64,000 nucleotides of DNA from an uncultured Holophagales bacterium (GCA_963842525.1 CAWJGT010000003.1:1376001-1440000); one strand, 5' to 3'. Shown: positions 1 to 64,000, counted from the stretch's first letter. Notes: generated from the sequence alone by a model not told the origin. Program-made: numbers and translations.

Positions 1-310
1 GGGTGTCACTGTTGAGCAGCACCACGTCGCGGTCAGAGGCCACCATCCCGCTGTTGACGGCGGCCACGAACCCCTGCCGGTCCGGGCTCTCCAGGACCAG
101 CACGCCGTCCGGCCCATCCCGGCGCAGCCCGTCCACCAGCTCGCCTGTCGCGGCCGGCTGCGGCCCGTCCACCACCACCACCAGCCGGTGACGCGCCAGG
201 TCCGTGTGGGCCAGCAGGCTGCGGACACAGCGGGAGAACGCCTCCGCCGCGCCGCTCACGGGCACGATCACATCGACCGGACCGGCCGGCCGGTCGGGGG
301 GACGCGAGAC
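1..310 (-). CDS. Glycosyltransferase family 2, N-terminal part (runs off the left edge; start codon uncertain)
   Basis: Not in the ORF track. Manual minus-strand translation gives PVDVIVPVSGAAEAFSRCVRSLLAHTD...QGFVAAVNSGMVASDRDVVLLNSDT, which has GT2 motifs (VIVPV, GF..AVN.G, LLNSD). Confidence 0.8.
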
Positions 311-423
311 GGATCTCCCTCCCAGGACAGCGGAGCAGGGCGCATTTGTGGGCAGGCTATCACGAGCGCGCTCGGTTCCGGCTTCACAGCGAGGTGGCTC
401 GGCCCTTGCTATAAGCTTCCGGC

Positions 424-1416
424 ATGATGAGCGACCACCGCGAGATCCGTACCGTCTGCATCACCGGGGGAGCCGGTTTCATCGGCTCCCATGTCGCCGA
501 TGCCTGCGTCTCCCGGGGCTACCGGGTGCTGATCCTCGACAACCTTTCGGGCGGCCGGCGCGAGAACGTCCCGCAGGGTGCCGAGCTGCACGTCCTCGAC
601 ATCCGGTCGCCCGAGGCGGCTCTCCTGGTGCGCGAGTCCGGCATCGACGTCCTGATCCATCACGCCGCCCAGATGGACGTGCGGCGCTCGGTCGAAGACC
701 CGGTCTTCGACGCCGGCGTCAACATCCTCGGCAGCCTCAACCTGGCCGAAGCGGCCCGTACAGGCGGCGTCCAGCAGATCGTGTTCGCGTCCACCGGCGG
801 CGCCATCTACGGCGAGCAGGACTTCTTCCCGGCCACCGAGGACCACCCGGCGCGGCCGATCTCCCCGTACGGGGTGAGCAAGCTCTCCTTCGAGCGCTAT
901 TTATTCTTCTACTTTACGGCCTACGGCCTCGACGCCACCTGCCTGCGCTACGCCAACGTCTACGGCGAGCGGCAGAACCCGCACGGCGAGGCGGGAGTGG
1001 TGGCCATCTTCCTCAACCGGCTCCTCGCCGGCACCGTTCCGACCATCAACGGCGACGGTCTCCAGACCCGCGACTACATCCACGTCTCGGACGTGGTCGC
1101 GGCCAACCTGGCGGCCCTGGGCCAGCCCGGCTACCGCATCTACAACGTGGGTACGGGGATCGAGACCACCGTGGTGGACCTCGACAAGGCGCTCGCCCGC
1201 GCCGTGGGCACCGGCGCCCAGGCCGGCCACGGACCCGCCAAGCCCGGCGAGCAGAAGCGCTCGGTCATCGACGCCGGGCTGCTGCGCGGCGAGTTGGGCG
1301 TGGCGCCGCCGATCTCTCTCGCCGAGGGCCTCCAGCGCACCGCCGACTGGTTCCGCGCGCAGAGCGAAGCGGTCGCGCAAGAGCAAGCGTTTGCTTCCGC
1401 AGGCCCGCGTTCCTGA
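424..1416 (+). CDS. NAD-dependent epimerase/dehydratase (UDP-glucose 4-epimerase-like)
   Basis: TGGAGFIGS Rossmann motif, STGGAIYG, YGVSK (YxxxK), RYANVYG, GDGLQTRDYIHV. Confidence 0.93.
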   Translation: MMSDHREIRTVCITGGAGFIGSHVADACVSRGYRVLILDNLSGGRRENVPQGAELHVLDIRSPEAALLVRESGIDVLIHHAAQMDVRRSVEDPVFDAGVNILGSLNLAEAARTGGVQQIVFASTGGAIYGEQDFFPATEDHPARPISPYGVSKLSFERYLFFYFTAYGLDATCLRYANVYGERQNPHGEAGVVAIFLNRLLAGTVPTINGDGLQTRDYIHVSDVVAANLAALGQPGYRIYNVGTGIETTVVDLDKALARAVGTGAQAGHGPAKPGEQKRSVIDAGLLRGELGVAPPISLAEGLQRTADWFRAQSEAVAQEQAFASAGPRS

Positions 1417-1455
1417 CGCGGCCTCTCTTCTTTTTCACAATCATCCTTCCGGACA

Positions 1456-1484
1456 GGAACTTTCCGGCGACCTCGTGTGTCTAA
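1456..1484 (+). promoter_or_regulatory. ECF (sigmaE-type) promoter upstream of first tonB
   Basis: GGAACTT (1456-1462), 16-bp spacer, GTCTAA (1479-1484). Matches the sigmaE-type consensus and is conserved in front of the paralog. Confidence 0.7.
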
Positions 1485-1575
1485 TCGAGACAAGAGGGGG
1501 CGCCCCCAGGTAAAACCCCTCACCGACAGGAAGTTGGGTGAGGCCGATCAACCTGCTGATACTGGGAGGTGCGAA

Positions 1576-2352
1576 ATGTTCGAGCACTCACTGATCGATC
1601 TGGAAGCGAAGAAGCGGCCCCGTCGTCGGCGTTGGATTTCCTTTCCAATTGCCATCGGTTTCCACCTGGCCATCATGGCTTCTGTCCTGCTCGCGCAGGC
1701 CTGGAACGTTTCGGAAGTTCCGGAGCCCGATGTAAACGTCGTGTTCTTCACCACGGCACCTCCGCCGCCTCCGGCCGCCGCTCCCGCGCGGGCCGCCGCG
1801 CCGACCCGGCCTGTGCAGACTGCCCAGGTGCCGCAGGTCAAGGCGCCCGTCGTACAGCCCGACGACGTGCCGGACCAGACGCCTGTGCCCGTGGCCTCGC
1901 CGATCGTGGCGGATTTTGCGCCGACTGCGGACTCCGGTCCTGGCGTGCCCTGGGGAGTGGACGGCGGTGATGGTGACGGCGACGGCGACACGGTCGGCGG
2001 CGATCCCGATGGCGTCCCGCACAGCATCGGCGAGCCCGAGCCGAAGGTGGAGGCCAGCCTGCCCATCCGGGTCGGCGGCGCCGTGCTGCGGCCCACCTTC
2101 CTCTCGGGCCCGCAGCCCCGCTACACCGAGACCGCGCGCAAGGCCGGTGTCCAGGGCGTGGTGATCCTCGAAGCGATCATCGACGAGCAGGGCCGGGTGA
2201 CCAACCTGAAGGTCCTCAAGGGCCTGCCCATGGGGCTCGACCAGTCCGCCGTCGAAGCCGTGAGCCAGTGGCGGTACCAGCCGGCCACCCTGGAAAAGCG
2301 GGCGGTCAAGGTCATCTTCACCCTGACCGTCAATTTCCAGCTCCAGCGCTGA
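1576..2352 (+). CDS. TonB family energy transducer (N-terminal TM, Pro-rich linker, TonB_C)
   Basis: GGGAGG RBS then ATG at 1576. TM with His (IAIGFHLAIM), PPPPP linker, C-terminal PQPRYTETARKAGVQGVVILEAIIDEQGRV...WRYQPA. Confidence 0.9.
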   Translation: MFEHSLIDLEAKKRPRRRRWISFPIAIGFHLAIMASVLLAQAWNVSEVPEPDVNVVFFTTAPPPPPAAAPARAAAPTRPVQTAQVPQVKAPVVQPDDVPDQTPVPVASPIVADFAPTADSGPGVPWGVDGGDGDGDGDTVGGDPDGVPHSIGEPEPKVEASLPIRVGGAVLRPTFLSGPQPRYTETARKAGVQGVVILEAIIDEQGRVTNLKVLKGLPMGLDQSAVEAVSQWRYQPATLEKRAVKVIFTLTVNFQLQR

Positions 2353-2367
2353 GCCGCTGCCGCTGCA

Positions 2368-2410
2368 AAGCAGCCCCGGGCCCTCCTCCCAACCCGGGGC
2401 TGCTTCTTTT
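2368..2410 (+). terminator. Rho-independent terminator
   Basis: AAGCAGCCCCGGG / CCCGGGGCTGCTT stem followed by CTTTT, just after the tonB stop. Confidence 0.8.
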
Positions 2411-2444
2411 CCTTCTCCCTACAAAAACATTTTCAAATCCCGCA

Positions 2445-2473
2445 GGAACGTTTCGGCGCTCTCGTGTGTCCAA
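2445..2473 (+). promoter_or_regulatory. ECF (sigmaE-type) promoter upstream of second tonB
   Basis: GGAACGT (2445-2451), 16-bp spacer, GTCCAA (2468-2473). Spacer shares CTCGTGT with the first copy. Confidence 0.65.
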
Positions 2474-2493
2474 TTCGGCAAGGGAGGTGCAAA

Positions 2494-3288
2494 ATGTTCG
2501 AGCACTCGCTGATCGATCTGGAAGAGAAAAAGCAGCCCCGCCGTCGTTGGACCTCCTTGCCGATCGCCCTCGGCCTGCACCTGGCGGTCGTGGCGACCGT
2601 CGGATTTGCCAATGTCTGGCAGGTCGACGAGAAGCTGGCGGATCCCCGGATTGTCGACCCCTTGCGGTCGGAGCGGCCGGTGCCGGTGATCTTCGAGGAC
2701 GCACAGCCGCCCCAGGGTCCCAAGACTCCAGTGCAGACCACGGAGGTGGTGAAGACCAGGAGCGGGCCGGTCCAGCCGGACGAGAAAACCGTACCGGAGA
2801 AGGAGCCCGGGCCCACCACGACGATACCGGCCGTGGAGGACCTCACGCCGGCCACGGACGCCAGGGGTGACAGCTCGCTCTCCGGCACGGACCCGCGCGG
2901 CAAGGGTACTGTCCCGGGCGGCGATCCGGACAGCGACAACCTGACCGGCGGCCCGAAGGTCGCGCCGGAAGAGGCCGAGCCCGAGGTGAAGAGCGTGGCC
3001 ATCCGGGTCGGCGGCGCCGTGAAGCGTCCCGAGCTCCTGTCCGGCCCGCAGCCCCGCTATTCCGAGCTGGCGCGCAAGGCAGGCCTCCACGGTGTAGTGA
3101 TCCTCGAGGCGATCATCGATGAGGAAGGCCGGGTGACCAACCTGGAGATCCTCAAGAGCGTCTCCAGGGAGCTCGACCAGGCTGCCCTGGACGCGGTCCG
3201 CCAGTGGCGCTATCAGCCGGCCACTCTGGAAAACCGGGCGGTCAAGGTCATCTTCAACCTGACCGTCAACTTCCAGCTCCAGCGCTGA
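2494..3288 (+). CDS. TonB family energy transducer (tandem paralog)
   Basis: GGGAGG RBS, ATG 2494. Same start MFEHSLIDLE and near-identical TonB_C ending VNFQLQR. Confidence 0.9.
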   Translation: MFEHSLIDLEEKKQPRRRWTSLPIALGLHLAVVATVGFANVWQVDEKLADPRIVDPLRSERPVPVIFEDAQPPQGPKTPVQTTEVVKTRSGPVQPDEKTVPEKEPGPTTTIPAVEDLTPATDARGDSSLSGTDPRGKGTVPGGDPDSDNLTGGPKVAPEEAEPEVKSVAIRVGGAVKRPELLSGPQPRYSELARKAGLHGVVILEAIIDEEGRVTNLEILKSVSRELDQAALDAVRQWRYQPATLENRAVKVIFNLTVNFQLQR

Positions 3289-3296
3289 GCCAAGAG

Positions 3297-3328
3297 CAGC
3301 CCCGGGCCCTCTTTTCAGCCCGGGGCTG
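3297..3328 (+). terminator. Terminator-like hairpin homologous to 2368-2410
   Basis: CAGCCCCGGG / CCCGGGGCTG stem right after the stop codon. Confidence 0.6.
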
Positions 3329-3338
3329 GGCTTGTGCG

Positions 3339-3395
3339 TTGTCGAATCGCTACGACGTTTTCCTGAGCCACAGCAGCGGTGACAAGCCTGAGGAG
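3339..3395 (+). pseudogene. N-terminal remnant of a TIR-domain gene
   Basis: TTG then SNRYDVFLSHSSGDKPEE, the typical TIR_2 first strand/helix. Similarity is lost after ~3395. Confidence 0.55.
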
Positions 3396-5099
3396 TCGTC
3401 CGGCCCGAGGGCCCAGGCCAGGGTCTCCACAACCCGCCGGTTGGTAGCTTTGTCCTTGACCGCCACCCGGAGGGCGTGGCGGCCGAGGACTGCGCTCGTG
3501 GCCCCGCTGTCGCGCAGGAAGACGCCACGGCTGCGTGTGCGCTCGCAGATCAGGGCCGCGTCGGGTCCCTGCCGGGCGAGGAGGCAGAGGACCCAGTTCG
3601 CCACCCCGGTGAGGATTCTGGCCGCGGGGAGAACCCGCTCCAGATCCACCGCGAGCCTCTCCCGCAGCGCCGCCGTCTCTCGGTAGCACCGAGCGTAGTA
3701 GTCCGGATCTCGCAGGGCGGCCACCGCCGCTACCTGCGCCGGCAGGCTCACGGCCCAGGGGGGCGTCAGCGCCCGCAGCTCGCGGGCCAGGACAGGAGGG
3801 CCGCAGAGATAGGCTGCTCGGGCGCCGCTCAGCGCGTAGACCTTCGACATCGATTTGCAGACCACCACGTTGCCGCTCGCTGCCGCGAGCTTCTCGACGG
3901 ACTCGCCGCTCCCTGCATAGTCGATATAGGCCTCGTCCACCCAGACGCGGGTGCCGGCCGGCACATCGCGGAGGAGCGGCGCCAGGGTGGCATGAGGGAG
4001 GATCTGCCCGGAAGGGTTGTTGGGGTTCACCAGGACGACGAGGTCATACCGCGCGCCGCCGCAGGCGCGCCAGCAGCTCCTCGGGATCGAGGCGGTAGCC
4101 GGCGGCCCGGGAGAGGCGGAGCCGGTCGACCCGGCAGCCGATGATCCGTTCCAGGACATGGGCGTATTCGCCGTAGGTCGGGTCGGGCAGGAGGACGTGC
4201 GATGCCTGGGTCAGCCACTGGCGAAAGGCCAGGAACACCAGGCTGGAGGAGCCCGCGCCCAGGGTCAGCGATTCAACGGGCACTCCACGGGCCTCGGAGA
4301 GGGTCCGCGCGAGGCCGCGCCCGTCGGTGGGCGGCGATGTGCGGAGGAGCCAGGGGAGATGCTCCGCCAAGGCGTGCAGGGCGCCCGGAGCCGGTGGGAA
4401 CCAGGCGTCCAGGACGTCGGCGTTGACGATTTCATCCTTGCGGTCCAGCGTCTCGAACCTCTCGCCGATGGCCTCGAAGAAGGCACCGCCGTGGAAACAG
4501 GCCTCCTCCTGGAAGGGGACGTCCAGCTCCCAATCGATGGACGGGCGGAGCCGGTGGAGCAGGGGCGTGAAGCGGGCCGCGCAGGTCCGCAAGTGGGAGA
4601 CCGTGGCGGTCATCAGCTCGTAGGTCACACGGCCCGACCGGGCTTGCGGCCCCAGGGGCCTGAGGCCGGCCTTGCGATAGAAGCCCAGCAGCTCGCGGCG
4701 TCCGATGGCGACGATCCTGCTGCCGCCCCTGGATTCGATCAGGCGGAGGGCTGCGTACATGAGGAGAAAGGCCAGGGCGCGGCCCCGATGCCGGGACGGG
4801 ACTGTCAGCAGGCGGACCTCCCAGAGGCCTTCGTCGAAGGCGAAGGGCAGGTCCTGGCGGGCGAAGTACTTGTCGATGGAGTAGCCGTCCCGGCCGGGAG
4901 GCGTCAGGCTGACGAAACCGGCGATCTCACCGTCCTCGGCGGCGACGACATACTCGTTGAAGCCGTCCAGCGCGTCGCGAAGACGTCCCTCGTCGTTGGT
5001 CGAATGCTGGCCGAGCTCGGCGGCATAGACCGCATGGCGCAGTCGGTAGATGGCCTCGCGGTCGGCGCTGCTCGCCAGGGCAAGCCGCAGAGGGGGCAT
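3350..5099 (-). CDS. GNAT acyltransferase fused to class I/II PLP aminotransferase (HisC-like); one frameshift near 4060
   Basis: N-part AIYRLRHAVYAAELGQ...EVRLLTV..HRGR (GNAT). C-part HGG, PTYGEY, VNPNNPSG, VDEAYIDY, KSMSKVYALSGARAAY. Two ORFs join at ~4055-4065. Confidence 0.82.
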
Positions 5100-5283
5100 A
5101 CGAGAGATCGTAACACCGGCATTCTTGTCGAGCGAGACAGGGGAAGCGGTAGGCCGGGAGGGCGATCCGGAACGGTCTTGACTGAAATACTCTTCCCGTC
5201 TAGAGCACTTACCGTCAAGACACGGTGGAAGGTCCAGATCCTCGTCCGTCTCACACAAGGCGGATCGACGGGAGGAGGGTGCT

Positions 5284-8200
5284 GTGGACGGAGCCCGCTC
5301 ATCGGGTTGGATGCTCTGGGTGGCTGTGCTGGCGCTCATCCCCGTGGTCGGAGGGATGCGAGGGGGCGGCACGCCCGGGGCTCCCGTCAGGGCCGAGGAG
5401 AAGGGGGCTGGCGAGGCGCGCCAGGAGCCCAAGGAGCCGGCGCGCCCGGTGTCACCCTGGGATGGGCCGGCGCTCCTGGTCTCGCGGCTGACGGGTGAGG
5501 TCTGGGACGGGAAGGGTGACGGGCGCGAGCGCTGGCTGGGGCTCGCGGCTCAGGTGAAGGCCGCTAGGTTCAAGCGCTTCGATCCCCTGATCGCCCTGGT
5601 CCCCTGCCCCGTCGACTCCAACCTGGCCGCGGATTTCGACCAGGCCCTGTCCGCAATCCAGGAGGCCTACGCCGACGCCGGCTATCTGCTCGAGGGGTGG
5701 TGGCTCCCCTGGACCGGCGATCCCGAGAAGGACCGGGTGCGCGAGCAGGCGCCCGGCCTGCTGATCTTCCGCCGGTTCAGTCGGCCCGAACGGGCCGCGG
5801 TGCTGGTAGTGGGGGAGGTCCCGGCCGAAGGCATCCATCGGGCGACCTTCCGCGAGGCGGTCCGCGGGATCCGCCGCTGGGCGCAGGATTGGGAGCCGAA
5901 GCGCCCGGTCACTGTGCGGGTCGTGGGGCCGACGCTGTCCGATTCAGCCCTCTCGCTGCGGCTGGCCATCCTGGAGCTGAAAGACGAGGAGGCGGCGCCC
6001 ACCTTCGAGGTCGTGACCGGCTCGGCACGAGCCCGGCGCGTCAGCGATCGGAGGCTCTGGCGGGCGCTTCGACCCGGGACGAGCTTCCACAGCACAGTGG
6101 TCGGGGAGGACGAGCTGCAGGTGCGGGCGCGTCTCTTTCTACAAGGGCAGATGCATTGGAACCTCGACGAGATCGCGCTTCTCACCGAGTCGGACACTGC
6201 CTATGGCCAGCCGTTCCTCACTCCCGAGAACCTCGAGAGCTCGGTGCTGGTGCGCTTTCCGCCGGGGATCGCCGGCGTGCGCAATGCCTGGGACCAGGAC
6301 CAGAGGCCGCCGCAGCCGAGCCCGGGCCAGGGAATGGTCCAGGTCCCGGAGACCACTCTCGACCTGCGGCTCGGCGATCGCGGCCGGCCGGTCCTGGTGC
6401 CGGAGCTGAGCACGACCACCGCGGCCAGCCGCGATCTGGCGATCGCCAATCTGCTGGCGACCCTCTCGGATCGCAAGATCCGCTATATCGGGATCCTGGC
6501 CCACGATGCCCGGGATGCCGCCTTCCTGGTCGACCGCGTCCGCCGGTTCGCCCCGAGCGCGCTCGTGTTCCTGGTAGAGAACAATCTGGTGTACACCCAC
6601 CCGCGGCTGGGGCCGACGATGAACGGCACACTGGTGATCGGCAGCTTCCCCCTGTTCGCCGGCGAAGGGCCCGACGTGCCCGCCCCGTTCCAAGAAACGC
6701 CGCGCCAGTACTTGAGCCAGTTCACCAGCGACCTCCACCAGGGGATCTACCTGGCGGCGCGACGCCTGATCGCCACGTCGCGCGGAGAGCGGCCACCCGT
6801 CGAGCGGAGACAGGTCTGGGTCTCGGCGGTCGGCAACGGCTCGCTCTGGCCGATCGCAGCCCTCGACGGGACGATCCCGGGTGAGATCTGCCCGCTTCTC
6901 CCCTGGTCTTCCCAGGCGGCGGGAGCTGGAAGGCTGTCGGAGCGGGCCAGCACCAAGCTGTTGGTGAGCGCCGTGGTGATCCTCCTGCTGACCCTGTTAC
7001 TGGAACGTTTCGCGAACCCGCCGCGCATCGCGGGCCCGCGCGCCTGGTGGCTCCTGGCCGCGGTCGCCTCCTTGCTGGGGCTGGCCGTCGGGATGCTCGT
7101 GGTCCTGGGTACGCTGCCGTACCGCCGGCTCAATGTGCGGCTCGGCGGCGAAGACCTGAAGCAGGCCGTGGCCGGTCTGCTCCTGACGGCGACCGCCGCG
7201 GCGCTGGCGGCGATCGTGGCGCGCGTCTTCAGCCGCGAGCAGACGAAAGCCCGTAGGCTGGCGCTCTTCGGCGGCGTGGCCCTGGGCGCTCTGCTCGTCC
7301 TGTTCGGGATCGATCAGGCGCTCTGTCATCTCTGGTTCCTGGGCCGTTTCGAGCTCTTCCTGCGCCGCGCCTTCACCCTGTCGAGCAGCCTGTCGCCTCT
7401 CGTCTCGCTGGCCTGGCTCGCGGGCGGCTTCTATCTCTGGGCGTTCATCGAGCTGCGACGGGCGCGGATGCAGGCACGGCAGAGAGTCGACTGGCCGGGC
7501 TCGGGCCCGACGCTGCCTTCGTTCGAGCGCTGCCGCGCCGAGGCCGATCAATTGGAGATGCTGCTCGACGGTCCCTGGCCGCGCTGGACCGGGTTGCGGT
7601 CCCTCTGGGTGCTGGTGCTGCCGATCGTGCTGTTCGCCTGTCTCAACTTTGTTGCGGTGCGTCCGGTGACCGAGCCGCGGGCCTACGGGCGCCTCTTCCT
7701 GTTCCTGCTCGGTTTCACCTTCTTCCTCGGCTCGTATTCCTTCTGCCGCTTTCTCGCAGCCTGGATGACCCTGCAGAGGATCCTGAGCCAGATCGCGCTG
7801 CCGCACCCGCCGCGCGGCCTCGACAAGGCGCTCGCCGACCTGGTGAGCTGGAGCCCTATGAAGTCGTTCGGCTGGCAGATCCCGCATTTCAGGATGGCCA
7901 CCCTGGTCGCGGACCAGATCCGCTCCCTGGCAAAGAACGGCAAGCTCTCCTCCGGCCTCCCGGCGCGGACCTCGCACGCGATCGAAAGGGCCGTGGCGGC
8001 GCAGCGTGACCGTGCGTTCGAGTCAGAGATCCAGGCCCGGGACGAGCTGCGGACGATCCTCGCCGAAGCCGATCGGGAGCTGAAGGGGTGGCGGGTCGAA
8101 GATCCCGACGTCGAACGGTTCGTGACGCTGCGGCTCGTCGCCTACATCCGCTACGTCTTCGCCCATCTGCGCGGTTGTCTGATCGCCGCGGGCGCCTGCG

Positions 8201-8517
8201 GGTTCCTGCTGTTGGCCGCGGCCTCGACCTACGCCTTCGAGCCCAACGAGTTCATTACGAACTGGATCTGGACATCGCTCCTGGTCGCGGTCCTGGTCAC
8301 GCTGGTCGTGTTCCTGCAGATGGACCGCGACGAGGTCCTGAGCCGGATCAGCGGCACGCCGCCGCAGAAGATCCAGGTCAACCGCCAGCTCGTCACCAAC
8401 TTCCTGACCTATGGCGCCGTGCCGCTGATCGGTCTGATCGCCTCTCAGTTTCCGCAGGTGGGCCGCTATCTGGTCGGGCTGGCCAATCCGCTCCTCAAGG
8501 TGGTCGGCGGTCCGTAG
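5284..8517 (+). CDS. Large uncharacterised membrane protein (extracytoplasmic alpha/beta domain plus many C-terminal TM helices)
   Basis: 1077-aa ORF with genome-like codon usage. N-terminal hydrophobic anchor, soluble region to ~aa 550, then numerous hydrophobic segments. Confidence 0.75.
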   Translation: MDGARSSGWMLWVAVLALIPVVGGMRGGGTPGAPVRAEEKGAGEARQEPKEPARPVSPWDGPALLVSRLTGEVWDGKGDGRERWLGLAAQVKAARFKRFDPLIALVPCPVDSNLAADFDQALSAIQEAYADAGYLLEGWWLPWTGDPEKDRVREQAPGLLIFRRFSRPERAAVLVVGEVPAEGIHRATFREAVRGIRRWAQDWEPKRPVTVRVVGPTLSDSALSLRLAILELKDEEAAPTFEVVTGSARARRVSDRRLWRALRPGTSFHSTVVGEDELQVRARLFLQGQMHWNLDEIALLTESDTAYGQPFLTPENLESSVLVRFPPGIAGVRNAWDQDQRPPQPSPGQGMVQVPETTLDLRLGDRGRPVLVPELSTTTAASRDLAIANLLATLSDRKIRYIGILAHDARDAAFLVDRVRRFAPSALVFLVENNLVYTHPRLGPTMNGTLVIGSFPLFAGEGPDVPAPFQETPRQYLSQFTSDLHQGIYLAARRLIATSRGERPPVERRQVWVSAVGNGSLWPIAALDGTIPGEICPLLPWSSQAAGAGRLSERASTKLLVSAVVILLLTLLLERFANPPRIAGPRAWWLLAAVASLLGLAVGMLVVLGTLPYRRLNVRLGGEDLKQAVAGLLLTATAAALAAIVARVFSREQTKARRLALFGGVALGALLVLFGIDQALCHLWFLGRFELFLRRAFTLSSSLSPLVSLAWLAGGFYLWAFIELRRARMQARQRVDWPGSGPTLPSFERCRAEADQLEMLLDGPWPRWTGLRSLWVLVLPIVLFACLNFVAVRPVTEPRAYGRLFLFLLGFTFFLGSYSFCRFLAAWMTLQRILSQIALPHPPRGLDKALADLVSWSPMKSFGWQIPHFRMATLVADQIRSLAKNGKLSSGLPARTSHAIERAVAAQRDRAFESEIQARDELRTILAEADRELKGWRVEDPDVERFVTLRLVAYIRYVFAHLRGCLIAAGACGFLLLAAASTYAFEPNEFITNWIWTSLLVAVLVTLVVFLQMDRDEVLSRISGTPPQKIQVNRQLVTNFLTYGAVPLIGLIASQFPQVGRYLVGLANPLLKVVGGP

Positions 8518-8555
8518 GCGCCAGGAGCATCCGCGTTGCGATAAAGTCCGCGGGC

Positions 8556-9314
8556 ATGACGATCCGGACCGAAGACGAGCTCACGAGCCTGCAGACGGTG
8601 GGCCGCATCGCGGCGGAGGCTTTGGAGGCCATGCGCCGGGCGGTGCGGCCGGGGATCTCCACGGCGGAGCTGGACCAGATCGCCCGCGAGGTGCTCGACC
8701 GGCATGGGGCGCGGTCGGCCCCCGAGCTGGTCTACAACTTCCCGGCGGCCACGTGCATCAGCGTCAACGAGGAGGTCGTCCATGGCATCCCCGGCCCGCG
8801 GGCGCTGCGGCCCGGAGACGTGGTGAAGCTGGACGTCACGGTGGAGAAGGACGGCTTCATGGCGGACACGGCCTGCACCGTGGTCGTGGAGCCGCGCGGG
8901 TCGGTCGCCCGGCGGCTGGCGAGCTGCGCCAAGCAGGCGTTTTCCGCGGCCCTGGCCGTGGCGCGCGCCGGCGAGCGCGTCAACCGGGTCGGCCGGATCG
9001 TCGAGGACACGGTGCGGTCGCAGGGCTTTTCGGTGATCCCGCAGCTCTGCGGCCACGGTATCGGCCGCACCATCCACGAGGCGCCGGAGGTCCCCAACGC
9101 GTACGACTTCCGGCACCGGAGCCGCTTCGAGGAGGGGATGGTCCTCACCATCGAGCCGATCATCGCCAGCGGCACGGGCGAGGTGGTGACCGCCCTCGAC
9201 GGCTGGACGATCCGCACCCAGGACCGCAGCCTGGCGGCGCACTACGAGCACACCATGGTGATCACGCGCGGCCGTCCGCTGATCCTGACTGCGCTCTCCT
9301 CAGCGGCTGTTTGA
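8556..9314 (+). CDS. map: Type I methionine aminopeptidase
   Basis: [49 protein letters not shown]. Confidence 0.95.
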
Positions 9315-9367
9315 TCTGTACAATCAGTTCGAGAGATCCCAGTTCCTGACAGCAGGGCAGTTTCTGT

Positions 9368-10559
9368 ATGAGCCCGGACACCGGCCATGCCGCCGACCGT
9401 CCGCTTCTTCCGGAGACCCTACGGAGAGCGAGGCGCGGTATCGCGCCTTGGCCGAAGCCTCCAGCCAGGCGGTCTGGTTCTGGGACCCCGCGACCGGCAT
9501 GGGAGAGTTCGACGCCACCCAGCGTTGGTGGGAGGAGGTCACCGGGCAGAGCCCGGCGGATCAGTCGGCGCGGGATTCGCTGGGATGGCTCGACCGGGTC
9601 CATCCGGAGGACCGGGAGCAGGCCCAGGCCGCCTGGGTGGGCGCGCTGGCGAGCGGCATCCCCTATGACATCGAGTACCGCATCATGGCGCGGACCGGCG
9701 ACCTCCGGGTGGTGCAGGCGCGCGCCGTGGCGGTCCGCGGGCCCGAGGGCGAGGTGAAGGAGTGGGTTGGCACCCTGAGTGACGTCACCGAGCAGCGCCG
9801 GGTGGAGCAGGTGCTCAAGGAGGCCGATCGTCGCAAGGACGAGTTCCTGGCCATGCTGGCCCACGAGCTGCGCAATCCCCTGACCCCGATCCGCAACGCC
9901 GCGGAGATGCTGCGCTGGGTCGGCAGCTCCGACCCTGGCCTGCAGCAGGCGTGCAGCATGATCGAGCGCCAGGTCGTCCACATGGCCCGGCTGGTGGACG
10001 ACCTGCTGGACGTCTCGCGGATCTCCCGGAACAAGATCTTCCTGCGCAGGAGCAGCTCGACCTGGCCCTGCTCGTTCGCGTCACTGCCGTGGACCATCGC
10101 CGTCTGATTGAAGACGGCGGCCTGACGCTCGTCCTGGAGCTGCCGGCGGAGCCCGTCTGTCTGCAGGGCGATCCGACGCGGCTGTCGCAGGTCCTGGGCA
10201 ACCTGCTGCACAACGCCGCCAAGTTCACCAATCCAGGGGGGTGCGTGAGCATCCGCCTGAGCCAGGAACCCGAGGGTCTGGCCGTGCTCGCTGTGGAGGA
10301 CACGGGGATCGGCATGGAGCCGGAGATCCTGGCGCGGCTGTTCGAGCCGTTCAGCCAGGCGGACCGCAGCCTGGACCGGAGCCAGGGAGGCCTGGGCCTC
10401 GGCCTCGCCCTGGTCAAGGCCCTGGTCGAGCTGCATGGCGGCAGCGTGCAGGCGGCGAGCGGCGGGGCTGGAAAGGGCTCGCGGATCACGGTCCGCCTGC
10501 CGAGGCTCCCTCCGGCCACGCCCGCTGCTGCGCCTCCGTCGCCTCCCAGTGAGCCTTGA
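9368..10559 (+). CDS. PAS-domain sensor histidine kinase (frameshifts near 9422 and 10048)
   Basis: PAS: [11 protein letters not shown]-box: [14 protein letters not shown]. HATPase: [26 protein letters not shown]. Pieces lie in three frames. Confidence 0.85.
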
Positions 10560-11686
10560 GCTCGGCCATGGAGTCGCCGCCGAGCTTTTCGAGGAAGGCG
10601 TCGGCGAGGACGAGGGCGACCATGGCCTCGGCGATGACCCCGGCGGCGGGCAGGGCGGTGACGTCGCTCCGCTCGTACTGCGAGGTCTGCGCCTCCATGG
10701 TGTCGAGGTCGACGCTGGGCATCCCTTTCCGCAGGGTCGAGATCGGCTTCTTGTAGGCGGTGATCACCACGTCCTGGCCGTTGGTGACTCCGCCTTCGAG
10801 GCCGCCGGCGCGGTTGGTCGGCCGCACCCACCGCCCCTGCTCATCCCGTTCGATCGCATCGTGCGCCGCGCTGCCGAAGCCTTGCGAGGCCGGGATGCCG
10901 CCGCCGATCTCCACCGCCTTGACGGCGTGGATCGACATCACGGCCTGGGCGAGCCGGCCGTCGAGCTTCTCGTCCCACTGCACGTGCGAGCCGAGCCCGA
11001 CCGGCACGTTGTGGGCGATCACGGTCACCGCGCCGCCCAGCGTGTCCCCCTCGTCCTGGGCGCGGTCGACGAGCCTCACCATCTCTTCTTCGAGAGAGCG
11101 GTCGATCGCCCGCAGCGGCGAGGAGTCGTCGACCCTGAGGAGGTCATCCCAGGTGGGAACCGGACGGTCGGCGCCGATCGGACCCAGGGAGCGGACGCCG
11201 CTGCGGATCTCGACGCCGAATTCCCCGAGCAGCATGCGGGCGAAGGAGCCGGCCGCCACCCGCGCGGTCGTCTCGCGCGCCGAGGCCCGTTCGAGCACGT
11301 CGCGCAGGTCATGCCGCAGGTATTTGATGCCGCCCGCAAGATCGGTATGCCCCGGCCGTGGCGAATGGACCCGCCGCTGCTCGGCCCGTCTGGGATCGAC
11401 CTCGACGGGGCTCATCATCGGCTCCCAGTTCGACGTAGTCGCGGTTGGCGATCCAGAGGACCAGTGGGCTGCCGAGGGTCTCGCCGCCGCGCACGCCGCC
11501 GCGGATCTCGGCCGTGTCCTTCTCGATCTTCATCCGGTTGCCGCGTCCATACCCATGCTGCCGCCGGGCAAGGTCGCGGGCGAGGAGATCGAAGTCGACC
11601 CGCAGTCCGGCCGGCAGGCCGGTGAGGATCGCGGTGAGGCCCGGCCCGTGGCTCTCGCCGCCGGTGGTCAGATGCAGCCGGCGCAT
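10486..11686 (-). CDS. aroC: Chorismate synthase (frameshift near 11425)
   Basis: [62 protein letters not shown]. Confidence 0.93.
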
Positions 11687-11866
11687 GCGGGGGAGGATAT
11701 CAGGGGAAGGGCAGTCGCTCGCTGTGAGTTAGACTGCAAGCGTGATCTCCTCTGAGGCCTTGAAACCAGCGCTGACCCGGTACTTCGAGGAGCATCCGTC
11801 GAGGAGTTTGCCGATGCCGTCCGCAGGTTGGAGGCGTCGTAGAAGATACGCGATACAATTTCCGCA

Positions 11867-14800
11867 ATGCCGGAGCCCCACGCGGCCTTCCTCAGCTACG
11901 CCCACCAGCATGAAGCGTGGGTGAGGACGCTGCACGCCAACCTGGAGCGGTGCCTCGCCTATCTCGGGCGGCCGGGAAGGGTGTTCCTGGATCAGGTGGA
12001 CCTGGGTGCCGGCCGTTCCTGGGTGGGCCAGCTTCAGGCGGGGCTCGAGAAAGCCGACCGGTTGATCCTGGTGGCGACCCCGGAAGCGCTCGCTTCGCCC
12101 CGCGTCGCGGACGAATGGGAAACCTTCATCGCCCGGCGACGCGACTGGCGGCAGGGGAACCTCCAGGTCGTCCTGCTGGTCAATGCGCCCCTGCCGCCTT
12201 TCCTGGATAGCGTCCAGCGGGTGGATTTCCGGCGCGGCGGCGAAGCGCAATACCGCCGTGCGCTGCAGGAGCTGCTGTCGGGGCTCCTCGGCCAGGAAGA
12301 CAGGCGCGGCCTTCCGGCGCTCTCGCCAGAAATCGAGGTCCCGTCGCCACCCGATCCCGGGTTGCCCGGGGAGCTGCGGGGTCGATTGGTGGCCTGGCTG
12401 GCTCCGGTGCTGGCGGACAAGGTGGATCGCCGGGCCATCGCGAGCGAGCTCGGCCTGGGCCGCAATGCTCTCGAAGACCACCCGTCTTTCGAATATGCCG
12501 CCTCGGCGGCCCTGGTCCTGGCCACGGGGAAGGATGATCCGGTCCAGGCTGCTCTGCGCATCCTCGGCGTCCTGGCCGAGCTTTTCGAGGAAAGAGCGGA
12601 GCGGGTGGAGCAGTTGGCCGTCTTTCGCGCCGAGCTCGAAGAGCTGCGCGGCGCCGGCCCCGAGCGCGGCCTTCTACGCGTCTACCTGGAGGCGGTCGAT
12701 CGGGACCATGCGGAGCTGGTGCCCTATTTTCAGCGTCAGGCCGAGCTGGCCTTGCTCGACCGGGTCTATGTGCAGCTCGAGCTGCGGCCCGAAGAGCGCG
12801 GATTTGCCGCGCGGGAGGGGACCGGCGGGGAGCTTCTCCAGCCGATGGGCCTGCGGGAGCTGTTGGACCTCGATCCGGCGGAGCATCGCTGGGTCACCCG
12901 CCGCTGGGTGGTGCGGGGCGATCCGGGAGCGGGCAAGACGACGCTCCTGCGGCATCTCGCCGCCGCCCTGGCAAGGGAAGAAAAGGAGAATCCGCGTCCG
13001 CGCCGGGTGCCGGTCTTCGAATCCCTGCCGCGTCTGGTCCGGGAGCCCGACCTGCTGCTGAACCGGCTGGCCCGCCGGCTGGAGCGCGCCGGGCATCCGG
13101 CCCAGGGGCTCCAGGCCGTGCTCGACCGGGCGGGGCAAGAGGGGAGGCTCGTCCTCCTCTTCGACGGCCTGGACGAGGTGCCGAAAGAGGAGCGCGATGA
13201 GGCGGAGAAGATGCTGCGCGACGTTGCCGCCCGCTGGCCGTCCTCCACGCTCGTCGTCACCACCCGCCCCATTGGCTACCGCCGGCTCGGCTATGAGCTC
13301 CTGGAGCTGGACCTCCTGCCGCTCGATGCCGGCCGCCGGCGGGAGTTCCTCGCCCGCTGGTTCGGCCGGCGTGCCGGCGCGCTCGACTTCGCGCGCGCCG
13401 GCCGGGAGCTGCCGGTCCTGGAAGACGACCCCGGGCTGCGTGAGCTGGCGGGCAACCCGCTCTACCTCACCCTGATGGCGCTGCTGTTGGAGAAGGGGAC
13501 CGCACCCGACCGCAACCGCACCCGGCTTTACGACCAGGTCTTCGAGCTGTTGCTCGAAGGCAAGCACCGCCCCGACGGCGAGCCGATCGACTGCCAGGCC
13601 GGCGTGCAGGAGGTCCTGCGCCATCTCGGCTACGCCATGACGCGGGACAACCGGGACGCCGAGCCGGTGGCCGCCCTGGAGGCCCGCCTCTACCAGCCGG
13701 AGGCCGACCGCCTGCGCGAGCCCCTCGAACGCGTCCCCCGCTGGCGGGCAAGCCTGCGGCCCTTCCTCGACGATCTGTCGCGCAAGACCGGCATCCTCGG
13801 CCCTCACGACGGTCCGGACGCCGACTGGCGCTTCTGGCACCGCACTTTCCGCGAGGCGTTGGCCGCCGAGCGGCTCGAACAGACCGCCCGGGATGAGGGA
13901 ATGGAGGCCGTCCTGGCGCTCGCCCGCGAGGTCGCCGGCGACGAGAGCCGTTGGGCCGAGCCCTTCGCCCTGCTCACCGGCCGGATCGCCGACCCGGACG
14001 GCCTCGTCCGTGCCCTGGTCGAGGCCAACCGCTCGCTCGGCCTGCGCGCCCTCGCCACGGCCCCGGAGCTGCGGCCCGAGACCCTCACGGCGGTCCTCGC
14101 CCTCAGCGAGAAATGGCAGGAGAGGGCCGAGGTCTACCGCCGCCTCCCCGAGCTCGTCGGCGACCCGGAGCGCGCCCTGGCCCTCCTCGACCGGCTGCGC
14201 CGGCGGACCCGCAAAGGCAACGACCTCTACTTCCTGGACCTCGCCGTGCGCTCCGCTAGCGAGCGCTGGCCGGACCACGCCCGGAAGGCCGCCGACCTTC
14301 TCGGCCGGTTCTACGACCACGTCCCTCCGCCATCGGACGACCTCTTCCAGTGGATCGACACGCCCCTCGACGGCCGGGTCCCCCTGTGGCGGGAGATCCC
14401 GGCCGGCCGGTTCTGGATGGGAAGCCCGGAGGGGGAAGGGGACAACGACGAACGTCCCCGCCACGAGGTGGTGCTCACCACGCCTTTCCGGATCGGCGCG
14501 GTGCCGGTCACCAACGCGCAGTACGCGGCCTTCGACCCGGAGCATCAGGCGACTCCGTGGGAAGGGGTCTCTGCGGCCGAGCTACGTTTCCATCCCGCCG
14601 AGAGCGTTACGTGGTTTGCGGCTACCTCGTTCTGCCGCTGGCTTGCCGCGCACGCCCCCTGGGCGCGCGGCGCCCGGTTGCCGCTGGAAGAGGAATGGGA
14701 GCACGCCTGCCGTGCCGGCACCGAGACTCGGTACTGGAGCGGAGACGACGAAGCCGGCCTGGAACGTGTCGGGTGGTACGACAGCCAATTCCGAAAACCG

Positions 14801-15133
14801 GGCGCATCACGTTGGGGAAAAGCCGGCGAACGCCTGGGGCCTCTACGACGTACACGGCAATGTGTGGGAGTGGACGGCGAGCCTGTTCACCGCAGCAGTA
14901 CGAAGTCCCCGAAGGTGGGGTCCTCGTTGATCCCGCGGCCGTCGAGCCGCCTCTTGAGACCGAGCCCAGCGGCGCGAGGCGCGTGATGCGTGGTGGGAGC
15001 TCTTGGGATTGACGCAGGCTGGACGCGTGCGGCGTGTCGCGACGTCGGGGACCCGGGCAACGAGTTCGGGAACCAGGGCTTTCGCGTTCTGCTCCCCGGC
15101 GCCCCGAGCTTCTGGCCAAGGCATAGATCTTAG
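11867..15133 (+). CDS. TIR - NACHT NTPase - FGE/SUMF1 domain protein (NLR-like); frameshifts in the last ~350 bp
   Basis: TIR: AFLSYAH...VFLDQ...ASPRVADEW. NACHT: GDPGAGKTT, LLFDGLDEV, GNPLYL, FWHRTFRE. FGE: FWMGS, PVTNAQY, RLPLEEEWE, NAWGLYDVHGNVWEW, RGGS, GFRV. Joined frame ends at TAG 15131-15133. Confidence 0.85.
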
Positions 15134-15207
15134 ATCATAGAGGGTGTGTTCTATGCGGCCGGCACGGCAGCCGGCGGCAAGAATCGACCCTTTGCTGCCG
15201 TTTTCTT

Positions 15208-15318
15208 CCTGGGAGCGCGGGCGTCCCGCCCGCCCGGACTTCCATCGACCGGTGCGTTGCGCCAGCCCAACGCCGCCCCGAGCCCGTGGAGGGCGGGCGG
15301 GACGCCCGCGCTCCCAGG
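15208..15318. repeat. REP-like inverted repeat pair
   Basis: CCTGGGAGCGCGGGCGTCCCGCCCGCCC (15208-15235) and its exact reverse complement (15291-15318). Confidence 0.85.
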
Positions 15319-15404
15319 GAAAAACGGCTCGGTCAAGAGGCTTGTCACAGCCCCAAAGGCACGGTCGCTCGGCCAAAGACACGTGGCGCGGACTCTGCGT
15401 CACC

Positions 15405-15713
15405 TGCCTCGGTGGCTCCGTCATTGCCGCAGAGCCAACGGCACGTGCCTCTGGCTCTCCGTCACTGCCTTTGGCTCTCCGTCACGACCGGAGCGCCAGA
15501 GGCTTTAGCCGGAGCTTCATTGAACCGTGCCTTTGGGGCTCCGTCACTGCCGCAGAGCCAAAGGTCGTGCCTTTGGCTCTCCGTCACGACCGGAAAGCCA
15601 GAGGCTTTAGCCGGAGCTTCATTGAACCGTGCCTTTGGGGCTCCGTCACTGCCGCAAAGCCAAAGGTCGTGCCTTTGGCTCTCCGTCACTGCCTTTGGCT
15701 CTCCGTCACGACC
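15405..15713. repeat. Tandem repeat: 102-bp unit (~2.3 copies) built around a recurring ~19-bp motif
   Basis: Units start at 15467, 15569 and 15671. GCCTYKG..CTCCGTCA motif at 15405, 15447, 15467, 15529, 15569, 15631, 15671, 15691. Confidence 0.85.
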
Positions 15714-15745
15714 GCTGCCACACGTGCCCTTGTCCCTGAGCAAGG

Positions 15746-18700
15746 TCAGGGGGCGGCTTGCTCCTGAGCCGCCCCACCCTTCCGTTTCCGCGCCGCCCGC
15801 GACTTGTAGAGCTGGGAGAGGAAGCTGTAGATCACCATCTCGTGGGCGCGCGCTGCCGAGCGGATCATCCGGTTGAGGTGCATGTGCACGTAGCTGGGGG
15901 CCATCTCGGCGACGGAGGAGGTCAGGCGGCCTTCGGCTTCCAGGCGCTGCGAGCTCGGCTACGATCGGGGCGAAGGCCTGGGAGCGGCGGTGGAGCACTT
16001 CGAGGCCCGGAGCGAACGGGCTCTCGGCGTCGTTCTGCCGGATCGAGGAGCGCGTGCAGGCTGCGGCTCTCGCCGCGGAGCTTCTGGTCGAGCTGGACGC
16101 GCAGGCCCTTGCCGCCGCGGAACTCGCGCTGGAAGGAACGCCTCCATGCCCTCCATGGCCTGGGCCTTGGCCTCCTCGGACGAGCCCGAGGTCGGCGAGC
16201 AGCATGTCCGTGCCGCGCAGGGCGATGCGCCAGCGCGCGTCCGCGCCTTCGTCCCCTTCGATCATCTCGACGATTTCGAGGACCGCCTCGCTGTCGATCT
16301 GGAAAAGGCGCTCGGAGAGGGCGATCCCCTCGGCGCCGCCGTAGCGCTCGATCTCGCGCTCGTAGGTATCGAGCTGGAGCTTCCACAGGCGGCCGTCGGC
16401 GAGCAGCGGAGCGAGCGCGTCGTCGATCGCCGGCAGGACCTCGGTCTGCAGCCGGCCGGGGTCGCCGTGGAAGCGGACGCGCAGGTGCCACTCGGGATCG
16501 CCGTAGCGGATGAAGAACCAGGAGTCGGCCGCGCCCGTGCCGAGGACCGTCGCGGATCACCGGCGCCAGGGCCTCGACAGCAGGAGCGGTCGGCCGTGGA
16601 GGTGCCGGTGTAGAGCTTGGCGTAGAGCCACTCCGAGCCCGGAGGGAAGGAGCGGCAGACGGCCGGCGGAGCGGACGGGCGCGCAGCCCGGCGCCGGACG
16701 TCCTGCCGTGCCGGAGCCGCCTGCGGGACTCGCGTACGAAGGGGATCAGCGATCTCGTGGACGAAGCGCCCTTCGGGCCCGCGGGCGCAGAGCCGGTCGG
16801 GCACCGGGGAAGGCCTCCAGGAGCCGCGCCCGGTCGCGGTCCTCGACCACGTCGAGGAAGGTCTCGATCGAGAGCACGTTGTCGAAGTCGACCAGCAGCT
16901 CGTTGTCGCCGTCCGCGAGGCTGGCGAGGCGGGGCAGCCCGCGCCGCTGCCGCCACTCCTGGACGGCCGTGAAGCGTGCGGCCCCCTTGGCGGCCACGAG
17001 CTGCCTTGATCTCGTCGCCGGTCATCCACCAGCTGGCGCGGGTGAGGACCAGGCGGCCGGCGCGGACCCGCGGCAGGAACGGAGCGTTTTCCAGCGGACC
17101 CCAGCTCCAGCCGGCGCCGCCCTGGACGCCCTGGCTCTGCAACATGCAGAGGAAGCGGTAGATCCCCGAGGCTGCCGAACCGGTAGTTGTGCGCGCTGGT
17201 CAGCCGCGGGATGACCTCCTTGCCCAGGCGCTGCGAGCGGAGGACGACCCGCGAGCCGGCGACTCCAACCATCAGGTCGGTGATCGGGATCTGCTTCTCC
17301 AGCGGCGCGGCGGAGCGCCCGAGGAACGGGATCTCGTGCTCGCGCAGGACCGGCCGCGAGAGGATGTTGCCGATCCGCCCCTGCGGCAGGTGGACGACCT
17401 CGGCGAAGATCGCGTCGGGGCGGAAGCGCCTCCTCGGCGCGGAGGTGCTCCTCGACCCGGCGGTGAAGCGCGGGGTCGGCGTGGCAGAAGCGCCCCAGCA
17501 GGCGGGCGCCGGAGGGGCCGACGGCGCCGCTCGAGCAGCACCTCGAAGTCGCCGGCGGCGAGCGCCTCCTCGCGAGTCGGCCGCGATGGTGGCCATGACC
17601 TGGAAGGCGTCGGCGAGAGGGGGGAGCGGTCGGCGGGCTCCTCGTCGCGCGGCGGGGGCGCCAGGCGATCGAAGTCCTGCGGCGGTGAGGTCGATCTCCC
17701 GTCCGCCCGCGGCCAGGGCTTCGCTCAGCCGGGTGAGCAGGAAGCTCTCGCGCGTCCCCCAGGTGACCTGCGGCTCGGCGGCCGGCGCGGCGAACGCGAT
17801 CCCGCGGAGCAGCGGGGAGGCCTCGGCGCCGGCGTCGTACGAGCTCTCGTAAGCCGATGCCGATCTCCTCGTCCAGCGCCTCGAGCGAGCGGCACCTCAC
17901 GGTGCTCGCCGTAGCGCTCGGTGAAGTCCTTGCGGAAGCGCCTCGAGCTGCTCGGTCCGGCGTGCCGCGAGCCGGCGCAGGAGGCCGATGCCGCGCACGA
18001 CCTCGTCGAGCACGGCCTCGCCGAGCACCGGGTGGTCCGCCGGCTTGATCATGTCGAGCTGGAACAGGCGCGCCATCTCGACCGGGGTCGGCAGCTCTTC
18101 GAGGTCGGTCGGCGATCTCCCGGTAGCGGTCGGGCGGCGCGCCCGGCCCGCCGGCGTCGAGGCCGGCCAGGACGTCCCGCGCCTCGTGCCAGGCGCTCGG
18201 CCGCCGGAGCGCCGCCCTCGGAGCCGGCCGAGCTGGTCGATCAGGTCGTGGATCGCTTCCGGCCCGGTCACCGGCGGCGACAGGTCGGAGACCAGGAGCT
18301 GGCTGTCGATCAGCTCGATGATGAACTCGGTCGCCTCCTCGGGGGAGACCTCGCCGTCCGGGTCGAATTCGACCAGCGCCGCCGCCAGCTCGGCGATGCG
18401 CGCTCCGCCGCTGGCGCGGCGCAGGGCCTCCTCCAGATAGTCGGTCGGGTCGACGGCCACCAGGTGGTGCGAGCGGATCTTGCGTTCCAGCCGCGCCTCG
18501 GCATAGCGCAGCCGGCCGCCGGCCTGGTAGAGGCTGGAGTTGGGCCGGTAGACGAGCTGCTGGCGCAGCGCCGAGGTCGCGGCCCAGGTCCTCGCAGAGG
18601 GCGAAGAGGTAGTCCATGTCGAGCCGCGTGTGGCGCTCGTAGGAGGCCCGGGGCCCGACGATCAGCCGCGTCGGCGCATCGGGCGCCGGATCGATCTCGC

Positions 18701-19089
18701 CGAGCGAGCAGCCGGAGAAGAGGCCGAAGGGGGTGGCGCGGGCCGCCATGCGGTAGACGTAGCGCACCAGCGCCCGCTCGGCGCGCTGCCCCTTCTTGCT
18801 GTCCGGCTGCGCGCGCCAGAGCGCCAGGCTCTCGGACAGGGACGGGCGAGGCGAGGAACAGGGCCTCGAGGACCTCCGGCCGTTCGGCCAGTGCGCGCAG
18901 GCGGGTGCGCAGCCGCTCGCGGTCGGCGGACACGGCGCGCTCCATCTCGTCCGGGTCGCCGGAGGCGAAGGCAGCCGGCGCTTCGAGGCCCTGGCTCCAG
19001 GCCTCCAGGTCCTCGTAGGGGAGCAGCGGCGTCCGGAAGACGAAGAAGCCGGATGGCCGGATATCGGGAGCTGGCTCAGGCGTCGGCAC
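15746..19089 (-). CDS. lanB: Class I lanthipeptide dehydratase LanB (glutamylation plus elimination domains), many frameshifts
   Basis: [93 protein letters not shown], spread over several frames. GTG start 19089, TGA 15746. Confidence 0.85.
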
Positions 19090-19124
19090 GACCGCAGGAA
19101 GATAACATGGGGGAAAGCACGGTT

Positions 19125-20586
19125 TCAGCGGTGGAAATCGATGAAACCCCGTTCCACGTCCACATGGACGAGGCGGACGCGCACCCGGTCGCCGACGTCG
19201 AGCCCCTGCCAGCCGCGCTCCAGCTTCCCTTCGACCGGCGGGCGCAGGACGCGCACCCAGGTCCCCTTCTCGGAGGCGCCGGTCACAATCCCGTCGAAGC
19301 TCTGACCCACCCGTGGCTCGAGCAGCAGGGCGGCTGCCGACTTGCGGACCTGGCGCTCGACCTTGTTGGCGTCGTCTTCCCGCAGCGTGCAGTGCCGGGC
19401 CAGCTCTTCGAGCTCGGCGGCGTCGTAGGGCGCAGGGCCGGCCGGCGAGCGCCGCATGGAGCAGGCGTTGGGTGATCAGGTCGGGATAGCGCCGGTTGGG
19501 AGCCGTGGCGTGCGTGTAGTCGTCGGCCGCGAGGCCGAAGTGGCCGGGGCTCGGCTGGCCGGGGAGGTCGACGGTGTATTCGCCCGAGCCGAGCAGCTTG
19601 AGGACCGCGAGGGAGAGGTCCTCGAAGCGGTCGGGGTCGGCCTTGTGGCGCTCGTGCAGGAAAAGGTTGAGGGCTGCCGCGTCGGGCTCGTCCGGCAGCC
19701 GGCCGCCGTGCTCGGCCGCGACCTCGACGATGCGCGGCCAGCGCTTCGGCGAGCGCACGACGCGGCGCAAGGACGGCAGGCCGCGGGATTCGAGGAAGCC
19801 GGCGGTCGCGCTGTTGGCGGCGATCATGAAGTCCTCGATCAGCTCCTTGGCGCGGTTCTTCCGCTCCGCGGCGAGGTCGGTGATCGTGTCGCCGTCGAAG
19901 ACCGGGCGGCTCTCGGCGCGGTCGAGCTCCAGGGCGCCCCGCTCATGCCGCCGCCGCCGCAGCCGGCCGGCGGCCTCGTCGTGGATGCGGAGCTGCTCCT
20001 CGATCCCGGCCACCTCGCCTGCCCGCTCGGGCAGGGGGCCGGCGTCCTCCAGCCAGGCGCCGACGGCGTTGTAGGTCAGCTTGGCCTTGTTGTGTACCCG
20101 CGCCGGGTAGACCTCCACGCCGTCGACCGAGCCGTCCGCGGCGACCCCGAGCTCGACCACCATGGCCAGGCGGTCCTCCCCTTCGTGCAATGAGGTAAGA
20201 CCGGTCGACAGCTCCAACGGGAGCATGGGGAAGATGCGGGCCGGGGTGTAGACCGAGGTGGTGTTATGGGAGGCGTGCCGGTCGATGGCCGATCCCCGGG
20301 CGACGAGCGTGGCCACGTCGGCGATCGCCACCCGGACCCGGAGCACTCCGCCGTCCCGCGGCTCCGGTTCGGCCACGGTGAGCTGGTCGAGGTCGCGCGT
20401 GTCGTCGTTGTCGATCGAGAACCAGAGGAGGTCGCGCAGGTCGCGGGCCGCGGGTCCTGCCTCCCCCGCATGGTTTGCCACGATCTCCCGCACCTCGGCC
20501 TTGACCGGGGCGGAAAAGTCGGGCTCCAGCCCGCGTTGGATCATCACACGGTGGGCGATCTCCGCCAGGTCGTGCCGGTTCCTCAT
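19125..20586 (-). CDS. RNB-domain exoribonuclease (RNase II/R family) with C-terminal S1-like domain; frameshift near 19450
   Basis: [26 protein letters not shown]...[14 protein letters not shown], then [23 protein letters not shown]. Confidence 0.88.
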
Positions 20587-20603
20587 GGCGGGAGCTTAGC
20601 ATC

Positions 20604-21128
20604 TCACCCCCCGGGGGGTAGGGAGGGTGGCCCTGGGAGCGCTGGCGCTCCCAGGGGTTCCTCCGGCGCAAAGGAGCCAGGTGTGAACCCTGGGCGAGGG
20701 ACTTGGGCGGAGCTCACCTGGGTGGCGAGGAGCCTGGACACGTCGTGTCCGCGGTTTTTGAGGAGCATGGCTGCCTGTGCCCGGATCAACATTATCCGCT
20801 CGTACTCGTGGATGAGCTTTGCGCGAGTGGCGTCTTTGGCTGGGCTCAGCCCTTCATCACGCTGCCTGGCGTGCAGGGCTTCGAGCTCCTGGCTCGCCTC
20901 TGGGGATATCGCCGTCCTGGCAAGGAGCCAGAGCTGTTCGTCATCGAGCTTCTCAAGCCCCTCGACAGCCTCGATGAGCTCAGGCGAGAGCTCGTCTCCC
21001 ACCGAGGCTGCGGACGCCACCGCGTCCAGGATCTCAGTTTCAAGGCTACGGTGGCTCCATTCCGCACGCTGCCGGAAGCGATTGTAGAGGGTTTCCGGCA
21101 GATGAATGGTGATGGCGTGGGCTGACAT
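20604..21128 (-). CDS. Putative ribbon-helix-helix antitoxin-like protein
   Basis: ITIHLPETLYNRFRQRA...RSLE (RHH pattern), LDDEQLW, LIRAQAAMLLKNRGHD, then a low-complexity tail. Confidence 0.6.
   Translation of the reverse strand: MSAHAITIHLPETLYNRFRQRAEWSHRSLETEILDAVASAASVGDELSPELIEAVEGLEKLDDEQLWLLARTAISPEASQELEALHARQRDEGLSPAKDATRAKLIHEYERIMLIRAQAAMLLKNRGHDVSRLLATQVSSAQVPRPGFTPGSFAPEEPLGAPALPGPPSLPPGG
20631..20656. repeat. Collapsed REP-like hairpin
   Basis: CCCTGGGAGCGC-TG-GCGCTCCCAGGG. The arms match the outer ends of the 15208-15318 element. Confidence 0.7.
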
Positions 21129-21203
21129 GGCTCCGGCTCCTGCGCGACCGTTTGGCACCCTGGCATCCTAACACGGCCATCCGAGACGCCAGGGGGCGGG
21201 CCC

Positions 21204-22625
21204 TCACTGAAAGTACCCGTTCACATCCACGATCAGGTGGACCGCCCCCGCGGGCGAGTTGCAGCGGACTCCCAGCGCGCCGCTCCCGGACGAGGCGAGC
21301 ATCAGGACCGCGTTGTTGGCGCGCACCTGGCCGGCGGAGAAGTTGATGCTGCTCGTCCCCGGGGCCGTGGCGTTGCCCGGAAAGAAGATCAGAAGGCCGA
21401 GCCCGGGGGCCGAATCCACGGTGACGTTGACGGAGAGCGCCTTCGCAGTCGTGGGGATTCCACAGACGCCGGTCGCCCGGATCACCCGGGAAAACCCGGG
21501 CGCCAGCGCCGGGCCGCCATAGGGGCCGGAGGGAGTGCGGGTGTCGAGGATCCGGCAGGGGGTCACCGTATGGAAGCCGAGATTGTTGGCGCTGGTCGCC
21601 ACGGCCGGCTGCCAGCCGCGCTGGATCACCTCGAAATCCGAGGTCTTCAGGGAAGCGAAAGCGGGATTCAGGACGTCGTTGTCCCAGTTGGCGTCGTAGG
21701 TGCCCTGGATGTACATGTCCGAGCCGTTGTCCGCCAGGATCAGGCCGTAGGTCTTCATGGCCTGGAAGATCTTCTGGACATAGGCAGGGTATCCGGAGAT
21801 GTCCTTGCTCGCCTTCAAACGCAGCCGCGCCCCCAGGGGCGGAGCATTGACATTGCTGCTCGTGCTCGCGTCGTGCGAAGCCGGCCAGACGTAGCCTCTG
21901 ACGGGAAACGTCGTGAAGCGGAAGGCGTGGCGGATCGGATCCGGGCCGAAGACCTCGTCATAGCGGATCAGCCCGGGGAAGATCGCGAGCCCGGCCGCGT
22001 CGGCGCTGGTCCAGGTCTCGGGCCGCCGGTCGTTCGAGTCGAGGGAGAAGATCGCTCCCGACCCTGCCTCCCAGCGGTTTTGCGCGGTGTCCCAGAAGGT
22101 GTGATACAGCTCGTACAGGATGCGGTTTTCCCGGTCGACGATGAGTAGATGGCGGTCGCCGCCAGGGTTCTCATTTCCTGCGTTTCCACCCTCGATCCAC
22201 CGCGTCTGGGTCTTGGCCTCGTTGGGAATCGGATAGCCCGAGGGATGGCCGGGAAAGCCGGCGTCGCTCTGGTTCCCGAACTCGACAAAGGTGACCGGCA
22301 CCCGGGGCTGGCTGGCCGGCACGCTGGCATAGGGGAAGCCGTAAATCTCTGGATTGGACGGACCGTTTGCGTCACCGCCGAAGTCCGGATGGAGCCCGAC
22401 GTTCGCGCCGATGAAGTTGATGAAATTCGTGCTGTTCGGATCGACCGGCGCCGCGCTGACGTCCTGGTTCCACCAGTTGTCCGGCGGAAAGAGGGGTAGG
22501 GGCGTGGGAAGCGGGCCGTTGCGGACGGCTTGTGCGAAGAGGGGAGACGAAAGCGTCCCGAGAAGAAGAGAGAGGAAGAGAGACCGCCAGTGTCGACACA
22601 TATGCCATACCCTCCGCGGCTCCAT
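21204..22625 (-). CDS. Secreted protein of unknown function with C-terminal 'PCRILDTR...DVNGYF' beta-sandwich domain
   Basis: Signal peptide (LFLSLLLGTLSSPLFA), LFPPDNWWNQDVS...GDRHLLIVD...WTSADAAGL core, C-terminal FHTVTPCRILDTR...HLIVDVNGYFQ. Confidence 0.8.
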   Translation of the reverse strand: MEPRRVWHMCRHWRSLFLSLLLGTLSSPLFAQAVRNGPLPTPLPLFPPDNWWNQDVSAAPVDPNSTNFINFIGANVGLHPDFGGDANGPSNPEIYGFPYASVPASQPRVPVTFVEFGNQSDAGFPGHPSGYPIPNEAKTQTRWIEGGNAGNENPGGDRHLLIVDRENRILYELYHTFWDTAQNRWEAGSGAIFSLDSNDRRPETWTSADAAGLAIFPGLIRYDEVFGPDPIRHAFRFTTFPVRGYVWPASHDASTSSNVNAPPLGARLRLKASKDISGYPAYVQKIFQAMKTYGLILADNGSDMYIQGTYDANWDNDVLNPAFASLKTSDFEVIQRGWQPAVATSANNLGFHTVTPCRILDTRTPSGPYGGPALAPGFSRVIRATGVCGIPTTAKALSVNVTVDSAPGLGLLIFFPGNATAPGTSSINFSAGQVRANNAVLMLASSGSGALGVRCNSPAGAVHLIVDVNGYFQ

Positions 22626-22697
22626 ACCGGTAGAGCCCTGTGTGCATACACGAGAAAACTAGAGGATAGGTTAGCGGGTGGGGAGGGTGGGTGTCAA

Positions 22698-22943
22698 AAC
22701 CTCACCCCCTGTCCCCCTCTCCCATCGCCCCCCCCACCGACCGGGAGAGGGGGGACGCAGGCGAAGCGTTTGAGGCAAGGTCGATGCGGCCTCTCGTCAG
22801 ATAGATTGCACAGGCGCAGCCTGCGCGCCCACCAACCTGATCGACTCGTACCCGCTCCCGTTCGCCGCACACCGCCTGATCTACGTTCCCCCTCTCCCGG
22901 TCGGTGGGGGGGGCGATGGGAGAGGGGGACAGGGGGTGAGGTT
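22698..22943. repeat. Long inverted repeat (~56-bp arms, each arm itself a hairpin); REP/MITE-like
   Basis: AACCTCACCCCCTGTCCCCCTCTCCCATCGCCCCCCCCACCGACCGGGAGAGGGGG at 22698-22753 and its reverse complement at 22888-22943. Confidence 0.85.
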
Positions 22944-25900
22944 ATGCCTTCCCCAGCGCCTCGTCACCCGCAGTGCCCGCCTCCGCCTCCCGTGTCCCGG
23001 CCCGCCTCTTCTCGGCCCGGGCGAGCTGCCATTCGGCGAAGGCGGTGTAGATCACCGGCACCAGGATCAGGGTGACCAGGGTGGAGACCGTCATGCCGCC
23101 GATCACCACGCGGGCCATCGAGGCCTGCACCTCGGCGCCTTCTCCGATGCCGAGGGCCAGGGGGATCAGGCCGAGCACCGTGGCGGCCGTGGTCATCAGG
23201 ATGGGGCGCAGGCGCCGCCGGCTCCCCTCGGTCACCGCCTCGTGGAGCGGGAAGTCGTCGCGCCGGCGCAGCAGGTTGACGTAGTCGATCAGCACGATCG
23301 CGTTGTTGGTGACGATGCCGATCAGCAGGATCATCCCGATATAGCTCTGGATGTTGAACGTCGTGTTGGTGAGCCACATGGTGAGGAAGACGCCCACGGC
23401 GGCGGTGGGTACCGAGAACATGACCACGAACGGGTCGAGCAGGTTCTCGAACTGCGCGGCCATCACCATGTAGACCAGCAGGATGGACAGCGCGAGCGCG
23501 ATCAGGAGCTGCCGCGTGGCCTTCTGCTGCTCCTCGTACTCGCCGCCCACTACGAGCGCGAAGTTCTCCGGAACGTCGATCGTCTGCAGGGCCTCGCGGG
23601 TCTCGGCCGCCAGGGAGCCGAGGTCGCGGCCGGCGGCGGCGGTCGCGGAGACGTTGATCACCCGCTCCTGCTCCCTGCGGTCGATCTCCACCGGGCCGTG
23701 CGAATGGACGATGTCGACCACATTGCGCAGCGGCACGGGCTGGCCGGTGGAGGAGACCAGCGTCACCTTGTCGACGTCGGCGAGCAGCTCGCGGTCCTGC
23801 TCGGCGAGGCGGACGACGATGTCGTACTCGCGCCCGGAGCGCCGCAGCACGGCGGCGCGGCTCCCGGCCACGTTGGTCTCGATGATCCCGGCCACCTGGT
23901 TCATGGAGAGGCCCAGGCGCGCGATCTTGTCGCGGTTGATCCGCATCACGCGCTCCGGCCGGCCGGGCTCGCGCTCGATGCGGACGTCTTCCAGGCCGTC
24001 GATCTGCGAGAGCGTCCGCTCCACCTGGTCGGCGAGGGCGAAGCCGGTGTCGAGGTCGTGTCCCCGCACCTCGACCTGCAGCCCTTCCTGGTTGTCGCCG
24101 AAGGCCCGGTTGAGGACGTACAGCCCTGAGCCCTCGCGGGCGCGCACTTCCGTGCCGGGGAGGCCGGCGAGGCGGGTGCGCAGGGTGTCCGCGATCTCCT
24201 GCGCGGAGCGGTCGCGCTCGGACTTGGGGACGAGCGTCAGGCGTACGTCTCCGGTGTAGCCGCCGTCCGCTCCCCAGCCGCCGCCGCCGACGTTGGTCAG
24301 CATGCTCTTGGCCTCGGGGACCTCGGCCGCGATGACCTCCTCGATCTGGCGCATGTTCTCGTTCATCAGCTCGAGGCGGGTCCCGACGGCCATCTCGGCG
24401 TCGATCCGCACTTCCCCCTCGTCGGTCTGGGGCATCAGCTCCGAGCCGAGGAAGGGGACGATCAAGAGGCCCAGCACGAACAGGCCGACGGCGCCGAGCA
24501 CCACCGAGGCGCGGTGGGCGAGCGCCCAGTGCAGGCTGCCCCGGTAGCGCTCCTCGAGCCTGGAGACGAAGCTCTCGCTCCCGTCGTAGAAGCGCGCCAA
24601 CGGCCGCCAGTGCGGAATGGCATGGGCCTTCCCGCGGCGGAGCAGGTGAGCGGCGAGCATCGGGGTGAGCGTCAGGCCGATGAGGAGTGAGGCGAGCTGC
24701 GAAAAAGCCACCACCACGGCGAGCTGGCGGTACATGATCCCCGCCATCCCCTCCATGAAGAGGATGGGCAGGAAGACCACCATCGTGGTGAACGTGGTCG
24801 CGATGAGCGGCGCCGCAACCTCCTGCGTGCCGAGCACGGCGCAGGTCTCGGGGTCGAGCCCCTCCTCGCGTTTGCGGAAGATGTTCTCCAGCACCACGAC
24901 CGCGTTGTCGAGCAGCATTCCCACGCCGAGGGCGAGGCCGCCGAAGGTCATGATGTTGAGCGTGTAGCCGTTCAGGTAGATCAGGGCGAAGGTGGCCGCG
25001 ATGGTGATCGGCGTCACCGTGGCGACCACCAGCGTCGAGCGGATCGAGCGCAGGAAGAAGAGCAGGACAAGCACGGCCAGGAAGCCGCCCACCAAGGCGT
25101 TGGAGCTGACGTTCGAGATCGCCTGGCGGATGTAGATGCTGCTGTCCACGATCGGGACCACCTTCACCTGCGGGAAATCGCGGTTCAGGCGCTCCACCTC
25201 GGTCAGGATCGCATCGGCCACCTGCACCGTGTTGGCGCCCGACTGCTTGTTGATCGACAGACGGATGCCCGGCTGGCCGTTGATGCGCACCAGCGAGGTG
25301 ACCTCCTCGGTGCCCTCCCGGACCTCGGCGATGTCGCGCAGGTAGATGGGGACGCCCTCGCGGACCGCCACGACTGTAGAGCCGATCTCCTCGGCGCCGC
25401 GGTATTCGCCCACCGTGCGCAGGAAGACGTCGAGGTTGCCGTCCTCGACCTTGCCGGCCGGCCGGTTGAGGTTCTCCTCGCGCAGCATCGTCGTGACGCG
25501 GTCGGCCGAGAGGCCCAGCGTCAGCATCCTGTCGCGGTCGAGGTTGACCTGGACCTGGCGCCGCAGGCCGCCGCGGATGTCCACCGCGGCCACGCCCGGG
25601 ACCCTCTCGATGCGGTGCTCGATCTGTTCCTCGGTGAACTCGCGCAGGTCGATGGCGTTCAAGCTGGTCGAGGAGATCCCCAGGAAAATGATGGGGAAGG
25701 AGGCGAGGTCGAACTTGACGACCGACGGGGTCTCTGCCTCCTGGGGGAGCCGGCCGCGGATGCGGTCGACGCGGCTCCGCACCTCCTCGGCCGCGTCGTC
25801 GAGGTCGGTCCCCCAGGTGAAGGCGACCCGCACCGACGACTCGCCCTCCTCGGAGTTCGAGGTGATCGTATCCACGCCGGCGATCGCCGACACGGCCTCT

Positions 25901-26103
25901 TCGATCGGCCGGGTGACGAGGTCCTCCACCTCCTGCGGCCCGACGTTGGGGTAGTCGGTGCGGACGGTGAGGGTCGGCGACGTCACGTCGGGCAGGAGGT
26001 CGACCGGCAGCCGGGTCACGGCCACGCCGCCGAGCAGCGTCACGATGAGCACCCCCATGGTCGTGGCCACGGGGCGATGGACGGCGGAGCGGATGAAGTT
26101 CAC
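22942..26103 (-). CDS. RND efflux transporter permease (AcrB/AcrD/AcrF family)
   Basis: GTG start overlapping the MFP stop. FIRSAVHRPVAT, LPVDLLPDV, GLALGVGMLLDNAVVVLENI, RRLRPILMTT. Confidence 0.92.
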   Translation of the reverse strand: MNFIRSAVHRPVATTMGVLIVTLLGGVAVTRLPVDLLPDVTSPTLTVRTDYPNVGPQEVEDLVTRPIEEAVSAIAGVDTITSNSEEGESSVRVAFTWGTDLDDAAEEVRSRVDRIRGRLPQEAETPSVVKFDLASFPIIFLGISSTSLNAIDLREFTEEQIEHRIERVPGVAAVDIRGGLRRQVQVNLDRDRMLTLGLSADRVTTMLREENLNRPAGKVEDGNLDVFLRTVGEYRGAEEIGSTVVAVREGVPIYLRDIAEVREGTEEVTSLVRINGQPGIRLSINKQSGANTVQVADAILTEVERLNRDFPQVKVVPIVDSSIYIRQAISNVSSNALVGGFLAVLVLLFFLRSIRSTLVVATVTPITIAATFALIYLNGYTLNIMTFGGLALGVGMLLDNAVVVLENIFRKREEGLDPETCAVLGTQEVAAPLIATTFTTMVVFLPILFMEGMAGIMYRQLAVVVAFSQLASLLIGLTLTPMLAAHLLRRGKAHAIPHWRPLARFYDGSESFVSRLEERYRGSLHWALAHRASVVLGAVGLFVLGLLIVPFLGSELMPQTDEGEVRIDAEMAVGTRLELMNENMRQIEEVIAAEVPEAKSMLTNVGGGGWGADGGYTGDVRLTLVPKSERDRSAQEIADTLRTRLAGLPGTEVRAREGSGLYVLNRAFGDNQEGLQVEVRGHDLDTGFALADQVERTLSQIDGLEDVRIEREPGRPERVMRINRDKIARLGLSMNQVAGIIETNVAGSRAAVLRRSGREYDIVVRLAEQDRELLADVDKVTLVSSTGQPVPLRNVVDIVHSHGPVEIDRREQERVINVSATAAAGRDLGSLAAETREALQTIDVPENFALVVGGEYEEQQKATRQLLIALALSILLVYMVMAAQFENLLDPFVVMFSVPTAAVGVFLTMWLTNTTFNIQSYIGMILLIGIVTNNAIVLIDYVNLLRRRDDFPLHEAVTEGSRRRLRPILMTTAATVLGLIPLALGIGEGAEVQASMARVVIGGMTVSTLVTLILVPVIYTAFAEWQLARAEKRRAGTREAEAGTAGDEALGKA

Positions 26104-27398
26104 AGTGCCCTCCTGGTGCTGCTTTCCTGCACGCCAGGGATCGCCCCCACGGCCGCCCCGGGGCCTGCCTGCCGGGCTCCGGCGCCGGCGCGGGCGAGGA
26201 TCACCGGAGCGCCGTCCCGCAGGTCCTGCTGGCCGATGGTGATCACCTGCTGCCCGGGCTGGAGCGCGCCCTCGACGGCGATCTGATCCTGCGCCTTGTC
26301 GGTGCCGGTGCCGATCCGCTTGACCGGTACCTTCTTGGCGGTCCAGGTCGGCGGCGCCCCCTCTTCGCGGGCGGGCGCCTGCCGCGCCACGAAGAGGAAG
26401 GCCTCGCGCTCGTCTTCCAGCACGGCCGCGCGCGGCACGAGGAGCGCTCCGGGCTCGGTGGCGAAAGCGATGGAGACGTTGGCGAACATGCCGGGCTTCA
26501 GGCGCCCGTCGGCGTTGGCGATCTCCACCTCGGCCTCGGTGGTGTTGGTCTCCGGATCGAAGACCGAGGCGATGCGGGCCACCACGCCCTGGAATCCGGT
26601 GCCCGGGAAGGCGTCGGCCGTGACCGTCGCCGTCTGGCCCGGGCGGACGCGCGCCGCATCCTTCTCGGTGAGCGGGATCGTGGTCTTGATCGTCGACAGG
26701 TCCACCAGCGTGAAGACGGGGCGGTTGGTGGCCGCGAAGGCCCCCCGGTCGAGATGGCGCTTGCCGATCACGCCGGAGAAAGGGGCGATGATGAGGGCCT
26801 TTTCGAGCTCGGCCCGCGTCACACCGAGGTTGGCGCGCGCCTGCGCGACCGCCGCCTGGGCCACCTGCACCTGCGCCGCCGCTCCCTGCAGCTCGGCCTG
26901 CGCCGCGTCGTGCTGCTGCTGCGCCACGAGCTGCTGCTGGTAGAGGCTCTCCGTGCGGTCGGCGGTGGTGCGGGCGATGCCGAGCGCGGCCCGGCGTTCC
27001 CCGAGCGTCGCCTCGGCCATGCGCACGGCCGCCTGGGCCTGCTCGACGCGCTCGCCGAGCTCGCCGGGATCGATGCGGGCAAGCACCTGGCCGGAGCCGA
27101 CCGGGTCGCCCGTGTCGACACGCATCTCGACGATCTGGCCGTTGAGCTTGGCGTACAGCTCGGCGGTCGCCTCCGCCTGCAGAGTGCCGACGAACTCGGC
27201 GCTTGCCACGAAGCTGCCGCGGGAGACCGGCGAGGTCGCCACCGTGGCCGGGCCGCCCATGCCGGGCCCCCCGAAACCGCCTCCGCCCCCGTTGCCGCGA
27301 CGCCCCCCTTCCTCCCCCTTGCGGGCGAAGGCCACGAAGTAGATCCCTGCCAGGACAAGGACCAGGACCATGGTGCGAAAGACGAGTTTCTTGTTCAT
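26100..27398 (-). CDS. RND efflux periplasmic adaptor (membrane fusion protein)
   Basis: N-terminal TM, GDPVGSGQVLARID, helical hairpin, IAPFSGVI, LKPGMFANV. Confidence 0.92.
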   Translation of the reverse strand: MNKKLVFRTMVLVLVLAGIYFVAFARKGEEGGRRGNGGGGGFGGPGMGGPATVATSPVSRGSFVASAEFVGTLQAEATAELYAKLNGQIVEMRVDTGDPVGSGQVLARIDPGELGERVEQAQAAVRMAEATLGERRAALGIARTTADRTESLYQQQLVAQQQHDAAQAELQGAAAQVQVAQAAVAQARANLGVTRAELEKALIIAPFSGVIGKRHLDRGAFAATNRPVFTLVDLSTIKTTIPLTEKDAARVRPGQTATVTADAFPGTGFQGVVARIASVFDPETNTTEAEVEIANADGRLKPGMFANVSIAFATEPGALLVPRAAVLEDEREAFLFVARQAPAREEGAPPTWTAKKVPVKRIGTGTDKAQDQIAVEGALQPGQQVITIGQQDLRDGAPVILARAGAGARQAGPGAAVGAIPGVQESSTRRAL

Positions 27399-27521
27399 TT
27401 CGAAGGACTTGTCCGCGCTGCACCCCTGCCGGCCCCGAATGTAGCACGGGGCTGTGGCAGTGCTGTAAATAGATTGTAAAAGATGGCTCCCGCGCTGCGC
27501 CGCGCGGGTTCTCCCCCCACT

Positions 27522-27950
27522 CTAGGAACCGGGAGGGAGCCCGGCCAATTTCCGGAACGGCTCGCGCAGCGGCTCCGGAGTGCGGCAGGGGCGGCCGGTG
27601 GCCCCTTCCACCCAGATGTGCTCGGTGGCGCCGGTCGCCAGGAGCTCCTCGTCCTTGAAGACCTCATAGGCGAAGCGCACCCCCCGGCTGCCCAGCTTGT
27701 CGCCCCAGCAGACCACCCGCACCGTATCGCCATAGCGCGCCGGTCGGCGGTAGCGGATCTCCACCCCGGTCACCATCAGCAGGAAGCCCAATTTCTCGAT
27801 GTCAGCGTAATGGTACCCGGACATCGCGCACAGCCGCGTCCGCGCCAGCTCGAACCAGACCACGTAGTTGGCGTGATGGACCACCCCCATCTGGTCGGTC
27901 TCGGCGTAGCGCACCTCGATGTCGGTGGCGCAGCGGGTGGGGGTGGTCAT
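27522..27950 (-). CDS. Acyl-CoA thioesterase (YbgC/FadM hotdog family)
   Basis: VRYAETDQMGVVHHANYVVWFELAR, YRRPARYGD. Confidence 0.9.
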   Translation of the reverse strand: MTTPTRCATDIEVRYAETDQMGVVHHANYVVWFELARTRLCAMSGYHYADIEKLGFLLMVTGVEIRYRRPARYGDTVRVVCWGDKLGSRGVRFAYEVFKDEELLATGATEHIWVEGATGRPCRTPEPLREPFRKLAGLPPGS

Positions 27951-28048
27951 GATGGTCTCTCTCCGCTCCAGCCGTGATGAAAGCGCGGGTATCATAGTGT
28001 CACCCCCTGGCGAGGTGATCAGATCCGTGTTGGGCTCCAGCCCCGTCG

Positions 28049-28075
28049 TGTCATCCTGAGCGCAGCGAAGGATCT
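28049..28075. repeat. REP-like element
   Basis: TGTCATCCTGAGCGCAGCGAAGGATCT, a short hairpin (ATCCT/AGGAT) of a common intergenic REP type. Confidence 0.55.
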
Positions 28076-28151
28076 GGGGGCTGCACTGCCTTCCGAGACC
28101 TCTCTGGATGACCTGGGGGAGGGAAATTTTCAGGACATCTGTTTCCGAATC

Positions 28152-28223
28152 GTCCTGATCTTCCTCAGATCTGTCCTGATCTTACTTCTTTCTGTCCTCA
28201 TCTTCGGACGACCGGGCCTGATC
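28152..28223. repeat. Short 21-bp-period degenerate array
   Basis: GKCCTSATC at 28152, 28173, 28194 and 28215. Confidence 0.65.
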
Positions 28224-28435
28224 CGAGGCGGATTTCCGAAGATCCTCTCCGGATTTCTCCTCACCAGTTTAGATCAGGCCAGATCCGCTCTCCATTCCGC
28301 GGGATCGGCGTTCGGCAACAGCTCTCGGGAGCCGACGAAGACGTTCCGCGCGGTAAACATCACCTCCCTGGCACCTATGCGCGCCCGCAGCCTCATCCAA
28401 TAAGGTCGGAGGGTCGGCCCAACGGCAGGGTAGAC

Positions 28436-31400
28436 TTGGACATGCTTCACCTCCGCCTCCACCAGCACGCGGTGGGTGAGGGCCGCCACCGGGTGGACCT
28501 CTCCCTCGACGGCGACGGCGCCCCGCGCACTGCCACCTCGACGTTCGACTTCAGCCTGACTCCGCAGGATGGAGAAGATTTGCGCTGGTATCTGGAAGAG
28601 TTCCTCCAGTACCCCCAGGAGCCGGCGCCCACGATCGCGCGGCGGATCGAAGGGCGAATGGCGGAGGTGGGGACGGAGCTGTTCAAGGGGGTGTTCCAGG
28701 AGAACGACGACGCCCGGGACGTCTGGAGCCGGGTGCGGGAGCGGCTGGGGGAGACGCGGATCGAGATCATCACCGGGGTGGCCGAGGCGAGCACGATCCC
28801 CTGGGAGCTGCTGCGGGAGCCGAAGAGGGACGCGGCCCTGGCCCTCACGGCCCACTCATTCGTGCGCGCCCAGCCCAACGCGGCCCTCGCGCCCCAGCTT
28901 CCAGTCAGGAAGAAAGGGAAGATCCGCATCCTCCTGGTCATCTGCCGGCCGCAGGCGGAGCAGGATGTGCCGTTCCGCTCGGTGGCGAACCAGCTCATCC
29001 GCGGGCTCGACGCGGCCAACCGGGAGGCCTACGACCTGGACGTCTTGCGCCCTCCCACCTTCGAGCAACTGGGTAAGGTGCTCCGCCAAGCGCACAGGGA
29101 CGGCAATCCCTATCATGTGGTCCACTTCGACGGCCACGGCATGTACAGGGAGATCAAGGAGCCCGGAGCGCTCGGGACTCTCGTGGGGCACCTGACCTCG
29201 ATCGTCCTCGCCGGACCGCGCGCGGGCAAGCACGGCTATCTCTGGTTCGAGAACCCGCAGCTCGAAGCCGGCAGCGAGCTGGTGGACGGCACCTCGTTGG
29301 GTCAGCTCCTCGCGGCGACAGGGGTGCCCGTCCTCGTCCTCAATGCCTGCCGCTCGGCCCACACAGAGCCGGCGGCGGAGCCGGGAGCGGCGGACGATCC
29401 CCACTCGCAGGTCCGGGCCTTCGGCTCGCTCGCCCAGGAGGTGATGGACGCCGGCGTGGCCGGGGTTGTGGCGATGCGCTACAACGTCTACGTGGTCACC
29501 GCCGCCCGGCTCGCGGCCGAGCTCTACGCCGCCCTCGCCCGCGGCGGCTCGCTGGGCGAGGCGGTCACACTGGCACGCAAGAACCTGGCGGACAACCCGC
29601 TGCGCGAGGTGATCTACGCGCCCCTGCCGCTCCAGGATTGGGCGGTGCCTGTCGTCTACGAGGCAGCTCCGCTGAAGCTCTTCCCGAAGGCGAAGGACGA
29701 CAGCGGCCTGAAGATCAATATCTCCAACATCGCGGCAGGAGCGTCGGCCACGGCGAGCCCGCAAGCCGCCGGCCTCGATCCCGACCTCCCTCCATCTCCA
29801 GACATCGGCTTCTATGGCCGCGACGAGACGCTCCTCGCCCTCGACCGCGCCTTCGACCGGGACTCGATCGCCCTCCTCCACGCCTACGCCGGCAGCGGCA
29901 AGACCACGACCGCCGCCGAGTTTGCCCGGTGGTATTCACTGACCGGCGGCGTCGAAGGCCCCGTCCTCTTCACCACCTTCGAGCGCTACCTCCCCCTGCC
30001 CCGCGTGCTGGACCGCATCGGCCAGGTCTTCGGCCCGGCGCTGGAGGGGGCAGACGTCCACTGGCTGGCGCTCGACGACGCCACGCGGCGGCAGGTGGCT
30101 CTGCAGGTTCTCGCCCAGGTGCCGGTGCTGTGGATCTGGGACAACGTCGAGCCGGTGGCCGGCTTCCCGGCGGGCACAGAGTCGGCCTGGAACGCGACGG
30201 AGCAGGAGGAGGTGCTCGATTTCCTGAGGGCGCTGCGAGGCACGAGAGTGAAGATTCTCCTGACCTCCCGTCGCGATGAGCGCTCCTGGTTGGGGGACCT
30301 GCCCACGCGCATCGCAGTCCCGCCTATGCTCATGACCGAGAGCCTTCAGCTCGTCCGCGCCTTGGCCGCCAAGCGCCGCCGCCGTCTCACCGACGTCGAG
30401 GACTGGCGCCCGCTCCTCGCCTTTGCCCAGGGCAACCCCCTGACGCTGACCGTCCTCGCGGGCCAGGCGCTACGCGAGGGGTTGAAGACGAAGGGGCAGA
30501 TTGAAGATTTCGTTGCCCGCCTCCGCTCCGGCGAAGCCGCTTTCCCCGATGAGATCCTCGAAGGGCGCTCCCGCTCTCTCGGCGCCTCACTCGCCTACGG
30601 GTTCGAGCAGGCTTTCAATGAGGAAGAACGGAAGAAGCTTGCACTGCTCCATCTGTTCCAGGGGTTTGTGGACGTGAATGTGCTGCTCGCTATGGGCCTC
30701 CCCGAGGTCGCGTGGTGCCTGCCCGAGGTGCGGGGCCTGACCCGAGACCAGGGCATCACTCTCCTCGACCGCGCCGCCGAAGTGGGGCTCCTAGCCGCCC
30801 ATGGTGGCCGGTTCTATGGAATCCACCCTGCTCTCCCCTGGTTCTTCAAAGGCCTTTTCGAGCAGTGCTACCCAGCCGAAGACTTCGTGGCCGCACGCGC
30901 GTTCGTCGAGGCCATGAGCGCGTTAGGGGAGTACTACATCCTTCAGTATGCCAGTGGGAACCAAGATGTCCTTGTCACCCTGCGGGCCGAGGAGGCGAAC
31001 CTTCTCCACGCTCGCCGATTGGCGCGGGGTCACGGCTGGTGGGCGCAGATCACCAGCACCATGCAAGGGCTCAGGGCGCTTTATGAGCCCGCCGGCCGGT
31101 GGGCGGAGTGGAAACAGTTGGTCGAGGAGGTCGTACCGGACTTCGTTGATCCTTCGAATGATGGGCCCTTGCCAGAGCGGGAGGAGGAATGGAGCTTGGT
31201 GACGCAGTACCGCGTATTACTGGCTAATGAGGAGGGGAGATGGGCCGAGGCCGAGCGGCTTCAGACTGCTCACGTAAAATGGATCCGACAACGCGCTGCT
31301 CTTAGTTTGGCCCTGCCGGTAGAGGAGTTGGCCGGTGAAGGCCGGAATGAGGTCCGGGCTCTTGCGGTTTCTCTTCACGCGCTAGGGCAGAACCGTCGCG

Positions 31401-32056
31401 GGCTGGGGCAGGCGGACTGCATTGTCCCTTTTAAGGAGGCCCTTGAGCTTTTCGAGCTAATTGGCGACAGGACCGGTGCGGCGACTTGTGCGTATAACCT
31501 TGGGCATGCCTTCAAAGATTTGCTTGCTCTCCGTGACCTTTCCCAGGCCGAGCGCTGGTACCGAAGAAGCCTTGAGCTGCGCGACGAACGTAATTGGCTG
31601 GGCTACGGTCTTTGTTGGAAGCAGCTGGGGGTGGTAGCTCACCAGCGATTTAAAGACGCCCGGGCCGTAGAGCGGCCCGAGGAAGAGCTTCTACAATATC
31701 TGAACGAAGCAGTGAGGCTTTCCCATAGAGCTCTCGATTTTCTTCCGTCGAATGCGGTCGACGCCTTGGCCGATACTCACAGTCAACTTGGTGAGTTTTA
31801 CCGCTTAGCAGGAGACATCGGCAGCGCCCTGTCTTACTTCCGGCAGGCGATCCAGCTCTTTGAGGAAGCGGGTGATCTCTATTGGGCCACAGCGACCCGC
31901 TTCAACATTGCTCTCGTCTTCTCTAACACCGGCCGTCGGGCGGATGCCTTGGAGTACGCCGAGGCGGCGCTGCGGGGATTCGAGAGCTACGGGGAGGGGG
32001 CGGCGGAGGAGATTGAGGAGGCTCGCGGGTTGATCGCGGCGATCCGCGGAGCGTAG
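28436..32056 (+). CDS. CHAT (caspase-like protease) - STAND NTPase - TPR protein
   Basis: IPWELL, HVVHFDGHG (His), LVLNACRS (Cys), Walker A AGSGKTT, Walker B LWIWDNVE, GNPLTL, C-terminal TPRs. Confidence 0.88.
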   Translation: MDMLHLRLHQHAVGEGRHRVDLSLDGDGAPRTATSTFDFSLTPQDGEDLRWYLEEFLQYPQEPAPTIARRIEGRMAEVGTELFKGVFQENDDARDVWSRVRERLGETRIEIITGVAEASTIPWELLREPKRDAALALTAHSFVRAQPNAALAPQLPVRKKGKIRILLVICRPQAEQDVPFRSVANQLIRGLDAANREAYDLDVLRPPTFEQLGKVLRQAHRDGNPYHVVHFDGHGMYREIKEPGALGTLVGHLTSIVLAGPRAGKHGYLWFENPQLEAGSELVDGTSLGQLLAATGVPVLVLNACRSAHTEPAAEPGAADDPHSQVRAFGSLAQEVMDAGVAGVVAMRYNVYVVTAARLAAELYAALARGGSLGEAVTLARKNLADNPLREVIYAPLPLQDWAVPVVYEAAPLKLFPKAKDDSGLKINISNIAAGASATASPQAAGLDPDLPPSPDIGFYGRDETLLALDRAFDRDSIALLHAYAGSGKTTTAAEFARWYSLTGGVEGPVLFTTFERYLPLPRVLDRIGQVFGPALEGADVHWLALDDATRRQVALQVLAQVPVLWIWDNVEPVAGFPAGTESAWNATEQEEVLDFLRALRGTRVKILLTSRRDERSWLGDLPTRIAVPPMLMTESLQLVRALAAKRRRRLTDVEDWRPLLAFAQGNPLTLTVLAGQALREGLKTKGQIEDFVARLRSGEAAFPDEILEGRSRSLGASLAYGFEQAFNEEERKKLALLHLFQGFVDVNVLLAMGLPEVAWCLPEVRGLTRDQGITLLDRAAEVGLLAAHGGRFYGIHPALPWFFKGLFEQCYPAEDFVAARAFVEAMSALGEYYILQYASGNQDVLVTLRAEEANLLHARRLARGHGWWAQITSTMQGLRALYEPAGRWAEWKQLVEEVVPDFVDPSNDGPLPEREEEWSLVTQYRVLLANEEGRWAEAERLQTAHVKWIRQRAALSLALPVEELAGEGRNEVRALAVSLHALGQNRRGLGQADCIVPFKEALELFELIGDRTGAATCAYNLGHAFKDLLALRDLSQAERWYRRSLELRDERNWLGYGLCWKQLGVVAHQRFKDARAVERPEEELLQYLNEAVRLSHRALDFLPSNAVDALADTHSQLGEFYRLAGDIGSALSYFRQAIQLFEEAGDLYWATATRFNIALVFSNTGRRADALEYAEAALRGFESYGEGAAEEIEEARGLIAAIRGA

Positions 32057-32058
32057 CC

Positions 32059-32400
32059 TCACCCTGGCAACGCCAACTCGGCTTTGAGGTCGGCCAGGGA
32101 GGTCGTCCCCTTCTCCCGAGCCTCGCGCAATGCCTCTCGGGCATCCTCGATGTCTGCGCGATTCTCTACAGATAGCTCCTCCGTCGTCAGACCCTTCCCT
32201 TCGCGATGCTCCCGCCAGGCCTCGGCGACCGCTGCAGCCTCCTCAGGTGTCTCGGGCTCAGTGCTTTCGGGAGCGTTCTCCAGGGTGAAGAGCGGTTCCT
32301 CGGCGGTTTCGCGCAGGGCCTCCAGCACGCGGGCAGCCCGAGGGATCTCGCTTTCTGGGAGGTCGTCGATGAGGCGGTGGAGGTTGTCTCGTGAGGCCAT
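32059..32400 (-). CDS. Antitoxin-like small acidic protein (apparently chimeric)
   Basis: LHRLIDDLPE...EPETPEEAAAVAEA...GLTTEEL followed by a second antitoxin-like tail DIEDAREALREAREKGTTSLADLKAEL. Confidence 0.55.
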   Translation of the reverse strand: MASRDNLHRLIDDLPESEIPRAARVLEALRETAEEPLFTLENAPESTEPETPEEAAAVAEAWREHREGKGLTTEELSVENRADIEDAREALREAREKGTTSLADLKAELALPG

Positions 32401-32466
32401 AGTCGGATCTCTGCAGTAATTCTAGTATACCGTCACAGCGACGGCCGGGCAGTACGCGGCGGTTCC

Positions 32467-32716
32467 GTAGAGACGGCCCAGTCCATAACCACCCAACCTA
32501 CCGGGTGCACCGTCGTCGGGCCGTCTCAACGCCCCAGACACCACCAACGCCGGCAACACACCCGGGAATGTTTTTCGGCCGTTGAGGTACATGGCTCGCG
32601 GCACCGGCGGTGGTGGACCCGGCTGCCCTGGGGAGACGCCCCGATTGCCGTGGCCGCCCTGGCCGCGGTGGTCGAGGACTGGGGCGTCTCTACGGTTTGC
32701 CGTGGGGAGACGGCCT
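32467..32716. repeat. Cluster of GTAG-type REP-like half sites
   Basis: GTAGAGACGGCCC (32467) / GGGCCGTCTC (32518); GGGAGACGCCCC (32631) / GGGGCGTCTCTAC (32681); GGGGAGACGGCC (32704). Confidence 0.65.
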
Positions 32717-32787
32717 ACTGGTGTATGTCTGAACGGGTCTTCCTGGGAACGGCGGCACCGGTCCTGCCGTGCCCACCAGACCGGTCC

Positions 32788-33165
32788 GGACGTTCCGCGC
32801 CGGTCCCCCTCTGTCCACCAGACTGGTACGGACGGTTGGCGCCGGTTCTGACGCTCCCACCAGTCCGGGGTGGACGGTTCGCGCCGGGGTGTGGGCTGCG
32901 GCGAGATCGGCGTGGACGGTTCGCGCCGAGGAGCGGACGGTTGACGCCACGGAGCGGGCTGTCTACGCCGTGGCGCTAACCGTCCGACCCGAGGCGACAA
33001 CCGTCCTTGTCTCGGCGCAAACTGTCCGACCCCCCGCGCAAACCGTTCCATCCCGTGGCGTGAACCGTCCGACCCGTGGCGCAACTGTCCGTGTCTCGGC
33101 GTACACTGTCCGACCCACGGCGCGGACCGTCCATGTCTCGGCGCAAAACGGCCATTTTTCGGCGC
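32788..33165. repeat. 21-bp-period degenerate tandem array
   Basis: GGACGGTT at 32830, 32872, 32914, 32935. AACYGTCC-like at 32978, 32999, 33020, 33041, 33063, 33083, 33104, 33125. Confidence 0.8.
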
Positions 33166-33224
33166 GGTGCCTCCGTTTTTCAGAGCCGGACGGTCACGGG
33201 GCCTTGCCGTTAGCGCGTGGCCCG

Positions 33225-33926
33225 TCAAGCGCCTCGCCGGCTGTACCGCAGCACCGTCCACAATATCTTATAGCCAGCCCGCAGCGTCCCTGTCACCGTG
33301 CCAGTTATCTTCGAGACCCCCACCCGGCGGCGGTAGGAGACCGGGACCTCCGTAACGCGCAGCCCGTGCCGCAGCGCCTTGACCTGCATCTCGGCCGTCC
33401 AGCCGAAGTTGGGGTCGGCCATGCCGATCTTCTCCAGGGCGTCCCAGAGGATGGCGCGGAAGGGGCCGAGGTCGGTGTAGCGGTGGCCGTAGAGGAGGCG
33501 GATGAGGAGGCAGGCGACGAGGTTGCCGGCTCGGGCCTGGGGGAGGAGGGCTCCGGGCTCGCGGTCTCCCAACACGCGTGAGCCGATCACCAGGTCCGCC
33601 TCTCCAGCCAGGATCGGCTCGATCAGCCGCGGCAGCTCTTCGGGATGGTCCGACCAGTCGGCGTCGACGAAGACCACGAGGTCCGGCGGATCGTTGCGGC
33701 GCAGCCAGTCGAGGCCGGCGAGGCAGGCGCTGCCGTAGCCCCGCCGCGGCGCCTCGACCACGATCGCTCCGCCCTCCTGGGCCACCCATGCAGTCTCGTC
33801 CGTCGAGCCGTTGTCGGCGACCACGATGCGGCGGACCGGCGGACGAGGGAGGTCTCGCAGGACCATCGGTAGGGACGCTTCCTCGTTGAGCGCCGGGATC
33901 ACCACGTCCACACTGACTTTGGACAC
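33225..33926 (-). CDS. Glycosyltransferase family 2 (polyprenol-phosphate glycosyltransferase-like)
   Basis: VVIPALNEE, VADNGSTD, GYGSAC, FVDAD, DLVIGSR, TDLGPFRAI, YRRRVGVSKI. Confidence 0.92.
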   Translation of the reverse strand: MSKVSVDVVIPALNEEASLPMVLRDLPRPPVRRIVVADNGSTDETAWVAQEGGAIVVEAPRRGYGSACLAGLDWLRRNDPPDLVVFVDADWSDHPEELPRLIEPILAGEADLVIGSRVLGDREPGALLPQARAGNLVACLLIRLLYGHRYTDLGPFRAILWDALEKIGMADPNFGWTAEMQVKALRHGLRVTEVPVSYRRRVGVSKITGTVTGTLRAGYKILWTVLRYSRRGA

Positions 33927-34003
33927 CGGCGGATCTTATGGCATGCTTGCCGACCCGGCCGTAGACCGGGCTTTCTCTATTTGGATTCAGGGAGCTATCA
34001 AGA

Positions 34004-34540
34004 ATGCCGATCGTCCCCTATCAGGGCCGGCTGCCCAGGTTGGGTGCCCGGGTCTTCCTAGCCCCGGACGCCTGGGTCACGGGCGATGTGGAGCTGGGCG
34101 ACGACGTCTCGTTCTGGTTCCACACCGTGGCGCGCGGCGACGTCAATTTCATCCGCATCGGGGCGCGGACCAACATCCAGGACGGCTGCGTGCTGCACGT
34201 CAACCATGGGGAATTCCCCTTGATTGTCGGCGCCGGGGTTGTGGTCGGGCACCAGGCCGTGATCCATGGGTGCACGATCGAGGACGGCGCGTTGATCGGC
34301 ATCGGCGCGCGGGTGCTCGACGGTGCGGTGGTCGAGGCAGGCGCGCAGATCGGGGCCGGGGCGGTCGTGGCGCCGGGCCATCGCATCCCGGCGGGGCATC
34401 TCGCGCTGGGCATCCCGGCGCGGCCGGTGCGGCCGTTGAACGACGAGGAGAAGCAGCGGATCGTGGACGGCTGCCAGCGTTACGTGGAGCTCAAGGAGCA
34501 CTATCGCGGGGCCTTCCCGCAGGATGGATCGAGGAGCTGA
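34004..34540 (+). CDS. Gamma carbonic anhydrase family hexapeptide-repeat protein
   Basis: ARGDVNFIRIGARTNIQDGCVLH, VGHQAVIHGC. Confidence 0.92.
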   Translation: MPIVPYQGRLPRLGARVFLAPDAWVTGDVELGDDVSFWFHTVARGDVNFIRIGARTNIQDGCVLHVNHGEFPLIVGAGVVVGHQAVIHGCTIEDGALIGIGARVLDGAVVEAGAQIGAGAVVAPGHRIPAGHLALGIPARPVRPLNDEEKQRIVDGCQRYVELKEHYRGAFPQDGSRS

Positions 34541-36340
34541 TGGCGACAGACGGAGCACAGTTGAAGCGGCGCGGGGCCGGGACCCTGCGGCGGGAGGACG
34601 TCGGATCGAAGGTGCGGTTGCAGGCCTGGGTGCAGCGCCGACGCGACCATGGAGGCCTGGTCTTCTTCGACCTGCGGGACCGCACCGGCATCGCACAGGT
34701 GGTGGTCCGTCCCGGCGACCACCCGGAGGTGGCCGGAGCGCTGGAGCCTGTGCGGGCCGAGTGGGTTGTCGAGGTCGAGGGAGAGGTCGTCCCTCGCGAG
34801 GCGGGGAAGGTCAACCCTCACCTGCCCACGGGCGAGATCGAGGTGATCGCCCACCGGGCCGCGGTCCTCTCGCGCTCCGAGCCGCTGCCGTTCCAGCTCG
34901 ACGGCAAGGGGGAGGTCGCCGAGGAGACGCGTCTGCGTTACCGCTACCTCGACCTGCGCCGCCCTGAGCTGCAGAAGAACTTTCTGCTCCGCGACCAGGT
35001 GACCCTCGACATCCGCAACTATCTGCACGCGGAGGGGTTCGTCGACGTCGAGACGCCGATCCTGACCCGCTCCACCCCCGAGGGTGCGCGCGATTATCTC
35101 GTCCCCTCGCGGGTACGCCGCGGCTCGTTCTACGCCCTGCCGCAGTCGCCGCAGCTCTTCAAGCAGATCCTCATGGTGGCCGGCTTCGAGCGCTACGTCC
35201 AGATCGCCCGCTGCTTCCGTGACGAGGATCTGCGCGCCGACCGCCAGCCCGAGTTCACCCAGGTGGACCTGGAGATGTCGTTCCCGACCGAGGAGGAGGT
35301 CATCGCTCTGATCGAAGGGCTGTTCGCGCGGATCTTCCCGTTGGGAGGCATCGAGCCGCCGGTCCCCTTCCCACGCCTGACCTACGCCGAGGCCATGGCC
35401 CGTTACGGCAGCGACCGGCCGGACCTCCGTTTCGGCCTGGAGATCGCCGATCTGTCGGCTCTCCTGGCAGAGAGCGGCTTCCGGGGCTTTCGCGAGACGG
35501 TCGCTGCGGGCGGAGTGGTGCGCGGCTTTGCCGTGCCTGGAGCGGCCGAGGCCAGCCGCAAACAGATCGACGGTTGGGTGGAGATCGCCCGCCGTCACGG
35601 CGCGGCCGGCGTGCTGACCCTGCGCCGCAAGGACGGCGAGCTCGTGTTCCAGGTGAAGAACGCGCTAACTCCGGAGGAGCTCGAAAGAGCGGCCGAGGCG
35701 TTAGGGCTCGGAGAAGGCGATCTTGCGTTCCTCGTCGCCGCGCCCGAGAAGGTGACTGCCGCGGCACTGGGGACCCTGCGCCTGGAGCTGGCGCGGGCCT
35801 ACAACCTGGTCCCGGAAGGGAAGCATGCATTCCTCTGGGTGACCGAGTTCCCGTTGGTGGAGTGGGGCGAGGAGGAGAAGCGCTGGTTCGCCATGCACCA
35901 CCCCTTCACCAGCCCCGATCCGCGGGACCTCGACCGTCTGGAGAGCGATCCGGGGTCGGTCCGTGCCCGCGCTTACGACGTGGTGCTCAACGGCACCGAG
36001 CTGGGCGGCGGTTCGATCCGCATGCACGATCCGGAAGCTCCAGAGCCGGGTGTTCCGGCTGCTGGGCATCAGCGCCGAGGAGGCCGAGGCCCGCTTCGGC
36101 TTCTTCCTGGAAGCCCTGCGCTACGGCGCTCCGCCGCACGGAGGCATCGCCCTGGGCCTCGACCGCATGGTCATGCTCCTCGCCGGCTCGAACACCATCC
36201 GCGACGTCATCGCCTTCCCGAAAACCGCCTCGGCCACCGACCTGATGACCGACGCGCCCTCCGAGGTGGACTCCAAGCAGCTCCGGGAGCTGGGGGTTGC
36301 GGTCGTCCGGGGAGATGACACAGCGCCTCGACAAGGGTAA
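34540..36340 (+). CDS. aspS: Aspartate--tRNA ligase (frameshift near 36035)
   Basis: [65 protein letters not shown], then [21 protein letters not shown] in the next frame. Confidence 0.95.
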
Positions 36341-36349
36341 TATCAGAGT

Positions 36350-36772
36350 ATGGCCAGGAGCGCTCGACTCGCGACTGCTTTTCACTCCTTCGACGAGCCT
36401 GAGAGGAACCGCGAGCCCTCTACCCCCGAAGCGTTCCGGGCAGCCGTTCATGCTGCTCTCGAACAGGAGAGCCTGCGCGGCGCACAGGCAATTGCGGCCC
36501 AAGGCCACGCTCGATTCCCGGCCGATCCTGAGCTGGCGCGGCTCCATCGTCTCCTGACCCTCCCATCTCCCAGGAGCGTCAAGAAGCCGCTCGCTCCGGA
36601 CCGCACCGCGGCATTCCAGTGGCTGGAGGAGAATGCCGCCGACTATCGAGGCCAATGGGTGGCCTTGTCGGGGACCGGTCTGGTGGCCTCCGCTCCTAGC
36701 TTCGGCGAGCTCCAGCGGGCTGTCGAGGCTCTGCGGCTGGACAATCCTCCCCTCGCGCTCCACGTTGAGTGA
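36350..36772 (+). CDS. Small protein with DUF5678-like C-terminal domain
   Basis: WLEENAADYRGQWVALSGTGLVASAPSFGEL pattern. Confidence 0.6.
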   Translation: MARSARLATAFHSFDEPERNREPSTPEAFRAAVHAALEQESLRGAQAIAAQGHARFPADPELARLHRLLTLPSPRSVKKPLAPDRTAAFQWLEENAADYRGQWVALSGTGLVASAPSFGELQRAVEALRLDNPPLALHVE

Positions 36773-37238
36773 CGATAACTCGACCTTTGACCGGCGTGGC
36801 TTCGCCTTCGCGACCGGGGTAGCGCGTTTCCGCGACCATCCTAAGCTGCCCGAGCCGCGCCGGGGCAAACCGGAACCCCGTATCTATCTGGAGGTGCTCC
36901 CGGAAACGGTCGCCACGTCAGTCCTTGCCCTGGTGGACACCGCTGCGCCTTGGTGCATCTTTACTCCGGCCATCGGTGAAGAGATCCGGGAGCATCTCGA
37001 AGTGATGGACGAGGGTGTGGTGCTGCATACGAGGCTCGGCCCGTTCCAGGGGGATCTTTATCGGGGAATGGTTACACTCATCGCAGACGAGGGAGAGCCC
37101 CTCGAGGTGAATGGGCTGATCTTCCTGAGCCCCGACTGGCCTGGCGGCAACTTCCTGGGGTACCAGGGCTTCCTCCAGAAGATCCGCTTCGCTGTGGACC
37201 CGTATCGAAACCGGTTCTTCTTCGCGTCCGACTTCTGA
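36765..37238 (+). CDS. Retropepsin-like (clan AA) aspartyl protease
   Basis: TTG start overlapping the upstream stop. ALVDTAAPWC (DTG/DTA-type motif) and FLGYQGFL. Confidence 0.6.
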   Translation: MSDDNSTFDRRGFAFATGVARFRDHPKLPEPRRGKPEPRIYLEVLPETVATSVLALVDTAAPWCIFTPAIGEEIREHLEVMDEGVVLHTRLGPFQGDLYRGMVTLIADEGEPLEVNGLIFLSPDWPGGNFLGYQGFLQKIRFAVDPYRNRFFFASDF

Positions 37239-37272
37239 CCTGTAGGATCTGTCGGCAAAGACCGGAACCACC

Positions 37273-38397
37273 ATGGCCGACCCGCACACGCTCCACACAC
37301 TGACCCTCCGCCACCCCGCCGGCTCCACGCCCGTCCTGGTGGGTGAGGAGGCCCTCGCCTCCGCCCGGCCTCGTCTGGTTGAGTGGCTCTCCGGTCGTAC
37401 GGTGTTCGTGGTCAGCACGCCGCGGGTGCTGGCTCTTCATGGAGATCGATTGGAGCCCTTGCGCGATGCGGCGGCCCGGTGGGTCGTTCTGGAGGTGGAG
37501 GAGGGCGAGCCCGCGAAGACGGTGCGGACGGCCGAGCGGCTGTGGAATGAGATGCTCGCGGCCGGCGGCAAGCGTGACAGCCGCTTGATCGCGTTCGGCG
37601 GCGGCAGCGTCGGCGACCTCGGCGGGTTTGCGGCCGGATGCTTCCTGCGTGGTATTCCCTTCGTCCAAATCCCCACGACTTTGCTGGCCCAGGTGGACGC
37701 CGCGATCGGCGGCAAGACCGGGGTCGATCTGCCCGGCGGCAAGAACACGGTCGGGTTGTTCCACCACCCGGACCTGGTGGTGTGCGACACCTCGATCCTG
37801 ACCACCCTGCCGCGCGAGGAGCTGCGCTCGGGGCTGGTCGAGGTGGTCAAGATGGCGGCACTGCTCGATCCGGACCTCTTCGTGCGGGTTGAGCAGGACC
37901 TGGAGAAGCTGCTCGGAGGTGGTCCGGAGGGGCCGGCGGCTCTGGGGCCGGTCGTTGCCGCGGCGGTTGCTGCCAAGATTGGCGTCGTCGAGCGGGACCC
38001 GGCCGAGCAGGGGGACCGGCGGCTTCTCAACCTCGGACATACTCTGGGCCATGCCATCGAGTCCGCCTGCGCCTATGGCGGCCTCCGCCATGGCGAGGCC
38101 GTGGGGTACGGCATTCTTTTCGCCCTTCGCCTGGCGGTCCCGCGCGGGCTCGATCCGGCGGTGGCGGAGCGGGTGCACGCCCTCCTTCTCCGTTTCGGGC
38201 TGCCGCCGCTGCCGCCCCTCGACGCCGGCGAGCTCCTCGCCTTGACGGCGCGGGACAAGAAGGCCAGCGAGGCCGGGCTGGTCTGGGTGCTGCCCGCGGC
38301 GCTGGGAGAGGGGAGGATGGTCGCGGGGATCGGAGGCGAGGAGGTCGAGGCCGCGCTGCGCGGCTTTCTGGGCGATCCGTTCGCCTCCGTTGTATAA
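37273..38397 (+). CDS. aroB: 3-dehydroquinate synthase
   Basis: GEPAK, FGGGSVGDLGGF, IPTTLLAQVDAAIGGKTG, LNLGHTLGHAIE, HGEAV. Confidence 0.96.
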   Translation: MADPHTLHTLTLRHPAGSTPVLVGEEALASARPRLVEWLSGRTVFVVSTPRVLALHGDRLEPLRDAAARWVVLEVEEGEPAKTVRTAERLWNEMLAAGGKRDSRLIAFGGGSVGDLGGFAAGCFLRGIPFVQIPTTLLAQVDAAIGGKTGVDLPGGKNTVGLFHHPDLVVCDTSILTTLPREELRSGLVEVVKMAALLDPDLFVRVEQDLEKLLGGGPEGPAALGPVVAAAVAAKIGVVERDPAEQGDRRLLNLGHTLGHAIESACAYGGLRHGEAVGYGILFALRLAVPRGLDPAVAERVHALLLRFGLPPLPPLDAGELLALTARDKKASEAGLVWVLPAALGEGRMVAGIGGEEVEAALRGFLGDPFASVV

Positions 38398-38421
38398 TCG
38401 CGCAAATCCGTCGGCCTCTCA

Positions 38422-40230
38422 ATGACGAACCGCCGAAAGCTCCTGCGCCGCCTCAAGCTGCGACACGTCCTCCTGGTCGTGTTCCTGCTTTTGGGCATCA
38501 TCCCGCTGATCCTCAGCAGCGTGATGCTTATCCCACAGAGCCAGCAGATTCTGCGCGACGCAGAGCGCGACAACCTGATCCGCCGGGCGGGGGCGCTTTC
38601 GCGAGACGTCGACACCTACCTGGGGACCTTCCGGAGCCAGCTCGCGCAGCTCGGGAGCGGCCTCCTGGCTCCGCCGGGCTCGCCGGACATGGCCGAGCGG
38701 CTGCGCGAGCCGTGGGTCCTCACGTATCTCCAGGGCTTCGGCCAGGAGGCCCTCCAGGGGAGCCGCCCGGGCGGCGGGCAGGGCCTGCTGGTCCTGCGCG
38801 TGCTCGACCGGCAGGGGGCCGGGCCGCTGCTCGGGAAAAGGGACCTGGTGCCGAAGGCGGTCAGCTCTCTCGACGCCGCGTTCGAGCAGGCGCGGCGCTC
38901 AGGCTCGCGCGCCTACCGGTTCGTCGACCTGGGCCCCGGCCAGGTGCCTCTGGTGGCTCTCGCGGTGCCTGTCGCGGCGGCCGGGAGCGGCCCGCAGCTC
39001 GTGCTCGAAGCGCTCCTCGAGTTCAAGCCCCTGGAAGTCCTCCAGGAAGAGACAGGGCAAGAGGTGGGGGTCTTCCTCATGACCCGGCAGGGCCAGCTCC
39101 TCTGGTGGAACGGCGCCGGTGCCACCATGAAGGATGGCTTGCTCAAGTATGAGGATCTCCAGTCGTTCCTGGCCGTGCCGGGGAGCATGACCCGGGTATA
39201 CGAGGTCCGCTCGGCCCAGGGGAGCCAGCAGGTGTTCGCGCAAGTGAGCGCCATCGAGGAAAGCGGCTGGGTGCTGATCGTCCAGAAGCCTCTCTCGGCT
39301 GCGTTTGCTGCCGTCGACAAGATGATCTTCAACCTCGTCCTGTCGACGCTCCTGCTGGTCGCCCTCGCTCTGTTCTCGGCGTTCCTCGCGGCGCGCCTGG
39401 TGAGCCGGCCGATCCAGCGCCTCACCGAAACGACGCACGCGATCGCGGAAGGGAAGTTCGGCGGCCGGGTGGATCTGGAAGGTCTTTCGTTCGAATTCGC
39501 CGATCTCGCCGAGGATTTCAACCGCATGAGCGGCCACATCGAGAAGTACATCCAGCAGCTCCGCCAGGCGGCTCAGGTTAACCGCGACCTTTTCATCGGT
39601 TCTCTGCGGGCTTTCGTCGCCGCGATCGACGCCAAAGACCCCTACACCCGCGGCCACTCCGAGCGGGTGGCGGCGGTCAGCCGGGTGATCGCGCGCTCCC
39701 TCGGCCTCGCCGAGGAGGTCCAGCACAAGGTCTGGATCGGCGCCCTGCTCCACGACGTCGGCAAGATCGGCGTCGAGGACCTGGTGCTGCGCAAGGCCGG
39801 CAAGCTGACCGACGAAGAGTTCGAGCAGATGAAGGCGCACACCGTGATCGGCGCGGACGTCATGTCGCCGATCGAGCAGCTCCGGGAGATGATCCCGGCC
39901 ATCCGGTCGCACCACGAGGCCTGGAACGGCCGCGGCTACCCCGACGGTCTCAAGGGGGAGCAGATCCCGCTCTTCGCCCGCATCGTCGGCGTCGCCGACA
40001 CCTTCGATGCCATCACCACCAACCGGCCTTATCAGAAGGCCTACAGCCTCCAGTTCGCGGTCGAGACCATCACCCGGTTGACGGGGAGCCGCTTCGACGC
40101 CAAGATCGTCACCGCCTTCCTGCGCTCCTATGAGGCGGGCGAGGTCCGCGCCGCGTCCGAAGCCGTAGGTGGGCGGTATGAGGAAGAGATGGTGCCGCAG
40201 GTGGCGGCGCGAGCGGCGGGACCGCGTTAG
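38422..40230 (+). CDS. Membrane-bound HD-GYP phosphodiesterase with periplasmic sensor and HAMP domains
   Basis: Two TMs, HAMP (RPIQRL...FNRM), DPYTRGHSERV, LHDVGKIG, HHEAWNGRGYPDGL, RPY. Confidence 0.92.
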   Translation: MTNRRKLLRRLKLRHVLLVVFLLLGIIPLILSSVMLIPQSQQILRDAERDNLIRRAGALSRDVDTYLGTFRSQLAQLGSGLLAPPGSPDMAERLREPWVLTYLQGFGQEALQGSRPGGGQGLLVLRVLDRQGAGPLLGKRDLVPKAVSSLDAAFEQARRSGSRAYRFVDLGPGQVPLVALAVPVAAAGSGPQLVLEALLEFKPLEVLQEETGQEVGVFLMTRQGQLLWWNGAGATMKDGLLKYEDLQSFLAVPGSMTRVYEVRSAQGSQQVFAQVSAIEESGWVLIVQKPLSAAFAAVDKMIFNLVLSTLLLVALALFSAFLAARLVSRPIQRLTETTHAIAEGKFGGRVDLEGLSFEFADLAEDFNRMSGHIEKYIQQLRQAAQVNRDLFIGSLRAFVAAIDAKDPYTRGHSERVAAVSRVIARSLGLAEEVQHKVWIGALLHDVGKIGVEDLVLRKAGKLTDEEFEQMKAHTVIGADVMSPIEQLREMIPAIRSHHEAWNGRGYPDGLKGEQIPLFARIVGVADTFDAITTNRPYQKAYSLQFAVETITRLTGSRFDAKIVTAFLRSYEAGEVRAASEAVGGRYEEEMVPQVAARAAGPR

Positions 40231-40263
40231 GCCGCCCGCCGCCCCGCCGGATGAAGGAGCCCG

Positions 40264-40629
40264 ATGTTCCAATACGTCCTCGCCAACCTTCTGGCCAACA
40301 ACGACAAGGCGCTCGGCGCCCTCTTCCTCGACGACAACGGCGAGACCGTGGACCTCGCCTGCGCCGGCTACACCCCCTACCAGATGCGGGTGATCGGCGC
40401 CTATCTGGGCATCTACCTGCGCCAGCTCGAGAAGGTCCTCACCAGCAACGACCTCGGCCATCCGCGCCTGATCCACATCGAGAAGCTCGCCATCCACATC
40501 TACGCCATGCCCCTCCCGGACGGCTATTACCTGGTGCTCGTCCAGAGCCACCCCGCCCTGGTCGCCCGCGCCCGCATCACCATGACGGACGCCGCGGAGC
40601 AGCTCACCCGCGAATTGTTCCATTCGTGA
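40264..40629 (+). CDS. Roadblock/LC7 (MglB-like) domain protein
   Basis: AAGGAG RBS. 121 aa, ALGALFLDDNGETVD...GYYLVLV roadblock-like pattern. Confidence 0.6.
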   Translation: MFQYVLANLLANNDKALGALFLDDNGETVDLACAGYTPYQMRVIGAYLGIYLRQLEKVLTSNDLGHPRLIHIEKLAIHIYAMPLPDGYYLVLVQSHPALVARARITMTDAAEQLTRELFHS

Positions 40630-40661
40630 CCACCCCCCTGGCGGGGTATGATTCTGCCGTC

Positions 40662-41651
40662 ATGGCTGAGACGGACGACAAGAAGAACGACATCCTCGAG
40701 CTGGCGCCCGAGACGCGGCTGCCGGAAGAGGAGCCCGAGGAGGGAGGCTTCCTCAAGAAGCTGAAGCGCGGGCTCTTCATGACCCATACCGAGATCATCG
40801 AGAAGATGAGCTCCGCCATGCAGGGCAAGACGGCGCTCGATCCGGCTACGTTCGACTACCTGGAAGAGATCCTCATCGGCTCCGACCTGGGGGTCGAGAC
40901 CTCTCTCGACCTGGTGGAGCGGGTACGGAAGAACGCGCTCCGGGAGCAGGTGAGCAGCTCGCAGCGGCTGCGTAAGCTGCTGGCCGACGAGATCGCCGAC
41001 CTGCTGCGCGAGTCGCCGGTGCCCCGCCGCCTGGGCCGCGGCCCGGTCCTCACCCTGGTGGTGGGGGTCAACGGCGTGGGCAAGACCACCTCCATCGCCA
41101 AGATCGCCAAGCGTCATCAGCAGCAGGGGCAGCGCGTCATGTTCGCCGCCGCGGACACCTTCCGGGCCGCCGCCATCGAGCAGCTTGCGCTCTGGGGCGA
41201 CCGCCTGGGGATCGAGGTGGTGCGGCAGGGGCAGGGTGCCGATCCGGGCGCGGTCGTCTACGACGCGATCCACGCCGCGAAGGCGCGCAAGGTCGACCAG
41301 CTCCTGGTGGACACGGCGGGGCGCCTTCACACCAAGGACCACCTGATGGCCGAGCTCGGCAAGGTCCGCCGGGTGATCGACCGCGAGGCGGCCGACTGGC
41401 AGAAGCAGACGATCCTGGTCCTCGACGCGACCACCGGACAGAACGCGCTGGCCCAGGCTCGCACCTTCAGCCAGGTGGTGCCCATCGACGGCGTGCTGCT
41501 GGCCAAGCTCGACGGCACGGCCAAGGGCGGCATGGTGGTGGCCATCGCCAAGGAGCTGCGCCTGCCGGTGCTCTATCTCGGCGTCGGCGAGAAGCCCGAA
41601 GACCTGGTGGATTTCCGCCCCCGGGAGTTCGCCGCTGCTCTCCTCGGCTGA
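40662..41651 (+). CDS. ftsY: Signal recognition particle receptor FtsY
   Basis: GVNGVGKTT, DTFRAAAIEQL, DTAGR, DATTGQN, KLDGTAKGG. Confidence 0.96.
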   Translation: MAETDDKKNDILELAPETRLPEEEPEEGGFLKKLKRGLFMTHTEIIEKMSSAMQGKTALDPATFDYLEEILIGSDLGVETSLDLVERVRKNALREQVSSSQRLRKLLADEIADLLRESPVPRRLGRGPVLTLVVGVNGVGKTTSIAKIAKRHQQQGQRVMFAAADTFRAAAIEQLALWGDRLGIEVVRQGQGADPGAVVYDAIHAAKARKVDQLLVDTAGRLHTKDHLMAELGKVRRVIDREAADWQKQTILVLDATTGQNALAQARTFSQVVPIDGVLLAKLDGTAKGGMVVAIAKELRLPVLYLGVGEKPEDLVDFRPREFAAALLG

Positions 41652-42723
41652 CGCCCTCCGCCGCGCCCTCCGGCTGGCCGCCCGCGGACGCTACCGCGTT
41701 TCTCCAAATCCCATGGTGGGCGCCCTCGTGGTGAGCGACGGCGTTGTGGTCGGCAGCGGTTCGCACCGCCAGGTCGGCGGGCCGCACGCCGAGGTCGAAG
41801 CTCTCCGCGCCGCCGGACCTGCTGCCCGCGGCGCCTCCCTCTATGTCAACCTCGAGCCCTGCTGCCACCACGGCCGCACCCCTCCATGTGTGGATGCGGT
41901 GCTGGCGGCGGGGATCTCCCGGGTGGTCGCCTGCCACCGCGACCCGGACCCGCGGGTCGCAGGCCAGGGGTTCGATCGGCTCCGGCAGGCCGGTGTCGAG
42001 GTGGAGGTGGGAGAGCTCGCCGCCGAGGCCATCCGCCTGAACTTCCGATTCCTGGTCGCGGCCACTCTGCGGCGTCCGGCCGTGACGCTCAAATGGGCGA
42101 TGAGCCTGGACGGCCGCATCGCCACCGCCACGGGCGAGAGCCAGTGGATTTCCTCACCGGCCGGGAGGCGCTGGGCTCTCGCTCTGCGGGAGGAGCACGA
42201 CGCGATCCTGGTCGGCAGCGGGACGGTCCTAGCCGACGACCCACGCCTGGACCGGCGGCTGGGCCTTGCCGGGAAGCCCAACCTGCGCGTGGTGCTGGAC
42301 CGCCGGCTGCGCACTCCGCCCACGGCGCGGCTCTTCACGGTGGAAGGCCCGGTGCTGATCTACACCGAGTCGTCCGCGGCGCTGGAGGCGCAAGGGGTCC
42401 AGGTGGCACGGCTGCCGGAGGTCACCCCGCAGACGGCGCTTGCGGACCTCTACGAGCGCGGGGTGCGCAGCGTCCTCGTCGAGGGAGGGGCAGAGGTGCT
42501 CGCGAGCTTCGTTGCGAGCGGTTGTTATGATCGCGTCGCGGTCGACTGCGCCCCTCTGCTGATCGGCGGCCGGTCGGCCCCTGGACCGCTCGGCGGCGAG
42601 GGGTTCCGCGTCCTGTCGCAAGCAGCGCGGCTGGACGGGCTCGAGGTCCGCCGCCGAGGCGGCGACGCGATTCTCACGGGGTATCGACACGGTTGTTTAC
42701 CGGACATCATGGCAGCGTTATAA
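41635..42723 (+). CDS. ribD: Riboflavin biosynthesis deaminase/reductase (start probably CTG 41635; first ATG is 41713)
   Basis: SPNPMVGA, PHAE, NLEPCCHHGRTPPC, KWAMSLDG, SQWIS, VEGG. Confidence 0.93.
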   Translation: MLSSADALRRALRLAARGRYRVSPNPMVGALVVSDGVVVGSGSHRQVGGPHAEVEALRAAGPAARGASLYVNLEPCCHHGRTPPCVDAVLAAGISRVVACHRDPDPRVAGQGFDRLRQAGVEVEVGELAAEAIRLNFRFLVAATLRRPAVTLKWAMSLDGRIATATGESQWISSPAGRRWALALREEHDAILVGSGTVLADDPRLDRRLGLAGKPNLRVVLDRRLRTPPTARLFTVEGPVLIYTESSAALEAQGVQVARLPEVTPQTALADLYERGVRSVLVEGGAEVLASFVASGCYDRVAVDCAPLLIGGRSAPGPLGGEGFRVLSQAARLDGLEVRRRGGDAILTGYRHGCLPDIMAAL

Positions 42724-42743
42724 CTCCTTGAGGATAGACGACC

Positions 42744-44576
42744 GTGGCCAGAGTTGACTATGACGGGACCGAGATCGCCGTAGTCGGGATGGCTGGACGC
42801 TTCCCCGGCGCCCGCGACGTCGCCGAGCTGTGGCGCAACCTGCACGGCGGCGTAGACGCCGTGCGCCGGCTGAGCCCGACGGAGCTCGCGGCCCTGGGCG
42901 TACCGGCCTCTCTCATCGCCGATCCTGACTACGTGCCGGCGACCGCCCAGATGCCCGACGTCGAGAGCTTCGACGCTCCTTTCTTCGGCGTGAGCGACCA
43001 CGAGGCCGAGATCCTCGATCCTCAACAGCGTATCTTCCTCGAGCTCGCCTGGGAGGCGCTGGAGGACGCGGGGTACGATCCAGAGGTGGATCAGCGCGCC
43101 GTGGGCGTGTTCGCCGGCGCGAGCCTCAGCACCTACCTGCTCTTCAACCTGTCCGACCCGTCGCGGCGCGCCACGTTGGACCCCTGGGAGGCCCTGGCCG
43201 CCAACTCCGGCGACTCGCTCGCCAGCCGCATCTCCTACAAGCTCAACCTCAAGGGTCCGAGCTTCACGGTGCAGAGCGCCTGCTCGACTTCCCTGGTGGC
43301 CGTCCATCTCGCCTGCGCGAGCTTGCTCAACGAAGAGTGCGATGTGGCATTGGCCGGCGCGGTATCGATCAAGGTCAACCTTCTCGCCGGCTATCTCTCT
43401 CGCGGGAGCGCGGGATTGTCGCCCACGGGCCGCTGCCGCTCCTTCGACGCCGGTGCCGACGGCATGTTCTTCGGCCACGGCGGCGGGGTGGTCGTGCTGA
43501 AACGCCTGGCCGATGCGCTGGCCGACGGCGACACGGTGCGGGCGTTGATCCGCGGCTCGGCAGTGAACAACGACGGCAACGTCAAAGTCGGCTATGCCGC
43601 GCCCAGTGTCGAGGGTCAGGCCGCAGTGCTCACCGAAGCCTGGTCAGTCGCGGGCATCGACCCCGGGACGCTTTCCTACATGGAGGCGCACGGCACCGGG
43701 ACGCGCCTGGGCGACCAGATCGAGGTGCAGGCGCTGGAACGCGCCTTCCGCCCGCACACCGCGCGCAGCGGCTTCTGTGTCCTGGGGTCGGTGAAGACCA
43801 ACATTGGCCACCTCGACGCGGCCGCGGGTGTCGCCAGCTTGATCAAGACGGTGCTCTCTCTCGAGCATCGGCAGATCCCGCCGAGCCTGCACTTCGTCCA
43901 ACCCAGCCCGGAGATCGACTTCGCTGTCAGCCCGGTGCGGCCGGTCACCGAGCTCGCCGACTGGCCGGCAGAGGGGGACCGGATGCGCCGCGCCGGGGTG
44001 AGCTCCTTCGGCCTCGGTGGCACCAATGCTCATCTGGTCGTCGAGGAGGCACCGCTGGAGGCGCCGGCGCCGTCCCGTGCCTGGGACATCCTGCTCCTCT
44101 CGGCGCGCAGCGAAGAGGCACTGGAGCGTGCCACGGACGCGCTCGCCGCCCATCTCGCGAGCCACCCGACGCTCCCCCTCTCCGACGTCGCCTTCACACT
44201 GCAGACGGGTCGCCGCACCTTCGCCCATCGCCGAGCGCTCGTTTGCCGCCCGGAAGACGACGTGGCCGGCCTGCTGCTGCGGCGCGATCCCGAAAGGGTG
44301 CTCACGCGGCAGGTGGAGGCGACGGGGCGGCCGGCGTCCGTGGCAGGACCCATGGAAGGTATAACTGCGCTCGATCCCCACTCTCTCGCTCAGCTCTGGC
44401 TATCCGGAGGACGCCCGGACTGGCGGGCGTTCCACGCCGGCGAGCGCCGGCGCCGCGTGCCGCTGCCGACCTACCCGTTCGAGCGCCGGCGGTATTGGCT
44501 CGACGCCCCCGGCGTGCCGCGTCCACTGGGCGCTCTGGCCGACGCCACCCTGAAAGTCATGGAGAGCGCTCGATGA
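42744..44576 (+). CDS. Stand-alone type I-like ketosynthase (KS plus flanking linker; no AT, no ACP)
   Basis: IAVVGMAGRFPGA, DPQQR, VQSACSTSLVA (Cys), EAHGTGT (His), KTNIGHL (His), SSFGLGGTNAH, LPTYPFERRRYW. Confidence 0.92.
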   Translation: MARVDYDGTEIAVVGMAGRFPGARDVAELWRNLHGGVDAVRRLSPTELAALGVPASLIADPDYVPATAQMPDVESFDAPFFGVSDHEAEILDPQQRIFLELAWEALEDAGYDPEVDQRAVGVFAGASLSTYLLFNLSDPSRRATLDPWEALAANSGDSLASRISYKLNLKGPSFTVQSACSTSLVAVHLACASLLNEECDVALAGAVSIKVNLLAGYLSRGSAGLSPTGRCRSFDAGADGMFFGHGGGVVVLKRLADALADGDTVRALIRGSAVNNDGNVKVGYAAPSVEGQAAVLTEAWSVAGIDPGTLSYMEAHGTGTRLGDQIEVQALERAFRPHTARSGFCVLGSVKTNIGHLDAAAGVASLIKTVLSLEHRQIPPSLHFVQPSPEIDFAVSPVRPVTELADWPAEGDRMRRAGVSSFGLGGTNAHLVVEEAPLEAPAPSRAWDILLLSARSEEALERATDALAAHLASHPTLPLSDVAFTLQTGRRTFAHRRALVCRPEDDVAGLLLRRDPERVLTRQVEATGRPASVAGPMEGITALDPHSLAQLWLSGGRPDWRAFHAGERRRRVPLPTYPFERRRYWLDAPGVPRPLGALADATLKVMESAR

Positions 44577-44592
44577 CCGCGCGAGGCCGCCC

Positions 44593-47038
44593 TTAAGTCT
44601 TCGGCACCAGCTTCAGGACGTTGACCGGCTTTCCGGGCAGGAACCGCGTTGGCCGCCCATCCTGCCAATCGGCGTGACCATCTCGATAGTGGGGCGAGAG
44701 CGGATGAGCGCTCTGACCGACCGGCATGTGGAAGATCCCGGTCTCCTCGTGTCCCGGAGAGACCACCATCCGCTCCGAGGCGCTGAAGATTGGGCTGGCG
44801 ACCCGCGGCATGTCCAGGTCACCCGGGACCGGCTGCGGCGGCACGTCGAGCCAGTGGGCGAGCAGCGGTATCGAATAGCTCAGCGGGTGCCGGACCTCCT
44901 GCATGTTGCGTTCGCCCCAGGTCCGGTCGGCGAGGTTGGGCCCGAATTTGCGCAGGTCGTCGACCGCCCAGTCGGAGACGGCGAGGATCTGCTCGTCCCA
45001 GCTCCTGTAGCGGGGATCGAGCAGATGGGCCGGGCGTTCCGTCACCAGTCGCCAGAGCGGCGCGTCGAAGCGCCGCCGCGCCCGATACCACGGCAGGCTG
45101 GGCTCTTCCTTGAGGCCGGTCAGGCTGGCGAACACCCGCTTTTCGAGCTCATCCCGGAACTTGCGCACCACCCGGTAGGCCACCGAATCGATCGACGCCC
45201 GGCCGGTCCAGGTGGACACCAGGATTCGCCGCAGCTCGCCGCGCCGCGGATCGGCCTTGATCGCTTCCGGCGTGAGCGTCTTGAGCAGCAGACCGTGCCA
45301 GCGCGCCACGAAGAGCGCCCGATCGTCGAGTTGGAGGGCCAGCATGTCATTCGATGTGGCCCGCTCCAGGCTGAGCAGGCGGTCGCGGATCTGCATCGCG
45401 CGCGGCCCCAGGTCGTAGCAACCGTCCCCCAACCGCGCCAGCATCTCGCCGTCGACGGCCCGGTTGTTGGCCGACCAGATCCGGCCGGACGGAGGATCGA
45501 CCACCTTGGGGACTTCGTCCGAGCGCAGCAAGCCGTCCCAGCGATGAGAGCCATCGGCCCAGGAGCCGGGCACCTGACCGCTCCAACCGATGCGCCGCGG
45601 CAGCTTGCCGATGATCGTCCAGCCGATCCGTCCGGAGGCATCGGCGACGATGAAGTTCTGCGGCGGCAGGCCGCTGGCGTGCGCGATTTCGATCGCCTCA
45701 TCGACATTCTTCGCCGTCTCCAGGCCGAGGATCTCCAGGTTCGTCGCCTCCGGGAGGTCGGCGGTCCAGGCGATGGCGCGCCGCGGGCGTCCCTTCCCGT
45801 CCCGCCCGTCCCGGCTGACGACCGGACCCCAGATCGTCTTCACCACGTCGAACGTCTCTTCGGGCCCGTCTTTGACCAGAATGCGCTCGGTGTGGTGCTC
45901 GAAGCGCCGCGGGCCGTCAGGCGTCCGGTAGGCCTCGGGGTCGTGTGGATCGAGCTCGAGATCCACCAGGTCGATGACGTCGGCAAAGCTGTTGGTGAAG
46001 CCCCAGGCGATCCGCCCGGTGCTCCCGACGGCGAGCACCGGCATTCCCGGCAGCGTCACGCCGGTCACCCGCCGCTCGGCCCCGTCGGGCTCCCGCCAGG
46101 TCCAGGAGGCCCGGTACCAGACGTTGGGCACATCGATCCCGAGATGCATGTCATTGGCGAGCAGAGCATGGCCGTCGGCGGTGTGGGCCCCGGAGACCGC
46201 CCAGCCGTTGCTGCCCTTGCCGTCGAGCTGCCCGCTGCCCGTCCACCACCCGGACAGGGTTTCAGCCGCGCCCGGCCGGGACAGCGCGGCTGCCTTCGCG
46301 GCCCGCGGCTTCCGGAGGTCGAGGACGTCCGGACCGGGGATCGGAGGGGTCGGGAAGGCGTCGCCGACGAGCGGCGCATCCCATTCGGTGCCCACCGGCT
46401 CCACGAAGTCGAAGACCTGCGCCGGCACCCGGTCGTGGATCTGCCCGAGCTCCGCCTCGACGCGCCCCCGCGAGTCCTGGAGGTCGAAGTACATGGCATA
46501 GACGGCAAGGAGGCTGTCCTCAGCTCTCCAGGGCCGCGGCTCGGCGCGCAGCAGGATGTACTCGAAAGGCTTGTCGCCCAGCGACTTCAGGCCGGCGTTG
46601 ACCCCTGCCGCATAGGCCTCCAGGAGGGCACGGTGGAGCGGCGTCATACCGGCCAGGACACGGCCGGCCAGGCTGCGAAAACCGTGCAGGCGGCGTTCCT
46701 GGTCGAACTGCACCAGGTTCGGTCCCAACAGCTCGGCGTTCTCTCCGGCCGCCGCCCGCCGCAGCAGATCCATCTGGAAAAAGCGGTCCTGCGCGTGGAC
46801 GAAACCCAAGGCCCGCGCGGCGTCCAGCCGGGTGGCGGCCCTGATCGTCGGCACTCCCAGAGCGTCCCGTTCGATCGTCACCGGCGCCTGGAGCCCCGGG
46901 ATGGCGAGCGCCCCGGAGCTGGGGCAGGCTGGCCACCACCCGGTGCCGCAGCCAGAGGCCGCCGCCCAGCAGTATGAGGAGCAGCACCCCCACCAGCAGG
47001 AGGAGCCAACGGGCGATCCTGCGCTTCCCTCCGGTCAT
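44593..47038 (-). CDS. Penicillin acylase family Ntn-hydrolase with N-terminal membrane anchor (frameshift near 46905)
   Basis: GFVHAQDRFFQMDLLRR, G|SNGWAVSG nucleophile, LANDMHL, WGFTN, SANN, GQSAHPLSPHY. Confidence 0.9.
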
Positions 47039-47985
47039 TCGGCCGCATCCTGCCCGGCACCGTGCCCCAGGCGCTGGAGCTTGCGCCGGCGCCGCTCGCC
47101 GCGCTCCCGGACCGCGTCGTAATTCCTGGGTGGGCCGCTGTGGAGGAGCAGCCTGGTCAGGGCGCTCACCGTCGGTCCCTCATACAGACGGACGGTCGGA
47201 ATGTCCTGGTGCAACCATTCCTTGAGCACGGCGATGATCCGGACCCCGGCGATCGAAGTCCCCCCGAGCTCGAAGAAGTTGTCGTCGACGCCCACCCGGC
47301 CGAGGCCGAGCTCCTCCTGCCAGAGGCCCGCGATCGCCGCCTCCAGGCGATTGGTGGACGGCGCATACTCGGTGGCGAGCTCCGGGCGCTCGCGGACCGG
47401 TCCGGGCTCGCCCGCCGTCTCCGCCCCCTCCGACGCATCGCGCCGAGCCCGGGGGACCGCCGCCGGGGGCGGCTCGAGCGCGTCGACTGCCGAGCCGAGG
47501 ATCACCGCCAGAATGCGGTCGCCGTCCGCCAGAGCCTCGGGCAACCGCTTGAGCACCACGACTCCCATCCCCTCGCCGCGCACCGGCGTCTCGCCCGCAA
47601 GCGCCAGATCGCACTCCCAGGCATGCAGGCTCTGGCAGGCACGCTCGACGGCCGCGAACGCCGCCGGGCCGGGGACGGTGACCGCCGGCCCGCGCAGGCC
47701 GAGCTCGCCGGCCACATCGGCCGCCAGGCTGTCGCCCTCGTCGCCGCGGAGGCCGCGAAGGAAGACGCCGCTGCGGTCGGCATCCATGCGAGTGGCATAG
47801 GCCGCGTCCTCGAGCGCCTCCTTCGCACCGTCGAGGAAGAGCCGCGCCTGGCTGATCCAGGGCTCGCGGTGGGGATCGTCGGCGGTCGGTCCCACATCGC
47901 CACAGAGATAGCGCCAGAGAGACTCGATCGTCGGCTCACCGGGGAACCTCCCAGCCAAGCCGATAATGGCAGTGACATCAGCCAC
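47035..47985 (-). CDS. Truncated inactive KS-like domain fused to a carrier protein (ACP/PCP)
   Basis: AIIGLAGRFPG, EALEDA, GLRGPAVTVPGPAA (no catalytic Cys), GEGMGVVVLKRL..A.ADGD. C-terminal DNFFELGGTSI. Confidence 0.8.
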   Translation of the reverse strand: MADVTAIIGLAGRFPGEPTIESLWRYLCGDVGPTADDPHREPWISQARLFLDGAKEALEDAAYATRMDADRSGVFLRGLRGDEGDSLAADVAGELGLRGPAVTVPGPAAFAAVERACQSLHAWECDLALAGETPVRGEGMGVVVLKRLPEALADGDRILAVILGSAVDALEPPPAAVPRARRDASEGAETAGEPGPVRERPELATEYAPSTNRLEAAIAGLWQEELGLGRVGVDDNFFELGGTSIAGVRIIAVLKEWLHQDIPTVRLYEGPTVSALTRLLLHSGPPRNYDAVRERGERRRRKLQRLGHGAGQDAAE

Positions 47986-48874
47986 GTTGTTCCTTTCGCC
48001 CGACAGGGCTGTTCAGTGGCCCTTCTCGAGCTTCCCAGATCCGGTAGCTGAGACGGCCCTCCTGGAGGTCGTGGTAGGGCTTCGAGCCGGGAGTGGCCAG
48101 GAAGAACTCCATGACCTCCTGGCTGGCCGGTGCGTCGTGGACCTCGAGGTTTCGCGCAGCATAGGAATCGAGCGAGAGGAGGACGTTGGGGGTGATGTCC
48201 TGGTCGCGCTTGAGGGTCAGACCGAGCCCGCGGAGGCAGGACCTGTAGCTCTCCATGTGCTCGACCGGCATGAGGTCGGTGTACAGGAAGCGCCCGCCCG
48301 GGCCGAGCACCCGGGCGACCTCGCGATAAAAGGCGTAAATATCAGGATATAGACAGGAGGACTCCACATTCATGACCACATCGAAGAAGCCGTCGAGGAA
48401 CGGCAAGCGCTCGGACTCGCCATTGACGAAGTAGATATCCGGATTCTTGATCCGCCGCCGACAGAACAGGACGGCGCTCGGCGAGAGATCCAGCCCCCAG
48501 ATCTCCCCGGGAGTGAAAAAGCGATCGATCGTCAGGATCGTCCCGCCACGGCCGCAACCGATGTCGAGGATGTCGCAGTCGTTGAGATCGCAGTCGCCGA
48601 TCAGCTCGAGGACGAGGTCGATGCGGTTGCGGTTGGGCCAGTGCGGGGGCAGTTGGATCTGCGCCGAACGCGGGCGCCCATCGGGCAGGTAGCCGAAGTT
48701 GAAGAAGGTGGCGTCGTCGGCGTAGATGGACTCACTGAGTGAGTCGTTGATCTTGTCGTAGAAGGATTGGACTTCTTGTTTTTTCTGTCGCGCAACAGAG
48801 GCAGGCAGCACTGCATCCGGCGCGCGTCCGGAAAACAGATTCTCGAGGTCCCTCGGGTGGTCCCCTACGTCCAT
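47978..48874 (-). CDS. Class I SAM-dependent methyltransferase
   Basis: FFNFGY, ILDIGCGRGG, GLDLS, FDVVMNVESS, RVLGPGG. Confidence 0.9.
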   Translation of the reverse strand: MDVGDHPRDLENLFSGRAPDAVLPASVARQKKQEVQSFYDKINDSLSESIYADDATFFNFGYLPDGRPRSAQIQLPPHWPNRNRIDLVLELIGDCDLNDCDILDIGCGRGGTILTIDRFFTPGEIWGLDLSPSAVLFCRRRIKNPDIYFVNGESERLPFLDGFFDVVMNVESSCLYPDIYAFYREVARVLGPGGRFLYTDLMPVEHMESYRSCLRGLGLTLKRDQDITPNVLLSLDSYAARNLEVHDAPASQEVMEFFLATPGSKPYHDLQEGRLSYRIWEAREGPLNSPVGRKEQRG

Positions 48875-48932
48875 GGCTCTCCTTCGTCAAGCGCCCGATC
48901 TGGCCGGATGCTATGAGCGGGTCGGCGGCTTG

Positions 48933-51900
48933 TCAATCTGACTCGCGTCCGTCCTCGACGGCGGCGAGAGCGCTCTCCAGATGCTCCACCAGTTGATCGA
49001 GGGCCGGCCTCTGGAGCAGGGTCACGTGGTCAGCATCCCGGATGAGATGAGCTTCGGTCCTGGCAAGCTGCGCCCAGCCCGACGTGAGATCCGTGGCCCC
49101 CGGAGCCAGCGAGGCGTCGGCCCGGAAGATGGTCACCCGACCGCCGTAGGGGCGCGGCAGGTAGCTCTCCACGGTTTTCATGGTGCGGCGGTACAGCTCG
49201 AAGCGCTCCCGCAGCCACGGCTTTCCCAGGTCCGGAGCCAGCCCCCCCTCCCGCGCCAGCTCGAGCAGACGGTCGAGGCCGGCCTCCACGTCCAACCCTT
49301 GCAGCATTTCGCGAATCAACAGCCTCTGCTCCTCGGAAGGACGCCCGAGCCGTGCGAAAGCGATCAGGAGCCCGGTGTCATCGACGGCTTCGAGTCGCCC
49401 ATCCGGTGGTGACCCTGGGTCGAACATCGTCAACAGCGACGTGGTACCGCCCGTGCTCTCGATCTGCCGTGCCATCTCGTAGGCTGTGATGGCGCCAGAC
49501 GACCAGCCGGCCAACAGCCAGGGTCCCTCGGGCTGGACCTCGCGCACCGTCACCAGGTATTGCGCCGCCAGATCCTCCATCGATGGCGGATGACCGTTGC
49601 CGTCCCCGACCGCTTGCAGGCCGTAGACCGGACGCTTCGCCCCGAGCCTCTTCGCCAGCTCCACGTAGGAAAAGACGTCTCCTCCCACCGGATGCATCAG
49701 GAACAGCGGCCTCCCCGCTCCTCCCGGATGCAGACGCGCCAGCGGCGAACGCTGCACAGGCCCCTTCTTGATCACAGCCGCCAGGTGTTCCACCGTCGGC
49801 GCCTCGAACAGCGCCGAGATCGGCACCTTGACCCCGAAGACGCGCTCGATGCGCGCCATCACCTGAACCGCCAGCAGCGAGTGGCCGCCCAGGTCGAAGA
49901 AATGACTGTTCGCTCCGACCCGTTCCAGGCCGAGCACGTCGGCCCAGATGCCGGCGACGAACTTTTCGACCGGCGTCCGCGGCGCCACATAGCTCTCCTC
50001 GCCGCCCTGCTGCTCGGGAGCCGGCAGGGCCTTCCTGTCCACCTTGCCATTGGGCGTGAGCGGCAGCGCCGCGAGCGGCACGAACGCGGCCGGCACCATG
50101 GAGTCCGGCAGCCGCTCGCGTAAAGAGCGACGCAGCACGTCGGCCGCGACGTCGCTCACGACATAGGCCACCAGCCTCCGGTCGCCAGCCCCCCTTTCGA
50201 GGGCGTCCTCGCGCTCCTCCACGACCGCCGCGCGCACTCCGGGCAGCGCGACCAGAGCCATCTCGATTTCACCCAGCTCGATGCGGACGCCGCGGATCTT
50301 GACCTGGTGGTCGGTGCGGCCGAGGAAAAGGATCGTGCCATCCTGCCGCTGGCGGACGAGGTCGCCGGTGCGGTAGAGGCGGGCGCCGGGCACCGCGGCA
50401 AAGAGGTCTGGAACGAAACGCTCCGCCGTCAGGTCAGGGCGGCCGAGATAGCCCCGCGCCAGCCCGGCGCCGCCCGCACACAGCTCGCCCGGCACGCCGA
50501 GAGGCACGGCCTGGTGCAGGCGGTCCATGATCCGTAAACGCACGTTGTCGAGAGGCCGGCCGAGAGGCGTGATCGCCGAGACCTCGCCGGACCGGCACGG
50601 GTGGAACGACACGTCGATGGCACACTCCGTGGGGCCGTAGAGGTTGCACAGCTCGATACCGGGCAGGCGCTCTAAGGCCCGCTCGCAGAGCGACGCCGGC
50701 AAGGCCTCGCCGCCACAGAACAGGAGCCGCAGTGGAGCGCCGCGCAGATCCTCGTCCAGGAACAGGCCGAGGATGGAGGGCACGAGCTGCAGCACGGTCA
50801 CGCCCCGTTCCCGCACCTCGCGCGCCATCACCGCCGGCTCCCGGTGCGCATCCGGCGGCGCCAGCACCAACCGCGCCCCGGTACACAGCGGCAGGAAGAT
50901 TTCCCAGATCGCCGGGTCGAAGACGTGCGTCGTCTTCTGGAGCACGGCGTCAGCTTCGGTCAGTGGGAAGGCGCGCTGCATCCAGAGCAGGCGGTTGGCG
51001 ATGGCGCCGTGCGAGACCAGAACGCCCTTGGGACGGCCGGTCGAGCCCGAGGTGTAGATTACGTAGGCGAGGTGGTCCGGCGAGATCGAGACCTCCAGCG
51101 ATGCCGTGTCATCGCCCGCCAGGTCCGCGAGATCGAGGGTGCGGTCATCCTGGAGCAGCTCCGGAGGGGCACCCGGCCCGGCAATCACGACGGCCGGCCT
51201 GGCGTCGTCCAGCACGGCAGCCATCCTTGCGGCGGGGTACTCCGGGTCCAGGGGCACCCAGGCGGCGCTGGCCTTCCACACCGCGAGCAGGCTCACCACC
51301 ATCTCCGGCGAGCGTTCACAACAGACGGCAACGCGATCTTCGGGCCTCACGCCCCGGCGGATCAGGAGGCGAGCCAGCCGGCTCGCCTGCGCTTCAAGGT
51401 CTCCGGCGGTGAGAGCACGGCCTCCTTGTTCCAGGGCGGTCCGTTCCGGCGCACGCGCGGCCTGCGCCGCCACCAGAGTGGAGAGGACCGGCACGGCGCC
51501 GTGTTCCACCGCTGTGTCGTTCCACTCCACCTGGACCTGCTGCTGCTCCGCCGCGCCGAGCAACGGCAGCTCCCTCGCCCATCGGTCTGGTGCTTCTACG
51601 GCCGCGGCCAGCAGGCGCTCGAAGCTCCCGGCGAGGCGGTCGATGGTCGCGGCGTCGAACAGATCGGTGGCATAGTCGAGCCGGCCGGCCAGCTCGCCGT
51701 CGTCCTCGCCGAGGCTGAGCGTGAGATCGAACCTCGCCATCGCCTCGGTCCCACCCAGCGGCCGCAACCGCAGATCCCGGATCTCCAAGCTCTCGACGGG
51801 AGCGTTCTGCAGCGCGAACATCACCTGGAACAAGGGCGTGTGCGCGAGGCTCCTCTGGGGCGAAAGCTCCTCGACCAGTTTTTCGAACGGCACGTCCTGA

Positions 51901-54900
51901 TGCAGGTAGGCCGCCAGCGCCCTCTTCCGTGCCCTCCCGAGCAGCTCGTGGAACGACGGGCCGCCGGCCCTGTCTCCAGCCCTGCCTCCAGGCAGGTTTC
52001 CACTCAAATCGCCGCGCAGCACCAGCATATTGACGAAGAACCCGATCAGCCCCTCGATCTCCGCCCGGTTGCGGCCGGCGACGGGCGAGCCCACGGCGAG
52101 ATCGTCCTGTCCGCTGATGCGCGCCAGGAGGGCCTGGAAGCCAGCCAGGAGCACCATGAAAAGTGTCGCTCCCTCGCGCCGGGCGAGAGCCGCCATCTGC
52201 TGGGTGAGGCCGGCCGGCAGCCGCACCGGCCAGGAGGCGCCACGTGAGCTCCGCCGGGCAGGCCGCGGCCGGTCGGTCGGCAAGTCCAGCAGCGGCGGCA
52301 GCCCTGCAAGCTCCTGGCGCCAGAACGAAATCTCCTGCTCCAGGACCTCGCCGTACAGCCAGGAACGCTGCCAGACCGCGAAATCCGAGTATTGCACCGC
52401 CAGCTCGGGCAAGGGTGACGGCTGGCCGGCGGCGAAGGCCGGATAGAGCACCCTGACCTCGCGCACCAGGACACCCATGGACCAGCCGTCGCTCGCGATG
52501 TGGTGCATGGTCAGCGCGACGACGTGGTCGCTCGCTGAGAGGCGCAGCAACACGCCGCGCAGCAATGGACCGCGCGCGAGATCGAACGGCCGGCCGGCCT
52601 CGTCTGCGGCCAGGGTGAGCGCCTCCGCCTCGCGCTTTCCCTGGGGCAGGCCTGACAGATCCACCACGGGCACCGGGAACGGCGCGGCCGGCTGGATCAC
52701 CTGGACCGGCGAGCCGTCCAAGCCCTCCAACACTGAGAAGACCGTGCGCAGCGCCTCGTGGCGGTGCACGATCTCGCTGAGAGCGCCCGCCAGCACGCCG
52801 GGGTCGAGCGGCCCTTCGACCCGTAGGGCCACCGGCAGGTTGTACAGCGGGCTGTCCGGATCGAGCTGATCGATGAACCAGAGGCGCTGCTGGGCGAAGG
52901 AGAGGGGCCGCGGCTCCTCCGATCCGCCGGCCCGCGGGATGATCGCAGACGGCGCAGACGGCGCAGACGGCGCCGGACGCTCATAGCCGAGGCGTGCGGC
53001 CATCTCCCAGGTCGGCTCACCGAGGGAGTCTGACTGCGCCTCCCGGGAGCGCTCGGCAACCCCCGCCTCGACGCCTTTGTATTGGAGAAACTTCACATCC
53101 CCGAGCATCTTTCCCTCGGCGTGGATGCCATCCGTCATCCGCGCCCGTCCCTCCTGATAGGGATTGACCATGGCGGGGTCGAGCTCGAGCCCCAAGGCGT
53201 CGCAGAGTTTCCGCAGCTCGGCTTCAGGGTGGCGCACCAGGTCCTCGAAACGGATGGGGATCTGGCGTTCCGCCGGCACATCGGCAAGATGCTCCAGGAT
53301 ATTCGCGTGGCTCGCCTGCCAGATCAGCTCGGCCAGCTCGGCCCGTTCGAACGTGTGGGGGTGACGGAAGAACAGCTCGTCGAGCTTGATCTCGTCGAAC
53401 GAGCGGATCGAGGCGTAGGGATGGCGCAGGAGATGAATATAGAAAGGTTTTTCAAACGCTTGCTCGGCCCGCCTCAGGACGGCCAGGTCGAGCGCATAGG
53501 TGGTCGTCTTATCGACCAGGGTCCGGCCGCCCAGCCACTCCTGGAGCTGGCGGTAGAAGCGCTGCGTCGTCCAGCCTTCCTCAACGGCGGCACCGACGAT
53601 CTGCCGCGCCTCCTCGACGCCGCACTGGCGCACCTCCATCACAGCGCGGATCAGACCCTCCAGCCAGAAGCTGTCGCGGCCCGGGAACGCGGCCTCGCGG
53701 TCGGCCATGGTGTTGAACGAGAGCAGCTCGAGCTCCGGGGGCGCGAAAAGCTGCGGATGGCCACCGAGCATGACGCGCAGGAGCGTCGAGCCCGCTCGCG
53801 GCGGGGAGAGGATGAAGATCGCGGGCGGGTTCTTCTCCGCCGCCAGATCCTTGGACTCCGGCAAGGGGGGGATCACCGAGCGGAAGGCGGCGATCCGGGC
53901 CAGGTCGACGCGGCCGGCCGCCGCTCGCGGCGCGCGCGCCACCTCCGCGCCGAGCGACACCTCGCCCCAGAGGCGGACGACGGTCTCCCGCTGCTCGCGC
54001 GCCAGGTAGGCTGCCATCTTCGCCACCGTGGGGGCGTCGAAGAGGACGACGACGTGGATGACCCCGCTCATCTCCCGTTGCAGCCGGTTCATCAGGATCG
54101 CGCCGGTGATCGAGTTGCCGCCGAGATCGAAAAAGGAGTCGTGGATGCCCACGCTCTCCAGGGCGAGCGCCTGGCACCAGAGGCCGGCCAGATACTCTTC
54201 GAGCGGCGTCCGCGGCGCGGCGGCCTCCGCCCCAGCGGCGGGCGCCTCCGGATCGGGCAGCGCCCGGCGGTCGACCTTGCCGTTCGCGGTGCGGGGGAAG
54301 GTCGCGACGGGCACGAAGACCGCCGGGATCATGTAGCTCGGCAGGCGGTCCTGGAGGTGGCTCCGCAGGCTGGCGACGAGGTCCGGGTCCGCTTTGCCGG
54401 CGGTCACCCAGGCGACCAGGCGCTGCGCGGTCCCCGCGCCGCGCAGGTCCACCACCGCCTCCTGGACGGCGGGATGCTCGGCGAGGACCACCTCGATCTC
54501 CCCGAGCTCGATGCGGAAGCCCCGCACCTTGACCTGATGATCGATCCGGCCGAGGAACTCGAGCGCGCCCTCCGTCCGCCAGCGCGCCAGGTCGCCGGTC
54601 CGATAGAGCCGCGCGCCCGCGGCGGCTCCCCCCTCTGTTTCAGACACCGGGTTCGGCACGAACGCCAGGGCGGTGCGCGCCGGATCGCCGAAATAGCCGC
54701 GCCCCACACCCTCGCCCCCGATGCACAGCTCGCCCGGTACGTCCAGGGGTTGCGGCTGGAGGTCCCGGTCCAGGACGTAGAGCTGCATGTTGGCCACCGG
54801 ACGGCCGATCGCCGGGCGCCAGGCCGGGTCGGCCGGCACTTCCCGGATCGGACTGAAGCTGACGTCGTCGGAGCACTCGGTGGGGCCATAGGCGTTGAGC

Positions 54901-57900
54901 AGCGGAATGCCGGGATGACGGGCGAGCCAGCGCCGGCAGAGCTCCGGCGGCAGGGCCTCGCCGGTGGGGATCAGCCAGCGCAGGCGCGACAGGTCGTGAA
55001 CGCTCCCCTCCTCGCCCCCGTCCATGATCTCCAGCATCGCCACCAGCAGCGAGGGGACCAGCTCTAGCACCGTCACTCCGTCGCGCACCACCGCGGCGAG
55101 CAGCGCCGCCGGATCGTGGGCGACCGCGTCCGGGTAGATGGCGACGCGGCCTCCAACAGCCAGGGCTGACAGCATCTGCCAGACGGAGATGTCGGAGCTC
55201 TGGGCGGCGTTCTGCGCCACCGTGTCCGCGTTCGTGAGGCCGAACACCTCCAGAGTGATCAGCGTGTGGTTGGTGAGGCCCCGGTGGGGGATCATCGCGC
55301 CCTTGGGCAGCCCGGTCGAGCCGGAGGTGTAGAGGACGTAGGCGAGATGGTCGAGCCCGGCTCGCACCGGCTGTGGCGCCGCCTCGCCGTCCAGGCATAC
55401 CAGGTCCTCCAGCTCCAGAATCTTGAGGAACGGCGGCGCGTCCGGCTCCGCCGCGAGCAGTTGCGGACCCAGGCCACCGCCCGAGAGAAGCAGGCGGGAC
55501 CCGCTCTGGCGCAGCACTCCCAGGGCCCGCGCGGCAGGGTGCTGGGGATCGAGCGGAAGATAGGCGCCGCCGGCCTCGAGAACCGCGAGAACCGCGGTCA
55601 CGAAACCCAGGCCGCGCGGGGACAGGATCGGCACCACCGATTCGGGTCCCACACCGTGGCCGACCAGCACCGCCGCCCAGCGGTGGGTGCGGCGCAGGAG
55701 CTCGCGGTAGGTCAGGCGCTCATCGCCGTAGACGGCGGCCACTGCTTCCGGCGTCCTCTCCGCCTGTGCCGCAAACAGATCCTGAAGGCAGACGGCGGGG
55801 GCGACGAATTGCGAGTCGTTCCACTCGCAGAGGGTCTGGTGGCGCTCGGCCGCGCCGAGGAGGAGCAGAGCGGAGAGATTCCTCCCGGGATCGGCCAGCG
55901 CCGCCGCGAGCAGGGCCGCGAAGCAATCGCACAGGCGGGCGATGCGCGTGCCGTCGAAAAGATCGCTGTTGTATCGCCACTGGCAGGACAGCCCCCCGTC
56001 GGCCTCGGTGGCGTTGAGTACCAGATCGAACTTGGCTGTGGCGGAGCCAGACTCCATCGGCCGGAGGCGCAGGCCGGGCAGCTCCAACACCCCCATAGGG
56101 GCGTTCTGGAGCACGAACAGGACCTGGAAGACCGGGGAATGGCTGAGGTCGCGCTCCGGGGACAGGTCGTCCACCAGCTTCTCGAACGGGAGATCCTGGT
56201 GGGCGTAGGCGCCCAGGGTGACCTCCCGAGTCCGCCCCACCAGCTCGCGGAAGGACGGATCGCCGGAGAGATCGGCGCGCAGCGCCAGGGTGTTCAGGAA
56301 CAGGCCGATCAGCGGCTCGGTCTCGGCGCGGTTGCGGCCGGCGATCGGCGAGCCGACGACCAGGTCGAGCTGGCCGCTCAACCGGGAGAGCAGGGCCGAG
56401 AGGGCGGCGAGCAGAATCATGAACGGCGTCGCGGCGGTCTCCCTCCCCAGCTCCGCGGCGCCCTGGAGTGGCAACTGTTGGAGCTGCGACCGGCCGCGAT
56501 AGCGCTGCACCGCCGGGCGCGGCCGGTCGGCAGGCAGCGCGAGGAACGGCGGTGCTCCGGCGAGGCTCTCGCGCCACCAGCCGAGCTGGGCCGCGAGGGT
56601 TTCGCCCTGAAGCCGCTGCCGTTGCCACACCGCAAAGTCCGCATACTGCACCGGCAGCTCCGGCAGCGGGGAGGGCTGGCCGGCGGTGAAGGCGGCGTAA
56701 AGTGCCGCCACCTCGCGCACCAGGATGCCCATGGACCATCCGTCGCTCGCAATGTGGTGCACGGTCAGCGCAACCACCTGATCGCGGTCTGCCAAGCGCA
56801 ACATCACGCCGCGCAGCAGGGGCCCGCGCGCGAGATCGAACGGTCGGGAAGCCTCTTCGGCCGCCAGCGCGGAGGCCAGAGACTCGCGCTCCGGAACCGG
56901 CAGTCCCGACAGATCCACCACCGCCAGCGCGAACGGCACCGCCGGCTGGATCACCTGCACCGGCGCGCTCTCCTGCACGGCAAAGACCGTCCTCAACGCC
57001 TCGTGACGGCGCACGATCTCGCCGAGGCAGAGAGCCAGCGCCGCAGAGACGAGCGGCCCTTCGACACGCAGCAACAGCGGCATGTTGTAGAGCGGGCTTC
57101 CCGGCTCAAGCTGATCGAGGAACCAGAGCCGCTGCTGGGAGAAGGACAGAGGCAGGGGTTTCTCCCGGGGCACCCGGACGAGCGGCGGCACGGACACCGG
57201 TTTGGCTGTTTGCAGCGCGGCCTCGACGCGGGCGGCGAGGTCCGCCAGCCGCGGTGCTTCGAAAAGGACACGCACCGGCAGCTCGACGCCCAGAGCACTG
57301 CGGAGACGGGATATCACCTGGGTCGCCAGCAGGGAGTGGCCCCCCAGGTCGAAGAAGTTGTCATTGGCTCCGGCCTCCCGTTCGAGGCCCAGCAGATCGC
57401 CCCAGGTGGCGGCGAGGATCTGTTCGACCTCGGTGCTCAGAGGCACCGCGTCGCCCACCGGCTCGGAGCGCAGCGTTTCCGGTGCGGGAAGAGCAGCGCG
57501 GTCCACCTTGCCATGAACGGTCAGAGGCAGGCGGTCCAGGAGCACGACGGCCGAGGGGATCATGTACTCCGGAAGCTCGCCTTGCAGGAAGCGGCGCAGC
57601 TCCGGCACCAGGCGCCGCGCCACCTTGTGGCGCAACGGATCGTTGGCGTAGGCGTGCGCCGGCAACCCCGCGCGCTGCCTCGGTGGCGAGGGCACCGCCA
57701 CCCCATCGGCACCGAGCCGCAGCACTGCGGCAAAGCGGTATGGATCCCTGGGATCCCAGGTCAGGCCGACCGAATAGCCGAGCTGCTCGCCGAGCTGCCA
57801 CAGCTCCTCGGGATCGATCGCTTCCGCGGAGGCCGCGCGTTCCGCGATCACCTGCCGCAGCTCCCCCACCGTCCCCCCCTCGGATCCGACCCCCTGGTCG

Positions 57901-60900
57901 AGCCCCGCCAGGAGCGTCACCGCCGCCGCTTCGACGGCGAGCCGACGGTTGGGGATCGCCGTCAAGGCCAGCGTCCGCGGACCAGCCTCCAGCCGCTCGG
58001 CCAGCTCGGAGAGCGACAGGTTTTGTGCCTGCCAATCGAGCCAGTCGAGAGCGTCGTCCGGCTCTTGCAGCGCGCCGACATGGAGCACGGCGTCATAGCG
58101 GAAACGGCTCAGCTCGTTGTGATACCGGCCGCGCTTTACCAGGATCTCGACGTGCCGGATCTCCGGCAATCGCCGCGCCAGGGCGAAGAAGAAGCCGGGG
58201 TCGACCAGCAACTCCTCCTCGGTCGCCAGACGCCGAAGAATGCGCTGCCGGAGATCCGCCACCGGGAGATCGTCCGCCGAACGGTACAGCTCGACCGAGG
58301 TCTGGAGCGATTCGAGGAGTGGCAGGCTGCGCAGGTCGCCAAGGAAGACCCGGCCGCCGTGAGCCACGCTCGCGACCGCCCCTTCGACGACACGGATGAG
58401 ATAGTCGATCCCGGGGAAATACTGCGTCACCGAGTTGAGGACGACTGTGTCGAAGTCCCCCGCGGCCACACCGCTCCAGTCGTCTGCCGTCCGGCATTCG
58501 AGGGAGACGCCCGGCAGACCGCCTGTCCGCTCGATCTGTCGGCGGATTCCTTCCAGGGCGACAGACGAAAAGTCGGTGCCTTGATAGATCTCTGCGTGCG
58601 GCGCCACCCGGAACAGCAGCAGGCCGGTACCACAGCCGACCTCCAGTATCCGGCGTCCGCCGAGAGCGAGCACTCGTTCTACCGTCCGGTCCACCCACTC
58701 ACGCATCTCCTCGGCAGGGATCGGAGCGTCCGTGTAGCTGCTGTTCCACCCTTCGACGTTGAAGGTGGCGTCGACCTCGATCCCAGTGGGTTCTGAGGCG
58801 CCGTAGGTCTCGTCGTAGAGAACCTGCCAGGCGGCGATATGCTCCGCATCGGCGGCTGCCTCCGACAGCATGCAGCGCACCACGTAGGCCACCAGACGCT
58901 TGCCCGACGGATCGTCCTGCACGGCGGCCACCGCCTCGCGCACTTCCGGATGGCGGCCGAGGGAGCTCTCCACCTCCCCCAGCTCGATGCGGAATCCGCG
59001 CACCTTGACCTGGTGGTCGAGACGGCCGAGAAACTCGATGTTGCCGTCGGCCAGGCGCCGCACGCGGTCACCGCTGCGGTAGAACCGCTCACCGCCGCAG
59101 AGGACGTACTTCTCCGCGGTCAGCTCGGCGCGGCCGAGATAGCCGCGCGTGACGCCCCGGCCGCCGATCCACAGCTCGCCCGGCACGCCGATGGGCAGCA
59201 GCTCTCCGTCCGCGCCGCGACCGTTCCGAACATCGAGCACGGCGCCAGCCAAGGGCCGGCCGAGCAGCGGCCTCGCCGGTTCGGGAGGCGGCGGCACCGG
59301 GTGCGCGGTGCACAGGATGGTCCCTTCGGTCGGCCCGTAGAGCACCCAGACTCGCGCGGCTGGGAAGGTCTCTCGCAGATCCTCCAACAGCTCGCCAGGA
59401 ACGGCGTCGCCGCCGACGAACACCGCGCGCAGTCTTTGGATATCAGCGCCCCGCCGGCGAATCGCGTCGACGACCTGCCGCATCAACGCCGGCACGGCGT
59501 GCAGACAGGTCATCTCCCCGAGACGGTCAGCCAATCCCTCCACATCCAACGTCGGCCGCAGCGGGAAGAGCACCGCCGTGCCGCCGCTGAGCAACGGCGA
59601 CAGCAGCTCGAAGAGGAAGATGTCGAACGTCGAACTCGCCAGGCAGGGCATGCGGTCGCCTGTTCCAAAACCGAACAAGGCCCGGGTGGCGGCGAGGGTG
59701 GCCGCGAGCATGCCGTGCTCCACCTGCACCGCCTTGGGCCGGCCCGTCGTGCCGGAGGTGTAGATCAGATAGGCGAGGCTGTCCGCGGCAGGCAGGCCGA
59801 GAGGCTCGTCCCCGTCGCCCTCCAGCTCTTCCAAGAGAAGAATTTCTCCACCGTACGGCGGGAGGCTCGGGAGAAGGTGCCGCTGAGTGACCAGCAGCAG
59901 GACCGCCGCATCCTCCAGCAGGAAAGCGACGCGCGCCCGGGGATGCGCGGGATCCAGGGAGAGCCAGGCGCAACCGGACTTGAGGATGGCCAGCACCCCT
60001 ACCACCAGGTCCGGGGTGCGTTCGACGCAAAGCCCCACTACCACTCCCGGTCCGGCTCCCAGCGCGCGCAGGCTCCGGGCCAGCCGGTCCGACCGGCGGT
60101 CGAGCGCGCGGTAGGTGAGGCTCGCCTGCTCGTCCCCGGCAAGAGCCACCGCCACAGCCTCGGGGGCGCGGCGCGCCTGCGCCGCGAACAGCTCGATGAC
60201 ACCCGGTGCGGCCGGAACGGGCGTGTCGTTCCACTCGGCACGGAGCTGGTGGCGCTCGCCGTCCGACAACAGCGGAAGATCCTGGAGGACCCGGCCAGGA
60301 TCGGCCGCACCCGCCGCGAGGAGCGTCGTCAGATGGCCGGCGAGACGCAGGATCGTGGCGGCATCGAAAAGATCGGCCGTGAAATCGAGCCGGCCTCCCA
60401 GCTCTCCGTCGGCCTCCGTGAAGGTCAACCCCAGCTCGAATTTCGCCGTCCCCGCATCCCGCAAGGAAGAGGTGATCGACAGGCCTTCCAGGTCGACCCT
60501 TTCGTACGGAAAGTTCTGCAGCGCGAACATCACCTGGAACAGGGGCGTGTGTGCGAGGCTCCTCTCCGGGGCGAGATCCTCGACCAGCCTTTCAAACGGC
60601 ACGTCCTGGTGCATGTAGGCCGCCAGCGCCGTCTCGCGCACCCGGCCGAGCAGCTCCCGGAACGACAGCTTTCCTGTCACTTGACCGCGCAGCACCAGAG
60701 TGTTGACGAAGAACCCGATCAGTCCTTCGATCTCCACGCGGTTGCGCCCCGCCACCGGCGAGCCGATCGCGAAATCGTCCTGGCCGCTCACGCGCGCCAG
60801 GAGAGCCTGGAAGCCGGCCAGGAGCACCATGAACAGCGTCGCTCCCTCGCGCCGGGCGAGAGTTTCCAGAGTCCGCGTGAGCCCGGCCGGAACCCACACA

Positions 60901-63900
60901 GGGCAGGTGCCGCCGCGGAAGCTCTGCACCGCGGGACGCGGACGGTCGATGGGCAGCTCCAGCACCGGCGGCAGGCCCGCGAGCTGCCGGCGCCAGAAGC
61001 CGATCTCCTCCTCCAGAACCTCGCCATGCAACCAGGAGCTTTGCCACAGAGCAAAATCCGCATACTGCACGGACAGCTCCGGGAGCGGCGACGGCACATT
61101 CTGGGCGAACGCTGCATAGAGCGTCGTGGCCTCGCGCACCAGGATACCCAGCGACCAGCCGTCGCTCGCGATGTGGTGCATCGTGAGCGCCGCCACGTGC
61201 TCCGCTTTTTTCCCAGAGCCATCGAGCCGCAGCAGCACGCCGCGCAGCAGCAGATCGCGCTTGAGATCGAACGCGCGGCCGGCCTCGTCTCCCACCAGAA
61301 CGGGAACCAGTTTTTCGCGTACGGCTTCCGGCAATCCCGACAGGTCGACCACGGGCAGCGCGAACGGCGCCGCTGGTTGGATCACCTGCACCGGCGCGCC
61401 TTCCAGGCCCTCTGACACCGCAAAAACCGTCCGCAACGCCTCGTGGCGGCGCACGACCTCACCGAGGCAGAGCGCCAGCACGCCACGATCCAGTGGCCCC
61501 TCGACGCGGAGCGCGATGGGGATGTTGTAGAGCGGGCTGCCCGGTTCGAGCTGATCGATGAACCAGAGACGCCGCTGGGCGAACGACAGCGGCAAGGGCT
61601 CTTCCCGGGGGAACGGAAGCAGGGGCGGAGCGATCGCCGTGGTACCGGCCCGCATCGCCTCGACCCGGGCGGCGAGGTCCGCCAGCCGCGGAGCTGTGAA
61701 GAGATCGCGCAGAGGCAACTCGACGCCGAAGGCGCTGCGCAGCCGCGACACCACCCGGGTGGCCAGCAGGGAGTGCCCTCCCAGATCGAAGAAGCTGTCC
61801 GTCGCTCCGACCTGTTCGCGACCGAGCAGCTCGCCCCAGATGCCGGCAACGACCTCCTCGACCGGCGTCCGCGGCGCGACGAACGCTTCGTCAGAGCTTC
61901 TGCCACTCCGGAGCCGGCAACGCCTTCCGGTCCACCTTGCGGTTGGGCGTCAACGGCAGCTCGGCGAGAAGCGTGAAGGTGGCCGGCACCATGAACTCCG
62001 GTAACCGCTCGCGCAGGAAGGAGCGCACCTCAGGCACCGCCAAGGTGATCCCGGCGGCCGGCACCAGGTAGGCCGCCAGGAAGCTTTCCGGTCTCACCAC
62101 GACGACCGCCTCGCGGACCCCCGGGAAGCCGCCGAGCACCGACTCGATCTCCCCCAGCTCGATGCGGAAGCCGCGGATCTTCACCTGCGTATCGGCCCGC
62201 CCGGCGAACACCGCTTCGCCGTTCGGCAGATAGCGTCCGAGGTCGCCCGTCCGATAGAGATCGGCTGCGAAGCGCTGAGAGGTGAGCTGCGGATCGCCCA
62301 GATATCCAAGGGCGATGTGCGGGCTCCGCACCGAAACCTCGCCCATCTCGCCGATGCCGGCCAGCCCGCCGCCCGGGTTGAGCACCAGGAGCTGGACGTC
62401 CGGAATACCGCGGCCGAGCGGCAGGATCTCCCGCGGCTCGCGGTCGTCGGCAACGTGGTAGCCGACGGCGCGTTGCGTCTCGGTGGAACCGTAGTAGTTC
62501 ACGCAGGTGACGTTCGGGGCCAGCGAGCGCAGCCGCGCCACGTCACGGCGGGTGAGGACATCCCCCACCAGGAACGCATAGCGCAGTGACGGGACCTCAA
62601 GGCTGAGGACACCGAGATCACCCGGCGCTTCGGTGGTCAGCACCTGACCCAGAGCGGGCGTGAGATGGGTGATCGTCACCGCCGCACGGCGCATCCAGGC
62701 GGCGAGCGCGCCCGGATCGTCCATCGTTTTCGGATCGGGGATCACCACCGCAGCGCCGAGCTGTAACGGAGTGAACAGGTCGCGGTGCAGCGGATCGTGC
62801 GCCAGGCCCGACAGCATGCTGAAACGGTCGGCGGCCGACAGATCAAAGCGCTGGCGCAGCCACGGGATGAAATGCGACAGCGAGCCGTGGCGGCCGAGCA
62901 CCCCCTTCGGCACGCCCGTCGAGCCGGAGGTGAACGCCACATACGCGGTGTCGTCCGGTCCGATCTCCACGGGCGCAGGAGCTGCCGGGAAAGCCGAAAG
63001 GACATCCATTTCCCCGGCATTGTCAGCCTTCGCCGGCAGGGTCAGGCGGCAGGAGCAACTGAGAGCGTCGAGAGCGCCGTCGATCTCCACCGGGACCGGA
63101 CCGGCCGCCGCGACGCGGAGCCAGGCGGCTGGCCGCGCGATCTCCAGCATCTGGGCCTGGCGCGCCGCCGGATAACGAGGATCGAGCATCAGGAAGGTGG
63201 CCCCTGCCTTGAGAGCTCCCAGCACGCCCCAGACCAAAGGCGCGCTGCGGTGAGCCCAGAAGGCCACCACGTCCCCGCGCCGCACGCCACCCGCCTGGAG
63301 GAACGCGGCGAGCCCGTCGGAGCGCTCGTCGAGCTCGCCGTAATTCCAGGACTCCGCCGGATCCGCCGCCGCGAGCGCCCCGGGGTCTCGTCGGGCATGG
63401 CGGGCGAAGATCTCGTGGACCGCGCCCTCCCAGGCTGCCGACAGCTCCGCGGCCGGATCGGGCAGCAGCTCACGCGACGCGGCGGTGACCAGTGCGTGCC
63501 GCCCCACCGGCTCCTCCGGCCGCTCCAGCGCCTGCTCCAGGAACAGCGCGAGCTGGTCGAGCAGGTCCTCCATCCGCGCCGCGTCGAACAGGTCGGCGTT
63601 ATAGACCAGGTTCACCTGGACTCCGCCGTCTCCTTCGCTCAGATAGAGCGTCATGTCGAGCTTGGAGAGAGGCGCCGACGGCGCCATCCCCGCCCCGTCC
63701 AGCTCCAGGCCAGGGAGGCGCATCGCGGCGGTCGGTACGTTGACCAGGTTGACCATCACCTGGAAAAGCGGCGTCCGTGAAAGGTCGCGCTGCACGGGGA
63801 GGGCCGCGAGGACCGCTTCGAAAGGCACGTCCTGATGAGAATAGGCACCGAGGGTGACCTCCCGCACCTGCTCCACCAGACTGCGGAAGCCAGGCTGGCC

Positions 63901-64000
63901 GCCGAAGCCGGTGCGCAGGACGAGCGTATTCAGGAAGCAGCCGATCAGCTCCTCGGTCTCTACCGCGCGACGACCGGCCACCGGCGCGCCCACCAGGATG
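48933..64000 (-). CDS. Multimodular NRPS, 5'-partial: [C]-A-T-C-A(MT)-T-C-A-T-ST-C-A-T-TE; frameshift near 61899
   Basis: Three complete HHIASDGWS C domains, four A domains (T/YTSGS/TTG.PK, YG.TE), four FFDLGG(H/N)S carriers, MT (LEVGCGTG), sulfotransferase (SPPRAGST) and TE (GWSSG). ORFs 61891..63993 and 48933..61754 join by removing one A in the A-T linker. Confidence 0.95.

Follow-up and report, generated by a model that had tools for sequence, protein, structure and literature searches.

What does a sulfotransferase (ST) domain do in the middle of a non-ribosomal peptide assembly line? The window analysed here, a stretch of 64,000 nucleotides from an uncultured Holophagales bacterium, carries an NRPS in which such a domain stands directly after a carrier (T) and before another condensation (C) domain. 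The original prediction read this arrangement as on-line N-sulfonation of a diamino acid followed by further elongation. The sequence features that it named all lie on the minus strand within one open frame of 4338 codons (48936-61949, before the stop codon at 48933-48935). The corresponding ORF, called from a GTG, is P0001 (48933-61754, minus strand, 4273 aa). The parts of the line, in window coordinates, are as follows.

61891-61898, minus strand: frame break in the A-T linker, where the upstream NRPS frame (61894-69171) gives way to the ST-bearing frame
48933-61949, minus strand: NRPS open frame with the last three modules, (T)-C-A(MT)-T-C-A-T-ST-C-A-T-TE
57198-61622, minus strand: preceding module, with C, A (code DIFHFGLIL) with an inserted methyltransferase, and T
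55875-57197, minus strand: C domain of the ST-bearing module, with HHIASDGWS at P0001 residue 1666 (boundaries approximate, motif-based)
54195-55802, minus strand: A domain, PvdL/Dab-like by its pocket and PDB match, code DIWEITADD(K)
53985-54194, minus strand: carrier before the ST domain, with the unusual core FFDLGGNSI and its Ser at P0001 residue 2548
about 52971-53837, minus strand: ST domain by Pfam, PDB and AF2, P0001 residues about 2640-2928
51537-52910, minus strand: C domain after the ST domain, Pfam Condensation, P0001 residues 2949-3406
49980-51470, minus strand: last A domain, by Pfam and pocket readout, code DPWQFGLID (unassigned)
48969-49958, minus strand: terminal T and TE, with the TE motif GWSSG at P0001 residues 4083-4087

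Pfam placed the methyltransferase (MT) of the preceding module inside its A domain (P0001 residues 1017-1144), and the carrier core of that module is FFDLGGHSL (residue 1467). The carrier core before the ST domain spans residues 2541-2549 (54108-54134). The C domain after it opens with LSFAQQRLWF at residue 2951 (52851-52904). By its motif, the TE has Ser and not Cys as nucleophile. A lone KS and a KS fragment adjoin the NRPS cluster.

The placement of an ST domain in the order T-ST-C was upheld alike by Pfam, by the match to CurM and by the fold. Sulfotransfer_3 (PF13469) matched P0001 residues 2644-2860 over its full length (profile positions 1-216 of 216, E 3.6e-28), at 99.8 bits against a cut-off of 27, far beyond chance. 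The closest solved relatives, the ST domains of CurM (4gbm, E 7.7e-58) and OLS (4gox, E 2.5e-57), were matched over chain residues 29-312 of 323. The AF2 model (pLDDT 86.8, pTM 0.88) has the sulfotransferase fold according to Foldseek, which paired it with 4gbm at E 5e-25 and TM 0.82 (query) or 0.94 (target). CurM/OLS are of the same fold and family, with about 39% identity in the structural alignment (TM 0.94/0.93, E about 1e-57). The next-best structural matches, TPST1/2, act on peptides and have the PSB loop in common with this domain, but they are distant (TM about 0.5, 17-20% identity) and are free-standing Golgi enzymes.

The conserved active-site residues are also present. The segment IFILSPPRAGSTLL lies at P0001 residues 2646-2659 (53778-53819), LLRHP at 2775-2779 (53418-53432) and RFEDL at 2835-2839 (53238-53252). 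The domain contains both PRAGST, of the PRxGST type that we take to be the 5'-phosphosulfate-binding loop, and LLRHPYASIRS, in which the Arg and Ser of RHP...S presumably bind the 3'-phosphate. Across 55 aligned members of the family, the invariant columns were the Arg, Gly and Thr of the PSB loop, the Glu of PPEL, the Lys of VDK, and the Arg and Ser of RHP...S. All of these residues are found here, so the catalytic residues that had been singled out for a check, those for PAPS binding and the Glu/Lys pair, are present. PPEL and VDK have aligned counterparts in CurM and OLS, the PPEL Glu falling on CurM chain residue e63, and we take this Glu and Lys to correspond to the catalytic Glu60 and Lys133 of CurM. 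The His two residues after the catalytic Glu in CurM/OLS (PPELHLL) is a Glu here (PPELELL); this is family-wide (72 of the 79 surveyed NRPS ST domains) and not peculiar to this copy. Compared with the orthologue in genome G023, the ST domain is 80% identical without gaps, C3 79%, A3 74% and C4 73%. The ST domain is therefore kept as well as or better than these neighbours, which argues for selection. As judged from sequence and model, it is a complete CurM/OLS-type PAPS sulfotransferase.

Which residue would this domain meet on its carrier? The hand-read code DIWEITADDK was regained by a motif-anchored readout: the pocket re-derived from the A4/A5 anchors gave DIWEITADD, and A10 (NGKVDR) supplied the Lys. 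The pocket columns were set by GrsA numbering. Their choice is internally controlled, because the same columns returned DFWNIGMVH, DILQLGLIW, DLFNNALTY and DAWTVAAVC, which we take to be canonical A codes, from other A domains of the genome. The suggested likeness to the pyoverdine-type pocket was borne out too. The last A domain of PvdL reads DIWELTADD when aligned (eight of nine positions identical, with Ile for Leu at the fifth), and the PvdL chains 9up2 and 9lcp were the best PDB matches of the A4-A5 region (E 4e-42). Taken over its full length, the A domain scored higher with LgrA than with PvdL. The PvdL module is presumably Dab-activating; PvdL has no ST domain, and its Dab amine enters the pyoverdine chromophore ring. 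A literature search for the literal Dab code string returned no match. With its three acidic residues (E, D, D) the pocket would suit a cationic side chain, and the A domain probably loads a Dab-like diamino acid, with L-2,4-diaminobutyrate favoured by the code. The genome encodes an APS kinase and a homologue of 2,4-diaminobutyrate transaminase (469.5 bits against an NCBIfam cut-off of 401.6), the latter on another contig, apart from the NRPS genes. No Dab or PAPS genes were found in the cluster flank. Four of the five Dab-like A domains of the genome lack a following ST domain.

The balance tips, by a little, towards an active PAPS-dependent ST acting in cis within a C-A-T-ST elongation module and sulfonating the side chain of the carrier-held residue, which here would yield N-sulfo-Dab. 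The specialised GGNSI carrier would receive from the A domain a diamino acid of the Dab kind, L-2,4-diaminobutyrate being the likeliest. The free nucleophile on the side chain of this residue, in this case the gamma-amine, would then accept a sulfo group from the ST domain, giving a sulfamate. Through the C domain that follows, the sulfonated chain would pass on to the last module, to be released by the Ser-TE. There is nothing unusual about this C domain within its own line: it shares 72% identity with the first C domain of P0001 and groups with the non-post-ST C domains of orthologous lines. That the ST acts on the residue of the adjacent carrier, that this residue is Dab and that nitrogen is the site modified are inferences, as is the timing relative to condensation.

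Such chemistry has a precedent. The original prediction cited N-sulfonation of a carrier-bound Dap by SulN, and the sulfazecin report confirms that SulN does this with PAPS, in trans, on a PCP-bound Dap tripeptide (PMC11298585). That is PAPS-dependent N-sulfonation of the side chain of a carrier-held diamino acid, as proposed here. In sulfazecin biosynthesis, SulN is a separate protein, its Dap belongs to the last module, and a Cys-TE then closes the beta-lactam. Our line differs in having the ST in cis, a pocket of the 2,4-Dab (PvdL) type, another module after it and a Ser-TE. We rejected sulfazecin-type monobactam logic for this locus, against which speak the cis ST, the PvdL-like pocket, the further module and the GWSSG of the TE.

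Two other known arrangements were compared. The ST domains of CurM/OLS, like this one, directly follow a megasynthase carrier and have the same PAPS-binding and Glu/Lys residues. Their place is in ACP-ST-TE units that end a PKS and work on a beta-hydroxyacyl chain, whereas the ST here stands in the middle of an NRPS, with an amino-acid module ahead of it and a C domain behind. An activating ST-TE unit of the CurM/OLS kind was set aside on domain order, which is A-T-ST-C with the TE one module later. According to their descriptions, OciA (cyanopeptolin-1138/oscillapeptin) and DysB (dysinosins) have an NRPS-fused ST tied to a sulfated product residue; the domain sits in a starter module with an FkbH-type glyceric-acid loader and sulfates the glyceryl hydroxyl (PMC2533009, PMC6520454). 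On those descriptions they are set apart from the ST here, which is part of an A-domain elongation module. A starter ST of this type was discarded: no FkbH-type domain was found among the Pfam matches of P0001, and it is the elongation module before the last that contains the ST.

The architecture had been taken as singular, and this part of the original prediction did not hold. The domain is one member of a large family with 1164 representative clusters at E<=1e-30, and a literature search found no published description of this built-in ST family. This genome has seven A-T-ST-C modules, and such modules are found in 22 of the 24 genomes that make up its family; the family's named relatives are Acidobacteriota MAGs. 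In a survey of 79 ST loci, the preceding A domain was of the Thr type in 32, Ser in 19 and Tyr in four (55/79), and Dab-like in five. Among 150 representative proteins, Thr, Ser or Tyr types made up 54 of the 98 pre-ST A domains vs 13 of the 89 others (odds ratio 7.2, Fisher p 8e-9, the relatives not being independent). Nine of the 98 were of the Tyr type and seven had Dab-like codes, which occurred in none of the 89 controls. Hence, the ST is linked family-wide to modules for residues with a side-chain nucleophile. Codes matching no assigned type were found in 37 of the 98, and a few pre-ST codes read as Gly- or aliphatic-like (DILQLGLVW, DAFFMGVTY), so the ST may not always target the native side chain of the adjacent residue. 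The pre-ST carriers had GGNSI (43), GGSSI (11), GGTSI (7) or GGDSI (7) as core, i.e., GG[N/S/T/D]SI in 68 of 79, whereas 16 of the 26 non-pre-ST carriers of the same ORFs had GGHSL. A C domain came next in 52 of the 54 members with enough downstream sequence, and none of these 54 had an ST-TE pair. The present module, with its GGNSI carrier, ST and then C, fits the family pattern. We would put just short of an even chance on the wider reading that a special carrier and a CurM-type ST before a C domain form, in the NRPSs of this soil lineage, a dedicated and hitherto undescribed in-line unit for sulfated, sometimes poly-sulfated peptides, re-tooled here to N-sulfonate Dab.

The strongest competitor to N-sulfonation is O-sulfonation, which we consider unlikely though worth keeping in sight. 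The A domain would select a hydroxy analogue (homoserine or hydroxylated Dab), or the ST would act on another hydroxyl of the peptide, and the product would be a sulfate ester as in the rest of the family. Thr, Ser and Tyr modules are usual before the ST, and O-sulfonation is therefore the family norm; the structural relatives (CurM/OLS, tyrosylprotein sulfotransferases) all O-sulfonate as well. The Dab-associated ST domains fall in two separate clades, and the one with this ST is nested in a Ser-associated group (support 97, FastTree), its nearest relatives. Against this stands the A pocket, which equals that of PvdL at all aligned positions but one and keeps E, D and D. The ST domains themselves also differ. 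Of 55 Ser/Thr/Tyr-associated STs, 53 have a Pro directly behind the catalytic Lys (DKTPSY), as do CurM/OLS (DKSPTY); the Dab clades have replaced it, by Thr in 3/3 members of the first and by Ser in 2/2 of the second. These independent replacements suggest a different acceptor. The family context thus cuts both ways, because the Ser/Thr/Tyr norm and the Ser-associated nearest clade are set against the Lys-adjacent change in the Dab clades. N-sulfonation of Dab, then elongation, is plausible on these comparisons.

It is improbable that the sulfo group serves for transient activation and is later lost, leaving the final product without it. The group would be a leaving group (giving dehydro-residues at Ser/Thr modules) or would tune the Dab amine for later cyclisation. 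This is the bolder branch of the in-line-unit reading, in which a transient sulfo group would drive dehydration or cyclisation on the carrier. The ST domains of CurM and OLS are activating by their PDB titles; sulfonation of the beta-hydroxyacyl chain triggers decarboxylative olefin formation. In sulfazecin, ring closure comes after N-sulfonation and is enabled by it (PMC11298585). The Thr/Ser-associated post-ST C domains also partly cluster (seven post-ST and two others). However, Tyr-type modules precede the ST too, and elimination is impossible there; a gamma-sulfamate is not in position for beta-elimination; the C domain behind this ST is ordinary; the TE has Ser where SulM has Cys; and the family continues with C domains and not with a TE.

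The integrity of the line bears on whether it makes anything. At 61891-61898, one frame ends in ...LPAPEWQKL* and the next reads ...SDEAFVAPRTPVEE... The G023 orthologue is continuous at the matching position, in a single ORF of 9058 aa; the ST-bearing open frame is 69% identical to the C-terminal part of that ORF over 4467 aa. In two contigs from other soil metagenomes that span the break, a single base is missing at 61897/61898, so that the two parts read through in one frame; this fits an indel error or a strain variant in the long-contig assembly. Further upstream breaks lie inside A domains near window coordinates 68655-69171 and 82006-82277, and ORF junctions at 84371-84420 and 87562-87566; the comparison of breaks with other data covers 61891-61898. 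A decayed or silent relic, i.e., a frameshifted line of which the ST domain, or all of it, is without product, would accord with these breaks and junctions and with the lone KS and KS fragment beside the cluster, but is very improbable given the 4338 open codons of the ST-bearing frame, the retention of every invariant family residue, the continuous orthologue and the two contigs that join the frames.

Sulfonation alters the charge, solubility and target binding of peptides, and monobactam antibiotics are defined by their N-sulfamate. The assembly-line STs known so far either activate the chain at the end of a PKS (CurM, OLS) or O-sulfonate in a starter module (OciA, DysB), and carrier-bound N-sulfonation is known from SulN alone, in trans. 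If the N-sulfo-Dab reading is true, the ST of the Dab module would be the first sulfamate-forming NRPS domain acting in cis. The Dab-associated variant would offer a compact A-T-ST unit for comparing N- and O-sulfonation. For genome mining, a GGNSI-type carrier followed by ST and C would serve as a search rule, and the A code ahead of it would hint at the probable acceptor. The recurrence of a mid-line ST in cis across uncultured soil Acidobacteriota points to a whole class of sulfated non-ribosomal peptides still awaiting isolation.

The genome under study (G000) spans 9.95 Mb in 34 contigs, with 68% G+C. The window covers positions 1376001-1440000 of its contig C3. The NRPS with the sulfotransferase (ST) domain closes an NRPS/PKS assembly line of great length, in a cluster from about 44.6 to about 92 kb in window-based coordinates. 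Its frame and ORF lie in the window at:

48936-61949, minus strand: NRPS open frame of 4338 codons
48933-61754, minus strand: P0001, the ORF from the first GTG, 4273 aa

Pfam profiles matched in P0001 three condensation (C; Condensation), three adenylation (A; AMP-binding) and three carrier (T; PP-binding) domains, one inserted methyltransferase (MT), one thioesterase (TE) and one Sulfotransfer_3 domain. Motif positions in the open frame gave the order (T)-C-A(MT)-T-C-A-T-ST-C-A-T-TE, ending in a Ser-TE (motif GWSSG). Pfam domains and motif order thus confirmed the ST domain that the original prediction had placed within the NRPS, and every motif quoted there was found at its stated position.

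The ST of P0001 is a complete CurM-type sulfotransferase, conserved like its adjoining domains. It covered all 216 positions of the Sulfotransfer_3 profile (E 3.6e-28), the Pfam family named in advance for it. In the PDB, the stretch from the carrier to the next C matched the ST domains of CurM from the curacin pathway (4gbm, 7.7e-58, chain residues 29-312 of 323) and of an olefin synthase (OLS; 4gox, 2.5e-57, chain residues 20-304 of 313). An AlphaFold2 model based on an alignment of 55 family members (pLDDT 86.8, pTM 0.88) retrieved 4gbm (E 5e-25, TM 0.82/0.94) and 4gox as top Foldseek matches, followed by tyrosylprotein sulfotransferases at TM ~0.5. The conserved residues whose loss would speak against activity are all present in the alignment with CurM/OLS and the 55 relatives: PRAGST as the PSB loop, Glu in PPEL, Lys in VDK, and both Arg and Ser in RHP...S, in columns invariant in 55/55 aligned domains. 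Their functional roles are those known from the CurM ST structure. The PPELHLL of CurM/OLS reads PPELELL in P0001 and in 72/79 surveyed NRPS ST domains, and is therefore a family trait rather than a defect of this copy. The alignment of ST domains leaves out one locus (L022) with a stop within the stretch.

The orthologue in the related genome G023 is a continuous ORF of 9058 aa, and the end of it shares 69% identity with the window frame across 4467 aa. The two lines share the A-domain codes DAHITTHV, DPRHFVYRA, DIFHFGLIL (with MT) and DIWEITADD (with ST), and differ in the last A. We gauged conservation by per-domain protein identity instead of dN/dS, since saturation of synonymous sites is likely when proteins are 80% identical. 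The ST was 80% identical without gaps, compared with 79% for C3, 74% for A3 and 82% for T3 of the same module, and 73% for C4 and 55% for A4 of the next one. In the window, the upstream frame terminates at 61891 (...LPAPEWQKL*), with the remainder of the T domain in the next frame; G023 is unbroken at the matching place. Most metagenome pieces matched to the window were short conserved NRPS fragments of other organisms. Only two contigs were used, which span 61738-61972 and come from two further soil metagenomes. Both lack a base at 61897/61898, so that the frames join, and we interpret the break as either an indel error or strain variation. Upstream, the line is split into five frames, with further breaks within A domains or at ORF junctions (68655-69171, 82006-82277, 84371-84420 and 87562-87566; loci L001, L004, L005) that may be indel errors of the same kind. 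The matching sequencing runs listed were DNA only, none RNA, and each shared <=0.14 of the sampled words.

The A domain before the ST has the pocket code DIWEITADD plus the A10 Lys, read from columns anchored on the A4 and A5 motifs under the GrsA numbering. The same columns gave DFWNIGMVH (Thr), DILQLGLIW (Gly), DLFNNALTY (Ala) and DAWTVAAVC (Phe) in other A domains; these are known codes, and the column choice is therefore right. Against the PDB, the A4-A5 region placed four chains of the pyoverdine synthetase PvdL on top (E ~4e-42). The aligned PvdL pocket is DIWELTADD, which bears out the pyoverdine-type signature (DIWELTADDK) of the original prediction, a literal string absent from the searchable literature. 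The matched PvdL module is known to load 2,4-diaminobutyrate (Dab). A figure legend of PMC11855355 lists Dab among the substrates of pyoverdine NRPSs. Four further PvdL-like A domains (DISVWQ / GPTECSDD), none before an ST, lie in G000 at C3:420795, C3:1530023, C34:324580 and C34:734578. G000 also encodes an APS kinase and, on contig C25, a homologue of 2,4-diaminobutyrate transaminase (469.5 bits for an NCBIfam cut-off of 401.6). The latter lies away from NRPS genes: one A3-type motif match occurs ~27 kb off, and no C, T or KS motif was found in its neighbourhood. The flank of the NRPS cluster held no Dab or PAPS genes.

From the sequence, we lean modestly towards the following reading as a whole. 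The A domain would load Dab, the ST would transfer a sulfo group from PAPS to the free gamma-amine of the residue or peptide on the carrier, the following C domain would take the sulfamate-bearing donor for elongation, and the Ser-TE would release the product. The predicted C-terminal tripeptide is N-methyl-X, sulfo-Dab, X. The earlier interpretation is supported in part: P0001 has a complete CurM-type ST, preceded by a PvdL-like A domain with a special carrier and followed by an ordinary C domain, whereas the N-sulfonation of Dab is the part that we infer. The precedent invoked for it held: passages of PMC11298585 on SulN, the trans-acting ST of sulfazecin, show that a diamino acid on a carrier can be N-sulfonated. 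The likeness lies in this proposed reaction, but P0001 is a different system, with its ST in cis and not in the last module, a Ser-TE and a 2,4-Dab-type pocket. The ST belongs to the same sequence family as CurM/OLS, but lies outside an ST-TE olefin-forming unit.

We then surveyed the residues that ST domains follow. The sample comprised 65 strong-match loci, picked by assembly quality before any code was seen, plus 8 loci from a related-genome search, 8 named-relative loci and the copies of G000. Duplicates (L017, L019, L020) were dropped and late loci (L086-L090) left uncoded, giving 79 ST domains.

Table. Code of the A domain before the ST (n=79).
Thr-type: 32/79
Ser-type: 19/79
Tyr-type (DASTVAAVC/G): 4/79
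Dab-like DIWEITADD (P0001, G023, a named MAG, G020, G024): 5/79
DALVSGC-type: 5/79
DLKN-type: 3/79
other single codes: 3/79
unreadable (contig ends, inserts): 8/79

A wider search of 1.84 billion representative proteins gave 5176 ST matches (E<=1e-3), of which 1164 reached E<=1e-30. All of the best 150 lay within proteins of 429-6979 aa, and scanning these for motifs recovered 132 ST domains. Thr/Ser/Tyr-type A domains made up 54/98 of those directly before an ST and 13/89 of those in the same proteins without an ST after them (odds ratio 7.2, Fisher p 8e-9, which overstates significance because relatives are not independent). Dab-like codes followed the same direction, with 7/98 versus 0/89 among these non-independent relatives. 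Codes without assignment before an ST (37/98, a few resembling Gly or aliphatic codes) and the 4/5 Dab-like A domains of G000 without an ST after them count against a simple rule linking the ST to the preceding residue. The code DALVSGCIF/VF preceded five STs (L040, L041, L043, L070, L071; genomes G016 and G024), and the HHxxxDG motif was not found in the ~300 aa read after the ST in four of these loci, which may represent a distinct sub-architecture.

In a FastTree phylogeny of the 79 domains, the five STs associated with Dab-like codes fall into two clades. The first (P0001, G023 and the named MAG; support 99) is nested with five Ser-associated domains (support 97), and the second (G020 and G024; support 99) is placed elsewhere. 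The Pro after the catalytic Lys (DKTPSY) occurs in 53/55 Ser/Thr/Tyr-associated STs and in CurM/OLS (DKSPTY). It is replaced by Thr in 3/3 members of the first Dab clade and by Ser in 2/2 of the second; two such independent changes beside the catalytic Lys would fit adaptation to another acceptor. O-sulfonation of a hydroxy substrate, or of another residue, would match the Ser- and Thr-type codes so frequent in the survey, but with a Dab-like pocket and a replaced Pro at this locus it is the less likely account of P0001.

The domains around the ST also bear on its role. In the 150 representatives, a carrier precedes the ST in 101/114 cases, and a C domain follows in 52/54 cases with enough sequence; the ST-TE pair was found in 0/54. 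Carriers directly before the ST (that of P0001, at 53985-54194, included; loci L008-L082) had the cores GGNSI (43), GGSSI (11), GGTSI (7) or GGDSI (7), i.e., 68/79, and 16/26 of the other carriers of the same ORFs had GGHSL. Partner-specific cores are known for carriers serving E domains, and GG[N/S/T/D]SI is a possible partner-recognition signature. This ST-specific core argues that the ST acts on what hangs from the adjacent carrier. A special post-ST C domain was ruled out at this locus: this C shares 72% identity with the C that comes first in P0001 and groups with C domains that do not follow an ST. Sulfonation as a transient activating step would recall the CurM/OLS relatives, and is improbable for an ST followed by C rather than TE. 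A dead relic is the least credible reading, upstream frame breaks included, for a domain with every invariant family residue in place.

Around the NRPS and elsewhere in the window we found, in window-based coordinates:

22945-27447, minus strand: AcrB-family RND transporter
28436-32053, plus strand: 1206-aa protein with CHAT protease-like, AAA_16 and TPR domains
42744-44573, plus strand: lone KS with KS-AT linker and no AT
44596-46881, minus strand: penicillin-amidase (Ntn-hydrolase) family gene just after the NRPS (Pfam 1.4e-154)
47038-47985, minus strand: 316-aa protein with a 46-residue KS fragment and a carrier domain
90854-100777, plus strand: AMP-ligase/FAAL-like starter with C-A-T-KS-AT-T

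The penicillin-amidase family is that of PvdQ; together with the FAAL-like starter, this gene makes an acylated precursor, deacylated later, possible. At the edge of the cluster, the lone KS and the KS-fragment protein resemble leftovers of a PKS or parts that act in trans. In the transporter, the ACR_tran match begins at residue 452 of 1501, suggesting either a long N-terminal extension or a mis-called start. Upstream A codes (61894-69171 and locus L004) include DVGEVSSID, which resembles a diamino-acid code and would be the second in the line, DPRHFVYRA, from an A domain whose 'AHDP' A4 motif is unlike standard amino-acid A domains, and the Cys-like DLYNLSLIW, whose A domain carries an inserted methyltransferase.

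The accessible text on in-NRPS or assembly-line STs was limited to OciA, DysB, OLS and SulN material: ST domains of OciA and DysB, there in starter modules for glyceric acid (excerpts of PMC2533009 and PMC6520454), and mined clusters with 'S: sulfotransferase domain' in a figure legend of PMC11298585. Neither A-T-ST-C modules placed mid-line nor their distribution across Acidobacteriota turned up in the searchable literature, which consists of main texts, mostly from outside subscription journals.

G000 encodes seven ST copies, all in A-T-ST-C order and 54-62% identical to each other's kind; the other six follow Thr-type (4) or Ser-type (2) codes. Among 40 related genomes, strong ST matches (E<1e-90) occurred in 22/24 of the same family (the remaining two had weak ones only), with up to 11 per genome in open frames reaching 15,714 codons. 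Of the 16 genomes from other families of the order, three had strong matches, three weak ones and ten none. Named relatives were MAGs labelled Acidobacteriota or Thermoanaerobaculia and one labelled Deltaproteobacteria; a distant one was a Rubrivivax MAG (43% identity). Genome G016 has three consecutive A-T-ST modules (C25:417956-427483; L013, L037, L038), with STs ~4.3 kb apart in one frame of 9634 codons, following two DLKN-type codes and one Thr-type code. By its architecture, this run points to poly-sulfonated products. We regard the ST family as a whole as the more interesting result, ahead of the P0001 locus by itself.
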